Shown: one piece after another, positions 1 to 64,000 of the stretch | How positions within the stretch are numbered: position 1 is the first letter of the stretch | How the letters are laid out: every line of letters begins with the position of its first letter | From: Polyangiales bacterium | GTDB taxonomy: Bacteria; Myxococcota_A; Polyangia; Polyangiales; Ga0077539 | Length of the DNA stretch: 64,000 nucleotides | Assembly (NCBI GenBank): GCA_041389885.1 | Contig: JAWKRB010000006.1 | Coordinates: 131,101 to 195,100, forward strand | Direction of reading: 5' to 3' | Made by a program: the position numbers and the translations under genes | The notes under the pieces: generated by a model | Told to the model about the DNA's origin: nothing | What the model saw: the letters and a program-made list of their open reading frames with translations, nothing else | Databases searched by the model: none

Positions 1-2
1 CG

Positions 3-1370
3 ACGAACGTCTCGTGCGAGGCCGCGCGCACGGTCGTCGACGGCGACACGCTGCGCGGGGAGGATCTGAGCGTCGCCACCGTCGTGCAGCCGCCTTGCCC
101 AGGCATGGCCGGAGGCGGCGCCACCTCGCTGTACTACGCGACGGTAGGCCTCTCGCGGGCAGACCCTCTTCGTCGGCGCCACCCCCGAGTCCCCGGGGCG
201 TCTCGCGCCGACGATCCGCGTGATCCCCGCCTGCGGCTCGAACGTCTGCTTCGCGGCGCCGAGCAGCGCCGGGACCATGTCCTCGGCGGCGTTCTTCAAC
301 GCGGGCGCCGACCAGCGCGTGCTCATCGCCGTGGGCGCGACCAACGTGAGCCTCGCGGTGCCGTACACGCTGTCGGTCGTGATTCGCCCCCCCGCGGCGA
401 ACGGCGTGTGCGCCTCGGCGCTCGCGGTGTCGAACGGCACGTCGCTCGTCGGCCAGGACCTGCCGACGGCCGCGAGGCGCTCCTCCGCCTGCGCGCGACG
501 CCGGGCCGCGAGGGCACCGCGCTGTACTACCTTCGCGCGGTGGGCGCGGGCGAGAAGCCACGGTGCTGGCCTCGCGCGCCGAGGCCGGGTCGCGCCGACC
601 TTGCGTCCGTTCTCCAACTGCGGCGACGGCGTACCGCGAGCTCGACGCCGTCGGGCACCAGCGCCTGGTCGAAGCTACACTACCCTGACCGGGGCGGCGC
701 AGACCCCAGCTTCGCGATGAACCTCACCGACGGCGGCGCGACCCCGGCCGCCCGCGCGAACCTCACGGTGTCGGTGTCGCGGCCTCCGTACACGGTCACC
801 ACGATCCCCGCGAGCTGCGACGGCGTGACCGACGGGGTGCTCGCCGACGCGGTCGGCGATGACGTCGGCACGGCGTCGCTGCCGCTGCCCTTCGCGCTCT
901 CGTACTTCGGGGAGCCGGTGAGCGGGTGGAGCGTGTCGACGAACGGCTACCTGCAGCTGTGGCCCACGACGGGGCGCTCCGCGGGCGCCCTCGGCCAGAC
1001 CGAGCTCCCCGCGGCGAGGGCGCCCGGCGGCATGGTCGCGCCCTTCTGGGACGACCTGATCGTCACCGCGGGCCTCGGCGACGTGCGCGCCGCGGAGGTC
1101 GTCGCGGGCGGTCGGCACCTCACGGTGCAATGGACCCGCGCGCAGTTCTGCTGCAACGCCTCGAGCGCCGACCGGCTGACCTTTCAGGCCAAGCTCTTCG
1201 CGAGCGGCGTGGTCGAGTTTCACTACTGCGACCTCTCGGGCATGACGAGGGTGAACGGCTCCAGCGCCTCGATCGGGATGCAGGACCCGTCCGCCCTGCG
1301 GGGCGTGAGCTACGCCGCGCGCCGTGCCGACGCGGTGCGCACCGGGTTCGGCCTGCGCTTCACGCCCTGA
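3..1370 (+). CDS. 5'-partial gene ending in the C-terminal domain shared by the cysteine-rich repeat lipoprotein family; the reading frame appears disrupted between about nt 150 and nt 520
   Basis: Frame 3 is open from the window edge to the stop at 1370. Its last roughly 200 aa align by eye with the C-terminal domains of the ORFs at 47154..49319 and 49346..51577 (shared blocks such as NGYLQL/NGWIGV, APFWDDL/SPYWTDN, VEFHYCDL/IDFIYQSM, ASIGMQD/ATVGLEN and the RF-x-P ending). Protein-like sequence switches to frame 1 for about 148..480 and then returns to frame 3. Confidence 0.5.
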   Translation, partial: TNVSCEAARTVVDGDTLRGEDLSVATVVQPPCPGMAGGGATSLYYATVGLSRADPLRRRHPRVPGASRADDPRDPRLRLERLLRGAEQRRDHVLGGVLQRGRRPARAHRRGRDQREPRGAVHAVGRDSPPRGERRVRLGARGVERHVARRPGPADGREALLRLRATPGREGTALYYLRAVGAGEKPRCWPRAPRPGRADLASVLQLRRRRTASSTPSGTSAWSKLHYPDRGGADPSFAMNLTDGGATPAARANLTVSVSRPPYTVTTIPASCDGVTDGVLADAVGDDVGTASLPLPFALSYFGEPVSGWSVSTNGYLQLWPTTGRSAGALGQTELPAARAPGGMVAPFWDDLIVTAGLGDVRAAEVVAGGRHLTVQWTRAQFCCNASSADRLTFQAKLFASGVVEFHYCDLSGMTRVNGSSASIGMQDPSALRGVSYAARRADAVRTGFGLRFTP

Positions 1371-1374
1371 ACGC

Positions 1375-2346
1375 TCAGCCCGGCCGCAGCACGATCGCCA
1401 GCGACACCAGGCTCACCAACAGAATCACCGCCGCCAGGAGCACCACGAGCCAGTCGGCGCGGCCGGGCGGGGTCACCTGCGAGGGGCGCGACCGACGCTC
1501 CGCCGGCGCGCTCGCGCGCGGGGTGAGCGAGACGCGCGGCGAGCTCCGCGTCTCCTCCTCGGCGTCGCCGGGCTCCGGCTCCGACGACACCGCGGGCGCG
1601 GGCTCTGGGGGCGCGGGCGTGGGCGCGCGGTGGTCCTCGCCGCGGTCCAGCGCGCGAAGGAGGTCTTCGGTGGGGTCGACGTAGCGCAGCACGGTGCGCC
1701 CGAAGGTGAGCTCGTCGCCGTGCCGGAGCCGCCGCTCCGTCGAGGCGCGCCCCTGCACGACGACGCCGTTGCGGCTCCCGAGGTCACGGAGCAGCGCGCC
1801 CTCGCCGTCGCGCGAGACCTCCGCGTGGCGCCGCGAGCAGTCGCGGTCGTCGAGCACGATGTCGCAGTCCTCGCCGCGTCCGATGACCAGCGAGGCGGCG
1901 GGCGCGAGGGGCCAGAAGCGCCCAGCCTCGCGCGTGTTGACCAGCGCGAGGTGAGGCGGCGCGGCCTCGCCCCCGGCGTCGCGGATCGAGTCGAGCAGCA
2001 GGCGCCGCGCGATGCTCGCCGTGCGCTCGGGGGGATCGGGCGCGGCGAGCGATCCGCTCACGGTCAGCGCGAACTCGGCGAGGCAGACCACGTCGCCGTC
2101 GCGCACGAGCTTGCGCCGCCCCGGGGGCAGGAGCGCGCCGTTCACGCGCGTGCCGTTGGTGCTCCCCTCGTCGACCACGGCCACCTCGCTGCCGTCTACG
2201 TGAAACACCGCGTGCAGCTCGCTCACCGCGCGAGACGGCAGGCGCACGTCGACGGTGGGACCTCGGCCGACCTTCACCCTCGGCTGGTCCAGGGTGATCT
2301 CCTGGGGCGTCGCTCCGGGCGCCGTGATGGAGAGCTTCAGGGCCAC
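1375..2346 (-). CDS. FHA domain-containing protein with two FHA domains and a C-terminal transmembrane anchor
   Basis: Two regions with the FHA signature (GR..CDIVL....SRRHA and GRG..VDVRL....SELHA, each followed by an S/T-NGT-x-VNG block). The C-terminus is hydrophobic (WLVVLLAAVILLVSLVSLAIVL). Confidence 0.8.
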   Translation of the reverse strand: MALKLSITAPGATPQEITLDQPRVKVGRGPTVDVRLPSRAVSELHAVFHVDGSEVAVVDEGSTNGTRVNGALLPPGRRKLVRDGDVVCLAEFALTVSGSLAAPDPPERTASIARRLLLDSIRDAGGEAAPPHLALVNTREAGRFWPLAPAASLVIGRGEDCDIVLDDRDCSRRHAEVSRDGEGALLRDLGSRNGVVVQGRASTERRLRHGDELTFGRTVLRYVDPTEDLLRALDRGEDHRAPTPAPPEPAPAVSSEPEPGDAEEETRSSPRVSLTPRASAPAERRSRPSQVTPPGRADWLVVLLAAVILLVSLVSLAIVLRPG

Positions 2347-2546
2347 GGCGCGTCGCCTAGCAGCGCGCGAGGCGAGGGGTCAACTTCTGGCGCGGGCGAG
2401 CGCGCCGCGGCGGGGCGCGCCGCGCTCACCTCGCGCAGGAGCTCTGCGCGGGCGGCGCGTTCAATCGTCGACGAAAAGTTGGCTCTCGAATTCCGTCCGG
2501 TGCATGAGCGTTCGAGCACCGCAAGTCACGGAGGACGAGAGAGACC

Positions 2547-4355
2547 ATGGCGACCACAGCAGCCGCGGAGCGCCGCGACCCCACCGCACCTCGACGCCCC
2601 TTCAGGGCCCCGGTCGACATCGCCGACATCGTCGATCAGGAGATCTGGCAAGGCGACGCGCGCGACCTCTCCATCAGCGGGATGTCCGTGCAGAGCGCGA
2701 TGGTCCCCGAGGTGGGCGAGGAGCTCGCGTGCCGGTTTCGCCTCGAGGGGGGAGAGCAGATCGAGTCACGCGTCGAGGTCGTCTGGGCGCGCGAGGCCGG
2801 GGCGCGCGACGGCGAGTTCGGCGTGCGCTTCACCGCCCTCGACGCGAACCTCAAGGAGACCCTGCGCAAGGTGCTCCCGGCCCCCGTCGCGCCCGTCGCC
2901 GCGACGCCCGCGTCGGCGCCCACCGGGGGGATTCACGAGAACAGCAAGGTTCGCATCGTGATCCCCGGCATGGAGGCCCCGCTCCGCGCGAGGGTTCGCA
3001 CCCGCGCGCAGGGCGCGCTGATCGTCGGCAGCGACCTCACGTTCTTGAGGCTCGGCGAGCGCGTGGCCGTCGACGGCGGCAGCGAGCGCGCCGACGGGAA
3101 CATCACCGCCGTCGACATCGAGGTCGACAAGCGCAGCGGCGTGCCGCGGCTCATTCTCACGATCGATGGAGCGGGCGAGGCGCCGGGCGTCGTGCCGCCC
3201 GCGGTCGCTCCTGCGACGAGCGAAGCCGCCCCGCGCGTCGAGGTCGGCGAGGCCGAGCGAGACACCAAGGTCGAGGTCAAGCCCGCGTCGGAGGCCGCGC
3301 GCGCCGAGGCCGCGCCTCGCCCGGAGCGCGCGCGGGCCGCGCAGGAGACCCGGGTCCTGTCGACCCACGACGAGCACGAGCTCCCCGACGACGAGGCCTT
3401 CGACACGCGCACCTGGGCGCAGCGCGCCCTCGAGGCCGCGAAGGTGAACGCGGCTCGCCTCGCGGCGGCGGCGGGCCCCGCGGCGCGAGACGCCGGCAAG
3501 GCCGTGGGGGGCGCCGTCGACGCGCTCCGCGCGAGGGTGCGCGGCGGGGTCGCGTCGGTCGAGCAGCCGCGGCGAGAGCCCCGCGTCACGTTGAACCGGA
3601 ACGGTCTCCGACGGCAGCACGCGGAGGAGAGCGAAGGGGCCGCGGCGCCGGTGCGCAACCGACGCACGATGGTCCTCGCGGGTGTGGGCGGGGCCGCGGC
3701 GCTGGGCATCGTCGCCCTCGCCGTCACGGGCGGCCCGAAGCCGCAGGCGCCTCGCCCGCAGGTGACCATCGCCCGCGAGGGGCTCAACCCTGACGCGCTC
3801 AACGCCGCGGACGAGGCGGCGACCACGCCGATCACCCTCGGCGCGGCGCCCACGGCGATGCAGCCTGAGCCGCAGATGATCCAGGGCGAGGCGGGCAGCC
3901 TCCCCGTCGACCTCCGGGCGCCGGCGGCCGCGCCGAGCGAGACCGACCCCGTGCAGGTGACGCGGCGCGCGGCGCGGGCGGCGGCGAGCCCTCGCGCGAC
4001 CCCGACGACGCGGGTCGCCGCCGGGCGGATGACCCTGGGAAATCCGGCGATCCGCGCGGGGACGCTGATGCGAATCCGCACCGACGGGCCGATCACGCGG
4101 CTCGACGGCGTGGGCGCGCGAGGCGCAGACATCGTGATCTCGATCCCCGGGCGCCGCTCCCTCGACCTGGGCGCTCCGCTGGCGCGCCTTGACAGCCGCA
4201 TCGCGTCGTCCCGCGTGATGAACCGCTCGACAGGCGCCGTGCTCACCCTGCACTTCCGCACCGCCGCGCCCCCCTTCAGCGCCCGGGCCGTGGGGAACAA
4301 CCTCCACGTCGTGCTCGGCGCCACCCCCGGCGTCCGCGCCCGCGCCCGCCGCTGA
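2547..4355 (+). CDS. PilZ domain-containing protein (probable c-di-GMP binding), with one transmembrane segment
   Basis: The N-terminus carries an RxxxR motif followed by D-x-S-x-S-G (RRPFRAP...DLSISGMSV). A second PilZ-like block follows, then a single TM helix (MVLAGVGGAAALGIVALAV). Confidence 0.6.
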   Translation: MATTAAAERRDPTAPRRPFRAPVDIADIVDQEIWQGDARDLSISGMSVQSAMVPEVGEELACRFRLEGGEQIESRVEVVWAREAGARDGEFGVRFTALDANLKETLRKVLPAPVAPVAATPASAPTGGIHENSKVRIVIPGMEAPLRARVRTRAQGALIVGSDLTFLRLGERVAVDGGSERADGNITAVDIEVDKRSGVPRLILTIDGAGEAPGVVPPAVAPATSEAAPRVEVGEAERDTKVEVKPASEAARAEAAPRPERARAAQETRVLSTHDEHELPDDEAFDTRTWAQRALEAAKVNAARLAAAAGPAARDAGKAVGGAVDALRARVRGGVASVEQPRREPRVTLNRNGLRRQHAEESEGAAAPVRNRRTMVLAGVGGAAALGIVALAVTGGPKPQAPRPQVTIAREGLNPDALNAADEAATTPITLGAAPTAMQPEPQMIQGEAGSLPVDLRAPAAAPSETDPVQVTRRAARAAASPRATPTTRVAAGRMTLGNPAIRAGTLMRIRTDGPITRLDGVGARGADIVISIPGRRSLDLGAPLARLDSRIASSRVMNRSTGAVLTLHFRTAAPPFSARAVGNNLHVVLGATPGVRARARR

Positions 4356-4411
4356 ATCCTGTGGCGGCCCTTGCAGGCGCGCCGCGCCTGGGGCGATAAC
4401 CCGCCCGCGCC

Positions 4412-5572
4412 ATGAAGCTCGACACCCTCGTCATTCACGCAGGCCAGCACCCCGACCCAGTCTCTGGCGCGGTGATGACCCCCATCGTGCTCTCCAGCAC
4501 CTTCGCGCAGGAGGGCCCTGGGGTTCACAAGGGCTACGACTACTCTCGTAGCGGCAACCCCACCCGCAACACGCTCGAGGCTTGCGCGGCGGCGCTGGAG
4601 GGCGGCACGCACGGCCTGGCCTTCGCGTCGGGCTGCGCGGCGACCACGTCGATCCTGCACCTCCTGCGCCCGGGCGACCACGTCGTGTGCGGCGACGACG
4701 TCTACGGCGGGACCTTTCGCATCCTCGACAAGGTGATGAAGCCCATGGGCGTCACCGCGACCTTCGTCGACATGCGCGACCTCGACGCGACCGCGGCGGC
4801 GTTTCGGCCCGAGACCCGGCTGGTGTGGCTCGAGACGCCCTCGAACCCGATGCTCAAGGTCTTCGACATCGCCGCGGTGTGCGCGATGGCGAAGGCGCGC
4901 GGCGCGCTGTCGGTGGTCGACAACACCTTCGCGACGCCGGTGATCCAGCGGCCGCTGGCCCTCGGCGCGACCGCGGTGGTGCACTCGACGACGAAGTACC
5001 TCAACGGGCACTCTGACGTCGTGGGCGGCATGGTGATGACCGCCGACGACGGCTTCGCGGAGCGCCTGCGCTTCTTGCAGAACGCGATGGGCGCGGTGCC
5101 GTCGCCCTTCGACTGCTTTCTCGTGCTGCGCGGGCTCAAGACCCTCGCGGTGCGGGTGCAGCGGCACTGCGAGAACGCCGAGAAGATCGCGCGGTGGCTG
5201 CGGGCGCGGCCCGAGGTCAAGCACGTTCACTGGCCGGGCTTCGAGGACCACCCCCAGCGCGAGGTGATCGCGCGGCAGATGTCCCTCGGCGGGGGGATGG
5301 TGTCGTTCGTGATGGGCGCGGGCGCCGACGGCTCGGTCGCGGCGCGCTCGCGGAGGTTCCTCGCGGCGCTGAGGGTCTTCACCTGCGCCGAGAGCCTGGG
5401 CGGCGTCGAGTCGCTCATCGAGCTCCCCGCGGTGATGACCCACGCGAGCCTGCCCCCCGAAGCTCGCGCCGCGCTCGGCATCGACGACGGGCTCGTGCGC
5501 ATCAGCGTGGGCATCGAGTCGGCCGACGACCTCATCGCGGACCTCGAGCAGGCGTTCGCCGCGAGCGCGTGA
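4412..5572 (+). CDS. Cys/Met-metabolism PLP-dependent enzyme (cystathionine gamma-synthase / beta-lyase / gamma-lyase family)
   Basis: Full-length match to the trans-sulfuration enzyme family: DTLVIHAG, SRSGNPTR, a TKYLNGHSDVVGG block with the PLP-binding lysine, and ESLGGVESLIE. Confidence 0.85.
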   Translation: MKLDTLVIHAGQHPDPVSGAVMTPIVLSSTFAQEGPGVHKGYDYSRSGNPTRNTLEACAAALEGGTHGLAFASGCAATTSILHLLRPGDHVVCGDDVYGGTFRILDKVMKPMGVTATFVDMRDLDATAAAFRPETRLVWLETPSNPMLKVFDIAAVCAMAKARGALSVVDNTFATPVIQRPLALGATAVVHSTTKYLNGHSDVVGGMVMTADDGFAERLRFLQNAMGAVPSPFDCFLVLRGLKTLAVRVQRHCENAEKIARWLRARPEVKHVHWPGFEDHPQREVIARQMSLGGGMVSFVMGAGADGSVAARSRRFLAALRVFTCAESLGGVESLIELPAVMTHASLPPEARAALGIDDGLVRISVGIESADDLIADLEQAFAASA

Positions 5573-5607
5573 CAACATCGAACATTCTCTTGACGAGTGG
5601 AGGCGAC

Positions 5608-6177
5608 GTGAAGCGGCTACTAGGCATTGCGCTCTTGATCGCGGGCGGAGGGTGCGGAGACGACCCCCAGCCCCTCACCGGCCAGGCGCGCTGGATCGAC
5701 ACCTGCCTGCGCGAAGGCATGGGTCGCACCGGCGGCCCCCACGTGATCACGGGCACCGACTCGTCGACCGGGCGAGACATCACCTGCGCCATCGGGATGA
5801 GCGGCAGCGACATTCATGTCGAGCTGCGCGCCGTCGTCGGGGACAACATCGAGTCGTCGAACGAGGGCGTGTTCATCTCGGCAGACTTCGCCGCCGTGGG
5901 TCAGTCCGCGAACAACGGCAGCGCGATGTCGATCCGCGGCGTGGGCTGGTCGGTGAGCCGCGGACCGATCATCGGTCAGAACAACATGTACCCCTGCGAG
6001 GTGATCCTCACCCGCGCCGACCTCACGACCCGCTCCTTCACGGGTCGCTTCCGCTGCCGCGACCTCCGCGACGACACCACCGTCCCGCCGCGCGTCTGCT
6101 CGATCCTGGGGCAGAACAACCTCACGGCTGACCCCGAGTGGGGCGATTTCGCCTTCTCGAACTGCACCGCCTACTGA
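5608..6177 (+). CDS. small secreted lipoprotein, hypothetical
   Basis: A GTG start is preceded by GGAGG. The N-terminus VKRLLGIALLIAGGGCGDD has a lipobox. This sits inside the longer track ORF 5194..6177 in the same frame. Confidence 0.5.
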   Translation: MKRLLGIALLIAGGGCGDDPQPLTGQARWIDTCLREGMGRTGGPHVITGTDSSTGRDITCAIGMSGSDIHVELRAVVGDNIESSNEGVFISADFAAVGQSANNGSAMSIRGVGWSVSRGPIIGQNNMYPCEVILTRADLTTRSFTGRFRCRDLRDDTTVPPRVCSILGQNNLTADPEWGDFAFSNCTAY

Positions 6178-6285
6178 CGCCCCGCGCGACGCCTCCGACG
6201 CGCGCGCGGCCCCCCCGCGCCGCCTCGTCGTGATCGCGCCGGGCGAGGCCCGCGCCTCGATCGCGCTCCCCCCCAAATGAGCGAC

Positions 6286-6313
6286 GGCCCTCGAAGCGAT
6301 CGCGTCGAGGGCC
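6286..6313. terminator. candidate bidirectional terminator hairpin between convergent genes
   Basis: Perfect 9-bp inverted repeat GGCCCTCGA-N10-TCGAGGGCC in the gap between the convergent genes ending at 6177 (+) and 6357 (-). Confidence 0.35.
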
Positions 6314-6356
6314 GTCTTGCGAGGCGAAGGAGCGAACGCTCAGCGGAGCGTGGCGC

Positions 6357-6710
6357 TCACTGGTGGCAGGGGCCGCGACCGCGGTTCACGCCGTCGGCGT
6401 TGTTGCCCGTGTCAGAGTCGGTGTGGCGACGGAGGCGGCAGACGCCGCGCCCGGGGCCGTCGGCGTTCGCGCCGCTGTCGCGGTCGGTGGCGCCGGTGCG
6501 GCCGTGGCCGGGGCGGTCGGCGTTGGCGCCCGAGTCGCTGTCCGAGGGGCCCTGCGCGTGGGCCTGGGAGGGCTTGGCGGTGATCGCGCCGGCCACCGCC
6601 GCGCCGACGACGCCCGCGCCGATCAGGCCCAGAGCGCTGCGACGACCCATGTGGGCCTCGGTCACCATCTCATCGTCGCTCAGCGTCTTCTTCTCAGTCT
6701 TGTCGCTCAT
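6357..6710 (-). CDS. small Tat-signal secreted protein with Gly/Asp/Asn-rich short repeats
   Basis: Starts at an ATG preceded by AGGCGAGAG. Contains a twin-arginine signal (MGRRSALGLIGAGVVGAAVAGAITAKPSQAHAQ). The mature part carries repeats DSDSGANADRPGHGRTG / DRDSGANADGPGRG / DSDTGNNADGVNRGRG and two Cys. The longer track ORF 6357..6818 has an unlikely N-terminus. Confidence 0.5.
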   Translation of the reverse strand: MSDKTEKKTLSDDEMVTEAHMGRRSALGLIGAGVVGAAVAGAITAKPSQAHAQGPSDSDSGANADRPGHGRTGATDRDSGANADGPGRGVCRLRRHTDSDTGNNADGVNRGRGPCHQ

Positions 6711-7017
6711 GGCTGCTCTCGCCTTTGGGTGTGTTTGGATCAGCGCCCGGTGGAGGTCACGGCCCGAATGGCCCTGAACCCTCCCGCGCGCCGACATCTG
6801 TACGCCCGATGGCACCACAGTACTTCAACGGCGCGCAATCTTTTCCATCGAGTTCAGGGGTGGCGCCGCATCAATTGAATACCAGAAATGGTGATAATGA
6901 AATCCGTTCTTGAGATCTTCTCTAGACGGATCCGGGTGGGGCGCGCGTCGCTCGAAGAAGCCATCGACGGCGCCTGCCCGGTCGGCTACACCGTCGCCCC
7001 ATCGGAGGACACCGGTC

Positions 7018-8196
7018 ATGGAACACTGGGACATCGAGCGCCTGATCGCGCCCATCACGCTTGAGACCTTCTTCTCGGAGTACTGGGAGCGCAAGCCGCT
7101 GGTGGTGCGCCGGGGCCAGCCTGAGGCCTACAGCTCGCTGGTGTCGCTCGCCGACATCGACCAGGTCATCACCACGTTTCACCTCTCTCACCCCGACGTG
7201 ATGATGGCGAACGCGACCCGAGGGGTCACCGAGGCCGACTACACCTTCGACGGCGGCGCCGTCGACATCGTGCGGCTGTACCAGCAGTTCGCCGCGGGCT
7301 CGACGATCATCATGAACCAGCTCCACCGCTTCTTGCCCGCGCTGGGTGACCTGGTGCGGCGGGTGGAGCACCAGGTCAGCTCGAGGATGCAGACCAACAT
7401 CTACCTGACGCCGCGCGAGGCGCAGGGGCTGCGCATCCACTACGACTCCCACGACGTCTTCGTGCTCCAGGTGCACGGCGTGAAGCACTGGAGGCTCTAC
7501 GAGACCCAGGTGCCGCTGCCCTTTCGGGGACAGCAGTTCGGAGACTTTCCCGCCGAGCCCGGCGAGGTCGCGCAGGAGTTCGACCTCGAGCCCGGCGACG
7601 TGCTGTACATGCCCCGCGGGCTGATGCACGCGGCGTCGACCACGAGCGACACGTCGATGCACATCACCATGGGGGTGCTGCACACGACCTGGGTCGAGGT
7701 GATGATCGAGGCCCTCGCGCGCTTCGCCACCAGCGACGACGAGATGCGCGCCGGCCTCCCGCCGGGCTACGCCCGCGCGAGCTTCGACCGCGACGCGGCC
7801 GAGAAGCACTTTCGCAAGCTCTTCGAGCGCGCGGCCCAGGGGGTCGACTTCGAGGGCGCCTTCGAGGTCTTCGTCGACGACATCACGACCACCCGCGCCC
7901 CCCTGCTCCAGGGCCAGCTCCAGCAGGTCATGCGCCTCGCCGAGATCTCCCCCGACACCGTCGCCGGCGCCCGCCCCAACCTGCTCTACCGCGCCCAGAC
8001 CGACGACGAGGGGATCACCATCTCGTGCTCGGGGCGCGACATTCGCCTCCCCCCGCACGCCGCCGAGGCGGCCCTGTCGGCCCTCAGCACCGCCCGCTTC
8101 GTCGTGCGGGAGCTCCCCGGGGAGCTCGACGACGACGGCAAGGCCGTGCTCGTGCGCCGGCTGGTGCGCGAGGGCTTCGTGCGCGCAGATTTCTGA
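7018..8196 (+). CDS. JmjC / cupin-4 family Fe(II)/2-oxoglutarate oxygenase (ribosomal-oxygenase / YcfD-like)
   Basis: ATG with GGAGGA upstream. Double-stranded beta-helix motifs HYDSHDVFVLQVHGVKHW ... MHITMGVLH (HxD...H facial triad). Overall architecture resembles the bacterial JmjC hydroxylases. Confidence 0.75.
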   Translation: MEHWDIERLIAPITLETFFSEYWERKPLVVRRGQPEAYSSLVSLADIDQVITTFHLSHPDVMMANATRGVTEADYTFDGGAVDIVRLYQQFAAGSTIIMNQLHRFLPALGDLVRRVEHQVSSRMQTNIYLTPREAQGLRIHYDSHDVFVLQVHGVKHWRLYETQVPLPFRGQQFGDFPAEPGEVAQEFDLEPGDVLYMPRGLMHAASTTSDTSMHITMGVLHTTWVEVMIEALARFATSDDEMRAGLPPGYARASFDRDAAEKHFRKLFERAAQGVDFEGAFEVFVDDITTTRAPLLQGQLQQVMRLAEISPDTVAGARPNLLYRAQTDDEGITISCSGRDIRLPPHAAEAALSALSTARFVVRELPGELDDDGKAVLVRRLVREGFVRADF

Positions 8197-8310
8197 CCGC
8201 CCACCTCCCTCGCGCGGCTTCACGCCGGAGCCTCCCCGTCGTAGCATCCCCGCCGCGCGCCGACTGAATGGCCATTCAGTCAGCGCCCCGAAACGACGAG
8301 GTTGAACGAC

Positions 8311-11268
8311 ATGGCGAACGAGCTCCGCTTCGATGGAAGGGTCGCGATCGTGACGGGGGCCGGCAACGGCCTCGGGCGGTCGCACGCGTTGCTGCTGGCG
8401 AGCAGGGGGGCGAAGGTCGTGGTGAACGACCTCGGTGGCGCCCACACCGGCGGCGGCCGATCGAGCGCCGCGGCCGACGCGGTGGTCGCGGAGATTCGCG
8501 CGGCGGGCGGCGAGGCGGTGGCGAACTACGACTCGGTCGAGGACGGCGCGAGCATCGTGAAGTCGGCCATCGACGCCTTCGGCCGCGTCGATATCGTGGT
8601 CAACAACGCCGGCATCCTCCGCGACGTCTCCTTCGCGAAGATGACCGAGCAGGACTGGGAGCTCGTCTACCGCGTGCACGTCCTGGGCGCGTACCGGGTG
8701 ACCGCCGCGGCCTGGCCCTACCTGCGCGAGCAGAAGTACGGCCGCGTGATCTTCACCTCCAGCGCCGCGGGCATCTACGGCAACTTCGGCCAGGCCAACT
8801 ACAGCATGGCCAAGCTGGGCGTCGCGGGCTTCGCGAACACCCTCGCCATCGAGGGCCGCAAGAGCAACGTGCTGGTCAACACCATCGCGCCCATCGCGGG
8901 CTCGCGCATGACCGAGACCGTGCTCCCCAAGGAGCTCCTCGACGCCCTCAAGCCCGAGTACGTGAGCGCCCTCGTCGCCGTGCTGGGCCACGAGAGCTCG
9001 GAAGAGACCGGCGGGCTCTTCGAGGTCGGGGGCGGCTTCTACTCCAAGCTGCGCTGGGAGCGCACCGAGGGCGCGACCTTTCGCCTCGGCCGCGCGCTCT
9101 CTCCCGAAGACGTGCGCGGTCGCTGGGGCGACATCACCTCATTCGCGAAGACCACGCACCCCGGCTCCGTCGCCGAGTCGATGCAGAGCATCATGAACAA
9201 CGTCGAGGCCGGGCCCTCGCGCGGCGGCAACGAGTTCATCGACGTCGACGCGGCGCTCGGGTACGAGTTCCCCGAATTCACCTCGCGGCACGACGAGCGC
9301 GACATGGCGCTCTACGCCCTCGGCGTGGGCGCGGGGCGCGACCCCCTCGACGCCGCGGACCTCCGCTACGTCTTCGAGCTGGGCGACGGCTTTCAGGCCC
9401 TCCCGACCTACGCTGTGGTGCCGGTGGTCAACGCGATCCTCGAGATGGGCAAGCGCGGCGAGAGCGCGCCGGGCCTCAATTTCGGCCTCGACCGGGTGCT
9501 CCACGGCGAGCAGTACACCGAGCTCCTCGCGCCCTGGCCCACCAAGGCGAAGCTCAAGCACCGCAGCCGCGTGAAGGCCATCTACGACAAGGGCAAGGGC
9601 GCCGTCGTCGTCAACGAGACCAAGACCTTCGACGAGTCGGGCGCGCTCCTCGCCGTCAACGAGGTCAGCACCTTCGTGCGCGGCGCCGGTGGCTTCGGCG
9701 GCGACCGCGGGCCGGCCTCGGACGTCGCCGTGCCCGAGCGCGCCCCCGACGCCGTGATCGAAGAGAAGACCGCCGAGAATCAGGCCCTGCTCTACCGCCT
9801 CTCGGGCGACTGGAACCCCCTCCACGTCGACCCCGGCTTCGCCCAGGCCTTCGGCTTTCCCCGCCCGATCCTCCACGGCCTGTGCTCCTTCGGCTACGCG
9901 GGCCGCCACGTGCTCCGCGCCTTCGCGAACAACGACGGGCGGCTCTTCAAGAGCATCCGCGTGCGCTTCGCCGACACCGTGCTCCCCGGCGAGACCCTCG
10001 TCACCGAGATGTGGCGCGAGGGTGACCGGGTGATCCTCCGGTGCAAGGTGAAGGAGCGCGACAAGGCCGTGATCACCAACGCGGTAGTCGAGCTGCACCG
10101 CGAGCTCCCGGCCTCGAAGCCCGCGCCCGCGGCCGCTCCGCCGGCGAAGGCCGCGCCCCAGGCCGAGCCCACCAGCGCTGACATCTTCGCGGGGATGGGA
10201 CGCTTCCTCGGCCGCAACGCCGAGATCGCGAAGAAGGTCGGCAAGGTCTTTCAGTTCAAGCTGTCGGCGCCGAACAGCGTGTGGACCGTCGACCTCAAGG
10301 CCAACGCCGTCACCGCGGGGGAGGGCGCGAAGCCCGAGTGCACCCTCGACCTCTCCGACGCCGACTTCATGGACATGTGCACCGGCAAGGCCAACCCCAT
10401 GAAGCTGTTCACCAGCGGCAAGCTGAAGATCAGCGGCGACGTCATGGCGAGCCAGAAGCTCGACTTTCTCCAGAAGATGGACCCGAAGGACGTGCTCGAC
10501 GCGATGCGCGAGCGCGTCGGAGGATCGGCGCCCGCAGCGCCCGCGGCGCCCGCGGCGAGCGGGGTCACGAGCGGCGCGGTCTTCGCGGCGATCGGCGGCT
10601 ACCTCGCGGCGCACCCCGAGGTCGCGAAGTCGGTCGGCAAGGTCTACCAGTTCAGGCTCAGCGACCCCGCGAGCGTCTGGACCCTCGACCTCAAGGCGGG
10701 GACGGTGAGCGAGGGTGAGACGGCGAAGCCCGAGTGCACCCTCGACCTCAGCGACGCAGACTTCATGGCGATGACGGCGGGCAAGGCCAACCCCATGAAG
10801 CTGTTCACCAGCGGTAAGCTGAAGATCAGCGGCGATGTCATGGCGAGCCAGAAGCTCGACTTTCTCCAGAAGATCGACCGCAGCGCGCTCGAGGCCGCCC
10901 CCGCCGCGGCGCCCGTCGCGGCGGCGGCGCCCGCGACCACGGGCCCCGCGGCGGCGGGCGCGCCCGCGATCTTCAAGGCCGTGGCCGAGCGCCTCGCGGC
11001 GAACCCCAGCCTCGCCGAGGAGCTCGGCGCGGTCACGGTGTTCAACGTGCTCGAGCCCGACGGGCAGTGGTCCATCGCGGGCGCGTCGGTCACGCAGGGC
11101 AAGGCGCCCGGCGCGACGGCCTTCCTCTCCCTGCGCGACGAGGACCTGGTGGCGCTCGCGCGGGGCGAGGTCGACGCGCGCTCGCTCTACCAGCAGGGGA
11201 GGCTCCGGGTGGACGGCGACGTTCGCGCGGCGCATCGCATCGGATTCATCAAGGGCACCGCGGGCTGA
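8311..11268 (+). CDS. multifunctional beta-oxidation enzyme (MFE-2-like): SDR dehydrogenase + MaoC-like enoyl-CoA hydratase + three SCP2 sterol-carrier domains
   Basis: N-terminal SDR (TGAGNGLGR Rossmann motif, NNAG, YSMAK). Hot-dog hydratase ([24 protein letters not shown]). Two near-identical SCP2 domains ([18 protein letters not shown]... and [18 protein letters not shown]..., both ending [25 protein letters not shown]) plus a third, divergent SCP2-like domain. ATG at 8311 is preceded by GAGG. Confidence 0.85.
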
Positions 11269-11314
11269 ACGGCGCCAAGACCCTCCAACAACGACTCAAG
11301 CGAAGGAGAATCAA

Positions 11315-12493
11315 ATGGGACGTCGCGTGAATGTCATCGGTGTCGGGATGGTGAAGTTCCAGAAGCCCGGCGCGAGCGACGAGTACAACGTCATGGCGTC
11401 AGGGGCGATCCGCGCGGCGCTCGCCGACGCGGGGGTGCCCTTCGACGCCATCGAGCAGGCCTACGCGGGCTACGTCTTCGGCGACTCGACCTGCGGGCAG
11501 CGGGCGGTCTACGAGGTCGGGCTCACGGGCATCCCCGTGTTCAACGTGAACAACAACTGCTCGACGGGCTCGACCGCGCTGATGCTCGCGCGACAGGCCG
11601 TCGAGGGCGGGCTCGCGGAGTGCGTCCTCGCCGTCGGCTTCGAGCAGATGCAGAAGGGCGCCCTCGAGGCCAAGTGGTCCGACCGGACCAACCCCCTCGA
11701 CAAGCACGTCGGCACGATGAACGACCAGCAGGGCTTCACCCAGGCCCCCGCGGCGGCGCAGATGTTCGGCGGCGCCGGCCGCGAGTACCGCTGGCGCCAC
11801 GGCACCAAGCGCGAGACCTTCGCGCAGGTGAGCGTGAAGGCGCGGCAGCACGCGAGCCGCAACCCCCTCGCGCTCTTCCCCGAGACCCTCACCCTCGAGC
11901 AGGTCATGAGCTCCCCCGAGGTGTTCGACCCGCTCACCCGCTACCAGTGCTGCCCGCCCACCTGCGGCGCCGCCGCGGCCGTCGTGTGCAGCGATGAGTT
12001 CGCGCGAAAGTACGGCATCGCGAACCCCGTCTACATCGCCGCCCAGGCGATGACCACGGACTACGGGTCGAGCTTCGGCGACTCGATGATCAAGATGGTG
12101 GGCTACGACATGGCCAAGGCCGCCGCCGATCAGGTCTACGAGCGCGCGGGCCTCGGCCCCAAGGACGTGCAGGTCATCGAGCTGCACGACTGCTTTACAG
12201 CGAACGAGATCCTCACCTACGAGGCCCTCGGGCTCTGCGGCGAGGGCGAGGCCGAGAAGCTCATCGAGGCCGGCGACAACACCTACGGCGGGCGTTGGGT
12301 GACCAACCCCTCTGGGGGGCTGCTCTCCAAGGGCCACCCCCTCGGCGCGACAGGGCTGGCGCAGTGCACCGAGCTCGTGTGGCAGCTCCGCGGCCAGGCC
12401 GATCGCCGTCAGGTCGAGGGGGCGCGCGTCGCGCTCCAGCACAACCTGGGCCTCGGCGGCGCCTGCGTCGTCACGATGTACCGCCGCGACTGA
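11315..12493 (+). CDS. SCPx-type thiolase (nonspecific lipid-transfer protein thiolase domain; 3-ketoacyl-CoA thiolase)
   Basis: ATG preceded by GAAGGAG. Thiolase motifs [11 protein letters not shown] (active Cys), [28 protein letters not shown]. The upstream part of track ORF 10835..12493 is Arg-rich antisense-type junk. Confidence 0.85.
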
Positions 12494-12508
12494 CCCTCTC
12501 TACGAAGC

Positions 12509-13582
<1,074 letters not shown>

Positions 13583-13715
13583 GCGCTCTCAGGTACCACA
13601 AGGGAGCTTGTTCCGCCGCGCGGCGTGTGATCCGATGATCGACGCCAGTCCGTCAAGCAAGAGAGCGCGTTCGCGCAAAGCCGAGACGGTCGCGCAGCGC
13701 CAAGAGAGACGGTTC

Positions 13716-15199
13716 ATGGCTGACACGAAGACGACGAAGAAGCCCGCGGCGAAGAAGCCCGCGGTGACGAAGAAGACGACCGCCGCGAAGAAGGCGGCCG
13801 TCGCGAAGCCCGCGGCGAAGAAGCCCGCGGCGAAGAAGTCCACCGTGGCGAAGGCGACCGTCGCGAAGAAGGCGACGACCGCGAAGAAGCCCGTCGCGAA
13901 GAAGCCCGTCGCGAAGAAGGCGACCGTCGTGAAGAAGGCGACCGCTGCGAAGAAGCCCGTGGCGAAGAAGGGACGACCGCAACTTCTGCGAAGCCTGCCG
14001 CGAAGAAGGCGACGACCGCGAAGAAGCCCGTCACGAAGAAGAAGCCCGTGGCGAAGAAGAAGCCCGTGGCGAAGAAGGCGACCGCTGCGAAGCCTGCCGC
14101 GAAGAAGGCGACCGTCACGAAGAAGGCGACCGTCACGAAGCCCGCCGCGAAGAAGGCGACGACCGCGAAGAAGGCGACCGCTGCGAAGCCTGCCGCGAAG
14201 AAAGCGACGACCGCGAAGAAGCCCGTGGCGAAGAAGGCGACCGCTGCGAAGCCTGCCGCGAAGAAAGCGACGACCGCGAAGAAGCCCGTGGCGAAGAAGG
14301 CGACCGCTGCGAAGAAGGCGACCGTCGCGAAGAAGGTGACCGTCGCGAAGAAGGCGACCGCTGCGAAGAAGGCGACCGCTGCGAAGAAGGCGACCGTCGC
14401 GAAGAAGGTGACCGTCGCGAAGAAGGCGACCGTCGCGAAGAAGGCGACCGTTGCGAAGAAGGCGACCGTCGCGAAGAAGGCGACCGTCGCGAAGCCCGTC
14501 GCGAAGAAGGCGACCGTCGCGAAGCCCGCGGCGAAGAAGACCATCGCCGCGAAGGAGACGACCGCCGCCGAGGAGCTCGTCGTGCAGCCCGAGCCGGTCG
14601 CGACGAAGGCGACCGCCGTGAACGAGTCGAGCGCGACGAAGCCCAGGGCGAAGGCCGCCGTTGCGAAGAAGGTCGTCTCCGAGGCAGACGGCGGTCCGTC
14701 GGGCGAGGTCGCCGAGCGCGCGGCGCCCCTCCGCCCGAAGACCGAGCGACGGACCGGGAACAAGGCAGCGCCGGCCCCGACCAACGGGGCTGCGTCCGAG
14801 GTGAGCGGGCAGCAGCTGAGGCTCGAGAGCGCCCGCGCGCTGGCCAGGCTCGTCGCCGCGTCGGGCCTTGAGAAGAAGGCCGACCGCATCGACATCCTCG
14901 ATGTCACCGAGAAGGTCGACTACGCCGACTTCCTGGTGCTCATGTCGGGGCGCTCGGACCGGCAGGTGCAGTCGATCGCCGGCGGGATCGAGGAGGCGCT
15001 GAAGCTCCTCGGGCACCGACCCGCCTCGGTCGAGGGCATGGCGCAGGGGCACTGGGTGATCGTCGACTACGGCGATGTCATCGTGCACATCTTTCAAGAG
15101 GAGGCGCGGCGCTACTACGACCTCGACGGCCTCTGGCTCGACGCGCGGAGGGTCCCCTTCGAGAGCGCGTCCCGCCCGTCTGCCTCGCCCCCCGCGTGA
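13716..15199 (+). CDS. rsfS: ribosome silencing factor RsfS (Iojap) fused to a long N-terminal Lys/Ala-rich histone-H1/AlgP-like repeat domain; the reading frame shifts once inside the repeats (about nt 13972)
   Basis: The C-terminal approximately 110 aa (ADRIDILDVTEKVDYADFLVLMSGRSDRQVQSIAGGIEEALK...VIVDYGDVIVHIFQEEARRYYDLDGLW) matches the RsfS/DUF143 fold. It is preceded in the same frame (14048..15199) by about 170 aa of AKK(A/P)(T/A/V) repeats. A further approximately 85 aa of the same repeats lie upstream in another frame (13716..~13972). The conserved rsfS-rlmH neighbourhood is present. Confidence 0.6.
13720..14560 (+). repeat. coding tandem repeats (15-30 nt units, gcgaagaag-gcg/ccc-acc/gtc...) encoding KKxAxAKK arrays
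   Basis: Obvious nucleotide-level periodicity. The opposite strand yields spurious FFAAVAFFA ORFs. Confidence 0.8.
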
Positions 15200-15642
15200 A
15201 GCTGGTCATCGTCGCGGTCGGAAAGGTCAAGGAGGCCGGCCTCCGCGACCTCCTCGACGAGTACTACGGGCGCACCCGGCGCTACGCCGAGCTCGTCGAG
15301 CACGAGATCAAGGACGACCGAGAGGACCGCGTCGTCGCGGCCTTCGACGCGGCGATCGCCAAGGCCGGGCCCCGCGCCGAGCTCGTCGCCCTCGAGGTGG
15401 GCGGCGACGCCCTCAGCAGCGAGGGATTCTCCCGACGCGTCGACGACGCGTGGCAGCGAGCCGCGGTGCTCGTGTTCGCGATCGGAGGATCCGAGGGGCT
15501 GCCGCGCGCGGTATCGTCCCGGGCCCGGTGGCGACTCTCGCTCGGGTCGATGACCCTGCCCCACCGCCTCGCACGCCTCATCCTCGCCGAGCAGGTGTAC
15601 CGCGCGTTCACCATCCTCAAGGGCGAGCCCTACAACAAGTGA
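15196..15642 (+). CDS. rlmH: 23S rRNA (pseudouridine1915-N3)-methyltransferase RlmH (SPOUT family)
   Basis: MKLVIVAVGK...LVFAIGGSEGL...SLGSMTLPHRLARLILAEQVYRA motifs are typical of RlmH. The GTG start overlaps the rsfS stop (GTGA). Confidence 0.85.
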   Translation: MKLVIVAVGKVKEAGLRDLLDEYYGRTRRYAELVEHEIKDDREDRVVAAFDAAIAKAGPRAELVALEVGGDALSSEGFSRRVDDAWQRAAVLVFAIGGSEGLPRAVSSRARWRLSLGSMTLPHRLARLILAEQVYRAFTILKGEPYNK

Positions 15643-15646
15643 TCCC

Positions 15647-17068
15647 ATGACAGAACCGAAGCCCATGCGCCCCAAGGCGGTCCTCGTCGGCGTGCACCTC
15701 CCCGACGTCTCCGAGGGCGAGCACGCGTCCTCCCTCGCCGAGCTCAGCCGGCTCGTGCACACGCTGGGGTACGACGTCGTCGGTCAGGTGAGCCAGCGCC
15801 GATCGCACCTCTCCGCGAGCGCCGTGGTCGGCGCCGGAAAGCTCAAGGACCTCGCGCTGTACACCGACGGCGTCGGCGTGGTCCCCAGCAGCGCGCCGGT
15901 GAAGAAGCGCCGCATCGACCGAGAGGTGACCGAGGCGCCCGACGCGCCCGAGTCCCTCGACGCAGACGACGCCCTCGACCCTGAGCTCGACGACGATGAG
16001 GAGGTCGGCGAGCCCATTCGCACCGACGGCGACACCGAGCTCGTCGCCGTGGACCACGACCTCACCCCCACGCAAGCGCGAAACCTCGAGCGCGCGACGG
16101 GCGCGACGGTGATGGACCGCTCGGCGGTGATCCTCGAGATCTTTCACCGCCACGCCCGCTCCCGCGAGGCGCGGCTGCAGGTCGAGATCGCGCGGCTGAA
16201 CTACCTCGCGCCCAGGCTGCGCGAGGGCGTCGGCGGCGACCGCCAGCGCGGCGGCATCGGCGGCAAGGGCGCCGGCGAGAGCGCCCTGGAGCTCGACCGA
16301 CGGCGCATCCGCGATCGCGTCGCCGAGCTGCGCCGCGAGCTCGACTCGATCTCGCACGAGCACGACGTGCGGCGCGCGCGCCGCAAGGAGCAGCTGCGCG
16401 TCGCCCTGGTGGGCTACACCAACGCCGGCAAGAGCTCGCTCATGCGCGCGCTCACGGGCAGCGAGGTGTACGTCGCCGACAAGCTCTTCGCGACCCTCGA
16501 CACCACCGTGCGCACCCTGCACCCGCCGAGCGCGCCCAAGGTGCTGGTGTCAGACACCGTGGGCTTCATCAAGAAGCTGCCGCACGACCTGGTGGCGTCG
16601 TTTCGCTCGACCCTCGACGAGGCCCGAGAGGCCTCGCTGCTGCTGCACGTCGTCGACGGGAGCGACCCCGCGTGGCCGTCGCAGCACCAGGTGACGAGGA
16701 CCGTCCTCGAAGAGATCCACGCGGGGGACATCGACACGCTGCTGGTGATCAACAAGGCCGACCGCATCGCCGACGACGAGCTCGCGGCCCTCGCCGAGGC
16801 CCACCCCGACGCCGTGCTGCTCAGCGCCAAGCGACCCGACGACGTCGCGCGGCTGCGCGAGCTGATCCTCTCGCGCATGGAGGCCGAGATGGACGAGGCG
16901 ACGGTGGACGTCCCCTTCGGCAAGGAGCGCGCGCTGCCGCTGATCCACGAGTCGTGCAGGGTGATCGAAGAGGCGTGGGACGAGCGCGGCGGACACTTTC
17001 GTGTGCGCGCGCTCCCCGACGTGCTGGCCAGGCTGAAGGCCGCCCTCGGAGGAGGGGGCGGCGCGTAA
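15647..17068 (+). CDS. hflX: GTPase HflX
   Basis: HflX N-terminal domain, followed by G-domain motifs GYTNAGKSSL (G1), DTVGF (G3), NKAD (G4), SAK (G5). A long acidic insertion (approximately PDAPESLDADDALDPELDDDEEVGEP) lies in the N-terminal domain. Confidence 0.9.
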   Translation: MTEPKPMRPKAVLVGVHLPDVSEGEHASSLAELSRLVHTLGYDVVGQVSQRRSHLSASAVVGAGKLKDLALYTDGVGVVPSSAPVKKRRIDREVTEAPDAPESLDADDALDPELDDDEEVGEPIRTDGDTELVAVDHDLTPTQARNLERATGATVMDRSAVILEIFHRHARSREARLQVEIARLNYLAPRLREGVGGDRQRGGIGGKGAGESALELDRRRIRDRVAELRRELDSISHEHDVRRARRKEQLRVALVGYTNAGKSSLMRALTGSEVYVADKLFATLDTTVRTLHPPSAPKVLVSDTVGFIKKLPHDLVASFRSTLDEAREASLLLHVVDGSDPAWPSQHQVTRTVLEEIHAGDIDTLLVINKADRIADDELAALAEAHPDAVLLSAKRPDDVARLRELILSRMEAEMDEATVDVPFGKERALPLIHESCRVIEEAWDERGGHFRVRALPDVLARLKAALGGGGGA

Positions 17069-17109
17069 GAGAGGGCGAAGGAAGGATCGTGCGCGACGCG
17101 CGTGGCCCG

Positions 17110-17472
17110 TCAGGCCGCCCGCGTCTTCTTCTTGCCGGCCGCCTCGCTGCGGGCGGGGCCGGGCTTGATCTCGCGGCTCTCGGGCTCGTCGCTGAGCTCG
17201 CCGATGCCGAGCTCGCCGCGCTCCTCGAGGAGGTGCAGGCTGTACGCGATCTTCGCGCGCTGGGCGCGCTTCGCGTCGTTGTAGGCGCCGACGATGTCCT
17301 TCACGATCTCGCGGGCGCCCGTGAGCTTGTCGTCCTGACCCTGCTCGCGCTCGACCTCGCGGAGCTGCGTCTCGGCCCGAATGATCTCGGCGCGCAGCGC
17401 GTCGCCGTCCATGCCCGCGGCGTCTTCGACGAAGCCTACGGGGAGCTTGGCGATGATCTTCTTGATGTCCAA
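17110..17472 (-). CDS. hypothetical protein (predicted coiled-coil, charged)
   Basis: TTG start is preceded by GAGGAGG at a 7-nt spacer. No recognisable domain by eye. Confidence 0.4.
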   Translation of the reverse strand: MDIKKIIAKLPVGFVEDAAGMDGDALRAEIIRAETQLREVEREQGQDDKLTGAREIVKDIVGAYNDAKRAQRAKIAYSLHLLEERGELGIGELSDEPESREIKPGPARSEAAGKKKTRAA

Positions 17473-17569
17473 ATGAGATACCTCCTCGGGCGGGGTCTAT
17501 CCCCGTCGCCGACCCCCGCGCGAATTTCTGACAGCCCCTCCCGGGCGGGGCGTTGCTACAACCCCCGGA

Positions 17570-20140
17570 ATGCTCCGGCTCCCCATCGACGACGCGCTCC
17601 CCGAGCTCCTCGCGGCGCTCAAGGCGCGCGGCGCCGCGGTGCTCGAGGCGCCCCCGGGCGCGGGCAAGACCACCCGCGTCCCCGTGGCGGTGCTCGACGC
17701 CGGACTGGCGGGCGACAAGGAGGTCGTGGTGCTCGAGCCGCGGCGGCTCGCCGCGCGCATGGCCGCCCGCCGGGTGGCCGAAGAGCGCGGCGAGCGCGTC
17801 GGCGAGACCGTGGGCTACCAGGTGCGCTTCGACGACGTGAGCAGCGCGCGCACGCGCGTGCGCTTCGTGACCGAGGGGATCCTCACCCGCCGACTCCTGA
17901 GCGACCCCGAGCTCAGGGACGTCGGCGTGGTGCTCCTCGACGAGTTTCACGAGAGGCACCTCCACGGCGACGTCGCGCTCGCGATGCTGCGCAGGCTCCA
18001 GCGGGGCGCGAGGCCAGACCTCCGCGTCGCGGCGATGTCGGCGACCCTCGACGGCGCCGCGGTGGCGGACTTTCTCGGTGAGCCTGGAGCTCCAGCCCCA
18101 TGCGTGCGCTCGGAGGGCCGGCGCTTCGAGGTCGCGATCGAGCACGCGCGCAGCGCGGACGACCGACCGCTCTCGGCGCGGGTCGCGTCGGCGGTGCGGG
18201 CGCTCTGCGACGAGGGGCTCGACGGCGACGTGCTGGTGTTCCTCCCGGGCGCGGCGGAGATCCGACGCGCGATGGGCGCGTGCGCGGCGGTCGCGCAGCA
18301 GCACGACCTCATGGTCGTTCCGCTCCACGGCGAGCTGCCCCCCGCCGAGCAGGATCGGGCGATCGCGCCCGCGACGCGCCGCAAGGTGATCCTCTCGACG
18401 AACGTGGCCGAGACCAGCGTGACCATCGACGGCGTCGTCGCGGTGATCGACGGCGGCCTCGCGCGCGTCGCCGGTCACGCGGCCTGGTCGGGCCTGCCCA
18501 CCCTCCGCGAGTCGCGCGTCTCCAAGGCCGCTGCGACGCAGCGCGCCGGGCGCGCCGGACGCACCCGCCCAGGCCGCTGCGTGCGGCTGTACACCCGCCA
18601 CGATTTCGACACCCGCCCTGAGTACGAGCGCGCCGAGGTGCTGCGCCTCGACCTGGCCGAGACCGCCCTCGCGCTGCACGCGGGGGGCGAGCGCGACCTC
18701 CGGGCCTTCCCCTGGTTCGAGGCGCCACCCGGCGCCAGCGTCGACGCCGCCGACGCGCTGCTGCGCCGCCTGGGCGCCGTGGGCGAGGGCGGTGGGATCA
18801 CCCGCCTGGGTCGGGAAATGGCGCGCCTCCCCCTGCACCCCCGGCTAGCGCGGCTGGTGCTCGAGGCCGAGGCGAGGGGCGTCGCGCGAGAGGGGTGCAC
18901 CGCGGCGGCGATCCTCGGAGAGCGCGAGCTGGACCTCGGGCGGCGCGGCGGTCCCGGCGGCGCCCGGCGGGGACCGCGAGAGCACGGCCCCTCGGACCTC
19001 GCGGCGTCGATGGCGTCCTTTCACGAGGCCGCCGCGCTCCGCTTCGACGCCAACTCCCTGCGGCACATGGACCTCGACGTCGGCGCAGCCCTCGCCGTCG
19101 ACCGCGCCCGCAAGCAGGTCGAGCGCGCGCTGCGCGGTCGCGCGCCGGGTGGGTCGAGCGTCTCTCCCGGCGACGCTGACGAGGCCCTGCGCGTGGCGGT
19201 GCTCGCGGCGTACCCCGACCGCGTCGCGCGTCGGCAGCGCGGCGCGGAGCTCGCCCTGGTCGTCGGGGGCACGGCCACGCTCTCGCCTCAGAGCGAGGTG
19301 CAAGACGCGCCCTTCCTCGTCGCCGTCGACGCCGAGGAGCGGAGCGACGGACGGGGCCGCGCCGTGACCGTGCGGACGGCGAGCGCGATCGAGCCCGAGT
19401 GGCTCCTCGAGCTCTTTCCCGACGCGATTCGAGAGACCGTCGAGACGCGCTGGGTCGCGGCCGACGAGCGCGTGGAGGCCGTGGCGAGGCTCTCGTACGA
19501 GTCCCTGGTGCTCGATGAGACCCGCGGGCCCAAGACCCCCGAGGCCGACGCCGCCGTGGCCCAGAGGCTCGGCGACGAGGCCGCCGCCCGGGGCGTGTAT
19601 CACTTCGTCGACGACCGCGACGCCCTCGACCGATTCATGGCGCGGGTGACCTTCGCGTCGGAGCGCTCGAGCGCCGTGCGGCCCTTCGACGAGGCGCGCG
19701 CGGCGCGGGTGCTGCGCGCGATGTGCGAGGGCCGGAGGTCCTTCGCCGAGCTGCGCTCGGCGGGGCTGCTCGGGGCGCTCCGAGACGACCTCGAGGGCAG
19801 GGAGCTGCAGCTCGTCGAGCGCCTCGCGCCCGAGCGGGTGACCCTGGGCGGAGGGCGCGCCGTGCGGGTGAACTACGAGCGCGCCAAGGCCCCGTGGATC
19901 GAGTCGCGGCTGCAAGACTTCTTCGGCATGGCCGAGGGGCCCAGGGTGGGAGACGCGGCGCTGGTGCTGCACCTCCTCGCGCCCAACCACCGGGCGGTGC
20001 AGGTGACCACCGACCTCGCCGGTTTCTGGGTGCGGCACTACCCCGCGATTCGAAGAGAACTGTGTCGGCAGTACCCCCGGCACCTGTGGCCCGAGGACGG
20101 GCGCGTCGCGAAGCCTCCGCCGCCCAACCGCGTGCGCTGA
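17570..20140 (+). CDS. hrpB: ATP-dependent RNA helicase HrpB (DEAH-box)
   Basis: Walker A PPGAGKTT, DEFHER (DEAH variant), SATL, and QRAGRAGR in motif VI. Length and C-terminal HrpB domain are consistent with the family. Confidence 0.9.
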   Translation: MLRLPIDDALPELLAALKARGAAVLEAPPGAGKTTRVPVAVLDAGLAGDKEVVVLEPRRLAARMAARRVAEERGERVGETVGYQVRFDDVSSARTRVRFVTEGILTRRLLSDPELRDVGVVLLDEFHERHLHGDVALAMLRRLQRGARPDLRVAAMSATLDGAAVADFLGEPGAPAPCVRSEGRRFEVAIEHARSADDRPLSARVASAVRALCDEGLDGDVLVFLPGAAEIRRAMGACAAVAQQHDLMVVPLHGELPPAEQDRAIAPATRRKVILSTNVAETSVTIDGVVAVIDGGLARVAGHAAWSGLPTLRESRVSKAAATQRAGRAGRTRPGRCVRLYTRHDFDTRPEYERAEVLRLDLAETALALHAGGERDLRAFPWFEAPPGASVDAADALLRRLGAVGEGGGITRLGREMARLPLHPRLARLVLEAEARGVAREGCTAAAILGERELDLGRRGGPGGARRGPREHGPSDLAASMASFHEAAALRFDANSLRHMDLDVGAALAVDRARKQVERALRGRAPGGSSVSPGDADEALRVAVLAAYPDRVARRQRGAELALVVGGTATLSPQSEVQDAPFLVAVDAEERSDGRGRAVTVRTASAIEPEWLLELFPDAIRETVETRWVAADERVEAVARLSYESLVLDETRGPKTPEADAAVAQRLGDEAAARGVYHFVDDRDALDRFMARVTFASERSSAVRPFDEARAARVLRAMCEGRRSFAELRSAGLLGALRDDLEGRELQLVERLAPERVTLGGGRAVRVNYERAKAPWIESRLQDFFGMAEGPRVGDAALVLHLLAPNHRAVQVTTDLAGFWVRHYPAIRRELCRQYPRHLWPEDGRVAKPPPPNRVR

Positions 20141-20175
20141 CAGCGGCGAGAGCGCCGTGCTAGGCCGAGAGGCGC

Positions 20176-20796
20176 ATGGCTCTCCAGCTCGTCTTCGTTC
20201 GACACGGCGAATCCGAAGGCAACCGCGCCGGCGCCTTCACCGGCCACTCTGCCTCGCCCCTCACGGCGCGCGGCAGGGCGCAGGCCGAGGCGGTGGCGCG
20301 CGCGCTTGGCGACGACGGCGTGAGCGCGCTCTACGCCAGCGACCTCCGGCGCGCGGTCGAGACGGCGTCCCCGCTCGCGGCCCTCACCGGGCTGGGGCTC
20401 GTCACGCGCCGCGACCTGCGCGAGCGGGACATGGGCGAGTGGGTCGGGAGGACCTTCGCCGACATCGAGGCCAACGCGCCCGAAGACTGGCGGCGCCTGC
20501 GCGCGCGCGACCTGGACCACCGCCCGCCCGGCGCGGAGACGCACCGCGAGTGCGCCGCGAGGGTCGGCGCCGCCCTCGATGAGATCGTCGCGTCGCACGA
20601 CGAGGGCTCGGTGGTGCTCGTGTCGCACGGGGTGGCGATTCACCACATGCTGCGGCACCTTCTCCGAGTGTCCGACGAGCGCACGCTCTTTCACGTCGAG
20701 AACTGCGCGGTGCAGCGGCTCTCGCGGAGCGCGTCGGGCACGGTTCGCGTGCTCGCCCTGAACGACGCGCGGCACCTGCGCGCGCTTGAGGTGTGA
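20176..20796 (+). CDS. histidine phosphatase family protein (phosphoglycerate-mutase-like)
   Basis: RHGESEGN catalytic motif and SDLRRA, with a LVSHG...H catalytic histidine near the C-terminus. Confidence 0.75.
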   Translation: MALQLVFVRHGESEGNRAGAFTGHSASPLTARGRAQAEAVARALGDDGVSALYASDLRRAVETASPLAALTGLGLVTRRDLRERDMGEWVGRTFADIEANAPEDWRRLRARDLDHRPPGAETHRECAARVGAALDEIVASHDEGSVVLVSHGVAIHHMLRHLLRVSDERTLFHVENCAVQRLSRSASGTVRVLALNDARHLRALEV

Positions 20797-22019
20797 TGAT
20801 GGCTGCTTCGCTTCGACCGCTCCTCCCGCTCGCGCTGCTCGCCGCGTGCGCGCCCGACCTCGTGGCCATCCCCGCGGAGGGCGGCGCGGGGGACGCGACG
20901 GCGCAGGCTGACGTCGCCTCTTCGACGGACGCCGCGACGACCACAGACGCGACCGCGCCCGCCGACGTGGTGACGGCGCCGCCCGACGTGCAGACGACGC
21001 CGCCCGACGTGGTGACGACGGCGCCCGACGTGGTGACCGCGCCGCCCGACGTGGTGACCGCGCCCGACGTGGCGACCGCGCCGCCCGACGTGGTGACGGC
21101 GCCGCCCGATGCGTCGGTGGGGCCGGTCTTCAACTACGCCGCGAGCGGCCCGAACGCGGTCGAGGTCTGGAACGGCCCCGTCCCGGGCACGGAGGGCAAC
21201 GCCCGGGTGTTCTATCCCCGCGGGGGCGGGGGGGCGCGCTTTCCCCTCGTGGTCTTCGCCCATGGATTTCAGCTCAACGTCAGCAACTTCGACGTGCTCC
21301 TGCGGCACGTCGCCGCGTGGGGGTACGTCGTCGCCTCGGTCGACTACCCCGGCACGATCCTCGGGACCGACCACCGCGACGTGGCCTCCGCGATCCGCGC
21401 CGCGCGCGCGTCCTTCGCGATGGGGCGGGTGAGCGGGTTCCCCGCGGCGGCCTCCGTCGACGCCGCGCGCGCCGTCGCGATGGGTCACTCCCTCGGAGGC
21501 AAGGCGGCGATCATGGCGATCCTCGACGACGCCGCCTTCGTCGCGGGCGTCGCCCTCGACCCCGTCGACGACAACGCCGTCGGCCGCGTCGACGACGCGC
21601 ACCCCAGCGTCGCCCCCGAGCGCATGGGCGCGCTCCGGGTGCCGCTGGCGCTCTTCGGCGCGTCGCAGTCCCGCTGCGGATTCCTCGGGCAGTCCTGCGC
21701 GCCCGAGGCGTCGAACTGGCAGACCTTCGCGCGCTCGGCGCCCTCCGGCGCGCGGGTGGCGACGTATCCCCTGCTGCGCTTCGGCCACAACGATTTCGTC
21801 GACACGAGCTGCGGGTTGCCCTGCCTCGCCTGCGCCCGCGGCGCCGCCCCGCTGACCACGCGAGAGCTCGCCGTGCGCGCGCTCACGGTGGGCTTTCTCG
21901 AGCGATACACCAAGGACGTCCGCTCGGCTCAGGCCTACGTCGACGGCGCGGTGCGCGACTCGCTCGTGTCCACCGGCGTGCTGTGGGACGGGAGCGCTCC
22001 GCTCCCGCCCTGCAACTGA
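20793..22019 (+). CDS. secreted alpha/beta-hydrolase lipoprotein (chlorophyllase / PET-hydrolase-like fold) with N-terminal (A/T)PPDVVT repeats
   Basis: Lipoprotein signal LLPLALLAAC. Eight or nine tandem APPDV(V/Q)T repeats. Hydrolase core with nucleophile elbow GHSLGG. Four Cys in the C-terminal part are consistent with disulfides. Confidence 0.65.
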   Translation: MMMAASLRPLLPLALLAACAPDLVAIPAEGGAGDATAQADVASSTDAATTTDATAPADVVTAPPDVQTTPPDVVTTAPDVVTAPPDVVTAPDVATAPPDVVTAPPDASVGPVFNYAASGPNAVEVWNGPVPGTEGNARVFYPRGGGGARFPLVVFAHGFQLNVSNFDVLLRHVAAWGYVVASVDYPGTILGTDHRDVASAIRAARASFAMGRVSGFPAAASVDAARAVAMGHSLGGKAAIMAILDDAAFVAGVALDPVDDNAVGRVDDAHPSVAPERMGALRVPLALFGASQSRCGFLGQSCAPEASNWQTFARSAPSGARVATYPLLRFGHNDFVDTSCGLPCLACARGAAPLTTRELAVRALTVGFLERYTKDVRSAQAYVDGAVRDSLVSTGVLWDGSAPLPPCN

Positions 22020-22023
22020 TCGC

Positions 22024-22518
22024 TCAGGCCGGCGCGGTGCGCGCCGCTCCGTCGACGGTCACCGAGCGATCGACGAGCACCCGGCCCGCGGTGATCGTGA
22101 CCTGGTAGGCCGGGAGGTTGCGCTGCGCCTCGCCCGAGATGCGCGCGCCGTTCTGCACGTTGAACACGCTGGCGTGGCAGGGGCAGCTCAACACCGGGAT
22201 CGCGCCGTTCGCGCTGACCACGCCGGGCGCGGTGGCGACGCAGGCGCTCCCCGCCATCGTCACGGTGCAGCCCTGGTGGGTGCACACCGCGCTGAGGGCG
22301 TAGTACCCGGCGTCGTCGCGACCGACGATGAGGTTCTGCGCGCACAGGAGCTTCCAAGTGCGCGCCGACCAGTCGCTCGCGGGGCCGACGTCGGTGGGGC
22401 CCGACGCGGCGGGAGTCTCACCGCCGCAGCCGGGCGCGCCCACCGCGCTGACCGCGCCCGCGACGCCCACGACCTCGAGGAAGGTTCGCCTGCGGAATGC
22501 CTGCTTTTCGTTCGCCAT
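22024..22518 (-). CDS. Tat-exported Rieske [2Fe-2S] domain protein
   Basis: Twin-arginine motif RRRTFLEVVGVAGAV. Rieske boxes CTHQGC and CPCHAS. Confidence 0.7.
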   Translation of the reverse strand: MANEKQAFRRRTFLEVVGVAGAVSAVGAPGCGGETPAASGPTDVGPASDWSARTWKLLCAQNLIVGRDDAGYYALSAVCTHQGCTVTMAGSACVATAPGVVSANGAIPVLSCPCHASVFNVQNGARISGEAQRNLPAYQVTITAGRVLVDRSVTVDGAARTAPA

Positions 22519-22609
22519 CGAGTAGGGGCCCTTCTTGATCATTTCATGGAACGGTGGTGTTCATCCCTCGCCGCGGCGAGGGCCGCGACCGAAGGGAGCG
22601 GACTATAGG

Positions 22610-23701
22610 ATGCGCGCGCGCGTTGGAGTGATTCAGTTGCTGATGGGCCTGGCGGGGTGTCAGGCGATGGGTGGCCTCAACGCTCGGGGGGGCATCTCGG
22701 GTTCGTGCAGCGGCGACCTGGGCGCCACCGCTGGCGCGCAGAAGGTCGAGGCCTTCATCGCGTCGGCGTCGGCGTTTCACCAGTCCGCCATGGAGCTGAA
22801 CAACAGCCTCCGCGACGGTTGTATGCAGATCGGCACGGCCCTGGAGATCCCCGCGACCGAGCTCACGGGCGGCGAGGGGCCTGAGGGCACCCGCAGCGTC
22901 TGCGAGCGCGCGGCGCGTGGCTTGCGCGAGGAGATGACCGCCCTCCGCGGCTCCGCGAACCTCACGCTGCGCATGGACGTGCAGCCGCCCCGCTGCGAGA
23001 TCAGCGTCGACGCGTACGGGCGCTGCGCCGGCGAGTGCGACGTGTCGTACCGACCCGGCAGCGCCGAGGTGCAGTGCGAGGGCGGCGAGCTCCGCGGCGG
23101 CTGCTCCGCGCAGTGCACGGGCAGCTGCTCGGTGGAGGTCAACGGCGCGTGCGGCGGCGTGTGTGAGGGCGAGTGCTCGGCCACCGACGCGCAGGGGCGC
23201 TGCACCGGCACCTGCCGAGGGCGATGCGTGGCCCAGGCGACCGGGACCTGCGCCGGCGAGTGCCGCGGGGGATGCAGCGTGGCCTTCACTGAGCCCCGGT
23301 GCACCGGACGGGTGGTCCCGCCGCAGGTGAACGCCGACTGCCGTGCGGCCTGCGACGCGCGCTTGAACGCGCAGGCGAGCTGCCAGCCGGGCCGCGCCGT
23401 GTTGGCCATCGACGGCAACGTCTCGTCCGACCTCGAGGCGCGCGTGCGCCGCGTGCGCGCGGCCCTCGGCAGCGGGTACGGCGCCGTGATGACCGTGCGC
23501 GAGCGCGTCGAGCGCACCGCCCGCACCGGCGAGACCCTGGCGCGCGCCATCGCGCAGCTCCCGTCTGCGGCGCAGCAGATCGGCGTCGCCGCCGGACTCT
23601 GCGCGGCCTCGTCGGTGGCGGCCGTCGGTCAGGCCGTGGCCAGCGTGAACGTCAGCGTGCAGGTGAGCGTGCAGGTCAGCGCGTCGGCGCAGGTGAACTG
23701 A
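22610..23701 (+). CDS. cysteine-rich lipoprotein, hypothetical
   Basis: Lipobox LLMGLAGC. Central region has about 30 Cys in CxGxC / CxxxC spacings. Ala/Val-rich tail. Confidence 0.5.
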   Translation: MRARVGVIQLLMGLAGCQAMGGLNARGGISGSCSGDLGATAGAQKVEAFIASASAFHQSAMELNNSLRDGCMQIGTALEIPATELTGGEGPEGTRSVCERAARGLREEMTALRGSANLTLRMDVQPPRCEISVDAYGRCAGECDVSYRPGSAEVQCEGGELRGGCSAQCTGSCSVEVNGACGGVCEGECSATDAQGRCTGTCRGRCVAQATGTCAGECRGGCSVAFTEPRCTGRVVPPQVNADCRAACDARLNAQASCQPGRAVLAIDGNVSSDLEARVRRVRAALGSGYGAVMTVRERVERTARTGETLARAIAQLPSAAQQIGVAAGLCAASSVAAVGQAVASVNVSVQVSVQVSASAQVN

Positions 23702-24449
23702 TCGCCCCCGTGATCACGTCGTCGTCGCGCCCGATCGGGGTGACGTCGATGGCGTGATCGCCCTCTCGCACACGCTCATCGGCGCTGACCACCACGGTCA
23801 CGGTGTCGGCCCCGGCGGGGATGAGCCCCGCCCGAAGCCCCGCCGCGGGGAGGTCGAAGCCACCCGGCGCGCGGGGGACCACGCACATCAGCATCCAGCC
23901 CTCGCCGGCGGCCTGCGCGCCGCGGGTCGCCTGCAGCACGATCATCACGCTGTTGCTGTCACCCCCCTGCCACTGCACCCGCAGGGGTCGCTCCGGCGTG
24001 AGGGAGAAGCCTCGCGTCGGCGCCACGGCGCGCACCGCCTGGGGCACGCGCGCGGGGGTGTGAAAGCGCCGCGCGGGGACGCCCTCGCTCCCGGCGACCT
24101 GCGCTGAGACGGGCGTGCCCGCGGGGATCACCGCGCGCACCGCGGCCTGGTAGACGCCCTCGGCGCGGCGGTCGGCGTGGCCGAGCACGGCGCCGTTGAC
24201 GACGAAGGCCTCGACCCGTCCTCCCTCGAGGGACGGGGGCTCGCGCCCGTCGCGCAGGCGGAGCCCGAGGCACTCGCGGTCGCGGTAGGCGAGGTCGGTC
24301 TCGGCGTAGAAGTTGGCGCCGATGGCGGTGAGCTCGCTGGAGGTCGAGACGCCCACGAGGTAGTGAGGGGCGAGGGCGGCGGGCGGGTCGCCGCGGCGGC
24401 AGGCGGCGAGGGCCAGCGCGGCGGCGAAGACGTGGGCGTGTCGCGGCAT
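23676..24449 (-). CDS. lipoprotein, hypothetical
   Basis: Signal FAAALALAAC. No recognisable domain. Overlaps the 3' end of the convergent gene by about 26 nt. Confidence 0.4.
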   Translation of the reverse strand: MPRHAHVFAAALALAACRRGDPPAALAPHYLVGVSTSSELTAIGANFYAETDLAYRDRECLGLRLRDGREPPSLEGGRVEAFVVNGAVLGHADRRAEGVYQAAVRAVIPAGTPVSAQVAGSEGVPARRFHTPARVPQAVRAVAPTRGFSLTPERPLRVQWQGGDSNSVMIVLQATRGAQAAGEGWMLMCVVPRAPGGFDLPAAGLRAGLIPAGADTVTVVVSADERVREGDHAIDVTPIGRDDDVITGAISSPAPTR

Positions 24450-24573
24450 CGCCGGGACCATATCGCGACGGCGGCGATTTCTGGCGCGCTCGGCGCGAGG
24501 AGCCCGCGGCTCCGCTTGATCCCCTCGGGCGGGGATTTCCGCAACGGTCAGGGATGGACTACGTTCTCGCTCC

Positions 24574-25026
24574 GTGGCGTCTCAACGATCGGTCCCCGGC
24601 ATCGGCGTCGCGCTCCGCGCGCGAAGGGGCCTGGGCGACCAGCGGGGCCTCTCGACCACCGAGTACGTCATCATCCTCATCTGCATCGCGGTGATGGGCA
24701 TCGCCGCGTGGCGAGGCTTCGGCAGCTCCGCGCGCACCCACACCGCGCGGGCCTCGGGCGAGGTCGCCGGCCTCGAGGCGACGCCCGGAGCGGGCGGGCC
24801 GACCGGCCCTCGCGGCGGCGGGATCCGCGTGGCCCGCACGTCGTCGAGCGCGCTCGACGAGGCCACCGCAGACGCGACGCCGCCCCCCGCCGAGGACGAG
24901 GGGTGGGTGACCCCGGCCTTCGTGCTGGGCTTCGGCGCCGTGGTCGTGCTCGCCGTGATCGCGAGGAACTTTCGGTCCCGCGGCGGCGGGGCGGAGGGCA
25001 AGGGCGGCGGCGGCGCGGCGGCGTGA
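24574..25026 (+). CDS. TadE/Flp-like prepilin-motif membrane protein (G/LSTTEY class-III prepilin peptidase-type site)
   Basis: RG-LSTTEY-VIILICIAVMGIAAW matches the G/xxxxEY Flp-TadE processing motif followed by a hydrophobic helix. There is a second hydrophobic segment near the C-terminus. Confidence 0.4.
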   Translation: MASQRSVPGIGVALRARRGLGDQRGLSTTEYVIILICIAVMGIAAWRGFGSSARTHTARASGEVAGLEATPGAGGPTGPRGGGIRVARTSSSALDEATADATPPPAEDEGWVTPAFVLGFGAVVVLAVIARNFRSRGGGAEGKGGGGAAA

Positions 25027-25038
25027 CCTACCCCTCTC

Positions 25039-26247
25039 GTGCTAAGAGAGCCGGTTGGAGGTATCGCGTTGCTTCGTAGAACCGTCACTCTGCTCCCCGC
25101 GCTCGGTCTCGCGTGCTCGGCCACGGGCGGTCCGCCCACGTTCACCACCGGGACCCTCGACGCCGGCGCGACGGTCATGGAGCAGCCCGATGGCTGGGTG
25201 GTCGCGCGCGACGCGATCCCCATCGCAGACCGGGGCTCAACGACGCTGACCCCCGACGCCGCCTGCATGACGAACACGGCCGACGGGCAGCGCGTCCCTA
25301 CGAACCTGATGATCCTGCTCGATCGATCGGGTTCGATGAACAACCGCGACGACCGCAACCCCTCGGCCCCGACGAAGTGGGACGCGGCGGTCGCCGGCCT
25401 CACGTCGCTCTTGAACCGACTGAGCGACAACGCCCGCGTGGGGATCACGTTCTTTCCCACCACGCGCAACGCGTCTGACATCGCGAGCTACGAGACGCCC
25501 GCGGTCCCCGTGGCGGCGCTGCGCACCAACCGGGCGGCGCTCCTCGGCGCGCTGCGCGGCGCGTCGCCCGGCGGCAACACGCCCATGGTGTGCGGCTTCG
25601 GCGGTGTGCAGCGGTACTTTCAGGGGTACATGGCCGACGGCACGCGCAACGTGATCCTGATCACCGACGGCGTGCCGACGGAGGAGTGCGGCACCGACCT
25701 CCCGCAGTGCAGCCTGCTCCCGCCCGACTTCGCGTGCCTGCTCGGGCGCGAGCCGCTGATTCAGAACCAGGTGCGCGTCGCGGTCGCGCGCACCGCGATG
25801 TCGACCCCTCCCATCAAGGTCTACATCGCCGGCACCCCCGAGGCGTCTGACACCTTCCTCTCCGACCTCGCCGTCATCGGGAACACGCCCCGCACGCCCG
25901 ACTGCCGCAGCTCGCAGAGCTGCCACTACCGGCTCCAGACCGCGAGCTTCGAGGCCGACCTCACGATGGCGCTGCAGGACATCGAGAGCCGCGCGCTCAC
26001 CTGCGAGTTCCAGGTCGACGCCGACCCGACGCGGGTCGACCCCGACCGGGTGAACGTGAACATCCAGGGCACCGGCATGTCGTCTCCCCGCGTCATCCCC
26101 CGCGACGTCGACCACCGCGAGGGCTGGGACTACACCGAGGGGCGGCGCTCCATCGTGGTCTACGGCGCGGCGTGCGAGCAGATCCGCACCGACGCCCAGG
26201 TGCGGGTGCAGATCCTCTTCGGCTGCCCGACGCTCACGCCCGGCTGA
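25039..26247 (+). CDS. von Willebrand factor A (vWA) domain lipoprotein
   Basis: Lipobox LLPALGLAC. MIDAS motif LMILLDRSGSM ... ILITDG. Confidence 0.7.
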   Translation: MLREPVGGIALLRRTVTLLPALGLACSATGGPPTFTTGTLDAGATVMEQPDGWVVARDAIPIADRGSTTLTPDAACMTNTADGQRVPTNLMILLDRSGSMNNRDDRNPSAPTKWDAAVAGLTSLLNRLSDNARVGITFFPTTRNASDIASYETPAVPVAALRTNRAALLGALRGASPGGNTPMVCGFGGVQRYFQGYMADGTRNVILITDGVPTEECGTDLPQCSLLPPDFACLLGREPLIQNQVRVAVARTAMSTPPIKVYIAGTPEASDTFLSDLAVIGNTPRTPDCRSSQSCHYRLQTASFEADLTMALQDIESRALTCEFQVDADPTRVDPDRVNVNIQGTGMSSPRVIPRDVDHREGWDYTEGRRSIVVYGAACEQIRTDAQVRVQILFGCPTLTPG

Positions 26248-26251
26248 GCCC

Positions 26252-27814
26252 TCATCGAGCGCAGACCCGGGTCCACCCTGGCAGCGACGGCGCCCAGCGC
26301 CAGCCCGGCACCTCGGCGAGCCCCCCCCACGCCTCCGTGCGCGCGCGGGCCGTGGGCGCGCCCCCGCCGCAGCGGGCGAGCTGGGCGAGGGGGGGCTCCA
26401 TCACCCCCACCACCTCGGGCGCCGCGAGGGCGGGCTCGAGCTCGGGGCACCCGCGGGCGTCGAAGCGCAGCACGCCGCGGCCGCTGGCGGCGGAGGTGCG
26501 CCCGTCGAGGGACGAGATGCGCACCCGTTCGTCGTAGTCGTACCGGAGCTGCGCCTCGACCACCGCGACGGTCGGCGTCACCCCTGAGGCGCAGCAGCCT
26601 CCCGCGCAGAGCGCTCGCAGCAACCGGTCGGTCTCGGGGCCGCGTCGCGCCGCCCGCCCGAGGATCATCTCCCGGTCCCAGCCCCCGCGGATCTGCGTGA
26701 TGTCGCGCATGCGCGCGGCGGTCTCCCCGGCGCAGAGCAGCGCGTGCACCGCGGCGAGCAGCGCCACCGCCGCGAGGCGAGTTCGCCCCGCCTCGCCCCA
26801 GCGAAGCGCCCGGTCGACGCCCCGGGCGAGCAGCACCGCGAGCAGGGCGAAGAGCCACTGCGTCAGGCGCCCCACGTGCGCCGCGCCGGTGCCGAAGGTG
26901 TAGAGCGCCAGGCCCAGCGCGAAGAGGCTCACGGCGGCGCGGCGAATCACCCGGCCCTCGTCGGTCGGGGGCGTCTCGCCCGCGCCCGCCGCGGCGAGGA
27001 GCGTGATCGGGAGGTACACCACGAAGCGAGACGCCGCGCTGAGGTACACCCAGAGCGGCCCCGCGAGGTGGAGCGAGAGGGGCTCGCGGCGCACCGCCAT
27101 GAGCCGGCTCACCCCAGAGCCCGGAACGACGTGGCCCGTGACCCGCCAGTGCACCCACACCGACGGCGCGTAGACCGCCAGCGCGGCGAGGGAGACGCGG
27201 AGGAGCGAGCGCAGGGCGGCGCCGCGGTCGGGGCCGTCTCGGAGCGCGAGGAGCGGCAGCGCGCCCAGCAGCACGCCCTCAGGCCGCAGCGTCGCGGCGA
27301 CGCCGATGAGCACGCCGAGGGCCAGGTCGCGCCGCGTCGACGCCGGGCGCGCGGCGAGGGCCACCGCGCCCAGCGCGGCGAGCACGTGGACGATGTTCTC
27401 CATCCCCAGCAGCGCGTTGTAGGTGATCGCGGGGAGCGCGGCGAAGACCAGCCCCGCGAGGGTCGCGGCGGGGCGGGACGCGCCGGTCTTGAGCGCGAGA
27501 TGTCGCACCATGACCCCGCTCGCGACGAGGGCCGCGAGGTCCACCGCGGGGATCACCCACACGAGCAGGGACATCGAGCCGAGGCGCAGCAGCGTCGACT
27601 CGAGCAGGGTCCACGCGAAGGACGTGCTCCCCGACGCGACCTCGCCGGGGTTGAACTCGAACCAGTGCCCCGCCGCCGCGCGCTCGGCGATCGAGAGGTG
27701 AATGATCGCGTCGCCGCTGAAGTGCCCCAGGCGCGGGGCGGCGTTCACCACGAAGAGCGCGGCGAGGAGGGCTGAAGCCACGCGCAGCGCGCGCGCTCGG
27801 AGCGCGTCGTTCAT
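26252..27814 (-). CDS. polytopic inner-membrane protein, possibly a GT-C-type glycosyltransferase (DUF2029-like)
   Basis: About 520 aa with at least 10 predicted TM helices. Its ATG overlaps the upstream gene stop (ATGA). The 5' two-thirds of track ORF 26252..29272 is antisense junk. Confidence 0.5.
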   Translation of the reverse strand: MNDALRARALRVASALLAALFVVNAAPRLGHFSGDAIIHLSIAERAAAGHWFEFNPGEVASGSTSFAWTLLESTLLRLGSMSLLVWVIPAVDLAALVASGVMVRHLALKTGASRPAATLAGLVFAALPAITYNALLGMENIVHVLAALGAVALAARPASTRRDLALGVLIGVAATLRPEGVLLGALPLLALRDGPDRGAALRSLLRVSLAALAVYAPSVWVHWRVTGHVVPGSGVSRLMAVRREPLSLHLAGPLWVYLSAASRFVVYLPITLLAAAGAGETPPTDEGRVIRRAAVSLFALGLALYTFGTGAAHVGRLTQWLFALLAVLLARGVDRALRWGEAGRTRLAAVALLAAVHALLCAGETAARMRDITQIRGGWDREMILGRAARRGPETDRLLRALCAGGCCASGVTPTVAVVEAQLRYDYDERVRISSLDGRTSAASGRGVLRFDARGCPELEPALAAPEVVGVMEPPLAQLARCGGGAPTARARTEAWGGLAEVPGWRWAPSLPGWTRVCAR

Positions 27815-30564
27815 CGAGCCACGTCCCGCCGTCCCCGCCGCCGGCGACGCGCCGCGAGCGCCGCCAGCGCGAGCGCGAGCGGGGGGCGTGAGCGCGCAGA
27901 ACCCGCTGCGCGGCAGCCGCATCCGTCCTTCGCCGGCGTCGCGGGGGCGGCGGACGCGTCGGCGCCGAGGCCGGCGTCCATGCCCGTGCCCGGGGGAGGG
28001 ATCCTGGCGTCGGGGAGCGCGCGCTGCGAGGCGTCGAAGCGCGCCGGGTCGCTCATGGCCATGGCCGAGAGGTAGAAGAGCGTCGCCTCCCAGAGGTGCG
28101 GGATCGACACCCGGTTCTCCAGCCGCGTCGAGCGCCCGGACGAGTCGCGCACGTGCACGAAGACCTCGCCCATGGCGAAGGTCGTCGGGTCCATCACGTC
28201 GCGCGAGATGCGCACCATGACCTCGTCGAGCATCGGCGCGAGCGAGGGGTCGCCCCCCGCGGCGAGGAAGGCCGCCGCCGAGGCCGTGGTCTTGGTGAGG
28301 TACGCGCCGCCCTCGATGCCGTCGTCGCCCCGCAGGATGCGCAGCGTCTGCTCCAGGTCGCGCCGCACCTGCGCCACCACCCTGGGATCGCTCACCGGGA
28401 GCATCCGCGCGGGCCACACCAGCCACGCCGTCGCGCCCAGCGGCGAGGAGCCCGGGTTCGTGCTCGCCGCGCCCATCGCCTCGCTCACGAAGCGGCCGTT
28501 GGCGCCGTCGTAGAACGCGCGCAGCGAGGCGTCGCGAAGCTCGCCCGCGCGCCGCGCCCAGCGGTCGGCGTCGTCGTCGCGCCCGAGCAGCCGCGCCATG
28601 CGCGCCGAGGCCTCGAGGCCGGCGTACACCGTCACCGCGCCGTGCAGCGTCACGGTGAACGCCGCGTTGTCGTCCTCGTTCGCCGGCGCGTGGAGCCCGG
28701 TGGCCTCGTCGCGCCACTCCGCGATGAGGTCGGCGCTGCGACGGACCTGCGGGTACCAGCGCTCGGCGACGGCGCGGCGCTCGCCCTCGGGCATGAACGC
28801 CAGGTGCACCGCCGCCGACCAGATCATCAGCGCGGTGTTGTCGATCTCGAAGCGAAAGAACCCGCCCATCTCCCCGGTGTTGTAATAGTTCATCTCCCAC
28901 GCGGCCTCGGGGTACTGCCGGGCGCCGTTGCGCGGGTCGATGGGCGGCAGCGGGTCGGTGAGGGGGTTGATCTGCGTGCGCGACAAGGGCTCCTGACGCG
29001 CGAGGGGCAGCGCCCAGTCGAGGCGGCGGGTGACGTTGGCCTGCAGCCCGGCGACGTCCAGCGCGTAGTCGAAGAAGGCGCCGTCGCGGGGCCAGTCGAG
29101 CCCGTAGGGCGCCTGCCGCGCGATGGACGCGACGATCATCCCCGTCGCCCGGTCGCTGCCCGCGAGCATGTGCTGAATCGCCCGACGCGACGCCGCCACG
29201 ATGCGCGCCCGGTCGGCCTCGGGGATGCGCGCCGGGAGGTTCGTGGGCAGCGCGAAGACCCGCCCCTGCCACGCCTGGGACGAGGCCTGGAGGGCCGCCG
29301 CGGCGCTCTGCGCGCGGGCCTCGCGAAACGCGCCGAGGGCGCTCGCGTGGGTCGCGCCGAAGGCGATGAGCAGGCGCTCAGATCCCTCTCCCGAGGGGCT
29401 CAGCGCCACCGGCGCGCGCAGGGCGGCGTCGCTCAGCCAGGCCGCGACGGGGTTGCCGTCGAGGGCGCCGTCCTGCGCGCCGCGCCAGGCTGACTCGGCG
29501 CCGCGCACCCAGCCCCGCGCCCCCGCGACGGCCCCCGGACGGAGCTCGGCGGTGCACCGAAACGCTTGCGCCGCAGTGGGATCGATCCCCAGGGGGACGC
29601 CCGCGTCGCGCAGCCCGAGGATGTTGTCGACCATGCCGTCGAGCTCGTCGCAGAAGGCGGCGTCTTCGCGCCCGGCCTGAAAGGAGCCGACGCCGTCGTT
29701 GCCGAACACCGCGAAGGCGCCGCCGCCGGGGTGCGCCGCGTCGAGGCCCCGCGCCGCCGCGGCGACGCGGTCGGAGACGTCGCCCGCGTCGCGGAGGATG
29801 GCGTCGAGGCCGCCGAAGAAGTCCGCGGGGAGGGCGGCGGGGCCGATGAGCCCGCCGAGGTCGCGGATGGGCGCGCGGTCGGCGGGGCGGTACTGCACGA
29901 AGGCGTTGGCGTCGCGGTCCCAGAGCAGCGCGAAGTCGTTGCGGCCGTCGGCGACGACGTCGCCCATGGGGATTCGCGGCACGACGTTCTGCGTGAGCCC
30001 GAGGTTCACGTGGCTCATGAGCGCGACCTCGGTGACGGGGCTCGCGCCGTCGCGCTGCACGCGCACCTGCCGCTCGAGCACGTCGCGCTCGGGGAGCACC
30101 ACGTCGGTGACGGTGACGGTGACCCCGAGGGCGCGGTGGCGGTACGTGAACGTGGGGTGCAGCCCCTGCTCGTCGAGGTACCTCGACGAGATCTCCCAGG
30201 CGGCCTCGTCGTGGAGCCAGGCGACGCGCTCCCCGTCGGGCGTTCGCAGCGCGAGCCCGAGCGCGACGCCGAAGCCGTCCCGCACCCCGGTGCGCGGCTG
30301 GCTCCTGGCGTCGAGGGCGTTGCTCGCGAGGAAGGTGAGCTGGTCGCAGCACGAGGGCGAGGGCCAGGTGAGCACGGCGACGTCACCCTCGCGGGTCACC
30401 CCGAGGCTCACCCTCCCGTGCCCGGCGACCATGTGAATCGGCGAGGCGCCGAGGGCGTGCTCGACCGCGCTGATCGGCACGGGGCGTGGCTGCGCCGTGG
30501 CCGGGGCGGCGCGCAGGGCGAGGGCGGCGAGGACCGAGGCGAGGGTGCGCTTCACGGCCTCCAT
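27811..30564 (-). CDS. secreted six-hairpin glycosidase-like protein (GH15 / glucoamylase-related) with a MYXO-CTERM-type C-terminal sorting tail
   Basis: Signal peptide MEAVKRTLASVLAALALRAAPATA|QP. Central (alpha/alpha)6-like region with a HLWEATLFY block resembling the GH15 LWEE motif. The C-terminus GCGCRAAG...LALALAALAARRRRRGRR has a Cys motif, a hydrophobic stretch and an Arg cluster. Confidence 0.6.
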   Translation of the reverse strand: MEAVKRTLASVLAALALRAAPATAQPRPVPISAVEHALGASPIHMVAGHGRVSLGVTREGDVAVLTWPSPSCCDQLTFLASNALDARSQPRTGVRDGFGVALGLALRTPDGERVAWLHDEAAWEISSRYLDEQGLHPTFTYRHRALGVTVTVTDVVLPERDVLERQVRVQRDGASPVTEVALMSHVNLGLTQNVVPRIPMGDVVADGRNDFALLWDRDANAFVQYRPADRAPIRDLGGLIGPAALPADFFGGLDAILRDAGDVSDRVAAAARGLDAAHPGGGAFAVFGNDGVGSFQAGREDAAFCDELDGMVDNILGLRDAGVPLGIDPTAAQAFRCTAELRPGAVAGARGWVRGAESAWRGAQDGALDGNPVAAWLSDAALRAPVALSPSGEGSERLLIAFGATHASALGAFREARAQSAAAALQASSQAWQGRVFALPTNLPARIPEADRARIVAASRRAIQHMLAGSDRATGMIVASIARQAPYGLDWPRDGAFFDYALDVAGLQANVTRRLDWALPLARQEPLSRTQINPLTDPLPPIDPRNGARQYPEAAWEMNYYNTGEMGGFFRFEIDNTALMIWSAAVHLAFMPEGERRAVAERWYPQVRRSADLIAEWRDEATGLHAPANEDDNAAFTVTLHGAVTVYAGLEASARMARLLGRDDDADRWARRAGELRDASLRAFYDGANGRFVSEAMGAASTNPGSSPLGATAWLVWPARMLPVSDPRVVAQVRRDLEQTLRILRGDDGIEGGAYLTKTTASAAAFLAAGGDPSLAPMLDEVMVRISRDVMDPTTFAMGEVFVHVRDSSGRSTRLENRVSIPHLWEATLFYLSAMAMSDPARFDASQRALPDARIPPPGTGMDAGLGADASAAPATPAKDGCGCRAAGSARSRPPLALALAALAARRRRRGRRDVAR

Positions 30565-30645
30565 GGCTCTCACGGCAGCCCCCGCCACGACAAGCGCGCG
30601 GGGGCATGCGACCGCGGGCGCGGGCACGGCCATACTGACGAATCC

Positions 30646-32370
30646 ATGAACGAGGACCTCTCGCGACTTGATGCGCTCTCCCGCGGCTTTCGGGCGCGTT
30701 ACCTGCGGCACGCCGACCTCGACGCGCAGCTCCGCGCCTGGGCCGAGGCCTTCCCCCACCTCGTGCGGGTGCGAGAGATCGGGGTGAGCGGCGCGGGGCG
30801 GGCGATTCTCGCGGCCGAGATCGGCCCAGACCCTGACCGCGCGCGCCCGTCGGTGCTCGTCGACGCCAACATGCACGCCTCCGAGCTCGCCGGCAGCTCG
30901 GTCGCGCTCGCGATCGCCGAGGACGTGCTCCGGCTCCACCTCGACCCCTCGAGCGCGCCTGGAGGCATGAGCGCCACCGTCGCCGCGCGGGTGCGGGAGG
31001 TGCTGTTCCTGGTGATCCCGCGGATCTCGCCCGACGGCGCCGAGGAGGTGCTGACCACCGGGAGGTACCTGCGCTCTTCGCCCCGCGACGAGCGTCCCGC
31101 GCGGGCGCACGCGCGCTGGGTCTGCGGCGACGTCGACGGCGACGGCCTCGCGCTGGTCATGCGCCAAGAAGACTCGGGCGGAGAGTTCGTCGAGTGCGCG
31201 GAGTTCCCGGGGCTGCTGGTGCCGCGCACCCTCGACGACCCGCCCCCGTACTTCAGGATCTACCCCGAGGGCCACATCGAGAACTTCGACGGCAGCCGGG
31301 TGCCGTCGCCGCACTTCCTCTCTGACAACGCCGTCGATTTCAACCGGAATTTCCCGTGGTCCTGGGCGCCCGAACCGAGGCAGGCGGGCGCCGGGGCGTA
31401 CCCTGGCAGCGAGCCCGAGACCCGCGCGGTGATCGAGTTCGTGACGAAGCGTCCCGAGATCTTCGCGTGGCTCAACCTCCACACCTTCGGCGGTGTCTTC
31501 ATTCGCCCGCTGGGGCACAGCCCCGACAGCAAGCACGACCGCGAAGAGCTGGAGCTCTGGCGCCTCATCGGCTCGTGGTCCGAGGAGCTCACAGGCTACC
31601 CGATGGTGAGCGGCTTCGAGGAGTTCCTGTACGAGCCTGACCGACCGCTGCACGGCGACCTGATCGACTACGGGTATCACCAGCGCGGCGCGATCGCGTA
31701 CGTGTGCGAGCTCTGGGACCTCTTTCACCAGCTCGGGATCGCCCGCAAGAAGCCCTTCGTCGACCACTACAGCACCCTCAGCCGCGCCGACCTGCTCAGC
31801 CTCGCGCGGTGGGACCAGGCCCACAACGCCTCCCGCGTCGTGCGCCCCTGGCGCGCCGTCGAGCACCCGCAGCTCGGGAGGGTCGAGGTGGGCGGCCTTG
31901 ACCCCCGCGTGGGCATCTGGAACCCGCCCTACGATCACCTCGGAGAGGTCTGCGCGCGGCAGTCGGCCGCCTTCCTCCGCGTCGCTGCGCTCTCGCCCTC
32001 GCTGCGCCTTGAGGTGAGCTCCAAGCCCATGGGAGACAAGGGCTTCGAGCTCAAGGTGGCGCTCGTCAACGACGGGTACCTCTCCACCGCGGTGCTCCCG
32101 AGCGCCAGGGAGGTCCCGCACAACGAGCCCCCCTACCTCGACGTGACCGCCGAGGGGTGCGAGCTGCGCGGTCCGTCGAGGGTCGAGCTCGGTCACCTCG
32201 ACGGATGGGGCCGCGGGCTCCACGGCGCCGGCTCGATCTTCTTCCCCCGCAGCCGCGGGACCACCAACGCGCGCGAGGTGTCTCTCTTCGTCCACGGCCC
32301 GGGGCGGCTGACCCTCCGTGCGGGCTCGTGCCGCACGGGCTTCGTGACCCGCACGCTGGAGCTGACATGA
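30646..32370 (+). CDS. M14-family zinc metallocarboxypeptidase, cytoplasmic (no signal peptide)
   Basis: Zn ligands in DANMHASE (HxxE), and DFNRNF. C-terminal beta-rich domain. Start is inside track ORF 29566..32370. Confidence 0.75.
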   Translation: MNEDLSRLDALSRGFRARYLRHADLDAQLRAWAEAFPHLVRVREIGVSGAGRAILAAEIGPDPDRARPSVLVDANMHASELAGSSVALAIAEDVLRLHLDPSSAPGGMSATVAARVREVLFLVIPRISPDGAEEVLTTGRYLRSSPRDERPARAHARWVCGDVDGDGLALVMRQEDSGGEFVECAEFPGLLVPRTLDDPPPYFRIYPEGHIENFDGSRVPSPHFLSDNAVDFNRNFPWSWAPEPRQAGAGAYPGSEPETRAVIEFVTKRPEIFAWLNLHTFGGVFIRPLGHSPDSKHDREELELWRLIGSWSEELTGYPMVSGFEEFLYEPDRPLHGDLIDYGYHQRGAIAYVCELWDLFHQLGIARKKPFVDHYSTLSRADLLSLARWDQAHNASRVVRPWRAVEHPQLGRVEVGGLDPRVGIWNPPYDHLGEVCARQSAAFLRVAALSPSLRLEVSSKPMGDKGFELKVALVNDGYLSTAVLPSAREVPHNEPPYLDVTAEGCELRGPSRVELGHLDGWGRGLHGAGSIFFPRSRGTTNAREVSLFVHGPGRLTLRAGSCRTGFVTRTLELT

Positions 32371-33107
32371 ACCTCGAGCGCCGGAGCTTCGGCCCGATCG
32401 CGGGCCCTCCCTCGAAGCGCGTCACCGTGCTCGACGGCGAGCGCTTCGTGATGCGAGCGACGGTGTCGGCCGAAGACGCCGAGCGCACGGCGCGCCAGCG
32501 CATCCAGGAGGGGGTCCTCCGCCCCGCCGACAGCCACCGCGCGGAGATCGAAGCGGCGCGGCTGGTCTGGATCCCGCTCTGGCGCGTCGAGGTCGAGGTC
32601 GACGGGCTGCACCTCGGGCTGCGCGCGCTGCGCGACACGTCGGGCGCCGTGCGGGGCGTGCTGCCTACGGGGGGACCGGTGCACGACGCCGAGGTGGGCC
32701 TGGTGCTGGGGCGACGGCTGCTCCCGATCGATCCCTCGGGCCGCGTGCGCGTCGAGCCGCATGACCTGGTCCCCTGGGTGCACGGCGCCTCGAGCGAGGG
32801 CGAGTGGATCGACGCCGATGTCGCCCGCGACGAGGCCGAGCACGAGGTCGCGCGCGCCCTCCGCAAGCGAGCGGTCCCCTCGAAGGCGCTCTACTCCAAC
32901 CTCGAGGTGCGGGTGCGGAGCGCCGCCCTGGTGCACCTCCCCTGCTGGCTGCGTCGGTACCGCTACGAGGGCGACGCCTCGGGCTCGCGCGTCGAGGAGT
33001 GCCACGTCGCGATCCACGCCGGCACCGGCGAGGTCGTGAGCGAGCGCCACCCTCCCGCCTGGCGGGCGGTCGCGGGGCGGCTGCGGGGCCTGCTGCGACG
33101 GGGCTGA
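32367..33107 (+). CDS. hypothetical protein, translationally coupled to the M14 peptidase
   Basis: ATG overlaps the upstream stop (ATGA). No recognisable domain. Confidence 0.45.
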   Translation: MNLERRSFGPIAGPPSKRVTVLDGERFVMRATVSAEDAERTARQRIQEGVLRPADSHRAEIEAARLVWIPLWRVEVEVDGLHLGLRALRDTSGAVRGVLPTGGPVHDAEVGLVLGRRLLPIDPSGRVRVEPHDLVPWVHGASSEGEWIDADVARDEAEHEVARALRKRAVPSKALYSNLEVRVRSAALVHLPCWLRRYRYEGDASGSRVEECHVAIHAGTGEVVSERHPPAWRAVAGRLRGLLRRG

Positions 33108-33111
33108 GCGC

Positions 33112-33528
33112 TCAGCGAGGCGAGAGGCAGCGGCGGCGCATCGAGGGCAGCTGCAGCGTGGCGCTCGGGACCGCGAGGTCGGGGTGCAGCAGGGCCTCGA
33201 GCAGCCCGTCGAGGTCGATCGGCTTGGGCAGGAACCGCAGCCGCGGGATCTCCATGCGCTCCACCTGCCGGATCGGGAAGGGGAACGCGCTCATCAGCAC
33301 GATGGGCACGTCGGGGCAGCGCTCGAAGATCTCCCTCGCGAAGCTCAGGCCGTCGCCGCCGGGCATGAAGACATCGGAGAGCACGCAGTCGAAGCCCTTG
33401 CGGCCCATGACCTCACGCGCCTCGGGCGCGGTGCCGACGGCCTCGACCTCGAAGCCGTTGCGCTCAAGTACGCGGGTCAGGGTGACCCGCTCGTTCTCTT
33501 CGTCTTCGATCAACAGGAGCATCGGCAT
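33112..33528 (-). CDS. single-domain response regulator (CheY-like receiver)
   Basis: MPMLLLIEDEE...DCVLSDVFMPGGDG...IVLMSAF...KP receiver motifs. AAGGAGAGG ribosome-binding site 5 nt upstream of the ATG. Confidence 0.8.
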   Translation of the reverse strand: MPMLLLIEDEENERVTLTRVLERNGFEVEAVGTAPEAREVMGRKGFDCVLSDVFMPGGDGLSFAREIFERCPDVPIVLMSAFPFPIRQVERMEIPRLRFLPKPIDLDGLLEALLHPDLAVPSATLQLPSMRRRCLSPR

Positions 33529-33638
33529 TGCGCCTCTCCTTGGTGTCAAGTGAGCGACCGCGAGAATCGGTGAAGGTGGCGGGGCTCTATCACAAGAACC
33601 CCTGAAGTCTGCCACAGACTGCGGTGTCAGGCGCGAAT

Positions 33639-34514
33639 TCAGAGCGAGAGCCGCACACCCACGTCCAGCGACGCGTAGGCGTAGCCGGTCGCGCCCATGA
33701 CCCAGGCCGCCTCGAGGCCGAAGAGCAGGTTCGCCCACGAGGCCCCCGCTCGGCCCATGACCCCCGGCCGCAGGCTCACGGGGTCGAAGAGGCCGAAGAG
33801 ACCGATGTCGAGCCCCGTGCGAGCGCCGTTGGAGAAGGTCGAGGCGGTGCGGCTCACGCCGAGCATCACGGCGACCTGGAGCGATGGGGCCGCGCTCACG
33901 CCGTCGATGGGCGAGAACAGTCGGGCGCCGGTCAGCAGCCGCCAGGCGCCCTGATGGACGCCGCAGCGCTCGGAGCGAGCGAGCATCCAGCGCTCGAGGG
34001 CCTCGGGGTCGCTCGGCGCGGCCTCGCTCCAGGGCGCGGCGCGCACGGGTTCGTCGCCGCGCCAGTAGGTGCCGCGACGGCGAGAGAGGTCGACGCCGAC
34101 CAGGAGGTCGGAGGACAAGAAGACCCGGTCGCCCACGAGCCCCCGCACCTGCGCCTCGGCGTAGAAGGGCGAGAAGGTGCTCACTCCGGCGCTCAGCGCG
34201 ACGCTGGCCTGCGGCGCGCCTTCGGGCCCCACGGCGAAGCCCGCGGCGAGGCTGACCTGCAGCGGCCGTGGGGGCAGCCATCGCTCCATGACCCTCGCCA
34301 CCGCGGGGGAGGCCGAGCGCCCCAGCCGGAGGCAGGCCCCCACGTCGGCGTCGAGGCCCTGCGCGAGCGCGGGGGGGGCGGCGAGGAGGGTGAGCAGCGT
34401 CGGCGTCACGAGGCGCACGCGCAGGCCATAGACACACCGCGGCGCTGACGCAACGCGTCGCCGACGAAGCGCGGTCCTCGCGCCTCGAAGTTTGTCGCGG
34501 CCTGTACTAGACAC
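33639..34514 (-). CDS. hypothetical secreted protein, possibly an outer-membrane beta-barrel
   Basis: N-terminal signal-like TLLTLLAAPPALAQG. Alternating hydrophobic pattern and Gly/Ala-rich strands. The start codon is uncertain. Confidence 0.35.
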   Translation of the reverse strand: MSSTGRDKLRGARTALRRRRVASAPRCVYGLRVRLVTPTLLTLLAAPPALAQGLDADVGACLRLGRSASPAVARVMERWLPPRPLQVSLAAGFAVGPEGAPQASVALSAGVSTFSPFYAEAQVRGLVGDRVFLSSDLLVGVDLSRRRGTYWRGDEPVRAAPWSEAAPSDPEALERWMLARSERCGVHQGAWRLLTGARLFSPIDGVSAAPSLQVAVMLGVSRTASTFSNGARTGLDIGLFGLFDPVSLRPGVMGRAGASWANLLFGLEAAWVMGATGYAYASLDVGVRLSL

Positions 34515-34519
34515 GAGCG

Positions 34520-35488
34520 GTGACCACGCTGGAGTTCGAGCGCCCCATCAGCGAGCTAGACGCCCAGATCGCCCGGCTGAAGGCGGTGGTGCAGGGCGGC
34601 GGTCCTGACGAGGACGCCGAGGCCGAGCTCGCGCGTTTGGAGGACACCGCGAGGGCGCTGCGCGCCGAGATTTTTCGAGACCTCGGCGCGTGGGAGAAGG
34701 TGCAGCTCTCGCGGCACCCTGACCGCCCGTACACCCTCGACTACGTGGCCCGGCTCACCACGGAGTTCGTCGAGCTCCACGGCGACCGGCAGCACGGAGA
34801 CGACGCGGCGGTCGTCGGAGGGCTGTGCCGCTTTCGCGGCCGCCCGGTGGTGCTGCTCGGCCACCAGAAGGGCAGAGGGGTCAAGGACGCGGTCTTTCGC
34901 AACTTCGGCATGCCGCACCCGGAGGGCTACCGCAAGGCGCGGCGGCTGGTGGAGCTGGCGTCGCGCTTCGGCCGCCCGATCCTCACGCTCATCGACACGC
35001 CCGGAGCGTATCCGGGCCTCGGGGCCGAGGCGCGGGGGCAATCGGAGGCCATCGGGCAGTCGCTGCTGGCGCTCTCGCGGGCGGCGGTGCCGGTGGTGGC
35101 CGCGGTGATCGGCGAGGGGGGCTCGGGCGGCGCGCTCGCGCTGGGCGTGGCGAACCGGGTGATCATGCTCGAGCACGCGGTGTACTCGGTGATCACGCCG
35201 GAGGGGTGCGCGTCGATCCTCTGGAAAGACAGCGCGCGCGCCCCCGAGGCGGCGATGCGCCTGAAGCTCACGGCGCGGGAGCTCTACGCCTTCGGGGTGG
35301 TCGATGAGATCGTGCCTGAACCGTTGGGGGGGGCGCATCGCGATCCTGCTGGGGCGATCGACGCCCTGGGCGACGCCCTCGCGAGGCAGCTCGACGCCCT
35401 GCGAGGGCTCTCCCCCGAGGCCCTGGTCGACGACCGCTACCGGCGCTTTCGCGCCCTCGGCGAGGTCGTCGAGGCCGCGCGCGAGTGA
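34520..35488 (+). CDS. accA: acetyl-CoA carboxylase carboxyltransferase subunit alpha
   Basis: LDFEKPI-like start (LEFERPISELD). Crotonase-like motifs GRPVVLLGHQKGRG...TPGAYPGLGAEARGQSEAI...GEGGSGGALA. Confidence 0.9.
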   Translation: MTTLEFERPISELDAQIARLKAVVQGGGPDEDAEAELARLEDTARALRAEIFRDLGAWEKVQLSRHPDRPYTLDYVARLTTEFVELHGDRQHGDDAAVVGGLCRFRGRPVVLLGHQKGRGVKDAVFRNFGMPHPEGYRKARRLVELASRFGRPILTLIDTPGAYPGLGAEARGQSEAIGQSLLALSRAAVPVVAAVIGEGGSGGALALGVANRVIMLEHAVYSVITPEGCASILWKDSARAPEAAMRLKLTARELYAFGVVDEIVPEPLGGAHRDPAGAIDALGDALARQLDALRGLSPEALVDDRYRRFRALGEVVEAARE

Positions 35489-35584
35489 CCTCTCCGCGGG
35501 GGACGCGAAGGGCTGCGCGGTCGCGTCGGTGTGGGCCCGCGGTGCGGGTTCACCTCAACCTTTCACCTCCCCTGTGGCAAGGCC

Positions 35585-36091
35585 CTAGAGGTCGAGCAGG
35601 GGCAGCGAGGTGATGAAGTCGGTCTTGCCGAGCTTCACGCCGTTGTGACGAAGGATCGAGTACGCCGTCACGACGTGAAAGTAGAAGTTCGGCAGGGCCA
35701 GCTGCGTGGCGTACTCGGTCGCCAGGAGCCCCTTGCCCGGCATGAAATTCAGGGGGACCACGCGCGCCTCGGCGCCCGCGAAGTCGGCCTCGTCGAAGCT
35801 CTGGAGGTAGCTGATCACGGCGCGGATGCGGGCGCGCAGGGCCTGCCCGTCGGCCTCGGTGTCGGGGTGCACGGGGGCGTCACGGCCCGAGGCGCGCGCC
35901 GCGAGAAACTTCGCCGCGTCGCAGGCCGCCTGCACCTGGCGGGTGAAGTCGTACTGATCAGGCGCGAGCCTCGCGGTGAGGAACACCGACGGGTCGAAGG
36001 ACCGCTCTTCGGCGAACTGCGTCGCCTTGTCGAACCAACGATCCATCGACTCGAGCACACGAACGACCTGCTGCACGGCCTGAAAGAACAT
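35585..36091 (-). CDS. DUF1993-like four-helix-bundle protein, hypothetical
   Basis: Family-like N-terminus MFFQAVQQVVRVLESMDRWFDKA and a C-terminal NFYFHVVTAYSILRHNG block, weakly recalled. Confidence 0.4.
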   Translation of the reverse strand: MFFQAVQQVVRVLESMDRWFDKATQFAEERSFDPSVFLTARLAPDQYDFTRQVQAACDAAKFLAARASGRDAPVHPDTEADGQALRARIRAVISYLQSFDEADFAGAEARVVPLNFMPGKGLLATEYATQLALPNFYFHVVTAYSILRHNGVKLGKTDFITSLPLLDL

Positions 36092-36238
36092 CGAGACCTC
36101 CTGGGCGGCGGTCCCTAGCAGAGTTCACGACCGCGCGGGTGAGGCGGCAGGGCTTGACGGGAGCAACCCTTACCTTTACGTAAGAGTCCGTTCAGCCCAA
36201 CCCATACCCATGCGTAAGGGTTTGAGCCTACGGAGCAG

Positions 36239-36802
36239 GTGAGTATGTCAGTTCGTCTCCCCATCGCCCAGGAGGTCATCGGCCCGCCCCCGAGCACATC
36301 GGCGGACGCGTCGGCGGAGCTCTTGCGTGTGGGCGACCTGGCAACGCGCACCTCGAAGACCGTCCGCGCGCTGCACCTCTATGAAGAGCTGGGGCTGCTG
36401 CTCCCCGTCGACCGCTCCAAGGGGGGCTACCGGCTCTACGCGGCCGACGCGGTGCTCCGCGTGAAATGGATCTCCCGGCTGCAAGACCTCGGGTTCTCGC
36501 TGCCTGACATCCGGGCGATTCTGCACGCCTGGGAGGCCACGGCGAGCGCGTCGGAGGCCAACGCGCAGATCCGCGCGATCTACCAGCAGAAGCTCCGAGA
36601 CACCGACGAGCAGATCCGCCGCCTGCACGAGCTGCGGCACGAGCTCGACCGCTCCGTCGACTACCTCACCACCTGCAACGTGTGCGACCCCGAGCGGCTG
36701 ATCACGGCCTGCCCGAGCTGCGACCGCCACTGCGGCGACGCCGTGCCCGAAATGGTCGCGGGCCTCCACGGCGCGCGGCACCTCCACCCCGACACGACCT
36801 GA
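36239..36802 (+). CDS. MerR-family transcriptional regulator with a C-terminal Cys cluster (candidate Fe-S / redox sensor for the isc operon)
   Basis: MerR helix-turn-helix (LRVGDLATRTSKTVRALHLYEELGLL), coiled-coil dimerisation helix, and a C-terminal CNVCDPERLITACPSCDRHC (five Cys). Sits immediately upstream and co-directional with iscS. Confidence 0.75.
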   Translation: MSMSVRLPIAQEVIGPPPSTSADASAELLRVGDLATRTSKTVRALHLYEELGLLLPVDRSKGGYRLYAADAVLRVKWISRLQDLGFSLPDIRAILHAWEATASASEANAQIRAIYQQKLRDTDEQIRRLHELRHELDRSVDYLTTCNVCDPERLITACPSCDRHCGDAVPEMVAGLHGARHLHPDTT

Positions 36803-36811
36803 GAAGCAACC

Positions 36812-38041
36812 ATGGCCATCAAGCTCCCCGTGTACATGGACTACCACGCGACGACGCCGATGGACCCGCGCGTCCTCGACGCGATGCTCCCGTACTTCAC
36901 CGAGCGCTTCGGCAACGCCGCGTCGCGCTCGCACCGCTTCGGCTGGGAGGCCGACGAGGCCGTCGGGGTCGCCCGCGAGCAGGTCGCGCGGCTGCTCAAC
37001 GCCGACCGCCCCGAGGAGATCGTCTTCACCTCGGGCGCCACCGAGAGCGACAACCTCGCGATCAAGGGAGTGGCCGAGTTCTACCGCGACCGCGGCAACC
37101 ACATCATCACCACGCGCATCGAGCACAAGGCGGTGCTCGACACGTGCAAGCGCCTCGAGAAGCAGGGCTTCGAGGTCACCTACCTCGAGGTCTCCAAGGA
37201 CGGCGTCGTCGACCCCGACGACCTGCGCCGCGCCATCACCGACAAGACCATCCTCGCGTCGGTGATGCTCGCCAACAACGAGATCGGCAGCGTGCAGCCC
37301 ATCGCCGCCATCGGCGCGATCTGCAAGGAGCGCGGCGTGCTGCTGCACTGCGACGCCGTGCAGGGCGTCGGCAAGGTCCCCTTCGACGTGAAGGCCATGG
37401 GCGTCGACCTCGCGTCGGTGACCGCGCACAAGATGTACGGCCCGAAGGGCGTGGGCGCCCTCTACGTCCGCCGCTCCAAGCCCCGCGTGCGCCTCACCGC
37501 GCAGATGGACGGCGGCGGCCACGAGCGAGGCATGCGCTCAGGCACGCTCAACGTGCCCTCCATCGTGGGCTTCGGCCGCGCGGCGGAGATCGCCCGCCTC
37601 GAGGGGCGCGAGGAGTCGGCGCGCGTCGCGAAGATGCGCGACCGCCTGCGCGACAAGCTCTTCGCCGAGCTCGACGACCTCTTCATCAACGGCGCCTGGG
37701 GCGACGACGCGCGCCTGCCGGGCAACCTCAACGTGAGCTTCGCCTACGTCGAGGGCGAGGGCCTGATGATGGCGATCAAGGACGTGGCGGTGTCCTCTGG
37801 GAGCGCGTGCACCAGCGCCTCCCTCGAGCCCAGCTACGTGCTGCGCGCCGTGGGCGTCGACGAGGAGCTCGCGCACACCAGCATTCGCTTCGGCCTCGGG
37901 CGCTTCAACACCGACGAGGAGGTCGATTTCGTCGGCGACCTCGTCACCCAGAAGGTGAAGAAGCTCCGCGACCTGTCGCCGCTCTACGAGATGGCGAAGG
38001 CCGGCATCGACATCAAGAGCATCGAGTGGGTCGCGCACTGA
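36812..38041 (+). CDS. iscS: cysteine desulfurase IscS
   Basis: Class V aminotransferase; [14 protein letters not shown] (PLP lysine) and active-site loop [14 protein letters not shown]. Confidence 0.9.
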
Positions 38042-38057
38042 GCGCGAGGGAGCAGTC

Positions 38058-38459
38058 ATGGCATACAGCGAAAAAGTCGTAGAGCACGCGGAGAACCCCC
38101 GCAACGTCGGCACCCTCGACGCGAAGGACCCGAACGTCGGCACGGGCCTCGTGGGCGCCCCCGCCTGCGGTGACGTGATGCGCCTTCAGATCAAGGTCGG
38201 CGACGACGGCGTGATCGAGGACGCGAAGTTCAAGACCTTCGGCTGCGGCTCGGCCATCGCGTCGAGCTCGCTGGCGACGGAGTGGCTCAAGGGGAGGACC
38301 CTCGACGAGGCGGCGTCGATCAAGAACACCGACATCGTGCACGAGCTCAACCTCCCGCCCGTGAAGATCCACTGCTCGGTGCTCGCCGAAGACGCCATCA
38401 AGAGCGCCATCGACGACTTTCGGGCGAAGCAGGCGGCGCGGCGCGCCTCGGAGGGCTGA
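38058..38459 (+). CDS. iscU: Fe-S cluster assembly scaffold IscU
   Basis: GAPACGD, LPPVKIHCSVLAED, FKTFGCGSAIASSS. Confidence 0.9.
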   Translation: MAYSEKVVEHAENPRNVGTLDAKDPNVGTGLVGAPACGDVMRLQIKVGDDGVIEDAKFKTFGCGSAIASSSLATEWLKGRTLDEAASIKNTDIVHELNLPPVKIHCSVLAEDAIKSAIDDFRAKQAARRASEG

Positions 38460-38816
38460 GTGATGGTCGAGGCGAGCGAGCGCGCGGCGATGAAGGTCGC
38501 GGTGACGCCCAAGGCCGTCGCGAAGGCCAAGGACGCGCTGAGCAAGCGCGGCACGCCCGGGGCGATGCTCCGACTCGGCGTCCGCGGCGGGGGGTGCTCG
38601 GGCTTCTCGTACGCCATCGAGTTCGCCGACGAGCCCGGTCCCCGAGACCACCTGTTCGAGTTCGACGGGCTGCGGGTCGTGGTCGACCCGAAGAGCCTCG
38701 TGTTCTTGAACGGCACGACCCTCGACTACGAGGTGAAGCTCATGCAGCACGGCTTCAAGTTCGTGAACCCCAACGAGCAGACCGGCTGCGGCTGCGGCGA
38801 GTCGTTCGGGGTCTGA
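38460..38816 (+). CDS. iscA: A-type Fe-S carrier IscA/HesB
   Basis: GGGCSGF ... C-terminal CGCGESF. Confidence 0.85.
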   Translation: MMVEASERAAMKVAVTPKAVAKAKDALSKRGTPGAMLRLGVRGGGCSGFSYAIEFADEPGPRDHLFEFDGLRVVVDPKSLVFLNGTTLDYEVKLMQHGFKFVNPNEQTGCGCGESFGV

Positions 38817-38820
38817 GCGC

Positions 38821-39327
38821 GTGCGCGACCCCTTCGCCGAGCTCGGCGTGCCCCGGCGCTTCGCCCTCCCCATGAAGGAGGTCGCGCAGCGCCACCGCGA
38901 CCTCTCCCGCGCCCTGCACCCCGACCGTCACGCCGCCGGCTCGGCCGCCGAGCGCAGGATCTCCATCGAGCGCGCCATGGCCGTCAACGAGGCCTGGCGC
39001 GTGGTGCGCGAGCCGCTCTCGCGCGCCCTCGCGCTGCTGGAGCTCCACGGCGCGCCGCTGCGAGACGGCGACCGCGCGCCCCCCGCGGTGCTGATGGACG
39101 TGATGGAGCTGCGGGAGTCGCTCGAGTCGGCCCGCGGAGACTCGGCCGCCATCGCCCCGCTCCGGGCGAGGGTCGCCGAGCGCATCGCGCAGGAGGAGGC
39201 CGTGCTGGCCGCCGCCCTCGACCTCGACGAGGTCACCCCCGAGGGCCTCGCGGCGGCCCGCGCCGCGGCGGTCAAGCTGAAGTACTACCGTCGCTTTGAA
39301 GAAGAAGCCGACGCGATGGACGACTGA
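38821..39327 (+). CDS. hscB: Fe-S cluster co-chaperone HscB (J-domain)
   Basis: J-domain with HPD ([11 protein letters not shown]) and a C-terminal helical domain. Confidence 0.8.
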
Positions 39328-39361
39328 TCCGCCGCGGCGCAGAAGGACCCGACACCCTCCC

Positions 39362-41278
39362 ATGGCCCTGTTGCAGATCTTCGACCCGAAGGCGCGCCCG
39401 ACGCCTGTCGGCATCGACCTTGGCACCACGAACTCGCTCGTCGCGTGGCTCGTCGACGGCGAGCCCATGTGCGTTCGCGACTGCGACGACTCGCCGCTGC
39501 TGCCCTCCGTGGTGCACTACCTCGCCGCCGGCGGCGTGGTGGTGGGCGCCGAGGCGCGCGCGAAGGCCGCCCGCGCGCCGCGCGAGACCATCGCGTCGGT
39601 GAAGCGCTTCATGGGGAGGGGCGCCGACGACGCCGAGACCCTGCGCCTCGGCACCTACGAGTTCGCGCCCGCCGTCGAGGGCGAGGGCAACGTCGTGCGC
39701 TTCAAGGTCCACGGGCGCGTGGTGACTCCCGTGGAGGTCAGCGCGGAGATCCTCCGGGTGCTGCGCGAGCGCGCCGAGGAGAAGCTCGCGACCCTCGGCG
39801 GAGCGGTGATCACCGTGCCGGCGTACTTCGACGACGCGCAGCGGCAGGCCACCAAGGACGCCGCGCGGCTCGCGGGCATCGAGGTGCTGCGGCTGCTCAA
39901 CGAGCCCACCGCCGCCGCCCTGGCCTACGGCCTCGACAAGGGGCGCACGCGGGGCACCTTCGCGGTCTACGACCTGGGGGGCGGCACCTTCGACGTCACC
40001 GTGCTCGAGCTCGACGACGGGGTCTTTCAGGTGCGCTCCACCGGCGGAGACGCGCAGCTCGGCGGAGACGACATGGACCGCGCGGTGGCGACGTGGCTCC
40101 TCAGGCGCGCGGAGGTGAGCGACGCCGACCCGACGGCCGTGCGCGCCGCCCTCGACGCCGCCCGCGCCGCGAAGCACACGCTCACCGACGCCGAGACCGC
40201 CGACGTGTCGATCACGCTGGGGGGCAAGGACCTGCGGCTCACGCTGACCCGCGCCGAGTTCGACGCCCTGGTGCTCCCGGTGGTCGAGCGCACGCGCCCC
40301 GCGTGCCGGCGCGCCCTCAAGGACGCCGGGGTGCGCGCCGAGGACCTCGACGGGGTGATCCTCGTGGGCGGCAGCACCCGCGTGCCCCTGGTGCGCACCT
40401 TCGTCCGCGAGCTCTTCGGGGCCGAGCTGCTCACCGACCTCGACCCCGAGCAGGTGGTGGCCTTCGGCGCGGCGCTGCAGGCCGACCTCCTCGCGGCGGA
40501 GTCGCCGGAGCACGACGCGCTGATCCTCGACGTGATCCCGCTCTCGCTGGGCCTCGAGACGATGGGCGGCGTGGCCGAGAAGATCCTCGCGCGCAACACC
40601 ACGATCCCTGCGGCGCGGGCGCAGAACTTCACGACCTACGCCGACAACCAGACCGGCTTCGAGCTCCACGTCGTGCAGGGCGAGCGCGAGCTCGCGGCCG
40701 ACAACCGCTCGCTGGCGCGCTTCACGCTCCGGGGGATCCCCCCGATGCCGGCGGGCGCGGCCCGGCTCGAGGTGACCTTTCGCGTCGACGCCGACGGCCT
40801 GCTCACCGTGACCGCCCGCGAGGAGAACACCGGGGTGACCCAGGAGGTCAGCGTCACGCCCTCGTTCGGGCTCTCGTCCGACGACGTCGAGCGCATGCTC
40901 CTCGACTCGTACGAGTTCGCCGAGGAGGACCTCCTCGCGCGTCAGCTCAAGGAGCGCACCGTCGACGCCGAGCGCGTGCTCGCCGCGACCCGCGTGGCCC
41001 TGGATCGAGACGGCGACCTCCTCGACGAGGACGAGCGCGCCGAGGTCGACGGCGCCGTCGCCATGCTGCAGAAGGCTCTGCAGGACAAGGACTCGCGCGC
41101 GATTCACCTGCGCGTCGAGGGCCTCGACCGCGCCACCCAGCCCCTCGCCGAGCGGCGGATGAACCGCGCGGTGGCGCAGGCGATGGCGGGGCACGACCTC
41201 GGCGAGTTCGAGGCGCTTGTGAAGGACCGGCCCGAGCACCCGCACCTGGCGGCGCTCGCGGCGGAGGAGGTGCGCTGA
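39362..41278 (+). CDS. hscA: Fe-S cluster chaperone HscA (Hsp70 family)
   Basis: [32 protein letters not shown] at 39362 is chosen over the upstream Arg-rich extension of the track ORF. Confidence 0.9.
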
Positions 41279-41655
41279 TGGCCACGGTACGATTCCTCAA
41301 CACCGACGACGGGGTGATGGTGGCCGAGGTGCCGCTGGGCACGTCGCTGCTCGAGGCCGCGCAGGCGGTGCACGCCCCCGAGGGCAGCGCCTGCGGCGGC
41401 GTGTGCGCGTGCTCGACCTGTCACGTGCACGTGAAGGTCGGCGGCGCGCTGCTCTCTGAGATGGAAGACGAGGAGAACGACATCCTCGACAAGGCCTTCG
41501 ACGTGGTGCTCACGTCCCGGCTGGGGTGCCAGGCGCGCATCGAGCGCGAGGGCGTCATCGAGGTGGAGATCACCCGCGAGAGCTTCGACACCTACTACAA
41601 CGAGCACCCCAAGGAGCGCCTCGCCCGCGAGGAGCGGCTCAAGGCTCGGTCGTGA
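41278..41655 (+). CDS. fdx: ISC-type [2Fe-2S] ferredoxin
   Basis: CGGVCACSTCHV ... LGCQ Cys pattern. ATG overlaps the hscA stop (TGATG). Confidence 0.85.
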   Translation: MATVRFLNTDDGVMVAEVPLGTSLLEAAQAVHAPEGSACGGVCACSTCHVHVKVGGALLSEMEDEENDILDKAFDVVLTSRLGCQARIEREGVIEVEITRESFDTYYNEHPKERLAREERLKARS

Positions 41656-43195
41656 CCCGCTCGACGCCGAGCTTCTTCATGCGGCTCTGCAGCGTCGAGG
41701 GCTTGAGGCCCAGGATCTCTGCGGCGCCCCCCGCGCCGTAGACCCTCCCGCGGGTGTGTCGCAGCACGGCACGAACGTGCGCGGCCTCGACCTCTTCGAG
41801 GCTGCGCAGGTCGGCGGCGGGCTCGTCGCGCGCTTCGCGGGCGGGGCGAGGGGACGTCTCGGTCGGCTCCTGCGCGAGCGCGGTGAGCTCGGGGCCGGGG
41901 GAGAGGATCATCGCGCGCTCCAGCGCGTTGCCGAGCTCGCGCACGTTGCCGGGCCAGGCGCGGGCGCGGAGTCGAGCCATGCCCTCGGGGCCGACCCAGC
42001 AGCCCCGGCGCCCCGTGCGCCGCCCGAGGTCGCGCAGGAGCACCTCGCAGAGCGCGGGGAGGTCCTCGGGGCGCTCGCGCAGCGGCGGCACGGTGAGCGG
42101 GAACACGTCGAGGCGATAGAACAGGTCGGCGCGGAACCTCCCTTCGGCGACGGCGCGGGCGAGGTCGACGTGCGTCGCGGCGATGACCCTGGCGTCGACC
42201 CGCGCCGTGCGGTCGCTCCCCACGGGCTCGAAGGTGCCCTCCTGGAGCACCCGGAGCAGCTTGGCCTGCAGGTCGAGCGGGAGCTCACCGATCTCGTCGA
42301 GGAGCAAAGTGCCCCCGTCGGCGGTCTGGAACCGCCCGGCGCGGTCGCGGGTCGCGCCGGTGAAGGCCCCGCGCACGTGCCCGAAGAGCTCGCTCTCGAG
42401 CAGCGCGCCGGGGATCGCGGCGCAGTTGATCTTCACGAAGGGGCGCTCGGCGCGGGCGCTCCAGCGGTGAATCGCGCGGGCCAGGTGCTCCTTGCCCGTG
42501 CCCGTCTCGCCGAGGATCAGCACCGGCGTGTCGGTGCGCGCGACCTGCCGCGCGCGCTCGGCGAGCTGGCGCATCGACGGCGCGCTGGAGCGTGACAGCA
42601 CCCCGTCGTCGTCGCCGTGCACCTCTTCGTCGAGCAGCCGCGCGTGCTCCCGCTGCTGCGCGTGGAGGCGGGCGAGGGCGGCCCGCTGCGCGGCGTTCTC
42701 GAGGGCCAGGGCGAGCACCTGCGCGTAGACCTCGACGAGGTCGACGATCGCGGGGGGAAAGACCTCGCAGCGCGTGCGATCGAGGGTGAGCAGCCCGAGC
42801 GGGCCCTCGGAGGTGAACAGCGGCACCACCATGCACGCGTGGCCGGGGGGGAGGTCGAGCACGCCGTCGAAGGGGTCGCCGTCGCCGTCGCGGTGGTCGT
42901 CTTCGGTGAAGGCCCGCGCCCGCCGCGACGCGATGGCCTCGCGCACCGACGGGAACCTCGAGAGCTCCAAGCTCATCGCGCGGACCCTGCGGTCTGCGAG
43001 CAGCCCGCGGGCGGCGCGCACCACGAGCCGCTCTTCGACCAGCTCGAAGACCGTCGCGAGGTCATAGGGCGCGACCTTCGCCAGCCAGTCGAGGCCGCGA
43101 CGGAGGATCTCATCCGGATCGCCGGTGCCCTGGGTGGCCGAGCGCAGCGTCTCGGTGACCGACCGGGACAACGGCTCAAAGGGCTCGGCGCGCAT
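41639..43195 (-). CDS. sigma-54-dependent transcriptional activator with an N-terminal GAF domain (bacterial enhancer-binding protein)
   Basis: AAA+ sigma-54 interaction domain (GETGTGKE Walker A, ESELFGH GAFTGA motif, LLLDEIGEL, GNVREL). N-terminal GAF-like domain. C-terminal helix-turn-helix. Confidence 0.85.
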   Translation of the reverse strand: MRAEPFEPLSRSVTETLRSATQGTGDPDEILRRGLDWLAKVAPYDLATVFELVEERLVVRAARGLLADRRVRAMSLELSRFPSVREAIASRRARAFTEDDHRDGDGDPFDGVLDLPPGHACMVVPLFTSEGPLGLLTLDRTRCEVFPPAIVDLVEVYAQVLALALENAAQRAALARLHAQQREHARLLDEEVHGDDDGVLSRSSAPSMRQLAERARQVARTDTPVLILGETGTGKEHLARAIHRWSARAERPFVKINCAAIPGALLESELFGHVRGAFTGATRDRAGRFQTADGGTLLLDEIGELPLDLQAKLLRVLQEGTFEPVGSDRTARVDARVIAATHVDLARAVAEGRFRADLFYRLDVFPLTVPPLRERPEDLPALCEVLLRDLGRRTGRRGCWVGPEGMARLRARAWPGNVRELGNALERAMILSPGPELTALAQEPTETSPRPAREARDEPAADLRSLEEVEAAHVRAVLRHTRGRVYGAGGAAEILGLKPSTLQSRMKKLGVERVTTEP

Positions 43196-43217
43196 CCCCC
43201 TCCTCTGCCACGGGCGA

Positions 43218-43255
43218 CACCGAAATACCAGTGGTGACCCACCGAAATGCCGGTG
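43218..43255. promoter_or_regulatory. two tandem imperfect palindromes (CACCG-N6-C(A/G)GTG), candidate enhancer-binding-protein upstream activating sites
   Basis: caccgaaataccagtggtg and caccgaaatgccggtg start 22 bp apart, about 65-100 bp upstream of the sigma-54 promoter. Confidence 0.45.
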
Positions 43256-43318
43256 TCACCGAGGGGTGGGTGCGCGTCTCGGGCCCTGATTTCGCTTGAA
43301 ATACAGGGGAATTCAACA

Positions 43319-43334
43319 CGGCACGGGAGCTGCT
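43319..43334 (+). promoter_or_regulatory. candidate sigma-54 (-24/-12) promoter for ahpC-ahpD
   Basis: CGGCACGggagCTGCT matches TGGCAC-N5-TTGC with GG and GC 12 bp apart. It lies about 50 bp upstream of the ahpC ATG and is divergent from the enhancer-binding-protein gene. Confidence 0.5.
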
Positions 43335-43385
43335 CAAGGGGAGTTCGACCTCGCAGATCGCGGGGCGCAACCAGGAGAACAGACC

Positions 43386-43916
43386 ATGCTGAGTGTTGGA
43401 GACCGCCTGCCTTCTTTCTCGCTCAAGGCCGCCGTGAGCCTGGAGCCCGGCAAGGAGTTCGCGGACGTCACCGATGGGTCCTACGAGGGCAAGTGGCGGG
43501 TGCTCTTCGCGTGGCCGATGGACTTCACGTTCATCTGTCCGACGGAGATCATCGAGTTCGGCAAGGCGCACGGTGATTTCGCCGACCGGGACGCGCAGCT
43601 GCTGGGGATGAGCACCGACACCCACCACGTGCACCTCGCGTGGAGGCGACACCACGACGGGCTGCGGGACCTCCCCTTTCCCATGCTCGCCGACACGAAG
43701 CGCGAGCTCTCGAGCGCCCTCGGGATCCTGCACAAGACCGACGGCGTGTGCCTCCGCGCGACCTTCATCGTCGACCCGCAGGGGGAGATCCGCTGGGCCA
43801 GCGTCAACGACCTGAGCGTGGGGCGGAGCGTGCCCGAGGTGCTCCGGGTGCTCGACGCGCTGCAGACCGACGAGCTCTGCCCGTGCAACTGGCAGAAGGG
43901 CGAAGCCACCCTGTGA
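43386..43916 (+). CDS. ahpC: peroxiredoxin, AhpC/TSA family (2-Cys)
   Basis: FTFICPTE peroxidatic Cys and C-terminal resolving CPCNW. AGGAGA ribosome-binding site. Start is inside track ORF 43296..43916. Confidence 0.85.
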   Translation: MLSVGDRLPSFSLKAAVSLEPGKEFADVTDGSYEGKWRVLFAWPMDFTFICPTEIIEFGKAHGDFADRDAQLLGMSTDTHHVHLAWRRHHDGLRDLPFPMLADTKRELSSALGILHKTDGVCLRATFIVDPQGEIRWASVNDLSVGRSVPEVLRVLDALQTDELCPCNWQKGEATL

Positions 43917-43926
43917 GGCGCTGACC

Positions 43927-44448
43927 ATGGAGAACCTCGACGCGCTCCTCGATCGCCTCCCCGACGCCGCGAAGGACCTGCGGCTCAACGTCAAGGCCGT
44001 CCTCGGCGAGAGCTCGCTCACGCCCGCGCAGACCTGGGGCACCGCCGTCGCGTCCGCCATCGCGGCGGACCACCCGGAGCTCCAGCGGGCGGTGACCGAG
44101 GCCGCCCGCGCGCGCGTCGAGGCGCCGGTCCTCGACGACGCCGTCGCCGCCGCGGCGATCATGGGGATGAACAACGTGTTCTACCGGTTTCGGCACATGG
44201 TGCCGGGCTACGAGCAGATCCCCGCGCGCCTGCGCATGAACCGCCTCGGGCGCCCCGCGACGAGCCGCGTGGACCTCGAGCTCTTCTCCCTCGCGGTGAG
44301 CGCGATTCACGGCTGCGAGGCATGCGTGCGCTCGCACGAGAAGGTCGCGCTCGAGGGCGGCCTCTCGCAGCAGCAGGTGTTCGACGCCGTGCGCATCGCC
44401 GCGGTGCTGCACGGCGCCGCGGTCGCGCTGCGCGGCGCGGCGTCCTGA
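43927..44448 (+). CDS. ahpD: alkylhydroperoxidase AhpD-family protein (carboxymuconolactone decarboxylase fold)
   Basis: HGCEACVRSH (CxxxH-type) motif. Located directly downstream of ahpC. Confidence 0.8.
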   Translation: MENLDALLDRLPDAAKDLRLNVKAVLGESSLTPAQTWGTAVASAIAADHPELQRAVTEAARARVEAPVLDDAVAAAAIMGMNNVFYRFRHMVPGYEQIPARLRMNRLGRPATSRVDLELFSLAVSAIHGCEACVRSHEKVALEGGLSQQQVFDAVRIAAVLHGAAVALRGAAS

Positions 44449-44469
44449 GCGGCGCCGGGGCGCGCGTCG

Positions 44470-45507
44470 CTACCGCACGCGCCTGCGCTGCAGGGGCCCC
44501 GACGCGACCACCTCAAAGGCCGTGCCGGGGATCGCCTTGAGCTGCTCGAGGTCGTGGTCGTTCCAGCGCCGGTCGGTGGCGCCGCTGACGTACCAATTTC
44601 CGCCCGTGTCGGCGACGAACATCCCGTACCGCTGCAGCGCGACCGCGATGACCCGCGCCTGACCCCGCAGCGACGCCGTGGGGTAGCTGGCCTTGAGCCG
44701 CATGCGCAGCCCCATGGGGGGCGCCTCGGCGTCGTGGTCGTCGCCGCCGGGGTGGGTCGCCGGCGCGATCCACGCGGCCTGCGTGTGCTCAAAGGTCACC
44801 CTGAGCGCGTGGCGGATCTCGCCCTGCATCACCTCGTCGAAGCGCGCGAGGCCGGGGAGAATCGGGAGCCCCGCCTGGTCGCAGGAGGTCCACTCTCGCG
44901 GGCGCAGGCGGTTGCTTCGGAGGTCGAAGGTCGCGCCCGACCCCGCCGCCCAGCCCGCCCCGTCTCGCACCGCGTGGTAGAGCTCGAAGAGCCTGCACGA
45001 GCCCTGCTGCACCACGAGCACGTGGTGGTCGCGGCCCACCTCGATGGGCGCGTCGGGCGGGATCGGGTAGGGCCCCGGGTCGCTCTCGTCGCCGTACTCC
45101 GTGAAGCGAATGGGCACCCGCGCCTGCGTCGCCGGGACGACCACGTAGGGGATGCCGTAGTCAGGGTTCGACCCGAAATCGGGGTGGAGGTTCGGGTCGC
45201 CGTGGCGCTGGATGTTCGCGATGTAGCGGTCCGAGAGGGGGTCGACGGGGTCGCGGGAGACGTCGCGGTTCCACGGGTTGTCGGAGGGGAAGACCTCGCA
45301 CCCGCCCACGGTCGGCCGCGCGTCGGCGGCGACGGTCACGGGGATGTTGGCGATGGCCGACTCCGACGGCTCGCCCGAGGGCTCGACGCTCTCGGGCTGC
45401 GCGACCTGCGTCGTCTCGGGGGCCATGCGCTGGAGGATCCGCGAGGGGGAGCACCGGCACGAGGCCAGGCAGGGGAGCGACAAGAGGGCGAGGCGCGCGA
45501 GGTTCAC
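44470..45507 (-). CDS. hypothetical secreted lipoprotein
   Basis: Signal LSLPCLASC. No recognisable domain. Confidence 0.4.
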   Translation of the reverse strand: MNLARLALLSLPCLASCRCSPSRILQRMAPETTQVAQPESVEPSGEPSESAIANIPVTVAADARPTVGGCEVFPSDNPWNRDVSRDPVDPLSDRYIANIQRHGDPNLHPDFGSNPDYGIPYVVVPATQARVPIRFTEYGDESDPGPYPIPPDAPIEVGRDHHVLVVQQGSCRLFELYHAVRDGAGWAAGSGATFDLRSNRLRPREWTSCDQAGLPILPGLARFDEVMQGEIRHALRVTFEHTQAAWIAPATHPGGDDHDAEAPPMGLRMRLKASYPTASLRGQARVIAVALQRYGMFVADTGGNWYVSGATDRRWNDHDLEQLKAIPGTAFEVVASGPLQRRRVR

Positions 45508-45528
45508 CGTGGGGTGAGGCAGGTCGTA

Positions 45529-47001
45529 TCACCGCGCGACGAGGCGCCGCAACGCGCCGATCGCCGCGCGGCCGTCGTCGGTGCGCGCGGCGAGGGCCGC
45601 GAGGGTCGCGGGGAGGCTGAGCGCGAGCGCGAGGTGCAGCGCGAGGTCGAGGGCGAGGGAGCCCGTGCGCGTGGCGCTCCCCGCGACGCCGAGGAGCAGC
45701 GCGGCGGCGGTGATCGCGCCGAACGCCGCGTAGTCGTATCGGACCGGCAGCACCCTGCGCGACGCGGCGTGGAGGCCCACCGCGTAGACCAGGAACACCA
45801 CCGGGCTCACCACCAGCGCGCCGCGAAATCCCCAGCGCTGCACGAGGAACCAGCCCACGACGACGTCGAGCGCCGCGACCAGGGGCTCGAACCACGCGAG
45901 GGCTCGCGCGTCGCCGCCCACGAGCAGGCCGTTGCGAAAGAACTCGCCCATCTCCCGCAGGGCGTACCCGATGGCGACGGAGGGGATCACCCAGCGCGCG
46001 GCGGAGAACGAAGGCCCAGCGACCAGGGACACCAGCTCGGGCGCGAGGAGGGTCAGCCCCAGCGCGGCGCTCGCGTACAGCCCGAAGAAGAGCGTCGCGG
46101 CCCGGGCGTAGCGCGCGGGGCCGTCAGGCTCCGCCCAGACCTCGTACATACGCGCGCCCCAGGCGTTGCGCAGGGGGCTGCCGAGGCTGCTGCTCACCTG
46201 CACCCCGAAGCGAACTCCGAGGGACCACACGCCGACCTCTTCGAGGGTGCAGAACGCGTTGAGGTGCACCGCGCGGGTGTGGCCCAGCGCGATGAGGGCC
46301 AGGGCGCCGGGGAGCAGCGGCCACCCGAAGCGCAGGAGCCGCGCGAGCACGGCGGCGTCGAAGGCGCGCCCGTTCTCTCGGAGCGTGAGGACGCCCAGGG
46401 CGACGGCGTAGAGCGCCGAGGTCACCAGGGATGACAGGCAGATGCCCGCCACGCCGAGGTTCATCGGCACGACGAAGGCGACGTTGAGCGCGAAGCCCAG
46501 CGCGGCGCGGGAGAGGGTCCACGCGACGAAGGCGCCCGCTCGGCCGTCGGCGCGGAGGATGGCGAGGGGCACCTCGAGCACGCCCTGAAAGGCGACGGAG
46601 GCGAAGGTCATTCGCAGCACGTCGGCGCGCGACGCGTCGCGGATCCAGACGCGCGCGAGGGCGGGCGAGGCGAGCACGCCGAACGCGCTGACGAGGGCGC
46701 CCAGCACGCAGAGGGCGAGCACCGTGGTGGAGATCACCCGGCGCCGCTCGGCGGCGTCGGCCGCGGCGCGCACGTTTCGAATCACCGGGTCGGCCAGGGC
46801 CGCGCTGAAGAGCGTCACCGCGGTCAGGTCCGCGGTGTCGAGCAGCTCGAGCACGCCCAGCTCCCGCGCGCCGAGGTGGTGCGCGTAGATGGGCACCATC
46901 ACGAAGCCGAGCACCCGCGTCACCACCATCGCGAGCACGTACGCGCTCGCGTCGCGCGCGGCGCCCGCGCTCGGTGTGTTCGCGGGCGGTGTGGGGGTCA
47001 C
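45529..47001 (-). CDS. MOP-superfamily oligosaccharide flippase (Wzx-like polysaccharide biosynthesis protein)
   Basis: About 490 aa with 12-14 TM helices and Wzx-like loop spacing. Confidence 0.65.
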   Translation of the reverse strand: MTPTPPANTPSAGAARDASAYVLAMVVTRVLGFVMVPIYAHHLGARELGVLELLDTADLTAVTLFSAALADPVIRNVRAAADAAERRRVISTTVLALCVLGALVSAFGVLASPALARVWIRDASRADVLRMTFASVAFQGVLEVPLAILRADGRAGAFVAWTLSRAALGFALNVAFVVPMNLGVAGICLSSLVTSALYAVALGVLTLRENGRAFDAAVLARLLRFGWPLLPGALALIALGHTRAVHLNAFCTLEEVGVWSLGVRFGVQVSSSLGSPLRNAWGARMYEVWAEPDGPARYARAATLFFGLYASAALGLTLLAPELVSLVAGPSFSAARWVIPSVAIGYALREMGEFFRNGLLVGGDARALAWFEPLVAALDVVVGWFLVQRWGFRGALVVSPVVFLVYAVGLHAASRRVLPVRYDYAAFGAITAAALLLGVAGSATRTGSLALDLALHLALALSLPATLAALAARTDDGRAAIGALRRLVAR

Positions 47002-47153
47002 GGCCGCACAGTCCTAAAAAACTCCACCCCCGCGCAAGGCGAAGCCACCCGCGGGCTGCGGGGAGAATTCCGCGGTTTCTGCGCGCACGGCGTTGACCCA
47101 GACCGTGCGCGCCGGGGACACTGGGCCTTCATAGGCTGCATCGGAGGTTCCTG

Positions 47154-49319
47154 GTGTCGTTTCGTCCTCGCTTGGTGTTGTTCGCCGCCCTCGCGGCGCT
47201 CATGAGCTGCTCAGACTCGTCTTCTCCCACCTGCTCGGAGCCTCGGCAGGCGTGCGGCGCGACGTGCGTTGACCTCTCGGTCGACCCGTCCAACTGCGGC
47301 GCTTGCGGCACCGCCTGCGGCGCTCGCTCGGTGTGCGTGGCGGGTCGGTGCCAGCTCAACTGCCCGACCGGCCAGCAGCAGTGCGGCATGACGTGCACCG
47401 ATGTCGCGACCGACCGCGCCAATTGCGGCGGCTGCGGCATGGCCTGCCCCTCGGGGCAGGTGTGCGCCAACGGCGCGTGCTCGCTCAGCTGCGGGAGCGG
47501 CCTCGCGACGTGCCTCCCGGGGTCGGGCGATTTCGACGCGTCGACCTCCGAGCCGTACTGCGCGAACACCCGCGTCGACCGCGCCAACTGCGGCTCCTGC
47601 GGCACCCGCTGCGACGTGGGCGAGTTCTGCGTGCAGGGGCGCTGCGTGCTCGTGTGCCCCGAGGGGCAGTCGAACTGCAGCGGTCGCTGCGTCGACCTCC
47701 AGACCGACTCGACCAACTGCGGCACCTGCCGAACGCCCTGCGGCACGGGCTTCACCTGCAACGGGGGCCGCTGCCGCTCGACGGCCTGCTCCGCCGGCGC
47801 GACCACCTGCAACGCGCAGTGCGTCGACCTGATGACCGACCCGTACAACTGCGGACGGTGCAGCTTTCCGTGCCTGAACGGGCAGGGCTGCCGCGCGGGC
47901 ATGTGCGTGCGGGTGTGCGCGCAGTCGCAGCTCACCTGCGGCGACGAGTGCGTCGAGGGACAGTCTGACGTGCGCAACTGCGGCGCCTGCGGCAACCGCT
48001 GCGCCGCGGGCACGGTGTGCCAGGCGGGGGCCTGCGTCACGCAGTGTCAGACCGGGCAGATGCTCTGCGGCGGGCAGTGCGTGAGCCTGAGCACCGACCG
48101 CGCCCACTGCGGCGGCTGCGGCATGGCCTGCCCGGGCTCTCAGGTGTGCACCGGCGGCATGTGCGCGGCGAGCTGCGCGACGGGGCAGACGCTCTGCGGG
48201 TCGACCTGCACGAACACCGACTTCGACCGCGGCAACTGCGGCGCGTGCGGCACGGCCTGCGCGGCCGGTCAGCTGTGCGCGGGCGGTCGCTGCGTCGCCG
48301 CGGCGCCGGTGGACGTGACCTGCGGCACGGGCCTCACGCTCTGCGGCGGCCTCTGCGCCGACACGCGCTCGAACAATCGGCACTGCGGCGCCTGCGGCAT
48401 GGCGTGCGCGTCGGACCGCACGTGCGTGAACGGCGCCTGCGTCGCGCCCTGTCCCGAGTCTCAGGGCCGCTGCGGCGGCACCTGCACGGCGCTGCAGAGC
48501 GATCGCATGAACTGCGGCGGCTGCGGCAACGTGTGCATCACGGGACAGAACTGCGTGAGCGGCACGTGCCAGTGCCCCGCGGGGCAGCAGATCTGCGGCA
48601 TGGCCTGCGCGAACGTGCTGAACGACGCCACGAACTGCGGCTCCTGCGGCAACCGCTGCGCCACCGGGCTCACGTGCTCGGCGGGTCGGTGCGTGATGAC
48701 GCCGACGACGCGGTACCAGCGCGCGGCGACGACGACGGGGATCACGTTCATCGACGCCTGCGCGGCCCCTGGGGCGCAGACGATCCTTGCCCTCGCGGAC
48801 GGCGCGTCGGCGCAGGTGCAGCTGCCCTTCCCGGTGCGCTTCTGGGCGACCGATGTCGGCGCGATGCAGATGGTGAACGTCGCGGCGTCGGGGTGGCTCA
48901 ACCTGCGCGGCGGCACCGAGAGCAACCGCACGGGGACCATTCCTTCGACGACGCTGCCCAACGGCGTGATCGCGCCGTACTGGCGCGACGCGCGCACCCG
49001 CAGCGGCGTCTGCGTGGCGACGGTGGGCACCGCGCCCAACCGCCGCTTCGTGGTCGAGTGGAACGACGCGGGGGAGATCACCACCGCCGACGGCGGCGCC
49101 GCGGTGCTCTCGTCGACGCACTACACCTACGAGGTGATCGTGTCGGAGGGGACCAACACCATCGACTTCGTCTACCAGCGCCTCGACGGCGTGCGGCAGG
49201 CGACCGTCGGGATGGAGAACATCACCGGCACCCCCGGGATCTCGGGATGCCCCGACCCCTCCGTGTACGCCTGCACGCCCTACCCTGGCTTCGTCGCCCG
49301 GTTTGAGCCGATCCCGTGA
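47154..49319 (+). CDS. cysteine-rich repeat lipoprotein (about 14 tandem approximately 38-aa repeats with NCGxCGxxC core) plus a conserved approximately 200-aa C-terminal domain
   Basis: Lipobox ALMSCS. Repeats of the form C-x4-6-C-x-x-C-x-D-x4-D-x-x-NCG-x-CG-x-x-C-x-x-G-x-x-C-x-x-G-x-C. The C-terminal domain is shared with the next gene and with the partial gene at 3..1370. Confidence 0.75.
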   Translation: MSFRPRLVLFAALAALMSCSDSSSPTCSEPRQACGATCVDLSVDPSNCGACGTACGARSVCVAGRCQLNCPTGQQQCGMTCTDVATDRANCGGCGMACPSGQVCANGACSLSCGSGLATCLPGSGDFDASTSEPYCANTRVDRANCGSCGTRCDVGEFCVQGRCVLVCPEGQSNCSGRCVDLQTDSTNCGTCRTPCGTGFTCNGGRCRSTACSAGATTCNAQCVDLMTDPYNCGRCSFPCLNGQGCRAGMCVRVCAQSQLTCGDECVEGQSDVRNCGACGNRCAAGTVCQAGACVTQCQTGQMLCGGQCVSLSTDRAHCGGCGMACPGSQVCTGGMCAASCATGQTLCGSTCTNTDFDRGNCGACGTACAAGQLCAGGRCVAAAPVDVTCGTGLTLCGGLCADTRSNNRHCGACGMACASDRTCVNGACVAPCPESQGRCGGTCTALQSDRMNCGGCGNVCITGQNCVSGTCQCPAGQQICGMACANVLNDATNCGSCGNRCATGLTCSAGRCVMTPTTRYQRAATTTGITFIDACAAPGAQTILALADGASAQVQLPFPVRFWATDVGAMQMVNVAASGWLNLRGGTESNRTGTIPSTTLPNGVIAPYWRDARTRSGVCVATVGTAPNRRFVVEWNDAGEITTADGGAAVLSSTHYTYEVIVSEGTNTIDFVYQRLDGVRQATVGMENITGTPGISGCPDPSVYACTPYPGFVARFEPIP

Positions 49320-49345
49320 CCCCCGCATCGAGCAAGAGCAAGACC

Positions 49346-51577
49346 ATGACGTCACCCCTTCACTTCTGGATTCGCCCATGCGCGCTCGCGCTGGCCGCGG
49401 CGTTCGCGGTCGGCTGCGAGGCCGAGGTCCGTCGCTTCGGCGGCGCGGACGCGAGCGCGACGCCCACCGACACCCCCGAGGGCAACGCGTCGTCCTGTGA
49501 CGGCGGTGAGGCGCTCTGTCGCGGCAACTGCGTCGACCTCTCGAGCGACCTGGCCAATTGCGGTCGCTGCGGCAACAGCTGCCAGGCGGGGTACGTCTGC
49601 ATCTCGGGTCAGTGCACCGTCGACTGCCCCAAGGGGCAGGTCCGCTGCGGCACCACCTGCGCGAACCTGATGACCTCGCAGGACAACTGCGGGACCTGCG
49701 GGAGTTCGTGCCCGAGCGGGAGCGTCTGCTCGGGCGGGCGCTGCGCCGTGGAGTGCGAGGCGCCCTACCTCGCGTGCGACTTCGTCGAGGCGCCGGCGGT
49801 GCGCGACGCGGGCGTGACCGACTCCGGCGTGCGCGACGCGGGCGTGACCGACTCCGGCGCGCGCGACGCGGGCGTGGCCGACTCCGGCGTGCGCGACGCG
49901 GGCGTGACCGACTCCGGCGCGCGCGACGCGGGCGCGGCCACGCTCCGCTACTGCGTCGACCCCTCCGTCGACGAGCGTAACTGCGGCGGCTGCGGCATGG
50001 CCTGCCCCTCGGGGCAGATCTGCCGCGACAGCACCTGCGTCCTGCAGTGCGGCCGATCGCAGACGATGTGCGGCAGCCGCTGCGTCGACACCGACAGCGA
50101 CGTGTCGAACTGCGGCGGCTGCGGCATGGCCTGCACCGACGCGCAGCGGTGCGTCTCGGGCACCTGCACGGGCACGAGCTGCCCCACCGGCACCACGCAG
50201 TGCGGCACGCAGTGCATCGACACCCGCTCTGACGCGCAGAACTGCGGCATGTGCGGCTCGGTCTGCGCGGCGCCTCAGTTCTGCCGCAACGGCGCCTGCG
50301 AGCTCGTGTGCCCCATGGGCCGCGCGGCGTGCGGCGGCCGCTGCGTCGACACGATGAACGACGGGCTGAATTGTGGGATGTGCGGCACGGCCTGCGGCGC
50401 TGGGCAGGTCTGCAACGCGGGCATGTGCACGCTGACCTGCCCCATGGGCTCGGCCGCGTGCGACGGCCGCTGCGTCGACCCCACCACCGACCGCGCGAAC
50501 TGCGGCGGCTGCGGCATGGCCTGCGGGGCCGGACAGGTCTGCACCGGCGGGCGCTGCGCGGGCGCGTGCGCCGCGGAGCAGACGCGCTGCCTCGCGGGCT
50601 GCACCAACACCGCGTTCGACCCCAACAACTGCGGCGAGTGCGGCTTCGTGTGCGGCGCCGGCTTCGGCTGCGTGGGCGGGGCCTGTCGCCCCCTCGCGGG
50701 CGTCGACGCGGGGGCGTGCGCGCCCCCGGCGGTGCTCTGCAACGGGAGCTGCATCGATCCCCGCAACGACAACGCCAACTGCGGCATGTGCGGCCGACGC
50801 TGCGGCGAAGACCGCACCTGCGCGGGCGGCGTCTGCGTCGAGGCCTGCGCGCCGGGCCAGGTGCGCTGCGGCAGCACCTGCTCGGTGATCGACAGCGACG
50901 GGATGAACTGCGGCGCGTGCGGCAACGCCTGCCCGGTGGGGCAGGTCTGCTACATGGCGATGTGCACCACCGCGCCGCCCGTGCGCTATCGCCGCGCGAC
51001 GAGCACGGCTGGGATCACCTTCTTCAACGCGTGTAGCGCGCCGGGGAGCCAGCGGGTGCTCGCGGGCTCTGACGACGGATCCGTGCGGGTGGCGATCCCC
51101 TTCGCCTTCAGGTTCTGGGCCGAGAACATCGCCGCCGGCGCGATGATGAACGTGACGTCCAACGGCTGGATCGGCGTGCCGCCGAACACCGCGGCGAGCC
51201 TCAGCGGGACCATCCCCTCGGTGAGCACTCCGAACGGCGTGCTCTCGCCGTACTGGACCGACAACTACAACCGCACCACGGGCCAGTGCATCGCGACCAC
51301 GGGGTCGGCGCCCTTCCGCCGCTGGGTGATGCAGGTGGATGACGCGGCGCACTGCTGCTCCACCGCGGCCGGCGTGAACAACACCTACGAGGTGGTGATC
51401 CACGAGAGCACCAACAACATCGACTTCATCTACCAGTCGATGACCGGCGCGCGAAACGCGACGGTGGGTCTCGAGAACCAGACCGGCACGATGGGCATCT
51501 CGGGCTGCCCGACGGCGACCTCGTACACCTGCACGCCGATGGCGAACTCGGTCGTTCGCTTCGAGCCCTCGCCCTGA
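49346..51577 (+). CDS. cysteine-rich repeat lipoprotein, paralog of the preceding gene, with a tandem RDAGVTDSG(V/A) insert
   Basis: Signal MTSPLHFWIRPCALALAAAFAVGC. Same NCGxCG repeat architecture and C-terminal domain as 47154..49319. The upstream stop overlaps the alternative GTG at 49316. Confidence 0.75.
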   Translation: MTSPLHFWIRPCALALAAAFAVGCEAEVRRFGGADASATPTDTPEGNASSCDGGEALCRGNCVDLSSDLANCGRCGNSCQAGYVCISGQCTVDCPKGQVRCGTTCANLMTSQDNCGTCGSSCPSGSVCSGGRCAVECEAPYLACDFVEAPAVRDAGVTDSGVRDAGVTDSGARDAGVADSGVRDAGVTDSGARDAGAATLRYCVDPSVDERNCGGCGMACPSGQICRDSTCVLQCGRSQTMCGSRCVDTDSDVSNCGGCGMACTDAQRCVSGTCTGTSCPTGTTQCGTQCIDTRSDAQNCGMCGSVCAAPQFCRNGACELVCPMGRAACGGRCVDTMNDGLNCGMCGTACGAGQVCNAGMCTLTCPMGSAACDGRCVDPTTDRANCGGCGMACGAGQVCTGGRCAGACAAEQTRCLAGCTNTAFDPNNCGECGFVCGAGFGCVGGACRPLAGVDAGACAPPAVLCNGSCIDPRNDNANCGMCGRRCGEDRTCAGGVCVEACAPGQVRCGSTCSVIDSDGMNCGACGNACPVGQVCYMAMCTTAPPVRYRRATSTAGITFFNACSAPGSQRVLAGSDDGSVRVAIPFAFRFWAENIAAGAMMNVTSNGWIGVPPNTAASLSGTIPSVSTPNGVLSPYWTDNYNRTTGQCIATTGSAPFRRWVMQVDDAAHCCSTAAGVNNTYEVVIHESTNNIDFIYQSMTGARNATVGLENQTGTMGISGCPTATSYTCTPMANSVVRFEPSP
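49798..49940 (+). repeat. about 4.5 copies of a 30-bp coding tandem repeat (gcgcgacgcgggcgtgaccgactccggcgt)
   Basis: Seen directly in the sequence. Encodes (V/A)RDAGV(T/A)DSG repeats inside the second cysteine-rich protein. Confidence 0.8.
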
Positions 51578-51618
51578 CACCCCTCGCGGCGCCCCGCCGC
51601 GCCCCCAGACCTCCCCCG

Positions 51619-52767
51619 ATGAACGCCGCGGTCTACGTGCATTTCCCGTGGTGCGTTCAGCGCTGCCCCTACTGCGACTTCGCCACGAGCGCCGCGCGAC
51701 CCGAGGCGATCCCTCACGCGCGCTACGCCGACGCGGTGATCGAGGAGCTCCGGCTCCGCGTGGAGGCGGCGGGAGGCCTCCGTCCCTCCACGCTCTTCTT
51801 CGGCGGCGGCACGCCCAGCCTGTGGTCCCACGAGGCGCTGGGGCGGGTCGTCGCCGCGGTGCGCGCGCTGGGACCCGTCGACGAGGTGACCGTCGAGTGC
51901 AACCCCACCAGCATCGACGCCGCGAGGGCGAGCGCGCTCTTCGACCTCGGCGTGACCCGGCTCTCGCTGGGGGTGCAGTCGCTGCGCGACGAGCACCTGC
52001 GCTACCTCGGTCGCCTCCACGACGCCGACGGCGCGCGCCGCGCGGTTCGCGCGGCCGTGGCGCACGGGGGCCTTCGGGTGAGCGCCGACTTCATGTTCGG
52101 AATGAACGGCCAGCAGACCCCCGCGCTGCTCGAGGACCTCAGCGAGCTCCTCGACCTCGGGATCGAGCACGTCTCGGCCTACATGCTCACCATCGAACCC
52201 GAGACCCGCTTCGGCGAGCTCGCCCGCAAGGGAAGGCTCCCGAGGCTCGCCGACGACGACGTCGCCGCGATGTACGAGTCCGTCGAGGCCCACCTCGAGG
52301 CCCGAGGGCTCGATCACTACGAGGTCTCGAACTACGCCCTCCCTGGGGCCGAGGCGCGGCACAACGTCGCGTACTGGCGGGGCGATCCCTACCTGGGTCT
52401 GGGGGCGGCCGCGGTGGGCTGTCTGCCCGAGCGGGAGGACCCTCTGCGCGCCTCGCGCTGGCGAAACGTCTACGACGTCGACGGCTACCTCGGCGCGCTC
52501 TCGGAGGCGAGGCTACCGCCGGAGGAGCGCGAGTCGCTCGACCCCGACACGCGGGCCCGGGAGGCGCTGCTGCTCGGCCTGCGGTCGACCGAAGGCGTCG
52601 ACCTCGCGAGGGTGCTGGCGCGCACGGGGGTCGACCTGCGGAGCAGCCGCGCGAGGGCGTCGCAGCGGGCGCTGTCGCGGGGGGATCTCGAGGAGGAGGG
52701 AGGGGTGTGGAGGATCCCCCGTCGGCGCTGGCTGCAGGCCGACGGCATCACCTCCGCGCTCTTCTGA
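51619..52767 (+). CDS. hemW: radical SAM haem chaperone HemW (HemN-like, oxygen-independent coproporphyrinogen oxidase family)
   Basis: Radical SAM CVQRCPYCDF motif. HemN C-terminal domain. Confidence 0.85.
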   Translation: MNAAVYVHFPWCVQRCPYCDFATSAARPEAIPHARYADAVIEELRLRVEAAGGLRPSTLFFGGGTPSLWSHEALGRVVAAVRALGPVDEVTVECNPTSIDAARASALFDLGVTRLSLGVQSLRDEHLRYLGRLHDADGARRAVRAAVAHGGLRVSADFMFGMNGQQTPALLEDLSELLDLGIEHVSAYMLTIEPETRFGELARKGRLPRLADDDVAAMYESVEAHLEARGLDHYEVSNYALPGAEARHNVAYWRGDPYLGLGAAAVGCLPEREDPLRASRWRNVYDVDGYLGALSEARLPPEERESLDPDTRAREALLLGLRSTEGVDLARVLARTGVDLRSSRARASQRALSRGDLEEEGGVWRIPRRRWLQADGITSALF

Positions 52768-52771
52768 GAGG

Positions 52772-55700
52772 CTACTGACGGGGGATGTTGTGCACCCGGG
52801 TCACCTCGTCGTCCGAGGGCGGAGGCGGGGGCGGGGGCTTCGAGCCGAAGAGCGAGTCGAGCGCGGAGAAGGGCGTCATGAGCAGACGCGCCACGCGCGC
52901 GACGCGCTTGGAGTGCGCGAGGTCGTCGAAGAACGAGTAGACGACCGGCGTCGCGATCAGGGTGAGCACGAGCGAGAGCGTCTGCCCGCCGATGATCACC
53001 GAGCTCATCGCGCGGTTGGTGCCCTGGCCCGCGCCCGTCGAGACCGCCAGCGGGACCATGCCCGCGACGAAGGCCAGGGTGGTCATGAGGATCGGTCGGA
53101 GCCGGTCTCGGTTGCCGATCATCACGGCGTCGGCGCGAGAGACGCCCCGACGTCGCAGGTCGCGCATATGGTCAACCTGGAGGATGGAGTTCTTCTTGAC
53201 GATGCCGAAGAGCACCAGGATGCCGAGGGTCGAGAAGATGTTCACCGACTGTCGGAGCACCACGAGGGAGAAGAGCGCGAAGGGCACCGACAGCGGGAGC
53301 GAGATCAGGATCGTGACGGGGTGGATCCAGCTCTCGAACTGCGCCGCCAGCACCAGGTACATGAACACCAGGGAGAGGATGAACGCGATCGCGAAGCTCT
53401 GGCCCGCGCGCCCCAGCTCCTTGGAGCGGCCGGCGAGCTCGGCGCCGAAGCCGGCGTCCATGTTCAGCGTCTCTCGCACCCGGTTGAACTCGGCGATGAC
53501 CGCGGCCTCCGAGGTGCCCGCGCGCACGTTGCAGTAGATCGTCACCATGCGCTGTCGGCCGAGGCGCTGGATGCTGCTGGGCCCCCGCGACTCGACGATC
53601 TCGACGAGCTCCGAGAGCCGCACCGAGCGCCCCGGGGTCATCGTGGGGATGGTCACGTTCTCGATCGCCGCCACGCGGTCGCGGGCGGTCTGGGTGGCGC
53701 GCACCCAGACCTCGTACTGCTCGCCGCCCTCGTTGTAGGTCGAGACCTGCAGGCCGCCCACGAGCATGCGCAGCGCGCTGGCGATGTCGAGCGCGCTGAC
53801 CCCGAGGTCGGCGGCGCGCGCGCGCCGCAGCCGCACCACCAGCTCGGGCTTGCCCGTGACCAGGGTGGTGTCGGCGTCGACCACGCCGGGGATGCGGCGC
53901 ACGCCCTGGAGCATGCGCTCGGCGTAGACCGCGAGGCGCTGCAGGTCGGGCCCCTTGAGCACGTACTGAATCGGCGCGCTGTCCGCCGCGCCGCCGCCGA
54001 AGACGTTCACGGGAGCGACGATGACGCGCAGGTGCTCGTTCGCGTACGCGGGGAGCACCTCGCGCCGCACGCGCTCCATCAGGGCCATCTGGTCGAGGGG
54101 ACGGGCGGTGGGGGGCACGAGGCGAACGAAGATGTTGGCCTGGTTCGGGCCGCGCCCGCTCGGGTCGCCGGGGGGCGACCCCGAGGTGGTGACGGTGTGG
54201 GCGACGCCGGGGAGGCGCCGCACGTCGCGCGCGATGCGCTCGGAGAGCAGCGCGGTCTGCTCGAGGGAGGTGCCCTCGGGCGCGCGGATGACCACGTCGA
54301 AGCGCGACTCGTCGTCGATGGGGAGGAAGTTCTTCTGCACGACCTTGCCCAGCGGGATCATCGCGAGGAACGTCAGCGCCATGAGTCCGCCGACGACCCA
54401 GCGGTGGCTCATGGACCACGCCAGGAGCCGAAGGTACGCGCGCTCGACGCGGCGGTAGAGCCCCCCGGCGACGTGGTCGGCGTGGTCGTGCTCCGGCGGG
54501 ATCACCCGGGTGCCGTCGCGCCACTGCGCGTAGGCGGCCTTCTCCGCGGGGCGCGGCTCGGGGGCCGGGTCTTGGAACTCGGCGTCGAACTCCTCCTCGG
54601 GCTCGTCGTGGAGCGGGTGCTTCGGGCGGGCCCTGCCGCTGGGCTTGATCCAGCGCGCGCTGAGCATCGGGGTCAGCGTGAACGACACCAACAGCGAGAC
54701 CGCGATGGCGAAGGACATGGTGTACCCGAAGGACTTCATGAAGCGGCCCACGATGCCGCCCATGAACGAAACCGGGAGGAACACCGCGATGAGCGAGAAG
54801 GTCGTCGCGAGCACCGCGAGGCCGATCTCTTTCGTCGCGAGGATCGCCGCGCGCCGCGGCGGCATGCCCTTCTCTTCGATGAAGCGGTAGATGTTCTCGA
54901 GCACCACGATGGCGTCGTCGATCACGATGCCGACGGCCAGGGTGAGCGCCAGGAGGGTGATGACGTTGAGCGTCAGCCCCATCGCCTTGACCAGCGCGAA
55001 GGTCGAGATGATCGACGTGGGGATCGCGAGGGCGGCGATGAGGGTCGATCGACCGTTCCAGAGGAAGAGCAGCACGACCAGCGCCGCGAGCATCCCGCCG
55101 AACACCAGGTGCTCTTGCACCGCGCCCACGGCGTTGCGAATGAACTCGCCCTCGTCGCGGACGATCTCCAGGGTGTACCCCGGCGGGAGCGTCGCGCGGA
55201 TCTCGGTGATGCGCTCCTTGAGGGCGTCGATGACCGCGAGGGTGTTCGTGCCCGACTGCTTGCGAACCGCGAGCACGACCACGCTCTCGCCGTTGAGCTG
55301 CGCGATGGAGCTGGGCTCGGCCTCGCTGTCTTCGGCGTTGCCCACGTCGCGCACGCGGATCGGGAGGCCGCCGCGCTGCGCGACCACGAGGTCGTTGAGC
55401 TCCCGCACCGACTCGACGCGGCCCTGCACCCGCAGCGTGTAGGTGCGGTCACCTTGGTCGACCTCGCCGCCGGGGATCTCGACGTTCTGCACCGCCAGCG
55501 TGCGCTGCACGTCGACCACGGTGAGCCCGAAGGACTGCAGCCGAGCGGGGTCGAGCACGATGTTGATCTGTCGGCGCATGCCCCCCTGCACGGTGACGCC
55601 GCCGACGCCGTTGAGGGACTCGATCTGCCGGCGCAGCCTGCGGTCGGCGTACTCGGTGACCTCGCGCATCGTGCGCGGGGCCCGCACGGCGGCCAGGAGC

Positions 55701-56116
55701 ACCGGCGCCGCGTCGGGGTCGGAGCGCTCGACGCGGGGCTGCTGAATGCCCTGCGGGAGCTGCGAGAGCGTTCGGTTCACGCGGTCGCGGACCTCCTGGG
55801 CGGCCACGGAGGTGTCTTTGTCGAGGTCGAAGCGCGCGATGACGACGCTGAGGCCCTCGTAGGAGACTGAGCGCAGCTCATCGAGGCCCGAGATCGAGTT
55901 GATCGACTCCTCGAGCTTGTCGCTGACCTCGGTCTCGACCTGCTCGGGCGAGGCGCCGGGGAGCACCGTGGTGACCAGCACCACGGGGAAATCGACGTTC
56001 GGAAAGCGGTCGACGCCGATGCCCCGGATGCTGGCGAAGCCCACCACCACCAGCGCGAGGATGAGCACCCATGTGAAGACGGGCCTGCGAACGCAGACCG
56101 CTGCGAGCCATTGCAT
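52772..56116 (-). CDS. RND-family efflux transporter permease (HAE1 / AcrB-like)
   Basis: 1114 aa with 12 TM helices and two large periplasmic loops. N-terminus MQWLAAVCVRRPVFTWVLILALVVVG is typical of AcrB. Carries a charged insertion (KPSGRARPKHPLHDEPEEEFDAEF...). Confidence 0.9.
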   Translation of the reverse strand: MQWLAAVCVRRPVFTWVLILALVVVGFASIRGIGVDRFPNVDFPVVLVTTVLPGASPEQVETEVSDKLEESINSISGLDELRSVSYEGLSVVIARFDLDKDTSVAAQEVRDRVNRTLSQLPQGIQQPRVERSDPDAAPVLLAAVRAPRTMREVTEYADRRLRRQIESLNGVGGVTVQGGMRRQINIVLDPARLQSFGLTVVDVQRTLAVQNVEIPGGEVDQGDRTYTLRVQGRVESVRELNDLVVAQRGGLPIRVRDVGNAEDSEAEPSSIAQLNGESVVVLAVRKQSGTNTLAVIDALKERITEIRATLPPGYTLEIVRDEGEFIRNAVGAVQEHLVFGGMLAALVVLLFLWNGRSTLIAALAIPTSIISTFALVKAMGLTLNVITLLALTLAVGIVIDDAIVVLENIYRFIEEKGMPPRRAAILATKEIGLAVLATTFSLIAVFLPVSFMGGIVGRFMKSFGYTMSFAIAVSLLVSFTLTPMLSARWIKPSGRARPKHPLHDEPEEEFDAEFQDPAPEPRPAEKAAYAQWRDGTRVIPPEHDHADHVAGGLYRRVERAYLRLLAWSMSHRWVVGGLMALTFLAMIPLGKVVQKNFLPIDDESRFDVVIRAPEGTSLEQTALLSERIARDVRRLPGVAHTVTTSGSPPGDPSGRGPNQANIFVRLVPPTARPLDQMALMERVRREVLPAYANEHLRVIVAPVNVFGGGAADSAPIQYVLKGPDLQRLAVYAERMLQGVRRIPGVVDADTTLVTGKPELVVRLRRARAADLGVSALDIASALRMLVGGLQVSTYNEGGEQYEVWVRATQTARDRVAAIENVTIPTMTPGRSVRLSELVEIVESRGPSSIQRLGRQRMVTIYCNVRAGTSEAAVIAEFNRVRETLNMDAGFGAELAGRSKELGRAGQSFAIAFILSLVFMYLVLAAQFESWIHPVTILISLPLSVPFALFSLVVLRQSVNIFSTLGILVLFGIVKKNSILQVDHMRDLRRRGVSRADAVMIGNRDRLRPILMTTLAFVAGMVPLAVSTGAGQGTNRAMSSVIIGGQTLSLVLTLIATPVVYSFFDDLAHSKRVARVARLLMTPFSALDSLFGSKPPPPPPPSDDEVTRVHNIPRQ

Positions 56117-56125
56117 CGAACGCTC

Positions 56126-57319
56126 CTACTGCTGAACCGCGGCGCCGTCTGAGAGGGAGTCGAGGCGCTCGATGGCGACGCGTTCGCCGGCGGAGACGCC
56201 GCGCTCGATGAGGACCTCGCGCTCGTCGCGGTCGGCGATGGTCACCACGCGCTCCGACACGCGGCCGTCGGCGATCACGAAGACCCGGTGCGCGCCCGCC
56301 TCGGAGCGGACCGCGCGCACCGGCACCGCCACCACCGAGCGCTGTGTGCCGAGGTTCACCCGCGCGGTGGCGAAGAGGCCGGGGCGAAGCGCGCCGTCGG
56401 CGTTGGGGATCATCGCCTCGGCGATGAGCGAGCGGGTGTCGGTGCGCACCGCCGCCGAGATGTAGCGCACCGTCGCGGGGAAGACCCGGTCGGGGAACGC
56501 GTCGACGCGGATCTCGACCGCCTGGTCGACCCTCACCGCGGCGAAGCGCTCCTGGGGGATCTGCATCTCGATGCGCAGCGGGTCGACGCGCACCAGGGTC
56601 ACCACCGCGCGCTGCGGCGAGACGAACTCGCCCACCGTCGCCATGCGCTCGGAGACCTCGCCCGAGAAGGGCGCGCGCACGATCGAGTCGGCCACGTTGC
56701 GCGCCGCCTGCGACGCGAGCTCGCGCGCCTGCTGGTACTGGTGGTACGCCGCGCGGGCGCCGTTCAGGGCCGCGCGCTGCTGGGCGTCGGCCGCCGCCGA
56801 CTGCGCCACGATGCGCTGGTACTCCGCGTCGCTCATCGAGCCGTGGCCGACGAGGGTCTGCGCGCGGCGCAGCGCGTCCGCGGCGGCCTCGGCGTTCGCC
56901 TGCGCGGCGCGCACCTCGGGGGTGTTCTCGGCGCGAAACGGCCCGCCGCCCTCGAGGCCCAGCCTCGCCCGCGCCGTGGCGAGGGAGGCCTGCGCCGCGG
57001 CGGCGCTGGTGCGGTAGTCGGTGTCGCGGAGGCGCACCAGGGGGTCACCCTCTCGCACCCGCGCCCCGCGCTCGACGTAGGTCTGCATGACCCGACCGCC
57101 GACGATGGGCGTCACCTGCGCCAGCTGGTCGGGCACCAGCGAGCCCGTCGCGAGGAGCACGTCGGGGATCTGCCGGGCCACCGCCGGCGCCGTGGCCACG
57201 CGGACGGGCGCGGCGGCCTGAGCGGGGCGGACCTCGGGCGCGGTTTCGGCTTTGTGGCATCCCGCCCAGAGGCCGAGCGAGAGCGCGAGGGCGGCGCGAG
57301 GGAGTGCGGGGGTCGTCAT
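56126..57319 (-). CDS. RND efflux periplasmic adaptor (membrane fusion protein, HlyD/AcrA family)
   Basis: Lipoprotein signal LSLGLWAGC. Coiled-coil hairpin, lipoyl and beta-barrel segments. Located directly upstream of the RND pump. Confidence 0.85.
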   Translation of the reverse strand: MTTPALPRAALALSLGLWAGCHKAETAPEVRPAQAAAPVRVATAPAVARQIPDVLLATGSLVPDQLAQVTPIVGGRVMQTYVERGARVREGDPLVRLRDTDYRTSAAAAQASLATARARLGLEGGGPFRAENTPEVRAAQANAEAAADALRRAQTLVGHGSMSDAEYQRIVAQSAAADAQQRAALNGARAAYHQYQQARELASQAARNVADSIVRAPFSGEVSERMATVGEFVSPQRAVVTLVRVDPLRIEMQIPQERFAAVRVDQAVEIRVDAFPDRVFPATVRYISAAVRTDTRSLIAEAMIPNADGALRPGLFATARVNLGTQRSVVAVPVRAVRSEAGAHRVFVIADGRVSERVVTIADRDEREVLIERGVSAGERVAIERLDSLSDGAAVQQ

Positions 57320-57530
57320 GGGGCGATCACTCAGGGTGCGACAGGGTGACGAGGGCCGGAGGGTCGACGCCTCAGGGCCATTGGATGCTACGTCCGAGCG
57401 CGGAGATCAATCGGGGTACGATATTTTCTCAGGTCGGGCCTCGACGGGCGGACCATAGTGGCCCAAAGTCTTTCGGGTAGGGAGCCTCGTGCGATTTTTT
57501 CGGCGAGCGTAGACCCCGACGACCCGAGGT

Positions 57531-57549
57531 TGCATCGTACCGCGATGCA
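57531..57549. promoter_or_regulatory. candidate MarR operator: perfect 7-bp inverted repeat TGCATCG-N5-CGATGCA
   Basis: Located about 35 bp upstream of the marR start in the divergent marR / RND promoter region. Confidence 0.4.
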
Positions 57550-57582
57550 TTTGTTTCGAGGTGCCGTCTCCGGAGCCCAGAG

Positions 57583-58050
57583 ATGATCGAGCAGCGACTG
57601 GATCGATTGCAGGCGATGATGGAGCGCATGCTCGGGGCGATGCTTCGGCTCGCGCGCCCGCCGTGCAGCGCCGTGGACCTGACGCCGCAGCAGTACATGC
57701 TGCTGAAGCTCCTCGACGACGAGGGTCCCATGAGCCTGAGCGCGATGCGCGAGCGCACGTCGGGCGCGCAGAGCACGCTGAGCGAGACCGTCGCGCGCAT
57801 GGCCCGCACCGGGCTCGTGAGCAAGCGCCGCGACAGCGGAGACCGCCGCGCGGTGCGCGTGGCCATCACGGCGACCGCGCGCACGCTGATGCGGCAGCGC
57901 GCGAAGGAGTTTCGCGCTCGGAGCGAGCTGATCCTCTCGTCGCTCTCGCTGGACGAGCAGGAGCGGTACGTCGAGGCCGTCGAGACCCTCGTGACCCTGA
58001 TTGAGCGCGCCGTCGCCCGCGACGGCGCAAGTGAAGAAGAAAGACGCTGA
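57583..58050 (+). CDS. MarR-family transcriptional regulator
   Basis: Winged helix-turn-helix LTPQQYMLLKLLDDEGPMSLSAMRERTSGAQSTLSETVARMARTGLVSKRRDSGDRRAVRVAIT. Confidence 0.8.
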   Translation: MIEQRLDRLQAMMERMLGAMLRLARPPCSAVDLTPQQYMLLKLLDDEGPMSLSAMRERTSGAQSTLSETVARMARTGLVSKRRDSGDRRAVRVAITATARTLMRQRAKEFRARSELILSSLSLDEQERYVEAVETLVTLIERAVARDGASEEERR

Positions 58051-58053
58051 CGG

Positions 58054-59572
58054 ATGATTCGCTACCGCTCCCGCACCGCCCTGCCGCTCCTCCTGGCGAC
58101 GCTCGTCGCGCCGGCCGCGCAGGCGCAGACCCCCGAGGCCCCTGAGACTCCCGCCCGCCCGTCCGTCGCTCCGCCGCCCCCGCCGGAGCTCCCAGCGGTC
58201 CTGCGCGCCCAGCCGGGCGGCATCACCGCCGACCAGGCCGCCCGGCAGGCGGTCACCACCAGCGCGGCGGTGCGCGCGGCGGGCGCCAACGTCGAAGCGG
58301 CCCACGCGGCGCGCGCCGAGGCGGGCCTGTCGATGATCCCGCAGATCAGCCTGTCGGCGCGGTACACGCGCCTCTCAGAGATCGCGCAGCCGAGGCTGAA
58401 CCTCGGCGGCGGCACCTGCGTCGGCCAGGGGGCGCGCTCTTCTCGCAGCTACCCACGGCGCCGGCGGCGCCCTCGAGTGCCCCGCGGGCTCGATGCTCCC
58501 GCCGAGCAACGGGGGCTTCTCCTTCCCGGTGATCCTCGACAACATCGCCTTCCGGGGCACGGTGACCATCCCGATCACCGACATCCCCCTGCGCCTCGCG
58601 CGGGTCTACGAAGCCGCGGGGCTCACCGAGCAGGCCCGGCGCCTCGACGAGGAGGCCGCGCGCAACACCGCCGCCTCCGAGGCGAGGGTGGCCTACTACG
58701 AGCTGCTCCGCGCGCGCGGCCAGCACGCCGTGGCGACGCAGGGCGTCGAGACCGCCGAGGCGCACCGTCAGGACCTCGCCCGCTTCGTCGAGGTGGGCAC
58801 GGTGGCCCGGGTCGAGCTCATGCGCGTCGAGGCGCTCCTCGCCGACGCGCAGCGCCTCGAGATCGCGGCGCGGCAGGGCGTCGCGATGGCCGAGGCGCAG
58901 CTCCGGCAGCGCCTGCACCTCGAGGGCGACGCGCCGATCCTCCTGGGAGAGTCCCTCGAAGAGATCCCCGCGCCGCCGACGAACCTCGCCGAGCTCATCG
59001 ACCGGGCGTGGCGCAGCCGCCCCGAGATCGCCAGCCTGGAGCGCCAGAGCGGCGCCCTCGACGCGAACCTCGCCGCGACGCGCGCGGGCATCTGGCCGAG
59101 CCTCGCCGGGGTGTTCAACGTCGACATCGCGAACCCCAACCAGCGCTTCATCCCCGCGACGCCCGACTTCAACACCACCTGGGACGCGACGCTGCAGCTC
59201 TCCTGGTCGCCCAACGCGGCCCTGGTGGCGGGGCGCACGGCCTCGCGGCTGGAGTCGCAGCGCGCGGTGCTCCGCGCGAGCATCCAGCAGCTGCGGGAGG
59301 GCTTCGAGATGGAGGTGCGCAGCGCCTACCTCGGCGCGCAGACCGCCGCCGCGAGCGCCGAGGCCGCGCGCCGCCAGCTCCTCGCGGCCGACGAGAGCTA
59401 CCGGGTGCGCCGCGAGCGATTCGCGGTGGGCAGCGCGATCTCGTCCGACCTCACCGACGCGGAGACCGACCTGCTCCGCGCGCGCTTCGCGGTGGTGAAC
59501 GCGCTGGTGGACGCGAGGGAGAGCCTCGCGAGGCTGCGTCGGGCGGTGGGCGAGCGCGAGGTCGAGAACTGA
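58054..59572 (+). CDS. TolC-family outer-membrane efflux protein, with the reading frame disrupted near 58400-58500
   Basis: Signal peptide plus TolC-like N-terminus in frame 1 (58054..~58412). The remainder of a TolC-like protein is in frame 2 (58493..59572, track ORF). Protein-like sequence passes through the third frame in between. Confidence 0.55.
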
Positions 59573-59627
59573 CCCGCGTGGCGGCACCCCGGGCGCCCGC
59601 GTGAGGCGCCCGGGTGCTCCGCTCAGA

Positions 59628-62588
59628 TCACTGGAACTCGACGATCATTTCCTGGCTGGGCGCGCCGCAGGTCTGCGTGTTCACGCCGCCCCAGTTGGGG
59701 TTGCTCCCGCCGATGCAGGGGCGAACGATGTAGCCCGAGGGGCAGTTGTTGCCGCTGCAGGTGCTCGGCGGATTGAGCCAGAGCTCCCCGCTGTAGCGGC
59801 TGCCGCAGAGCGACCAGTTGTTGCCGTCGCAGGCCATGTTGAAGTCGGTGCCGCTGCGGATCGCCGCCGCGAGGCCGTTGACCACGGTGGGGTTGGTGCA
59901 GCTCACACCCGTGGTGTTGAAGGTCCCGCGAATGGTCACGCGGGTGTACGAGTTGGTGAGGGTCGCACGCCAGTCGTTCCAGGCCGTGCACTGGGCGCCG
60001 TCGGAGCCCTGCCCCGACACGAAGCTCTGCTGGTAGCGGTTCGAGGTGACGACGCACGCGCCGTTGGCGCACCGGCCGCTCGAGCACGTGACCCCGCAGG
60101 CGCCGCAGTTGCTGGCGTCGGTCTGGGTGTTGACCTCGCAGCCGTTGCTCGGGTTGTTGTCGCAGTTGCGGAACGCGCCGGTGCACGAGCCGACCGCGCA
60201 CGACCCCGCGGTGCAGGCCGCGACCGCGTTCGCGAGCGTGCAGCGGTTGCCGCACGCGCCGCAGTTGTTGACGTCGGTCCCGCCGTTGACCTCGCAGCCG
60301 TTGGCGGGGTTGTTGTCGCAGTCGCGGAAGGCCCCGGTGCACGCCTGGAGCTGGCACGCGCCGCCGGTGCACGCCGAGGACGCGTTGGCGAGGCTGCAGA
60401 CCCGGCCGCAGGAGCCGCAGTTCGCGGCGCTGGTGTTCGTGTTGACCTCGCAGCCGTTGGCGGGGTTGTTGTCGCAGTCGCGGAAGCCGGCGTTGCACAC
60501 GAAGGAGCAGGCGCCCGCGGCGCAGACCGGCGAGGCGTTCGCCGGCGCGGTGCAGGCCGTGCCGCACAGGCCGCAGTTGCGCGGGTCGCTCTGCGTGCTG
60601 GTGCAGCTCCCGGCGCACTCGGTCAGCCCCGTCGCGCAGGTGGCGCGGCAGACGCCGCCCGAGCAGACCTGGCCCGCGCCGCAGGCGTTCCCGCACGCGC
60701 CGCAGTTCGCCCGGTCGGTCTGGGTGTTGATCTCGCAGCCGTTGAGGGGGCTCATGTCGCAGTTGGCGAAGCCCGTGTTGCAGGTCGTGAGGGCGCACGC
60801 CCCGGCGGTGCAGGCCGAACCGCCGTTCGGAGACTGGCACGCGAAGCCGCAGGCGCCGCAGTTGGTCACGCTGTCGAGGCGGGTCTCGCAGCCGTTGGTC
60901 GCGTTGCCGTCGCAGTCGCCGAAGCCCGCGTCGCACTGAAACGAGCATCGCCCCGCGCAGAAGGGCGTCGCGTTGGCGGGGCGGGCGCAGGCGTTGCCGC
61001 AGGCGCCGCAGTTGGCGGGGTCGTTGGCGAGGTCGCGGCAGCTCCCGCCGCAGTCCGACTGACCGGCGACGCAGGTCGCGACGCAGGTCCCCGCGGCGCA
61101 GCGCTGCCCCGCGCCGCAGGTGTTGCCGCAGGCGCCGCAGTTGGCGTTGTTCGCGCTGGTGTTCACCTCGCAGCCGTTCGCCGGGTTCATGTCGCAGTCG
61201 GCGAAGCCCGCGTTGCACGCCCCGAGGGCGCAGCCCGAGCTCACGCAGGTGCCGCTCGCGTTCGCGAAATTGCACCGCACGCCGCACCCGCCGCAGTTGG
61301 TGAGCCCGTCGAGGGAGGTCTCGCACCCGTTCGACGCGTCGCCGTCGCAGTCGCCGAAGCCGCGGTTGCAGGTGATGCCGCAGGCGCCCGCGGCGCAGAA
61401 CGCGACGCCGTTCGCGGGGGTCGGGCAGGCGTTGCCGCAGCCGCCGCAGGCGGCGACGTCGGTGTTGGGGTCGCGGCAGGTGCCGCCGCAGTTCTGGGTC
61501 CCCATCTGGCAGCTCGCGGCGCAGGCGCCGGCGGAGCAGACCTGCCCCGCGGCGCAGGCCGCGCCGCAGGCGCCGCAGTTGGCGCGGTCGGTCTGGGTGT
61601 CGGTGCAGGCGGTGCCGCACGCGGTCTGTCCCATCGGGCACGAGATCACGCAGGCGCCGGCCTCGCACACCTGCCCCGCGGCGCAGGCCGTGCCGCAGGC
61701 GCCGCAGTTGGCGCGGTCGGTCTGGAGGTTCGCGCACACGCGCGGCCCCGTCATCGGCGCGCAGGTGGTGAGGCCCTGCGAGCAGGTGAGCCCGCAGGCG
61801 CCCATCGAGCAGACCTCGCCGCTGTCGCAGACGTTGCCGCAGGTGCCGCAGTCTCCGCGGTCGGTCTGCGTGTCGACGCATCGACCCGAGCACACCGTCT
61901 GGCCCGTCGGGCAGCGCACCTGGCAGTTGCCCGCCACGCACGCCTCACCGCTCGCGCACGCGCGCCCGCAGCTCCCGCAGTTCTGCGCGTCGTTCTGGGG
62001 GTCGGTGCAGAGCCCGCCGCAGGCCTGCTGCCCCGCGGGGCAGTTCGCGACGCAGGCGCCGCGCTCGCAGATCTGACCCGCCGCGCAGGCCGTGCCGCAG
62101 GCGCCGCAGTTCGTGCGATCGATCTGGGTGTTCGTGCAGAAGCGGTCGCTCCCGCCGTCTCCGCCGCCCGTCGCCGCGCACTGCGCGAGGCCGGGGCCGC
62201 ACTCGAGGGTGCACTGGCCCATCGAGCAGACCAGGCCGGCGCTGCAGGCCGCGCCGCAGGCGCCGCAGTTGCCGCGGTCAGTCTGGAGGTCGACGCAGCG
62301 CCCGGCGCACGCGGCCTGCCCGGTCGGGCACGCGGGCTGGCACATCCCCGCCACGCACACCTCGGCGCGCTGGCACGCGCTCCCGCAGGCGCCGCAGTGG
62401 TCGGGGGAGGCCTGCGTATCGACGCAGGCTCCTCCGCAGGCGGTCTGCCCCGCGGTGCAGCTCACGTCGAGGGACGCGTCCATGCCGCCGTCCGAAGAAG
62501 TGCCGCCGACGACCGCGGAGTCTGTGCATCCCGCCGCGAACATCGCGGCGGCGAGTATCCAAGCGCATCTCAGTCTCATGAACCTCAC
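59628..62588 (-). CDS. giant cysteine-rich repeat lipoprotein (986 aa) with two alternating repeat types (NCGxCGxxC and DCDxNxxNGCE) and a distinct C-terminal domain
   Basis: Lipobox AAMFAAGC. About 20 NCGxCG-type repeats interleaved in the second half with (F/G)xDCDxNPxNGCE repeats. The C-terminal approximately 150 aa is unrelated to the C-terminal domain of the 47-51 kb pair. Confidence 0.75.
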   Translation of the reverse strand: MRFMRLRCAWILAAAMFAAGCTDSAVVGGTSSDGGMDASLDVSCTAGQTACGGACVDTQASPDHCGACGSACQRAEVCVAGMCQPACPTGQAACAGRCVDLQTDRGNCGACGAACSAGLVCSMGQCTLECGPGLAQCAATGGGDGGSDRFCTNTQIDRTNCGACGTACAAGQICERGACVANCPAGQQACGGLCTDPQNDAQNCGSCGRACASGEACVAGNCQVRCPTGQTVCSGRCVDTQTDRGDCGTCGNVCDSGEVCSMGACGLTCSQGLTTCAPMTGPRVCANLQTDRANCGACGTACAAGQVCEAGACVISCPMGQTACGTACTDTQTDRANCGACGAACAAGQVCSAGACAASCQMGTQNCGGTCRDPNTDVAACGGCGNACPTPANGVAFCAAGACGITCNRGFGDCDGDASNGCETSLDGLTNCGGCGVRCNFANASGTCVSSGCALGACNAGFADCDMNPANGCEVNTSANNANCGACGNTCGAGQRCAAGTCVATCVAGQSDCGGSCRDLANDPANCGACGNACARPANATPFCAGRCSFQCDAGFGDCDGNATNGCETRLDSVTNCGACGFACQSPNGGSACTAGACALTTCNTGFANCDMSPLNGCEINTQTDRANCGACGNACGAGQVCSGGVCRATCATGLTECAGSCTSTQSDPRNCGLCGTACTAPANASPVCAAGACSFVCNAGFRDCDNNPANGCEVNTNTSAANCGSCGRVCSLANASSACTGGACQLQACTGAFRDCDNNPANGCEVNGGTDVNNCGACGNRCTLANAVAACTAGSCAVGSCTGAFRNCDNNPSNGCEVNTQTDASNCGACGVTCSSGRCANGACVVTSNRYQQSFVSGQGSDGAQCTAWNDWRATLTNSYTRVTIRGTFNTTGVSCTNPTVVNGLAAAIRSGTDFNMACDGNNWSLCGSRYSGELWLNPPSTCSGNNCPSGYIVRPCIGGSNPNWGGVNTQTCGAPSQEMIVEFQ

Positions 62589-62646
62589 CTCAGCGTGGGT
62601 AGAGGTGGAGTTGACCAGAGCGCTCGGCGGCTCACAAGGCGCGCGG

Positions 62647-64000
62647 TCAGCGACGCTTCGCGAAGACCTCGGCGAAGCCCGTGTGGTAGCGACCCGCCGC
62701 GAATTCTTCGCTGCGGATCACGCCGCGCAAGAACGCGAGGTTGGTCACCAACGGCGCGACCTTCGTGGCCTCGAGGGCCGCGTGCAGCCGGTCGATGGCC
62801 TCGGCGCGGGTCTCTCCCCGCGCGATCACCTTCGCGATCATCGGGTCGTAGTACGGCGTGACCTTGCCCGGCGCGCGCACGCCCTCGTCGACGCGCACGC
62901 CTTCGCCCGAGGGCCACGCGAGCTCGGCGATGTCGCCGGGCTTCGGGATGAACCCCTTGGCCGGATCCTCGGCGTAGACCCGCGCCTCGATGGCGTGGCC
63001 CGTCGAGGTCGCCGCGAGGAGCTCCGGCGCGAGGGCCTCGCCCGAGGCCACGCGGAGCTGGTGCTCGACGAGGTCGAGCCCGAAGGCCATCTCCGTGACC
63101 GGGTGCTCGACCTGGATGCGGCAGTTCATCTCGAGGAAGTAGAACTCCTCGCGCTCGGAGTCCCAGATGAACTCGCAGGTGCCCGCGCCGACGTAGCCCG
63201 CGGCCTTCGAGATGCGCACGGCGGCGTCGAGGATCTCGCGGCGGTGCCGCGCTCCGTCGGCGCTCAGCGCGAAGGCGGGCGCGGGAGACTCCTCGACGAT
63301 CTTCTGGTGACGCCGCTGCAGCGAGCACTCGCGCTCTCCGAGGGCCACGACGTTGCCGTGGGCGTCGCCGAAGATCTGCACCTCGATGTGCCGCGGGTTC
63401 TGGACGTAGCGCTCGATGTAGACCCGCCCGTCGCCGAAGGCCTGCGCGCCGCGGTCGGCGCAGCTCTTGAGGGCGCGCTCGAGGGAGGCGTCGTCCTTCA
63501 CGACCTGCATCCCGATGCCGCCGCCACCGCCCACGGCCTTTACCAGCGAAGGATATCCCGTGCTCGCGACGGCGGCGCGGGCCTCGTCGAGGGTCTCGAT
63601 GGGACCGTCGGTGCCCGGCACCGGCGCAACGCCAGCCTCCAGCGCCGTGCGCCGAGACTTCAGCTTGTCGCCCAGGCGGTCGAGGACCTCCGGGGGAGGG
63701 CCGATCCACACCAGCCCCGCGTCGCGCACGGCGCGGGCGAAATGGCTCTTCTCGCTGAGCAGCCCGTATCCGGGGTGCACCGCCTCGACGCCGTGCTTGC
63801 GCGCCGCGGCGAGCACCGCGTCGGCGTTGAGGTACGACTCCTTCACGGACGCGGGGCCGATCAGCTCGCTCACGTCCATCTCGCCTGGGTGCAGCGCCTC
63901 GGCGTCGGCCTCGGAGTGCACGCCGACGGCGAGGACGCCCAGTCGCCGACAGGTCCGCGCCACACGCGCGGCGATCTCGCCACGGTTCGCGATGAGGATC
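62647..64000 (-). CDS. accC: biotin carboxylase (acetyl-CoA carboxylase subunit AccC); the N-terminus lies beyond the window end
   Basis: ATP-grasp motifs (GGGGIGM, EMNCRIQVEHPVTE). The reverse complement of the window end encodes ILIANRGEIAARV, the canonical AccC N-terminus. Stop at 62647. Confidence 0.85.
   Translation of the reverse strand, partial: ILIANRGEIAARVARTCRRLGVLAVGVHSEADAEALHPGEMDVSELIGPASVKESYLNADAVLAAARKHGVEAVHPGYGLLSEKSHFARAVRDAGLVWIGPPPEVLDRLGDKLKSRRTALEAGVAPVPGTDGPIETLDEARAAVASTGYPSLVKAVGGGGGIGMQVVKDDASLERALKSCADRGAQAFGDGRVYIERYVQNPRHIEVQIFGDAHGNVVALGERECSLQRRHQKIVEESPAPAFALSADGARHRREILDAAVRISKAAGYVGAGTCEFIWDSEREEFYFLEMNCRIQVEHPVTEMAFGLDLVEHQLRVASGEALAPELLAATSTGHAIEARVYAEDPAKGFIPKPGDIAELAWPSGEGVRVDEGVRAPGKVTPYYDPMIAKVIARGETRAEAIDRLHAALEATKVAPLVTNLAFLRGVIRSEEFAAGRYHTGFAEVFAKRR

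Follow-up and report, generated by a model that had tools for sequence, protein, structure and literature searches.

Does the Lys/Ala repeat that begins at position 13716 of the window (the whole 64-kb stretch of DNA analyzed here) belong to the ribosome silencing factor RsfS encoded downstream of it, and if so, what might such a repeat do on this protein? RsfS is a nearly universal protein that controls the availability of large subunits; it binds uL14, counteracts subunit association, and also acts late in 50S assembly. To our knowledge, every RsfS studied so far consists of the domain alone, about 110 aa long.

An RsfS domain in a conserved gene neighborhood

The region 13716-15199 on the forward strand encodes a bona fide RsfS (Iojap) domain, as the preliminary description had recognized. 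The alpha/beta domain lies at 14807-15145 (+) and is supported by Pfam, NCBIfam, and PDB matches, an AF2 model, and Foldseek. In the 383-aa open reading frame (ORF) at 14048-15199, residues 274-363 match PF02410 (99.8 bits, cut-off 21.6; E 1e-28), and the NCBIfam equivalog TIGR00090 scores 101.8 bits (cut-off 56.9); among the RsfS chains in the PDB, the best match to the window protein has an E of 7.5e-22. Residues 254-366 of this ORF are modeled by AF2 with pLDDT above 90, and in Foldseek the model matches E. coli RsfS in pre-50S particles (TM 0.88-0.90, rmsd 1.5-1.7 Å) and M. tuberculosis 4wcw (E 2.5e-10). The 132-aa C-terminal segment (14801-15196) is acidic, with a pI of 5.3. Behind the domain, a short C-terminal tail and the TGA stop (15146-15199 (+), stop at 15197-15199) overlap the GTG of rlmH at 15196 as GTGA.

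The domain contains RRYYDLDGLW, which aligns with xYYxLExLW of the B. halodurans and M. tuberculosis RsfS. Its YY corresponds approximately to chain residues 97-98 of 6sj6, as placed by the match offset (query 15 to chain 8); we take Tyr98 of S. aureus RsfS, located in the conserved C-terminal motif, to be a contact to uL14 Arg97. The window protein has the domain family, the fold, and the YY-x-L-x-x-LW motif in common with bacterial RsfS/YbeB (E. coli, S. aureus, M. tuberculosis Rv2420c), and its gene shows the same classical pairing with rlmH (ybeA). The acidic beta-sheet of RsfS binds uL14, beside bL19 and 23S H95 (PMC7125091). Because family, fold, motif, and rlmH pairing are the same, the window RsfS would be expected to engage uL14 and obstruct bridge B8 in the way that this study reports.

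The gene is the housekeeping rsfS of a Polyangia-type myxobacterium, located at its conserved position between tsaD and rlmH(-hflX). The divergent upstream neighbor at 12509-13582 (-) is tsaD (Pfam TsaD, E 1.7e-87), which is found in the same position in the related loci L001-L013, L015, and L019. The tsaD-rsfS intergenic region holds a conserved, putatively promoter-like block, CTTGTT-N17-TCCGATG, at 13607-13637 (+), which is near-identical in L001 and L081 and recognizable in L002-L008. A consensus scanner found no sigma-70 promoter in the tsaD-rsfS region, and terminator-like matches were at chance level (4 vs. 3.2 expected) and on the wrong strand. Downstream, rlmH (15196-15642 (+); SPOUT_MTase, E 1.2e-39), encoding a SPOUT 23S rRNA methyltransferase, overlaps rsfS by 4 nt and directly follows it in at least 36 related loci. 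The 50S-binding GTPase gene hflX (15647-17068 (+); Pfam GTP-bdg_N, GTP-bdg_M, and MMR_HSR1) starts 5 nt past the rlmH stop, and the order rsfS-rlmH-hflX is also found in L001 and L081. Several large nearby minus-strand ORFs have no Pfam matches and are probably shadows of plus-strand genes.

The Lys/Ala repeat and a break in its reading frame

The sequence preceding the domain consists of two repeat segments with units of the type AKK(A/P)(T/V), followed by a linker. Segment A (13716-13970 (+)) comprises 85 codons in phase 0, running from MADTKTTKKPAAKK to AAKKPVAKK with a GC3 of 0.98, and segment B (13971-14539 (+)) comprises 190 codons in the phase of RsfS, built from 15- and 18-nt units with a GC3 of 0.92. 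The linker (14540-14806 (+)) translates into 89 non-repetitive, mixed-charge residues predicted to be disordered (AF2 block-mean pLDDT about 40-55). Segment B is modeled with pLDDT below 55 and without secondary structure, and residues 1-250 of the 383-aa ORF as a whole are predicted to be disordered, with no folded element. The RsfS frame is open back to about 13722, its Lys/Ala repeat character starting at 13971. The in-frame fusion that the preliminary description had proposed is therefore present, with about 165 aa of repeat from GTG 14048 onward, or 190 codons counted from 13971, and the out-of-frame repeat segment noted further upstream is real as well (85 aa, from ATG 13716 to 13970). 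Its estimate of about 255 aa for the total repeat was right as to a long array, whereas the figure itself becomes slightly larger (275 aa) once a missing base is restored. The corrected protein then has 494 aa, i.e., a repeat of about 275 aa, a linker of about 89 aa, and the RsfS domain.

The repeat contains 92 Lys and has a net charge of +91 over its approximately 275 aa, and a tail of this charge would bind any polyanion, be it rRNA, DNA, polyP, or mRNA. No other Lys-rich stretch of this kind is present in the six frames of the 64-kb window. Adjacent units at 14278-14511 are near-identical, which indicates recent duplication.

The two segments meet at a frame break at 13969-13973 (+), where one C is missing, as can be read directly from aagaagGGAcgacc here versus aagaagGCGacgacc elsewhere in the repeat. 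Up to 13965, every AAGAAG hexamer (13 in total) falls in phase 0, whereas the 27 hexamers from 14003 on all fall in phase 2, placing the phase switch between these two positions, and the only repeat spacings that are not a multiple of 3 (173 and 89 nt) both span 13970-13986. The missing base lies outside any long homopolymer. The sequence as given cannot yield the full-length product; the full fusion protein is conceptual in the window sequence because the 1-nt deletion breaks the gene.

Look-ups by exact sequence with the 383-aa ORF, RlmH, and TsaD gave no record, and the loci compared do not include the source genome. The two closest relatives among the matches listed, L001 and L081, where the best listed locus match is 75% identical, show how the gene may have looked before the break. 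Each has tail and RsfS domain in one uninterrupted ORF (380 aa in L001, 255 aa in L081/P0005), and the context ...ERRF-M-A-D/E-x-K... around ATG 13716-13718 (+), together with the leader DNA, is common to these intact ORFs, marking this ATG as the ancestral rsfS start. In contrast, the GTG at 14048-14050 (+) is the first RsfS-frame start after the upstream stop and thus the mechanical start of the 383-aa ORF; it lies within a PVAKK unit, and inspection of the sequence upstream of it found no Shine-Dalgarno-like GGAGG. Since the relatives start at the equivalent of ATG 13716, this ATG, rather than GTG 14048, is probably the natural start. Because L001 and L081 share the leader and ATG and have unbroken ORFs, the break does not mark a gene boundary; in all likelihood the repeat was misassembled or misread here, or failing that, it mutated very recently.

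It is possible, but on balance doubtful, that the frameshift is genuine, so that rsfS would be a fresh pseudogene or would be weakly expressed via an internal start codon, e.g., GTG 14048; translation from the ATG would then yield an 85-aa Lys/Ala peptide followed by 122 aa of out-of-frame Arg/Pro/Ser sequence up to the stop at 14337-14339. The base is, after all, absent from the sequence as given, with no long homopolymer at the deletion, and loss of rsfS could be tolerated, since E. coli can grow without this gene in rich medium. However, assemblies of GC-rich repeats often contain erroneous indels, and both closest relatives among the matches listed are intact. Segment A also retains its high GC3, a perfect repeat phase, and zero stops, so that any inactivation would have to be extremely recent; frame 0 past 13971 has a third-position GC of about 0.5 and is therefore not a selected coding frame, and the GTG lacks the preceding GGAGG mentioned above.

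That the region instead splits into two genes, one for a free-standing histone-like Lys/Ala protein and, downstream of it, an rsfS of the usual short length, is highly improbable and already largely refuted. The overlapping mechanical ORFs 13608/13716-14339 and 14048-15199 would fit such an arrangement, as would the short RsfS products in some public gene calls (P0035, 133 aa; P0006, 139 aa). Yet the RsfS frame is stop-free between 13722 and the domain, the repeat continues in it for 190 codons, tail and domain form a single ORF in relatives, and the P0035 locus itself (L010) has a 200-aa in-frame basic extension starting with ATG. The preliminary description had named a separating stop codon, or absence of the tail from all relatives, as findings that would speak against a fusion; the uninterrupted ORFs of L001 and L081 are the opposite of both. 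Programmed ribosomal frameshifting was rejected, as the sequence at the shift (GCG AAG AAG GGA CGA) has no slippery heptamer of the form X XXY YYZ and L001 and L081 are unshifted. Phase variation was likewise rejected, because slippage of 15- and 18-nt units would preserve the frame and the relatives are unshifted. Three ORFs over the repeat, at 13589-15097 (-), 13714-14907 (-), and 13608-14339 (+), owe their existence to the repeat and to the high GC content.

Basic N-terminal extensions in relatives and comparable proteins

When myxobacterial relatives were checked for the extension, as the preliminary description had advised, basic N-terminal extensions proved to be the rule in the clade. 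The 120 nearest homologues, all Polyangia-type, have a median N-terminal extension of 81 aa with a median net charge of +13, and 108 of them extend by at least 30 aa. After clustering at 50% identity, tails with a net charge of at least +8 were found in 57 of the 150 best representatives, thinning out with distance from the query from 24 of 30 to 5 of 30. RsfS proteins farther from the query, at 42-52% identity, also have KK-repeat tails, with net charges up to +57, which are independent of the one described here. The fusion, which had been called unusual, is so in comparison with characterized RsfS proteins (solved bacterial chains have 105-152 aa and no tail, while the window protein is about 365 residues longer at its N-terminus), yet among Polyangia-type relatives it is the norm. 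All Lys-rich low-complexity stretches in 460 kb of related loci immediately precede the RsfS domain and share its reading frame.

The tails differ considerably in length and sequence. In three close relatives they measure 129, 253, and about 365 aa, and shorter tails of about 80 aa, rich in Arg and containing conserved motifs, are found in many relatives; across the deep clade the tail sequences no longer align, yet a strongly basic N-terminal extension persists. The motif RPRIKSSH occurs in the tails of 45 of the 120 nearest homologues and KEKKKNAALRVAK in those of 14, both being absent from the window protein. These short motifs differ between sub-clades, which may indicate that specific partners, and not electrostatics alone, are involved. 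A more acidic RsfS domain was not found in tail-bearing homologues (median net charge -5 in both groups, p = 0.22), and electrostatic autoinhibition or tail-domain co-evolution is not supported, as the domain net charge is equal with and without a tail.

Literature searches combining RsfS or Iojap with lysine-rich, disordered, N-terminal extension, or Myxococcus found no description of such tails. The tail thus seems to be a previously undescribed feature common to related bacteria, in which a whole clade of developmentally complex bacteria with large genomes, the Polyangia, has added a disordered polycationic tail of 80 to about 365 aa to RsfS. Public gene calls often remove these tails, and repeat-borne indels split the gene, so that careful annotation of the RsfS family is needed in high-GC myxobacteria.

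A resemblance of the repeat to histone H1 and AlgP had also been pointed out. It holds for composition, the H1 C-terminal domain and chlamydial Hc2 being Lys/Ala/Pro/Thr-rich, disordered, and polycationic as well, but it does not extend to homology. HC2 (PF07382) scored 36.9 bits, below its cut-off of 40, NF038052 (Hc2) 22.3 bits against 135, and NF038053 (Burkholderia-type H1-like) 29.4 bits against 80; segment A was also below cut-off, with 23.9 bits for PF07382 and 26.9 bits for NF038052. The winged-helix linker-histone domain PF00538, the globular domain of H1, gave no Pfam match at E <= 0.01 in the 383-aa ORF or the upstream segment. Judged by sequence, the likeness to H1, Hc2, and AlgP is compositional convergence and not family membership.

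Closer parallels may be drawn at the level of architecture. AlgP and PhaF carry a disordered, very basic, length-variable Lys/Ala/Pro tail of at least 150 aa on a cargo-binding domain, as the window protein does, and these tails bind polyanions such as DNA and polyP (PMC9239181). AlgP, with a net charge of +55 and a KPAA-repeat tail of 154 aa, is found on polyP granules in starvation, where granule spacing needs the tail (PMC9239181). However, the AlgP/PhaF tail is C-terminal with a KPAA unit, whereas the window tail is N-terminal with AKKAT(V/A) and AKKP(V/A) units, and it is joined to a ribosome-binding RsfS domain rather than to the helical AlgP N-terminal domain. Similarly, actinobacterial TopA, mycobacterial HupB, Streptomyces HupS, and M. 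xanthus IF3 (Dsg) combine a basic low-complexity tail with a housekeeping factor in a high-GC lineage. The lysine repeats of actinobacterial TopA make the enzyme highly processive on its polyanionic substrate (PMC7398561), and the C-terminal extension of IF3 (more than 60 aa) plays a part in both vegetative and developmental functions, though it is dispensable for viability (PMC2241858). None of these four is a large-subunit anti-association factor, and their tails are shorter and less charged than that of the window protein.

Within the RsfS family itself, the mitochondrial MALSU1 (C7orf30) has its RsfS-family domain, which sits on the large subunit, starting near residue 100 of a 228-234-aa protein, and a MALSU1-L0R8F8-mtACP module blocks premature subunit association (bioRxiv 10.1101/2020.06.28.176446). 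In both cases function would be extended by extra mass on the RsfS core, but this mass consists of folded partner proteins in MALSU1 and of a polycationic repeat here, so the elaborations are unrelated and independent.

Possible roles of the tail

We favor, with moderate confidence, a housekeeping rsfS that starts at ATG 13716 and lacks one C in the present sequence, and whose disordered +91 polycation serves as a non-specific rRNA anchor strengthening 50S binding; among roles for the tail, such polyanion anchoring appears the most likely. The RsfS domain would dock on uL14, as in other bacteria, and thereby hold the tail at very high local concentration beside 23S rRNA, where it could bind the rRNA backbone non-specifically. 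Combining fly-casting and avidity, such an electrostatic anchor may let RsfS catch 50S subunits, whether free or immature, more quickly and release them more slowly, and thereby strengthen the block to 30S joining, with the length of the repeat array tuning this strength. An N-terminal His-tag on RsfS is tolerated in 50S binding (PMC7125091). If the tail does modulate 50S binding or localization, it would represent a natural, tunable elaboration of ribosome silencing, and a bacterial parallel to the mitochondrial enlargement of MALSU1 by partner proteins.

The tail may alternatively act in trans, as a tether of the kind raised in the preliminary description and by analogy with PhaF and AlgP: with a 50S subunit bound to the RsfS domain, the H1-like tail would attach to nucleoid DNA or polyP granules, so that idle or immature subunits would be parked there in starvation or sporulation. 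The analogy to AlgP, whose tail is of like composition and charge, would agree with this, as would the action of RsfS in starvation and stationary phase (PMC7125091). We nevertheless consider it unlikely: being covalently held beside the bound subunit and its approximately 2900 nt of rRNA, the tail should find this rRNA in cis out-competing DNA or polyP in trans, the HC2 and H1-like models remained below their cut-offs, and the Arg-rich, motif-bearing tails of about 80 aa in many relatives look unlike DNA-wrapping repeats. Very unlikely in our judgment is a neutral, runaway low-complexity expansion without function, tolerated at the solvent-exposed N-terminus of RsfS. The roughly three-fold range of array lengths among close relatives, the recent unit duplication, and the equal domain charge with and without a tail are all consistent with such an expansion; however, it would leave unexplained why the basic extension persists across a deep clade with unalignable tails, why AAG-rich sequence is maintained at a GC3 of 0.92-0.98 in a 73% GC genome, why Lys-rich tails occur on RsfS alone in both the related loci and the window, and why some tails contain conserved short motifs.

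Beyond the anchoring that we favor, RsfS might be a multivalent scaffold which, seated on uL14, uses its +90 tail to bridge other subunits, nucleoid DNA, or polyP, so that idle 50S subunits condense into a storage phase, a speculative reading to which we assign a low probability. If true, Polyangia would keep a storage phase of 50S subunits in starvation or sporulation, with the rapidly evolving repeat number setting the condensation threshold.

Identity of the gene and its neighborhood

The C-terminal domain encoded by the rsfS gene at 13716–15199 (+) matches the Pfam RsfS profile (99.8 bits; cut-off 21.6) and the NCBIfam equivalog TIGR00090 (101.8 bits; cut-off 56.9). Solved RsfS proteins align with it end to end (M. 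tuberculosis 4wcw, E 7.5e-22), with further matches to solved family members from E. coli, S. aureus, and human (MALSU1). In an AlphaFold2 model of the 383-aa mechanical ORF (14048–15199, +), built on 46 homologues, residues 254–366 have pLDDT >90 and the expected helix-strand order, and residues 1–250 have pLDDT <55 and no secondary structure. By Foldseek, the model superposes on E. coli RsfS from pre-50S particles (TM 0.88–0.90, rmsd 1.5–1.7 Å). The profile, PDB-chain and Foldseek matches thus bear out the canonical RsfS domain proposed in the preliminary description.

The stop codon of rsfS and the GTG start of rlmH overlap (GTGA), hflX starts 5 nt after rlmH, and tsaD lies divergently upstream of rsfS. 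Because the tsaD/rsfS-rlmH order recurs in related loci L001–L013, L015, and L019, and rsfS-rlmH-hflX in both closest relatives (L001 and L081), the gene is the orthologous housekeeping rsfS and not an extra paralogue. A conserved block of ~30 nt in the tsaD-rsfS intergenic region, CTTGTT-N17-TCCGATG (13607–13637, +), is near-identical in L001 and L081 and recognizable in L002–L008, and is probably the rsfS promoter; a consensus sigma-70 scanner made no call at this block.

Other genes lie around this cluster. A few kb from rsfS-rlmH-hflX, 6910–8196 (+) encodes a JmjC_2 (PF08007) protein, the family of the bacterial ribosomal oxygenase YcfD/RoxA, and directly 3' of hflX is an HrpB-type DEAH helicase with DEAD, Helicase_C, and HrpB_C domains (17570–20140, +). 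A 988-aa ORF (8302–11268, +) combines a short-chain dehydrogenase, a hydratase-2/MaoC domain and three SCP2 stretches, in the domain order of eukaryote-type multifunctional enzyme 2, and is followed by a thiolase ORF (10835–12493, +) in an SCPx-like arrangement.

The repeat tail and its frame break

The start ATG at 13716 (+) opens a frame encoding MADTKTTKKPAAKKPAVTKK..., with 85 codons of AKK(A/P)(T/V/A) units (13716–13970, +). At ~13971 (+) the sequence is aagaagGGAcgacc in place of the aagaagGCGacgacc found in all other units, and from there the repeat continues on the same strand for 190 more codons, one frame over, followed by a non-repetitive linker of 89 aa, the RsfS domain, and the TGA that ends the RsfS frame (15197–15199, +). 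Three independent measures (hexamer phase, repeat spacing, and GC3) locate a single phase break at 13965–14003: AAGAAG hexamers are in phase 0 before it (13/13) and in phase 2 after it (27/27); the only repeat-to-repeat spacings not divisible by three, 173 and 89 nt, both cross it; and GC3 in the Lys/Ala frame is 0.98 before and 0.92 after (0.95 in the RsfS domain). A mechanical ORF list gives the 383-aa product because GTG 14048 is the first start codon (ATG, GTG, or TTG) downstream of the preceding stop in the RsfS frame.

With the missing base restored, the protein has 494 aa (50.8 kDa, computed pI 10.6), including a repeat of 275 aa with 92 Lys and a net charge of +91; its C-terminal RsfS segment has a pI of 5.3. 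The repeat described earlier as running into RsfS is real, and with that base it spans both the 85- and the 190-codon segments; a Lys-rich stretch of this type occurs nowhere else in the 64-kb window, in whatever frame. Beyond the break, the frame of ATG 13716 yields an Arg/Pro/Ser-rich, protamine-like string (RRRRPRRSPSRRR...; 13971–14339, +), since AAG AAG GCG moved by one becomes AGA AGG CG; its third-position GC is only ~0.5, so it is an unselected by-product.

The leader DNA of the window, including CTTGTT-N17-TCCGATG and the context ERRF-M-A-E/D-x-K, recurs in L001, which comes from a Polyangiales MAG, and in L081, a metagenome contig that equals protein P0005; both read from the conserved ATG through the Lys/Ala repeat (253 and 129 aa, respectively) into RsfS without interruption. 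This shared leader and equivalent ATG settle the start at 13716, and, because both ORFs are unbroken, the phase break is private to the window sequence. As the upstream piece has kept its repeat phase intact, has a GC3 of 0.98 and contains no stop, the break reflects either an indel introduced by sequencing or assembly or a mutation of very recent date, the error being favored over a true mutation. A programmed frameshift is unlikely, since the slippery heptamer is absent at the break and relatives read without a shift, and repeat slippage would gain or lose 15 or 18 nt and so keep the frame.

Basic tails in related RsfS proteins

The tail belongs to the rsfS gene itself. With the linker and domain as query, 1783 homologues were found. 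The best 120 have 133–299 aa versus ~110, and the medians for their N-terminal extensions are 81 aa in length and +13 in net charge; the nearest (domain identity 74–76%) contain AKK/PAKK repeats. Scanning GTDB with one genome per species gave at least 80 loci, those listed all being labeled Polyangiales, Polyangiaceae, or Myxococcota and including the cultured Minicystis rosea, Polyangium spp., and Labilithrix. The majority of those listed encode a basic extension in frame upstream of the RsfS domain, and all Lys-rich low-complexity stretches in 460 kb of related loci lie directly 5' of that domain, in frame. The tail is therefore not confined to the window, and neither a stop separating it from the domain nor its absence from all relatives was found, L001 and L081 being single ORFs.

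The tail is often cut off in public records, which name tailed proteins only “ribosome silencing factor” or “ribosome-associated protein”. The public gene call for homologue P0001 has 218 aa versus a 380-aa ORF from the conserved ATG (L001 2233–3399), and NCBI gives P0035 as 133 aa, although L010 has 200 aa of basic, in-frame sequence upstream, with an ATG.

HMMER, run exhaustively against 1.84 billion cluster representatives, gave 12,346 RsfS-like proteins. Of the best 150, 69 are extended N-terminally by at least 40 aa and 57 have a tail of net charge at least +8, the latter falling from 24 of the 30 nearest to 5 of the 30 farthest. More distant RsfS proteins (42–52% domain identity) have KK-repeat tails, the longest of 238 aa, that were built independently and are followed by a linker. 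One is P0175 (L082 3001–4110; 238-aa tail, 72 Lys, net +57), with a different gene context (grpE-dnaK-rsfS-purU); others are P0189, P0204, P0257, and P0187. In Polyangiaceae-type relatives the tails are Arg/Lys-rich and not repetitive. RP(R/K)(I/L)(K/R)(S/T)SH occurs ~15–25 residues from the tail N-terminus in 45 of the 120 nearest homologues (P0037–P0120; loci such as L021, L030, and L034), and a further 14 have KEKKKNAALRVAK in common; both motifs are missing from the window protein. These short conserved motifs suggest specific docking sites inside the tails. On these comparisons, a basic disordered N-terminal tail is a clade-level trait, with the histone-like Lys/Ala array as one form; the window extension (~365 aa) is the longest among the RsfS proteins compared. 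A representative match, P0234, has another kind of N-terminal extension, a NadD (nicotinate-nucleotide adenylyltransferase)-like region fused to RsfS, assigned by eye.

Novelty and possible role of the tail

In the papers searched, no account was found of an N-terminal RsfS tail that is lysine-rich or disordered, and the tailed RsfS is a real, new architectural form of a well-known family, conserved across the clade. Its novelty is tempered by the still putative function of the tail, by the broken frame of the window copy, and by the familiarity of basic tails in high-GC bacteria, where their addition to housekeeping factors is a recognized habit (HupB, HupS, TopA, and M. xanthus IF3; PMC2241858, PMC7398561). 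The likeness to histone H1 and AlgP noted earlier holds in composition but not as homology: the HC2, NF038052, and NF038053 profiles all score under curated cut-offs on the window protein, and profile scans found no linker-histone globular domain in it. The resemblance to H1, Hc2, and AlgP is one of composition and physics, not descent.

The negatively charged beta-sheet of RsfS contacts uL14, in a pocket including bL19 and H95 of 23S rRNA, and binding there occludes bridge B8 (PMC7125091). The RsfS N-terminus tolerates additions, because RsfS with a His-tag at that end still forms its complex with 50S (PMC7125091). We infer that the tail may act as an rRNA anchor: a disordered chain of +91 tethered at the uL14 site would have a very high effective concentration near rRNA phosphates, bind them non-specifically, and so catch free or immature 50S subunits faster and release them more slowly. 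Electrostatic co-evolution of tail and domain, tested among homologues, gave a negative result. The main rival is that the tail might park silent 50S subunits on DNA or polyP, in line with the KPAA tails of PhaF/AlgP, which connect the nucleoid with granules of PHA or polyP, and with the location of AlgP at polyP granules in starvation (PMC9239181). For the proposed rRNA anchor, a comparable effect is the gain in processivity on DNA that lysine repeats give actinobacterial TopA (PMC7398561).

Follow-up and report, generated by a model that had tools for sequence, protein, structure and literature searches.

The isc operon in a 64 kb window of genomic DNA from a Polyangiales bacterium (the whole stretch analysed here) is headed by a MerR-type regulator with a conserved set of four C-terminal cysteines. 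The regulator possesses a conserved palindromic operator, and its pairing with an Fe–S biogenesis operon in all 93 inspected loci suggests a new feedback sensor in place of an IscR-type regulator. It is somewhat probable that the protein is an autoregulated repressor, which senses Fe–S status by means of a cluster on its Cys4 loop and thereby occupies the role of IscR, RisR or SufR. Fe–S biogenesis is essential, and its feedback control is known mainly from enterobacterial IscR, and also from RisR of M. xanthus and from cyanobacterial and actinobacterial SufR. No published description of a four-Cys MerR-type regulator of an Fe–S operon was found in the literature.

The isc operon and its regulator gene

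Pfam and NCBIfam profiles returned the gene order regulator–iscS–iscU–iscA–hscB–hscA–fdx, with all genes located on the forward strand, in agreement with the operon order that had originally been predicted for this locus. The regulator gene (36245..36802), which encodes a protein of 185 aa, starts with an ATG at 36245 preceded by GGAG at 36232–36235. It is followed by iscS, encoding a cysteine desulfurase (36812..38041; NCBIfam IscS equivalog, 671 bits vs a cut-off of 548), iscU, encoding the scaffold protein (38058..38459; TIGR01999, 222 bits vs 192), and a gene for an IscA-type A-type carrier (38460..38816; TIGR00049, 117 bits vs 58.8). The distal part of the operon consists of the co-chaperone gene hscB (38821..39327; TIGR00714, 66.7 bits vs 46.75; Pfam HSCB_C), the chaperone gene hscA (39362..41278, start codon approximate; TIGR01991, 819 bits vs 708) and fdx (41278..41655; Pfam Fer2), which encodes an ISC-type [2Fe-2S] ferredoxin with the N-terminus MATVRFLN..., and whose ATG at 41278 overlaps the hscA stop codon.

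No Rrf2-family gene was detected within the 64 kb window. A tblastn search of the window, using approximate sequences of E. coli IscR and NsrR as queries, produced one weak match, which was assigned to MarR by Pfam. The isc operon might in addition be controlled by an Rrf2 regulator encoded outside the window.

Distribution and linkage to Fe–S biogenesis operons

Relatives of the regulator were identified in at least 374 species genomes. The inspected set of 93 loci comprised 80 species genome loci and 13 further relatives (nine ISC and four SUF), and in each of these the regulator gene was located directly upstream of an Fe–S biogenesis operon. ISC operons accounted for 89 loci (from Polyangiales, Sandaracinaceae, Kofleriaceae and marine relatives), while four members, which form a separate clade in the tree, head a SUF operon of the type sufBCD(S)UT. 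The expectation that a MerR-Cys gene would recur upstream of isc was borne out by the 80 Polyangia-type genome loci, all of which carry the gene immediately 5′ of iscS on the same strand, and by the nine further ISC loci.

No second regulator gene was present within the inspected ISC and SUF operons, and efflux or metal-resistance genes were not linked to the regulator gene in any inspected locus. The family may have been recruited to ISC across Polyangia-type Myxococcota and to SUF in a sister lineage, with one operator sequence retained throughout.

Family and predicted fold of the regulator

The first gene of the operon encodes a MerR-family protein and not an Rrf2-family IscR, as had been predicted and as is now borne out by Pfam (MerR_1, E=1e-13, with MerR-DNA-bind and MerR also matching), by the predicted fold and by Foldseek. 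The protein displays the layout that defines the family, i.e. a winged HTH (approximately residues 27–94) and a long, antiparallel coiled-coil dimerisation helix (residues 102–143). AF2 predicted helices at residues 29–36, 40–48, 68–81, 86–98 and 102–143, and the core blocks that span residues 31–90 were modelled with a pLDDT above 90. Foldseek matched the model to SoxR, CadR, CueR and MerR with a probability of 1.0, and SoxR (2zhg, 2zhh) was among the top structural matches as well as being a sequence match.

The regulator scored under the cut-off of every NCBIfam equivalog. The top-scoring named families were CueR (70.7 vs a cut-off of 147.4) and ZntR (63.6 vs 167.95); scores against the MerR, CadR and SoxR (TIGR01950) models were 55 (vs 150.85), 54.6 (vs 151.45) and 52.4 (vs 116.9), respectively. 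An identity as HspR was rejected, given a score of 30.3 against NF047375 (cut-off 105) and the existence of SUF-linked members, whose operons contain no chaperone genes.

Polyangiales-type regulators were also observed to carry a conserved, disordered N-terminal motif, M-x-x-(R/K)-L-P-I, which resembles the N-terminus of IscS. This motif was found in 0 of 117 sequences in the Kofleriaceae-type set, and is also missing from three SUF-linked sequences.

Predicted promoter and operator architecture

The original prediction had placed a TTGACG sequence ahead of two copies of an inverted-repeat motif. The former is present at 36154..36159 (+ strand) and represents a putative −35 hexamer, as TTGAC occurs in nearly all 80 related loci at fixed operator offsets. 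The two repeats are likewise real, except that each spans 22 bp and not the 21 bp initially assigned within 36165–36220. Predicted operator 1, ACCCTTACCTTTACGTAAGAGT (36166..36187, +), and predicted operator 2, ACCCATACCCATGCGTAAGGGT (36200..36221, +), are positioned 34 bp apart and each deviate at a single position from the palindrome ACCCTTAC-N6-GTAAGGGT, the consensus of which is ACCCTYAC-N6-GTRAGGGT. When up to three mismatches were allowed, just these two matches were obtained in the 64 kb window, compared with 0.01 expected from shuffled sequences.

Operator 1 begins 6 nt past the −35 hexamer, and spans the spacer and the putative −10 region. A candidate −10 element, TACGTA (36177..36182, +), was read by eye inside operator 1, at a 17 bp spacing from TTGACG; a strict sigma-70 consensus scan found no promoter in the region. 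By eye, TACGTA forms the operator centre in most, though not all, loci that share this operator placement (offset +12 from TTGAC), and the centre varies in other arrangements. Operator 2 would fall early in the transcribed region, at about +11 to +32.

Across the related loci, 86 operator matches (at least 13 of 16 positions) were present in 25 kb of sequence upstream of regulator genes, while none occurred in the other 911 kb. The palindrome is likewise present ahead of the ISC operons of Kofleriaceae and of the SUF operons, and a count matrix derived from 116 sites widened it to 24 bp (A-ACCCTYAC-N6-GTRAGGGT-T). Seven to eight of 81 upstream regions contained no site when a plain count of matching positions (minimum 12 of 16) was applied. 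The majority layout was TTGACA-N17-TAGAnn with the operator following 10–15 nt later, and SUF locus L084 was organized as TTGACA-N17-TAGGAT-g-operator. Offsets of +40 to +49 from TTGAC were the commonest, with +12, +7 or −21 to −27 observed elsewhere. The +12 placement of operator 1 was represented by 15 site-to-TTGAC pairs, including the closest relatives of the window, while an offset of +7, seen in a minority of loci, positions the operator between −35 and −10, closer to a MerR-type arrangement.

Because the operator is mostly situated just past a TTGACA-N17 promoter, this geometry is that of a repressor and not that of the MerR mechanism, in which the dyad is centred in a 19–20 bp spacer; the recognisable promoters have spacers of ~17 bp. 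Operator placement therefore argues for a plain repressor over a classical MerR-type activator, and for the lineage of the window we infer the same geometry together with the −10 assignment. The position of the operators also suggests that the regulator would control its own transcription.

These data bear on an alternative in which the protein is a metal-responsive activator of the CueR/ZntR kind, switching on Fe–S assembly upon Cu, Zn or Cd poisoning by distortion of a suboptimal promoter. Over the HTH and coiled coil, the regulator is closest in sequence to CueR, ZntR, CadR and MerR, with the former two being the best-scoring named families; many homologues bear the JGI label 'copper efflux regulator', and the few loci with a +7 offset would suit such a mechanism. 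However, all four scores are under the equivalog cut-offs, those for CueR and ZntR by far, the metal ligands of these proteins (including the CueR/ZntR pattern) are not conserved, efflux genes and operators in 19–20 bp spacers are lacking, and most operators are located downstream of the −10 element, rendering this explanation improbable.

The four-cysteine loop

The dimerisation helix is immediately followed by a predicted sensor loop (residues 144–168; 36674..36748, +), i.e. at the position of the metal or cluster loop in CueR, CadR and SoxR. The loop is arranged as C144-x2-C147-x8-C156-x2-C159-x2-H162, followed by a variable C163, with residues 144–163 corresponding to CNVCDPERLITACPSCDRHC. 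Among 60 diverse members, the CxxC-x8-CxxC cysteines were the sole invariant C-terminal columns. Conservation of the Cys cluster, on which the original prediction depended, therefore holds for these four residues, while a fifth, C163, shifts or is absent. Contrary to what had been stated, the protein does not end in this Cys peptide, as 22 more residues follow CNVCDPERLITACPSCDRHC. They include a short C-terminal helix and tail (36749..36802, +), associated with a P-x-(L/M)-V-A-G-L-H motif in which P168 and G173 are invariant and V171 and A172 show a conservation of 90% or more; a helix was predicted by AF2 at residues 169–175.

Alignments to solved MerR proteins end at approximately residues 138–139, before the Cys loop, for which no Pfam family and no fold match was obtained (pLDDT of 54–65 in the AF2 model, with a mean of 66.6 for the isolated fragment). 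An HMM alignment to CadR indicated that the position of the cross-subunit Cys of heavy-metal sensors is occupied by a conserved Ala region, not by Cys.

The second CxxC pair often reads CPxC, and a His 2–5 residues past the last Cys is common, though not invariant. Paired CxxC motifs with frequent CPxC have the look of mononuclear Cys4 sites, either rubredoxin-like or of the zinc-knuckle type. With its two pairs eight residues apart, the loop may conceivably hold a single Zn2+ or Fe2+ ion and no Fe–S cluster, serving as a thiol/metal redox switch in which oxidation or metal loss alters DNA binding and induces Fe–S assembly when cells face oxidative stress or a shortage of iron. Such a switch would agree equally well with the operon linkage and the operator data. 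Nevertheless, Fe–S supply, to which all characterised dedicated isc and suf regulators respond (PMC9973013, PMC11672702), would go unreported by a Zn site that senses redox state only, and the family is confined to Fe–S biogenesis operons as opposed to general oxidative-stress genes. We regard a mononuclear site as a rather doubtful candidate.

It is very unlikely that the Cys4 site is purely structural, with the protein acting as a repressor that is either constitutive or controlled by a partner, such as an ISC component or a chaperone that titrates it. The IscS-like N-terminal motif of Polyangiales-type proteins would be compatible with control by a partner, but Kofleriaceae-type and SUF-linked proteins without this motif retain both operon linkage and operator, and the four cysteines are the sole conserved candidate sensor.

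Proposed mechanism

In the favoured reading, namely that of a cluster-sensing repressor, the regulator would be a dimeric MerR-fold protein that binds the 22–24 bp palindrome and represses its own operon (regulator–iscSUA–hscBA–fdx). In the window, operator 1 would cover the spacer and −10 element of the TTGACG promoter, with operator 2 located some 10–30 nt past the start of the transcript. Sensing would take place at the CxxC-x8-CxxC loop, where the dimerisation helix ends, and the likeliest cofactor would be an Fe–S cluster supplied by the machinery that the operon encodes. The cluster-loaded form is proposed to bind DNA and repress, while scarcity or destruction of clusters, caused by iron limitation or oxidants, would yield an apo form that releases the operator, resulting in induction of the operon. 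Such negative-feedback logic would be that of IscR, RisR and SufR, implemented on a different protein scaffold. The initial suggestion of an alternative Fe–S or redox-sensing regulator of isc gains support from Cys conservation and isc linkage, with the cofactor remaining a putative one. We consider the chances about even that the family constitutes an undescribed scaffold for Fe–S homeostasis, in which a MerR-fold protein carries an Fe–S cluster on CxxC-x8-CxxC and functions as a plain promoter-occluding repressor, and not as an activator that distorts DNA.

Comparison with known regulators

Repression through occupancy of operators that overlap the promoter is known for other MerR-fold proteins, namely HspR, CarH and GlnR/TnrA. 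These lack a Cys4 loop and respond to a chaperone, B12/light and glutamine synthetase, respectively; the operator described here also differs from the HAIR repeat, through which HspR controls chaperone operons.

SoxR resembles the regulator in its MerR fold and in the placement of all Cys ligands, known or candidate, within a single subunit, in the loop that immediately follows the dimerisation helix. The SoxR cluster motif is CIGCGCLSxxC (PMC11672702), and its CX2CXCX5C spacing is distinct from the CX2C-X8-CX2C of the regulator, which is therefore not a SoxR. Furthermore, activation of soxS by SoxR takes place at a promoter with a long spacer, whereas the regulator is associated with 17 bp spacers, operators at or after the predicted start and Fe–S biogenesis targets. 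If the proposed mechanism is correct, the family would represent the second MerR subfamily, after SoxR, with an Fe–S cofactor, and would clearly exemplify simple repression by a MerR protein of the metal-loop kind.

The three characterised dedicated Fe–S operon regulators, IscR, RisR and SufR, are all Fe–S proteins that repress in their holo form (PMC9973013, PMC11672702). Similar to IscR and RisR, the regulator heads an Fe–S biogenesis operon, is apparently autoregulated via promoter-overlapping palindromes and possesses a Cys-rich sensor. However, IscR and RisR have an Rrf2 fold with three Cys ligands, with or without His, as opposed to a MerR fold with four Cys, so that the relationship is one of role and not of family. 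No RisR site (TKGAC-N7-GTCCW) was found in the window or in any of the 81 upstream regions. SufR, an ArsR/DeoR-type protein of cyanobacteria and actinobacteria, is a dedicated cluster-sensing repressor whose gene adjoins suf, and the SUF-linked clade holds the same position; SufR differs in its DNA-binding fold and Cys spacing, and no sequence relation was detected.

In M. xanthus, RisR is encoded at the head of suf and acts as a repressor of isc as well as suf (PMC9973013). The present findings bear on a question posed by that work, namely how Fe–S supply is controlled in other members of the phylum with differently organized isc operons (PMC9973013). A MerR-based sensor in hundreds of species would, if confirmed, constitute a further independent solution to this task, applied to ISC in some lineages and to SUF in another. 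An experimental handle on the system is provided by the defined 22–24 bp operator, by the four residues that are candidate ligands and by a homologue from Sandaracinus amylolyticus.

Organization of the isc operon

Annotation with Pfam and NCBIfam showed that the region 36150-41655 comprises seven tightly spaced genes in a single orientation (plus strand), in the order of the original prediction: a MerR-family regulator gene (36245-36802; 185 aa), iscS (36812-38041), iscU (38058-38459), a gene encoding an IscA-type carrier (38460-38816), hscB (38821-39327), hscA (39362-41278) and fdx, which encodes an ISC-type ferredoxin (41278-41655). The ATG of fdx at position 41278 overlaps the hscA stop codon (41278-41281), an arrangement that suggests translational coupling of the two genes; the fdx stretch used in the family searches was 42 nt shorter than the full gene. 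The window exhibits a G+C content of 72.6%, and metagenome-assembled genomes of Polyangiales are most closely related to it.

The regulator is associated with Fe-S biogenesis operons

When one genome per species was scanned, relatives of the regulator were identified in 374 genomes. In all of the 80 best loci, which are Polyangia-type throughout, the regulator gene immediately precedes iscS in the same orientation, and the remaining isc genes follow to the extent that the contig covers them. The placement of a MerR-Cys gene upstream of isc, first noted for this genome, was also observed at nine further ISC loci. At these loci, which belong to Kofleriaceae, to a marine group of low G+C content together with its relatives, and to three further lineages, the regulator gene heads iscSUA-hscBA(-fdx). 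Members of a separate clade head SUF operons (sufB, sufC, sufD, sufU and sufT, with a desulfurase gene in most) at four independent loci. The family was thus found in Fe-S biogenesis operons only, representing two unrelated machineries, at 93/93 loci inspected (89 ISC and four SUF), these loci having been collected by a search for the regulator, such that isc operons without it fall outside the sample. No further regulator gene was present within these 93 operons. At two SUF-linked loci (L084, 8001-15484, and L087, 8001-15601), the regulator-suf operon immediately follows the ribosomal-protein, rpoA and rplQ cluster, and an additional desulfurase and an A-type carrier are encoded before sufBCD.

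The regulator protein and its Cys4 loop

The regulator scored below the curated NCBIfam cut-off for all named MerR subfamilies (score/cut-off: CueR 70.7/147, ZntR 63.6/168, SoxR 52.4/117 and HspR 30/105), and the database names of its relatives are generic ('MerR family', 'copper efflux regulator'). An HspR-like chaperone repressor, considered on account of hscBA, was rejected on this score and because SUF-linked members are not accompanied by chaperone genes.

The cysteine-rich peptide that the original prediction had placed at the end of the protein is present at residues 144-163 but is not terminal, as another 22 residues come after it, among them a conserved P-x-(L/M)-V-A-G-L-H helix. Among 5.8 billion proteins searched, 578 relatives were retrieved, including proteins of Polyangiales, Sandaracinaceae and Sandaracinus amylolyticus. 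In a 35-sequence alignment, C144, C147, P149 and C159 were invariant and C156, H162 and R151 were at least 90% conserved; the fifth cysteine of the peptide, initially counted as part of the cluster, shifts in position or is absent among relatives. Conservation of the cluster itself was borne out by an alignment of 60 sequences from all subgroups, in which the four cysteines represent the sole invariant C-terminal columns. When 1.84 billion representative proteins were searched with a profile, 198 clusters were obtained at E <= 1e-30, and the exact CxxC-x8-CxxC spacing was found in 54 of the best 150 of these, many of the non-matching ones among these 150 being near spacing variants or fragments.

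Protein structure prediction using AlphaFold2 produced a confident MerR core, consisting of a winged HTH and a long helix (residues 102-143), followed by the Cys loop, modelled at low confidence (pLDDT 54-65), and a short helix at residues 169-175. Sequence and structure alignments to solved MerR, CadR, CueR, SoxR and PbrR end at approximately residue 138-139; judged from these alignments, the Cys loop therefore occupies the position of the metal or cluster site in solved MerR proteins, but as a different module. Pfam searches with C-terminal fragments from four subfamilies gave no credible match, nor did a Foldseek search of the AlphaFold2 model of the Cys fragment (mean pLDDT 66.6) against the PDB return any match.

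Besides the Cys4 loop, the only other conserved element is an N-terminal M-x-x-(R/K)-L-P-I motif, which a regular-expression search of the 80 best ISC-linked loci detected in 53/80 regulators and 50/80 IscS proteins. This motif is missing from Kofleriaceae-type proteins (0/117) and from the SUF-linked sequences examined, which disfavours a scenario in which the Cys4 site is structural and control is exerted through a partner protein, since no other conserved element is available for this role. On sequence grounds, the Cys4 loop is the only conserved candidate sensor in the regulator. The disordered N-terminus of the regulator, M-x-x-(R/K)-L-P-I-(A/V) (encoded at 36245-36270), was observed to resemble that of the adjacent IscS, M-A-x-K-L-P-(I/V)-Y (36812-36837); the shared motif may have been left behind by gene insertion, may reflect a translation-start context common to both genes, or may be a short linear motif.

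A conserved palindrome precedes the operons

The two repeat copies reported previously upstream of the regulator gene are both present, as operator 1 (36166-36187; ACCCTTACCTTTACGTAAGAGT) and operator 2 (36200-36221; ACCCATACCCATGCGTAAGGGT), each with one mismatch to the palindrome ACCCTTAC-N6-GTAAGGGT. They represent the only matches at up to three mismatches in the 64-kb window, compared with 0.01 in shuffled sequences. Matches at 12 or more of the 16 positions were found within 300 bp upstream in 73/81 regions in a first count, and at 74/80 loci in a both-strand count. At 13 or more of the 16 positions, 86 matches were obtained in 25 kb of upstream sequence versus none in the 911 kb that make up the rest of these loci, which suggests that the palindrome serves a very small regulon. 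The count matrix of 116 sites reads A-ACCCTYAC-SYNNRS-GTNAGGGT-T, in which the search itself introduces a bias at the 16 positions used for selection but not at the flanks and centre, which lengthen the dyad. This palindrome was also found ahead of the ISC operons of Kofleriaceae (AACCTTACGTAAACGTAAGGGTT) and ahead of the SUF operons (e.g. AACCTGACGTTAACGTGAGGAT). We consider it highly probable that the regulator controls the operon via the palindrome.

Promoter geometry and proposed mode of control

A TTGAC element is retained in nearly all loci, and operator starts, counted from the start of this element, are grouped at fixed offsets. The commonest class lies at +40 to +49 and includes operator 2 of the window; operator 1 and its counterparts in near relatives lie at +12, operators at +7 fall between the -35 and -10 elements, and those at -21 to -27 abut the -35 element. 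Where the -10 element was readable, the spacer was ~17 bp and the operator started 1-15 nt downstream, as exemplified by the ISC-linked locus L075 (TTGACA-N17-TATGTA-N14-operator) and the SUF-linked locus L084 (TTGACA-N17-TAGGAT-g-operator).

In the window, the TTGACG described in the original prediction was located at 36154-36159 (plus strand), six bases ahead of the first repeat, as a putative -35 element. A strict sigma-70 consensus scan of 35900-42000 returned no promoter, and the proposed promoter elements are for this reason drawn from cross-species conservation only. TACGTA (36177-36182, plus strand), within operator 1, is a candidate -10 element because most loci with an offset of +12 retain it. 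Transcription from this promoter would begin near 36189, in which case operator 2 would span approximately +11 to +32.

Classical MerR activation depends on a 19-20-bp spacer with the dyad at its centre (PMC11672702). The variable operator placement, the 17-bp spacers and the location of operators at or past the predicted start site instead favour simple repression. The regulator is likely to act mainly as a repressor, and would repress its own operon by occlusion or roadblock. A CueR- or ZntR-like activator responding to toxic metal is disfavoured, as the subfamily scores, ligand pattern and promoter geometry are all contrary to it and no efflux genes are linked.

In the proposed mechanism, the cluster-loaded regulator would repress, and the operon would be released when clusters are scarce or damaged. 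A cluster-loaded repressor is the most economical reading because no conserved candidate sensor other than the Cys4 loop was found, the family occurs solely in Fe-S operons and there is precedent in IscR, RisR and SufR, the characterised dedicated regulators of such operons, all of which are Fe-S proteins that repress when loaded (PMC9973013, PMC11672702). The cofactor may well be an Fe-S cluster, albeit with little more than even confidence; a Cys4 site that binds mononuclear Zn or Fe and serves as a metal or redox switch would suit the shape of the motif equally well.

Comparison with known regulators

The isc operon of M. xanthus, which belongs to the same phylum as the window genome but to another class, is without a regulator gene and is repressed via TKGAC-N7-GTCCW by the Rrf2 protein RisR, whose gene heads suf (PMC9973013). 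This RisR operator was not found in the window or in any of the 81 upstream regions. A tblastn search of the window with E. coli IscR and NsrR gave one weak match (57694-57840), which was rejected as an Rrf2 gene since Pfam assigned it to a MarR-family gene (57583-58050). The latter is followed by two ORFs without a Pfam match (58054-59604, 516 aa, and 59601-62861, 1086 aa).

The sole MerR-family Fe-S protein in a 2024 metallostasis review is SoxR (PMC11672702), whose motif, promoter type and target are all unlike those of the regulator, while MliR, a MerR-like iron regulator without cysteines or effector domain, is of unrelated design. The literature yielded no account of a MerR-type isc or suf regulator, nor of this family. 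Given this result and the differences from SoxR, MliR and RisR, the proposed logic (that of an Fe-S homeostasis repressor) and the MerR scaffold are known, and no description was found for either the sensor loop or the operator.

Neighbouring genes

Upstream, a divergent DUF1993 gene (35585-36091, minus strand) shares with the regulator gene a 153-bp intergenic region containing the operators; its co-regulation is not conserved, as the upstream neighbour varies between loci. An 82-nt tRNA-Ala(cgc) predicted by ARAGORN at 45850-45931 (minus strand) is probably a false positive within coding sequence, since scanning the entire window against Rfam at the gathering threshold yielded no RNA family. 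Downstream, and convergent with the isc operon, lies a gene for a GAF, sigma54-AAA+ and HTH_8 activator (41639-43195, minus strand; NorR-like, below cut-off), the 3' end of which overlaps that of fdx by 17 nt. Divergent from this gene is ahpC (43296-43916), followed by an ahpD-like CMD gene (43927-44448). The activator encoded in this region (41639-44448) shares its domain architecture and ahpCD link with PexR, a recently described peroxide sensor of M. xanthus (PMC12754779).

Follow-up and report, generated by a model that had tools for sequence, protein, structure and literature searches.

A two-gene locus of a Polyangiales bacterium encoding lipoproteins with Stig1-type cysteine-repeat arrays and divergent NIDO-like C-terminal domains

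The STIG1 proteins of plants are small secreted ligands that consist of a single domain. For the NIDO domain of extracellular proteins, no function has been established even in animals (bioRxiv 10.1101/2020.07.27.223107). Two bacterial surface proteins are among the systems that come closest. For TraA from Myxococcus xanthus, its authors proposed (PMC3325183) that the cysteine-rich repeats build a rigid stalk, with a lectin-like domain displayed at the surface of the cell. RemA of Flavobacterium johnsoniae is a mobile surface adhesin of gliding motility (PMC5445135). Our literature search found no paper on MXAN_6577, on bacterial Stig1 or on bacterial NIDO proteins, and a 2026 preprint on cysteine-rich repeats proved to deal with different repeats. 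Here we describe a pair of adjacent genes, A and B, found in a 64-kb window (the whole stretch of DNA that was analysed). Their reading frames, starts and lipoprotein signals are as follows.

47154..49319, + strand: gene A (type 1), 721 aa, with a lipoprotein signal, 11 Stig1-type units and a NIDO-like C-terminal domain (ORF call)
49316..51577, + strand: gene B (type 2), 753 aa counted from a GTG overlapping the stop of A (ORF call)
47144..47148, + strand: Shine-Dalgarno-like GGAGG ahead of gene A, which starts with GTG (sequence inspection)
47154..47210, + strand: signal peptide of A, lipobox L-M-S-C with Cys19, which is invariant in the alignment
49346..49417, + strand: probable signal peptide of B, lipobox A-V-G-C with Cys34 counted from the GTG (N-termini alignment and sequence)

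The ORF call confirmed, to the exact coordinates, the original prediction of two co-directional adjacent ORFs of 721 and 753 aa. Gene A has a GGAGG 6 nt before its GTG start, and GC3 is 0.95 in gene A and gene B alike. The stop/start overlap that had also been predicted is present when B is read from its GTG (4 nt, GTGA), but it is not certain because an alternative in-frame ATG at 49346 would give B a signal peptide of 24 aa, which fits the homologues (17-24 aa in the N-termini alignment of 13 homologues) better than the 34 aa counted from the GTG. The two proteins are 42% identical overall and rich in cysteine, with 93 Cys (12.9%) in A and 88 Cys (11.7%) in B. Three antisense ORFs (47129..48046, 48461..49120 and 50275..50949) have a GC3 of 0.92-0.96, as expected if these were the real genes and the + strand ORFs were high-G+C artefacts. 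We rejected the antisense ORFs and regard the chance that they are the genes as negligible: their GC3 is explained by the third codon positions that they share with A and B, and the latter are backed by strong family matches, by full-length orthologues (40-81% identity) and by a domain model with a pLDDT of 93. The best match in a genome scan was an 81%-identical Polyangiales MAG.

That both genes encode lipoproteins was borne out. The lipoboxes LMSC of A and AVGC of B, as well as AAGC of a further repeat protein in the window (59628..62588), follow the bacterial lipobox pattern [LVI..][ASTG..][GAS]C at the end of a signal peptide and predict acylation. All 14 aligned homologues have a lipobox, and the lipid-anchor Cys is invariant among them. 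No C-terminal sorting tag was found on A or B, and both proteins end right after a C-terminal head domain. Between the lipid-anchor Cys and this head lies an array of cysteine-rich repeats, referred to here as the stalk.

47229..48698, + strand: stalk of A (aa 26-515), 11 tandem 43-aa, 8-Cys units (unit HMM, motif spacing 43)
49493..50971, + strand: stalk of B (aa 60-552), 10 tandem 43-aa units, with a low-complexity linker interrupting the array after unit 2
49793..49934, + strand: 30-bp tandem DNA repeat, 4.7 copies, 94% matches (Tandem Repeats Finder)

The arrays had been described as about 14 repeats of about 38 aa, which is wrong: each unit is 43 aa long and contains 8 Cys, and the arrays of A and B comprise 11 and 10 units. 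Unit 3 of A, which is preceded by a short spacer, lacks the first Cys pair. The 30-bp repeat encodes (RDAGVTDSGV)n, the linker joining units 2 and 3 of B, and the length of this linker varies across type-2 orthologues (motif spacing 61-110). Against a gathering threshold of 24.1 bits, Pfam Stig1 (PF04885) recognises A with 192.3 bits (E 1.7e-57, 11 stretches) and B with 159.7 bits (E 2.5e-47, 10 stretches), the 43-aa unit aligning to positions ~36-83 of the 85 in the model. NCBIfam NF041328 (MXAN_6577-like cysteine-rich protein) scores A at 362.3 bits, B at 300.9 bits and the 59628..62588 protein at 355.5 bits, all at least three times the curated cut-off of 100 bits. Judged by these profile scores, the repeats are not a new family but belong to the Stig1/MXAN_6577-like repeats, already named though uncharacterised. 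Contrary to what had been suggested, the family is not lineage-specific: matches at E <= 1e-10 number at least 4029 database proteins from a range of Myxococcota-type genomes, and these carry many different C-terminal domains. The suggested HMM search thus assigned the repeats to named families; the caveat that they might match a well-characterised family with a known function was only half borne out, as these names come with no bacterial function.

Among orthologues with 41-51% identity, every unit keeps the 8-Cys pattern of its counterparts without change, and the stalk is conserved at least as strongly as the head. In the structural model, each unit is predicted to form two beta-hairpins. 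The Cys of each unit probably form intradomain disulfides, given that their number (8 per unit) is even and invariant, that the proteins are targeted out of the cytoplasm and that the units are modelled as hairpins. A different use of the cysteines would be metal binding or the buffering of redox stress, as in metallothionein-like or MopE-like proteins, with the head being incidental. The Cys content of 12-13%, the invariant CxxC-type spacing and an AhpC/CMD pair ~3 kb upstream are compatible with such a role. We nevertheless consider it very improbable, in view of the homology to the secreted plant STIG1 domain, the extracytoplasmic location and the modelled packing of eight Cys per unit into a small beta-hairpin fold; moreover, the repeat sequences show no His/Asp/Met ligand pattern, and Pfam and NCBIfam list no metal-binding family for A or B. 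Even less credence is given to the idea that A and B are released signalling ligands or toxins. Membership in Pfam Stig1 would allow this by analogy with the plant STIG1 peptides, but those small single-domain proteins contrast with the 11-fold, lipid-anchored array and its large head seen here, and defence/toxin models had no match, PADLOC defence models included.

Each array is followed by a head domain of ~200 aa.

48699..49316, + strand: C-terminal NIDO-like beta-sandwich domain of A (aa 516-721; AF2; domain HMM 290 bits)
50972..51574, + strand: C-terminal NIDO-like domain of B (aa 553-753; domain HMM 292 bits)

The heads of A and B are 49% identical to each other, and the AF2 model of the A head is all-beta with a pLDDT of 93.3 and a pTM of 0.91, which agrees with the shared beta-rich C-terminal domain that had been proposed. 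The structure prediction that had been called for was confident for the head; for the repeats it gave a low pTM (0.36) and a moderate pLDDT (75), values such as an extended rod gives. Foldseek searches of the PDB with the A head model and with the full-length model returned nothing better than E 0.1, the full-length A sequence had no match in the PDB, and none of the PDB searches turned up a NIDO structure.

The C-terminal domain had been considered unassignable, and the direct Pfam search appeared to agree: the heads of A and B had no match to Pfam NIDO (PF06119; gathering threshold 25 bits) even at E <= 10, and their sole Pfam match at that level, FtsJ, is meaningless. Profile matches to NIDO-positive proteins nevertheless place the domain. 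The head sequence shows the PFxF...NG...APxWxD pattern characteristic of NIDO, and its invariant positions include D97, R115, E150 and Y159 in domain numbering. Among 17 close homologues in the alignment, 5 match Pfam NIDO, weakly to well (best E 1.3e-6), and five proteins (P0021, P0046, P0016, P0023 and P0029) pass the Pfam NIDO model with 44-78 bits on segments covered by the head-domain HMM. Within the Pfam NIDO model, the matches fall mainly on the N-terminal third to half. A search with the head profile returned more than 15,000 representative proteins at E <= 1e-10 and 24,378 representatives at E <= 1e-3, totals that may include repeat-only proteins because the profile contained ~45 positions of the Stig1 unit. 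When the top matches that had been fetched were rechecked with a head-only HMM, the domain was present in 147 of 147, in 1-14 copies per protein (median length 1429 aa). Sampled NIDO-positive matches also carry extracellular modules, namely S8 peptidase, fn3, RTX, TSP3, Laminin_G_3 and SdrD-B, and the head profile matches N-terminal residues 25-192 of RemA (PDB 8gl6 chain D) with an E of 7e-18. By this transitive homology, the head is a divergent bacterial branch of the NIDO (nidogen-like, PF06119) superfamily, with A and B themselves lying below any reportable Pfam NIDO score.

Two other loci of the window are related to the pair, each through one module.

59628..62588, - strand: third lipoprotein with Stig1/MXAN_6577-like repeats (16-17 units, 43 and 52 aa long), 986 aa in all, lipobox AAGC
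786..1367, + strand: third NIDO-like domain copy, at the C-terminus of a frameshifted gene cut by the window edge (HMM E 3e-49)

The 59628..62588 protein scores 162.3 bits with Stig1, but its ~140-aa C-terminus differs from the A/B heads and has no match to the head-domain HMM, so that it is related to A and B through the stalk only. The product of 3..1370 (+ strand) is 24% identical to the A and B heads (E 3e-8 and 9e-13), and its domain reaches 16.7 bits with Pfam NIDO (E 0.0079), below the threshold. This ORF has two reading-phase switches; the part visible within the window has no Cys repeats, and its N-terminal part had no Pfam match after the frames were corrected by hand. The expected homology of the C-terminal domain among the copies was thus found for A, B and 3..1370 but not for 59628..62588, and the count of four paralogs within 64 kb was overstated. 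Three ORFs of the window have the repeats and three have the head domain, with both modules only in A and B.

The pairing of the two genes is conserved. Of six related metagenomic contexts, five (L001, L025, L026, L027/L028 and a JGI contig) have a type-1 gene with a type-2 gene behind it, with junctions of -4 to +30 nt; L029 is the only context with a single gene. The type-2 proteins have in common that their post-Cys linker is longer and that they contain a DAG-rich spacer. Of 24 loci found via the repeats, L001 alone combines them with the head domain. The second gene of L025 bears a different C-terminal domain, which shows that heads can be exchanged independently. It is unlikely, although a serious alternative, that A and B are redundant tandem paralogs that act independently (e.g. 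with different ligand specificities) and form no complex. Their common architecture and 42% identity, the single gene of L029 and the deviating second gene of L025 would all suit that explanation; what argues against it is that the order type 1 to type 2 and very short or overlapping junctions have been kept in five of six contexts despite identities of only 40-50%, while duplicates of such divergence are usually lost or dispersed. In our preferred reading, A and B are anciently duplicated and probably co-transcribed genes. Since both modules belong to large named families, the novelty of the locus lies in the conservation of the pair as a unit, with type 1 first and type 2 second.

Two genes beside the pair were considered as genomic context; neither is a proven part of the system.

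45529..47001, - strand: Wzx-type polysaccharide flippase-like gene, transcribed divergently from the pair (Pfam Polysacc_synt, E 3.6e-13)
44470..45507, - strand: conserved 345-aa protein of unknown family, beside the flippase

Both have homologues in the same position in L025, 47% identical for the flippase and 71.5% identical for the 345-aa protein, which had no Pfam, NCBIfam or PDB match. This block is shared with that genome only (one of six other contexts), and the remaining neighbours differ between genomes. A search among these neighbours for an operon-based functional clue turned up genes with housekeeping roles (HemW, RND efflux, Hsc/Isc, AhpC, Acc), and these vary from one genome to another. 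The flippase and the conserved unknown protein, adjoining the pair in two genomes, would fit A and B as lipoproteins of the envelope that face the periplasm and bridge or organise it (e.g. through contacts with peptidoglycan or with a machine for polysaccharide export) rather than surface adhesins. By itself, a lipobox is no sign of surface exposure. We judge a periplasmic orientation improbable, as the relatives of the head occur in very large proteins that are secreted or sit at the surface, among them a gliding adhesin exported by the T9SS, the flippase synteny extends to just one of six other contexts, and a rod of 10-11 units would probably be long relative to the periplasm.

Our tentatively preferred reading, to which we give somewhat less than an even chance, is that each protein is a membrane-lipid-anchored rod of 10-11 Stig1-type units presenting a NIDO-like head, with A and B probably acting together. 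The N-terminal lipid would attach each of A and B to the membrane, and the 10-11 disulfide-locked units would form a stiff rod extending from it. This rod would keep the NIDO-like head, at its far end, at a set distance from the membrane, where the head may bind a polysaccharide or protein ligand of the matrix or of a cell surface and the A and B proteins may cooperate. That the same arrays bear many alternative C-terminal domains elsewhere is expected for such a generic presenting module. The original prediction of a surface or extracellular adhesin, matrix or predation protein holds in part: an anchored extracytoplasmic location is supported by the conserved lipoprotein signals, the secreted-type Cys pattern and the extracellular company of the head elsewhere, but an adhesin or matrix role is still a best guess. 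More specifically, A and B could form a heterodimer in which a fixed-length, disulfide-locked surface stalk carries two NIDO-like heads that cross-link exopolysaccharide or neighbouring cells. We rate this as quite improbable; if true, nidogen-type matrix linkers would have in this pair a counterpart in bacteria, possibly one of common descent, and the NIDO fold would gain its first testable function. The locus alone adds two more members to a very large, named Myxococcota family. Its head is tied to the NIDO superfamily, very large in bacteria and including the N-terminus of a studied gliding adhesin, and the conserved pair with its unit-by-unit conserved stalk makes a compact two-gene system for testing both modules.

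The pair compares with known systems as follows. NF041328 shares the repeat scores, and its name is used in the NCBI annotation of homologues in Polyangiales MAGs; it is defined by the repeat region only, so that the NIDO-like head and the gene pairing fall outside the definition, and no function is attached to the name. Plant Stig1 proteins differ from A and B, where the domain forms an up to 11-fold tandem array on a lipoprotein, and a common function is not implied. With the NIDO domains of nidogens, alpha-tectorin, MUC4 and SNED1, the heads have in common that the same bacterial segments are hit by both profiles and that they are beta-rich and extracellular, but the A/B heads differ in having no reportable Pfam NIDO score. 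RemA shares an N-terminal domain matching the head profile and is a cell-surface adhesin; this Bacteroidota protein, however, is 1436 aa long, is a substrate of the T9SS, carries the domain N-terminally and has neither a Stig1 array nor a lipobox. By analogy, the stalk-and-head function of A and B would most likely be comparable to that of TraA, which acts with TraB as a kin-recognition surface receptor in M. xanthus. TraA likewise places a distal recognition domain on an envelope-tethered Cys-repeat stalk (PMC3325183, PMC6626042) and is encoded beside a partner gene in Myxococcota. Its topology is the opposite of that of A and B, with an N-terminal head and a C-terminal MYXO-CTERM anchor, and it has a PA14 head, TIGR04201 repeats and an OmpA-like partner, TraB. 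Searches of NCBIfam and Pfam at E <= 0.1 found no PA14-like head, TIGR04201 or MYXO-CTERM (TIGR03901) match for A or B, and the pair is not a member of the TraA system. It would instead fit the TraA theme, in which cysteine-repeat stalks present recognition domains, and may thereby bear on matrix building, social behaviour and predation.

The ORF listing confirmed two adjacent genes, A and B, in a window of ~72-75% G+C:

47154..49319, + strand: gene A, ORF of 721 aa
49316..51577, + strand: gene B, ORF of 753 aa
49793..49934, + strand: near-perfect 30-bp tandem DNA repeat, 4.7 copies, in the DAG-rich spacer of B, encoding (RDAGVTDSGV)n
47129..48046, 48461..49120 and 49948..50949, - strand: antisense ORFs opposite A and B, GC3 0.92-0.97

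GC3 was 0.95 for A and likewise for B, and GGAGG lies 6 nt 5' of the GTG start of A. The GTG of B overlaps the TGA of A (GTGA). This stop/start overlap is plausible rather than certain, because starting B at the ATG at 49346 instead would bring its signal peptide to the usual length. A search of the DNA around the pair turned up no consensus promoter or terminator. Lipoprotein signal peptides were present at both N-termini (LMSC in A, AVGC in B), and the lipobox was found in 14 of 14 aligned proteins, with its Cys invariant. The antisense ORFs were rejected as real genes and attributed to base composition, their high GC3 arising because their third codon positions coincide with those of A and B. 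Similar antisense ORFs (at 60037..62076, +) lie opposite a third repeat gene, and such ORFs could mislead gene callers.

The repeat array, here called the stalk, was originally described as about 14 units of about 38 aa. This was inaccurate: a unit HMM run on the six-frame translation of the window detected 43-aa units with eight Cys residues (C-x6-C-x3-C-x9-C-x2-C-x3-C-x5-C-x4-C), with 11 copies in A, 10 in B, 16 in the third repeat gene and none in the window outside these three ORFs. The stalks matched Pfam Stig1 (PF04885; 192 bits for A, 160 for B, threshold 24.1) and NCBIfam NF041328, "MXAN_6577-like cysteine-rich protein" (362 and 301 bits, cut-off 100), indicating that the repeats belong to already named families and hence are not new. 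Nor is the family lineage-specific, as had been proposed, since full-length A matched at least 4029 proteins at E <= 1e-10 (8000 candidates scored). These came from Polyangiales, Myxococcales or "Deltaproteobacteria" MAGs and, where named by the source, were called "MXAN_6577-like cysteine-rich protein", "Stigma-specific protein, Stig1" or "hypothetical protein"; two multi-domain matches were named "streptogramin lyase". A and B are new members of named, uncharacterised families. The arrays are joined to many different domains (PF04151 PPC, PF11617 MopE-type motif, PF13385, PF06739, PF00415, PF08450, protein kinases and others), so the array acts as a generic module. The AlphaFold full-length model placed two short beta-hairpins in each unit (mean pLDDT 75), and its low pTM of 0.36 would be expected of an extended chain of small domains. 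No solved structure matched the repeat protein by sequence search or Foldseek. The array Cys would form disulfides, given that each unit has eight of them, that the proteins are extracytoplasmic and that the repeats are related to a plant domain that is secreted; the array would be a stiff spacer. Alternatively, the Cys residues might bind metal, or the proteins might have a structural role facing the periplasm.

The final ~200 aa of A and B, the head, are 49% identical to each other and had no Pfam match themselves. A word-indexed search with this domain returned only 14 relatives (best 71% identical); one of them, together with a further window copy (786..1367), gave a weak Pfam NIDO signal, and a Pfam scan matched NIDO in five of 17 aligned heads (best E 1.3e-6). 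An exhaustive search with a profile built from the head alignment returned 24,378 representative proteins at E <= 1e-3; of these, 15,680 reached E <= 1e-10 and 1,838 reached E <= 1e-30. A head-only HMM then recovered the domain in all 147 top hits that were fetched (1-14 copies each, median length 1429 aa), only 15 of them also carrying Cys-repeat arrays. Sampled hits exceeded the Pfam NIDO threshold on the exact segments that the head HMM covers. The single PDB-sequence match of the profile was RemA of Flavobacterium johnsoniae (8gl6_D, residues 25-192, E 7e-18), a mobile surface adhesin required for gliding (PMC5445135). Because relatives pass the NIDO threshold on head segments, and from the profile results, we assign the head, previously considered unassignable, to the NIDO-like superfamily as a divergent bacterial member; the heads of A and B themselves fall below the Pfam NIDO family threshold. 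The superfamily, animals included, has no assigned function (bioRxiv 10.1101/2020.07.27.223107). Head partners in sampled hits included S8 peptidase, fn3, RTX, TSP3, Laminin_G_3, CarboxypepD_reg and SdrD-B, company typical of secreted or surface proteins. A surface or extracellular role, as first suggested, is reasonable, yet unproven. The head would bind a ligand that is either part of the matrix or presented by another cell; alternatively, the proteins might themselves be released ligands.

Two further genes had been counted as paralogs:

59628..62588, - strand: third repeat lipoprotein, 986 aa, lipobox AAGC, NF041328 355 bits
786..1367, + strand: third NIDO-like domain, C-terminus of ORF 3..1370, HMM E 3e-49

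Each shares one module with A and B, the former the repeats only and the latter the head only, so that A and B alone among the four combine both. The ~140-aa Cys-containing C-terminus of the former differs from the A/B head and has no family match; its array contains both 43-aa units and 52-aa units, the latter following the pattern C-N-x-G-F-x-D-C-D-x-N-P-x-N-G-C-E. The head copy in 3..1370 is 24% identical to A and B (E 3e-8 and 9e-13), and no Cys repeats were found in the part of this gene inside the window, whose edge cuts it. Its high-GC3 codon phase changes twice, near positions 150 and 500; these two apparent frameshifts point to a pseudogene or assembly indels. Its N-terminal part, with frames corrected by hand, had no Pfam match; it resembles repeated beta-rich units. 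The tandem pair is real, but its original description was imprecise in repeat count, period and paralogs.

The closest match in the genome collection is L001, a Polyangiales MAG of the Lake-Mendota type whose best segment is 81% identical; it has the same gene order A, B, hemW. The stalk is conserved at least as well as the head: against L001, identity in A was 87% for the stalk and 71% for the head, and in B 81% and 75%; unit positions and Cys were invariant along the entire stalk. Among contexts of distant full-length homologues (41-48% identical), a type 1 gene (~675-685 aa) precedes a type 2 gene (~703-775 aa) at a spacing of -4 to +30 nt in L025, L026, L027/L028 and a JGI contig, while in L029 the gene stands alone. 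Two features are common to the type-2 proteins: the linker that follows the lipid Cys is longer (C-x-x-x-V-R-R...), and unit 2 is followed by a DAG-rich spacer. The L001 orthologue of B carries a longer spacer array of different sequence at the same site, and therefore this linker expands and contracts quickly. The L025 type-2 gene (10055..12382) retains a B-like stalk (43% identity) with an unrelated ~250-aa C-terminal domain replacing the NIDO-like head, indicating a head swap inside a conserved pair. This head variant may be shared by ~20 proteins of ~760-785 aa that match full-length A. The two proteins would cooperate; alternatively, they might be independent paralogs.

Flanking genes were not conserved across contexts, apart from a block common to the window and L025, comprising a divergently transcribed Wzx-like flippase (47% identical) and a 345-aa protein. 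The other neighbours of the pair in the window are housekeeping genes.

44470..45507, - strand: 345-aa protein, possible lipobox LASC, 71.5% identical to the syntenic L025 gene 4539..5486
41639..43195, - strand, and 43290..44448, + strand: GAF-domain sigma-54 activator and AhpC/CMD (alkylhydroperoxidase-type) pair, just upstream of the flippase block

The 345-aa protein had no Pfam, NCBIfam or PDB-sequence match, and is far more conserved with L025 than the adjoining flippase or protein A (48%). It probably represents an enzyme family not yet described. No link of the activator and AhpC/CMD pair to A/B was established.

A and B each have a lipoprotein signal, a conserved Cys array of 10-11 units and a distal NIDO-like domain, and they form a conserved pair. 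Their wider interest is limited to this pairing and the link between the NIDO superfamily and RemA. By analogy, their best functional counterpart would be TraA of M. xanthus. Its head is a lectin-like PA14 domain borne on cysteine-rich repeats, for which the TraA authors proposed a rigid stalk; MYXO-CTERM tethers the protein, and the adjacent gene encodes its partner TraB (PMC3325183, PMC6626042). A and B, however, have the opposite topology and differ from TraA in head, repeat family and anchor; on these grounds, membership of the TraA family was rejected.
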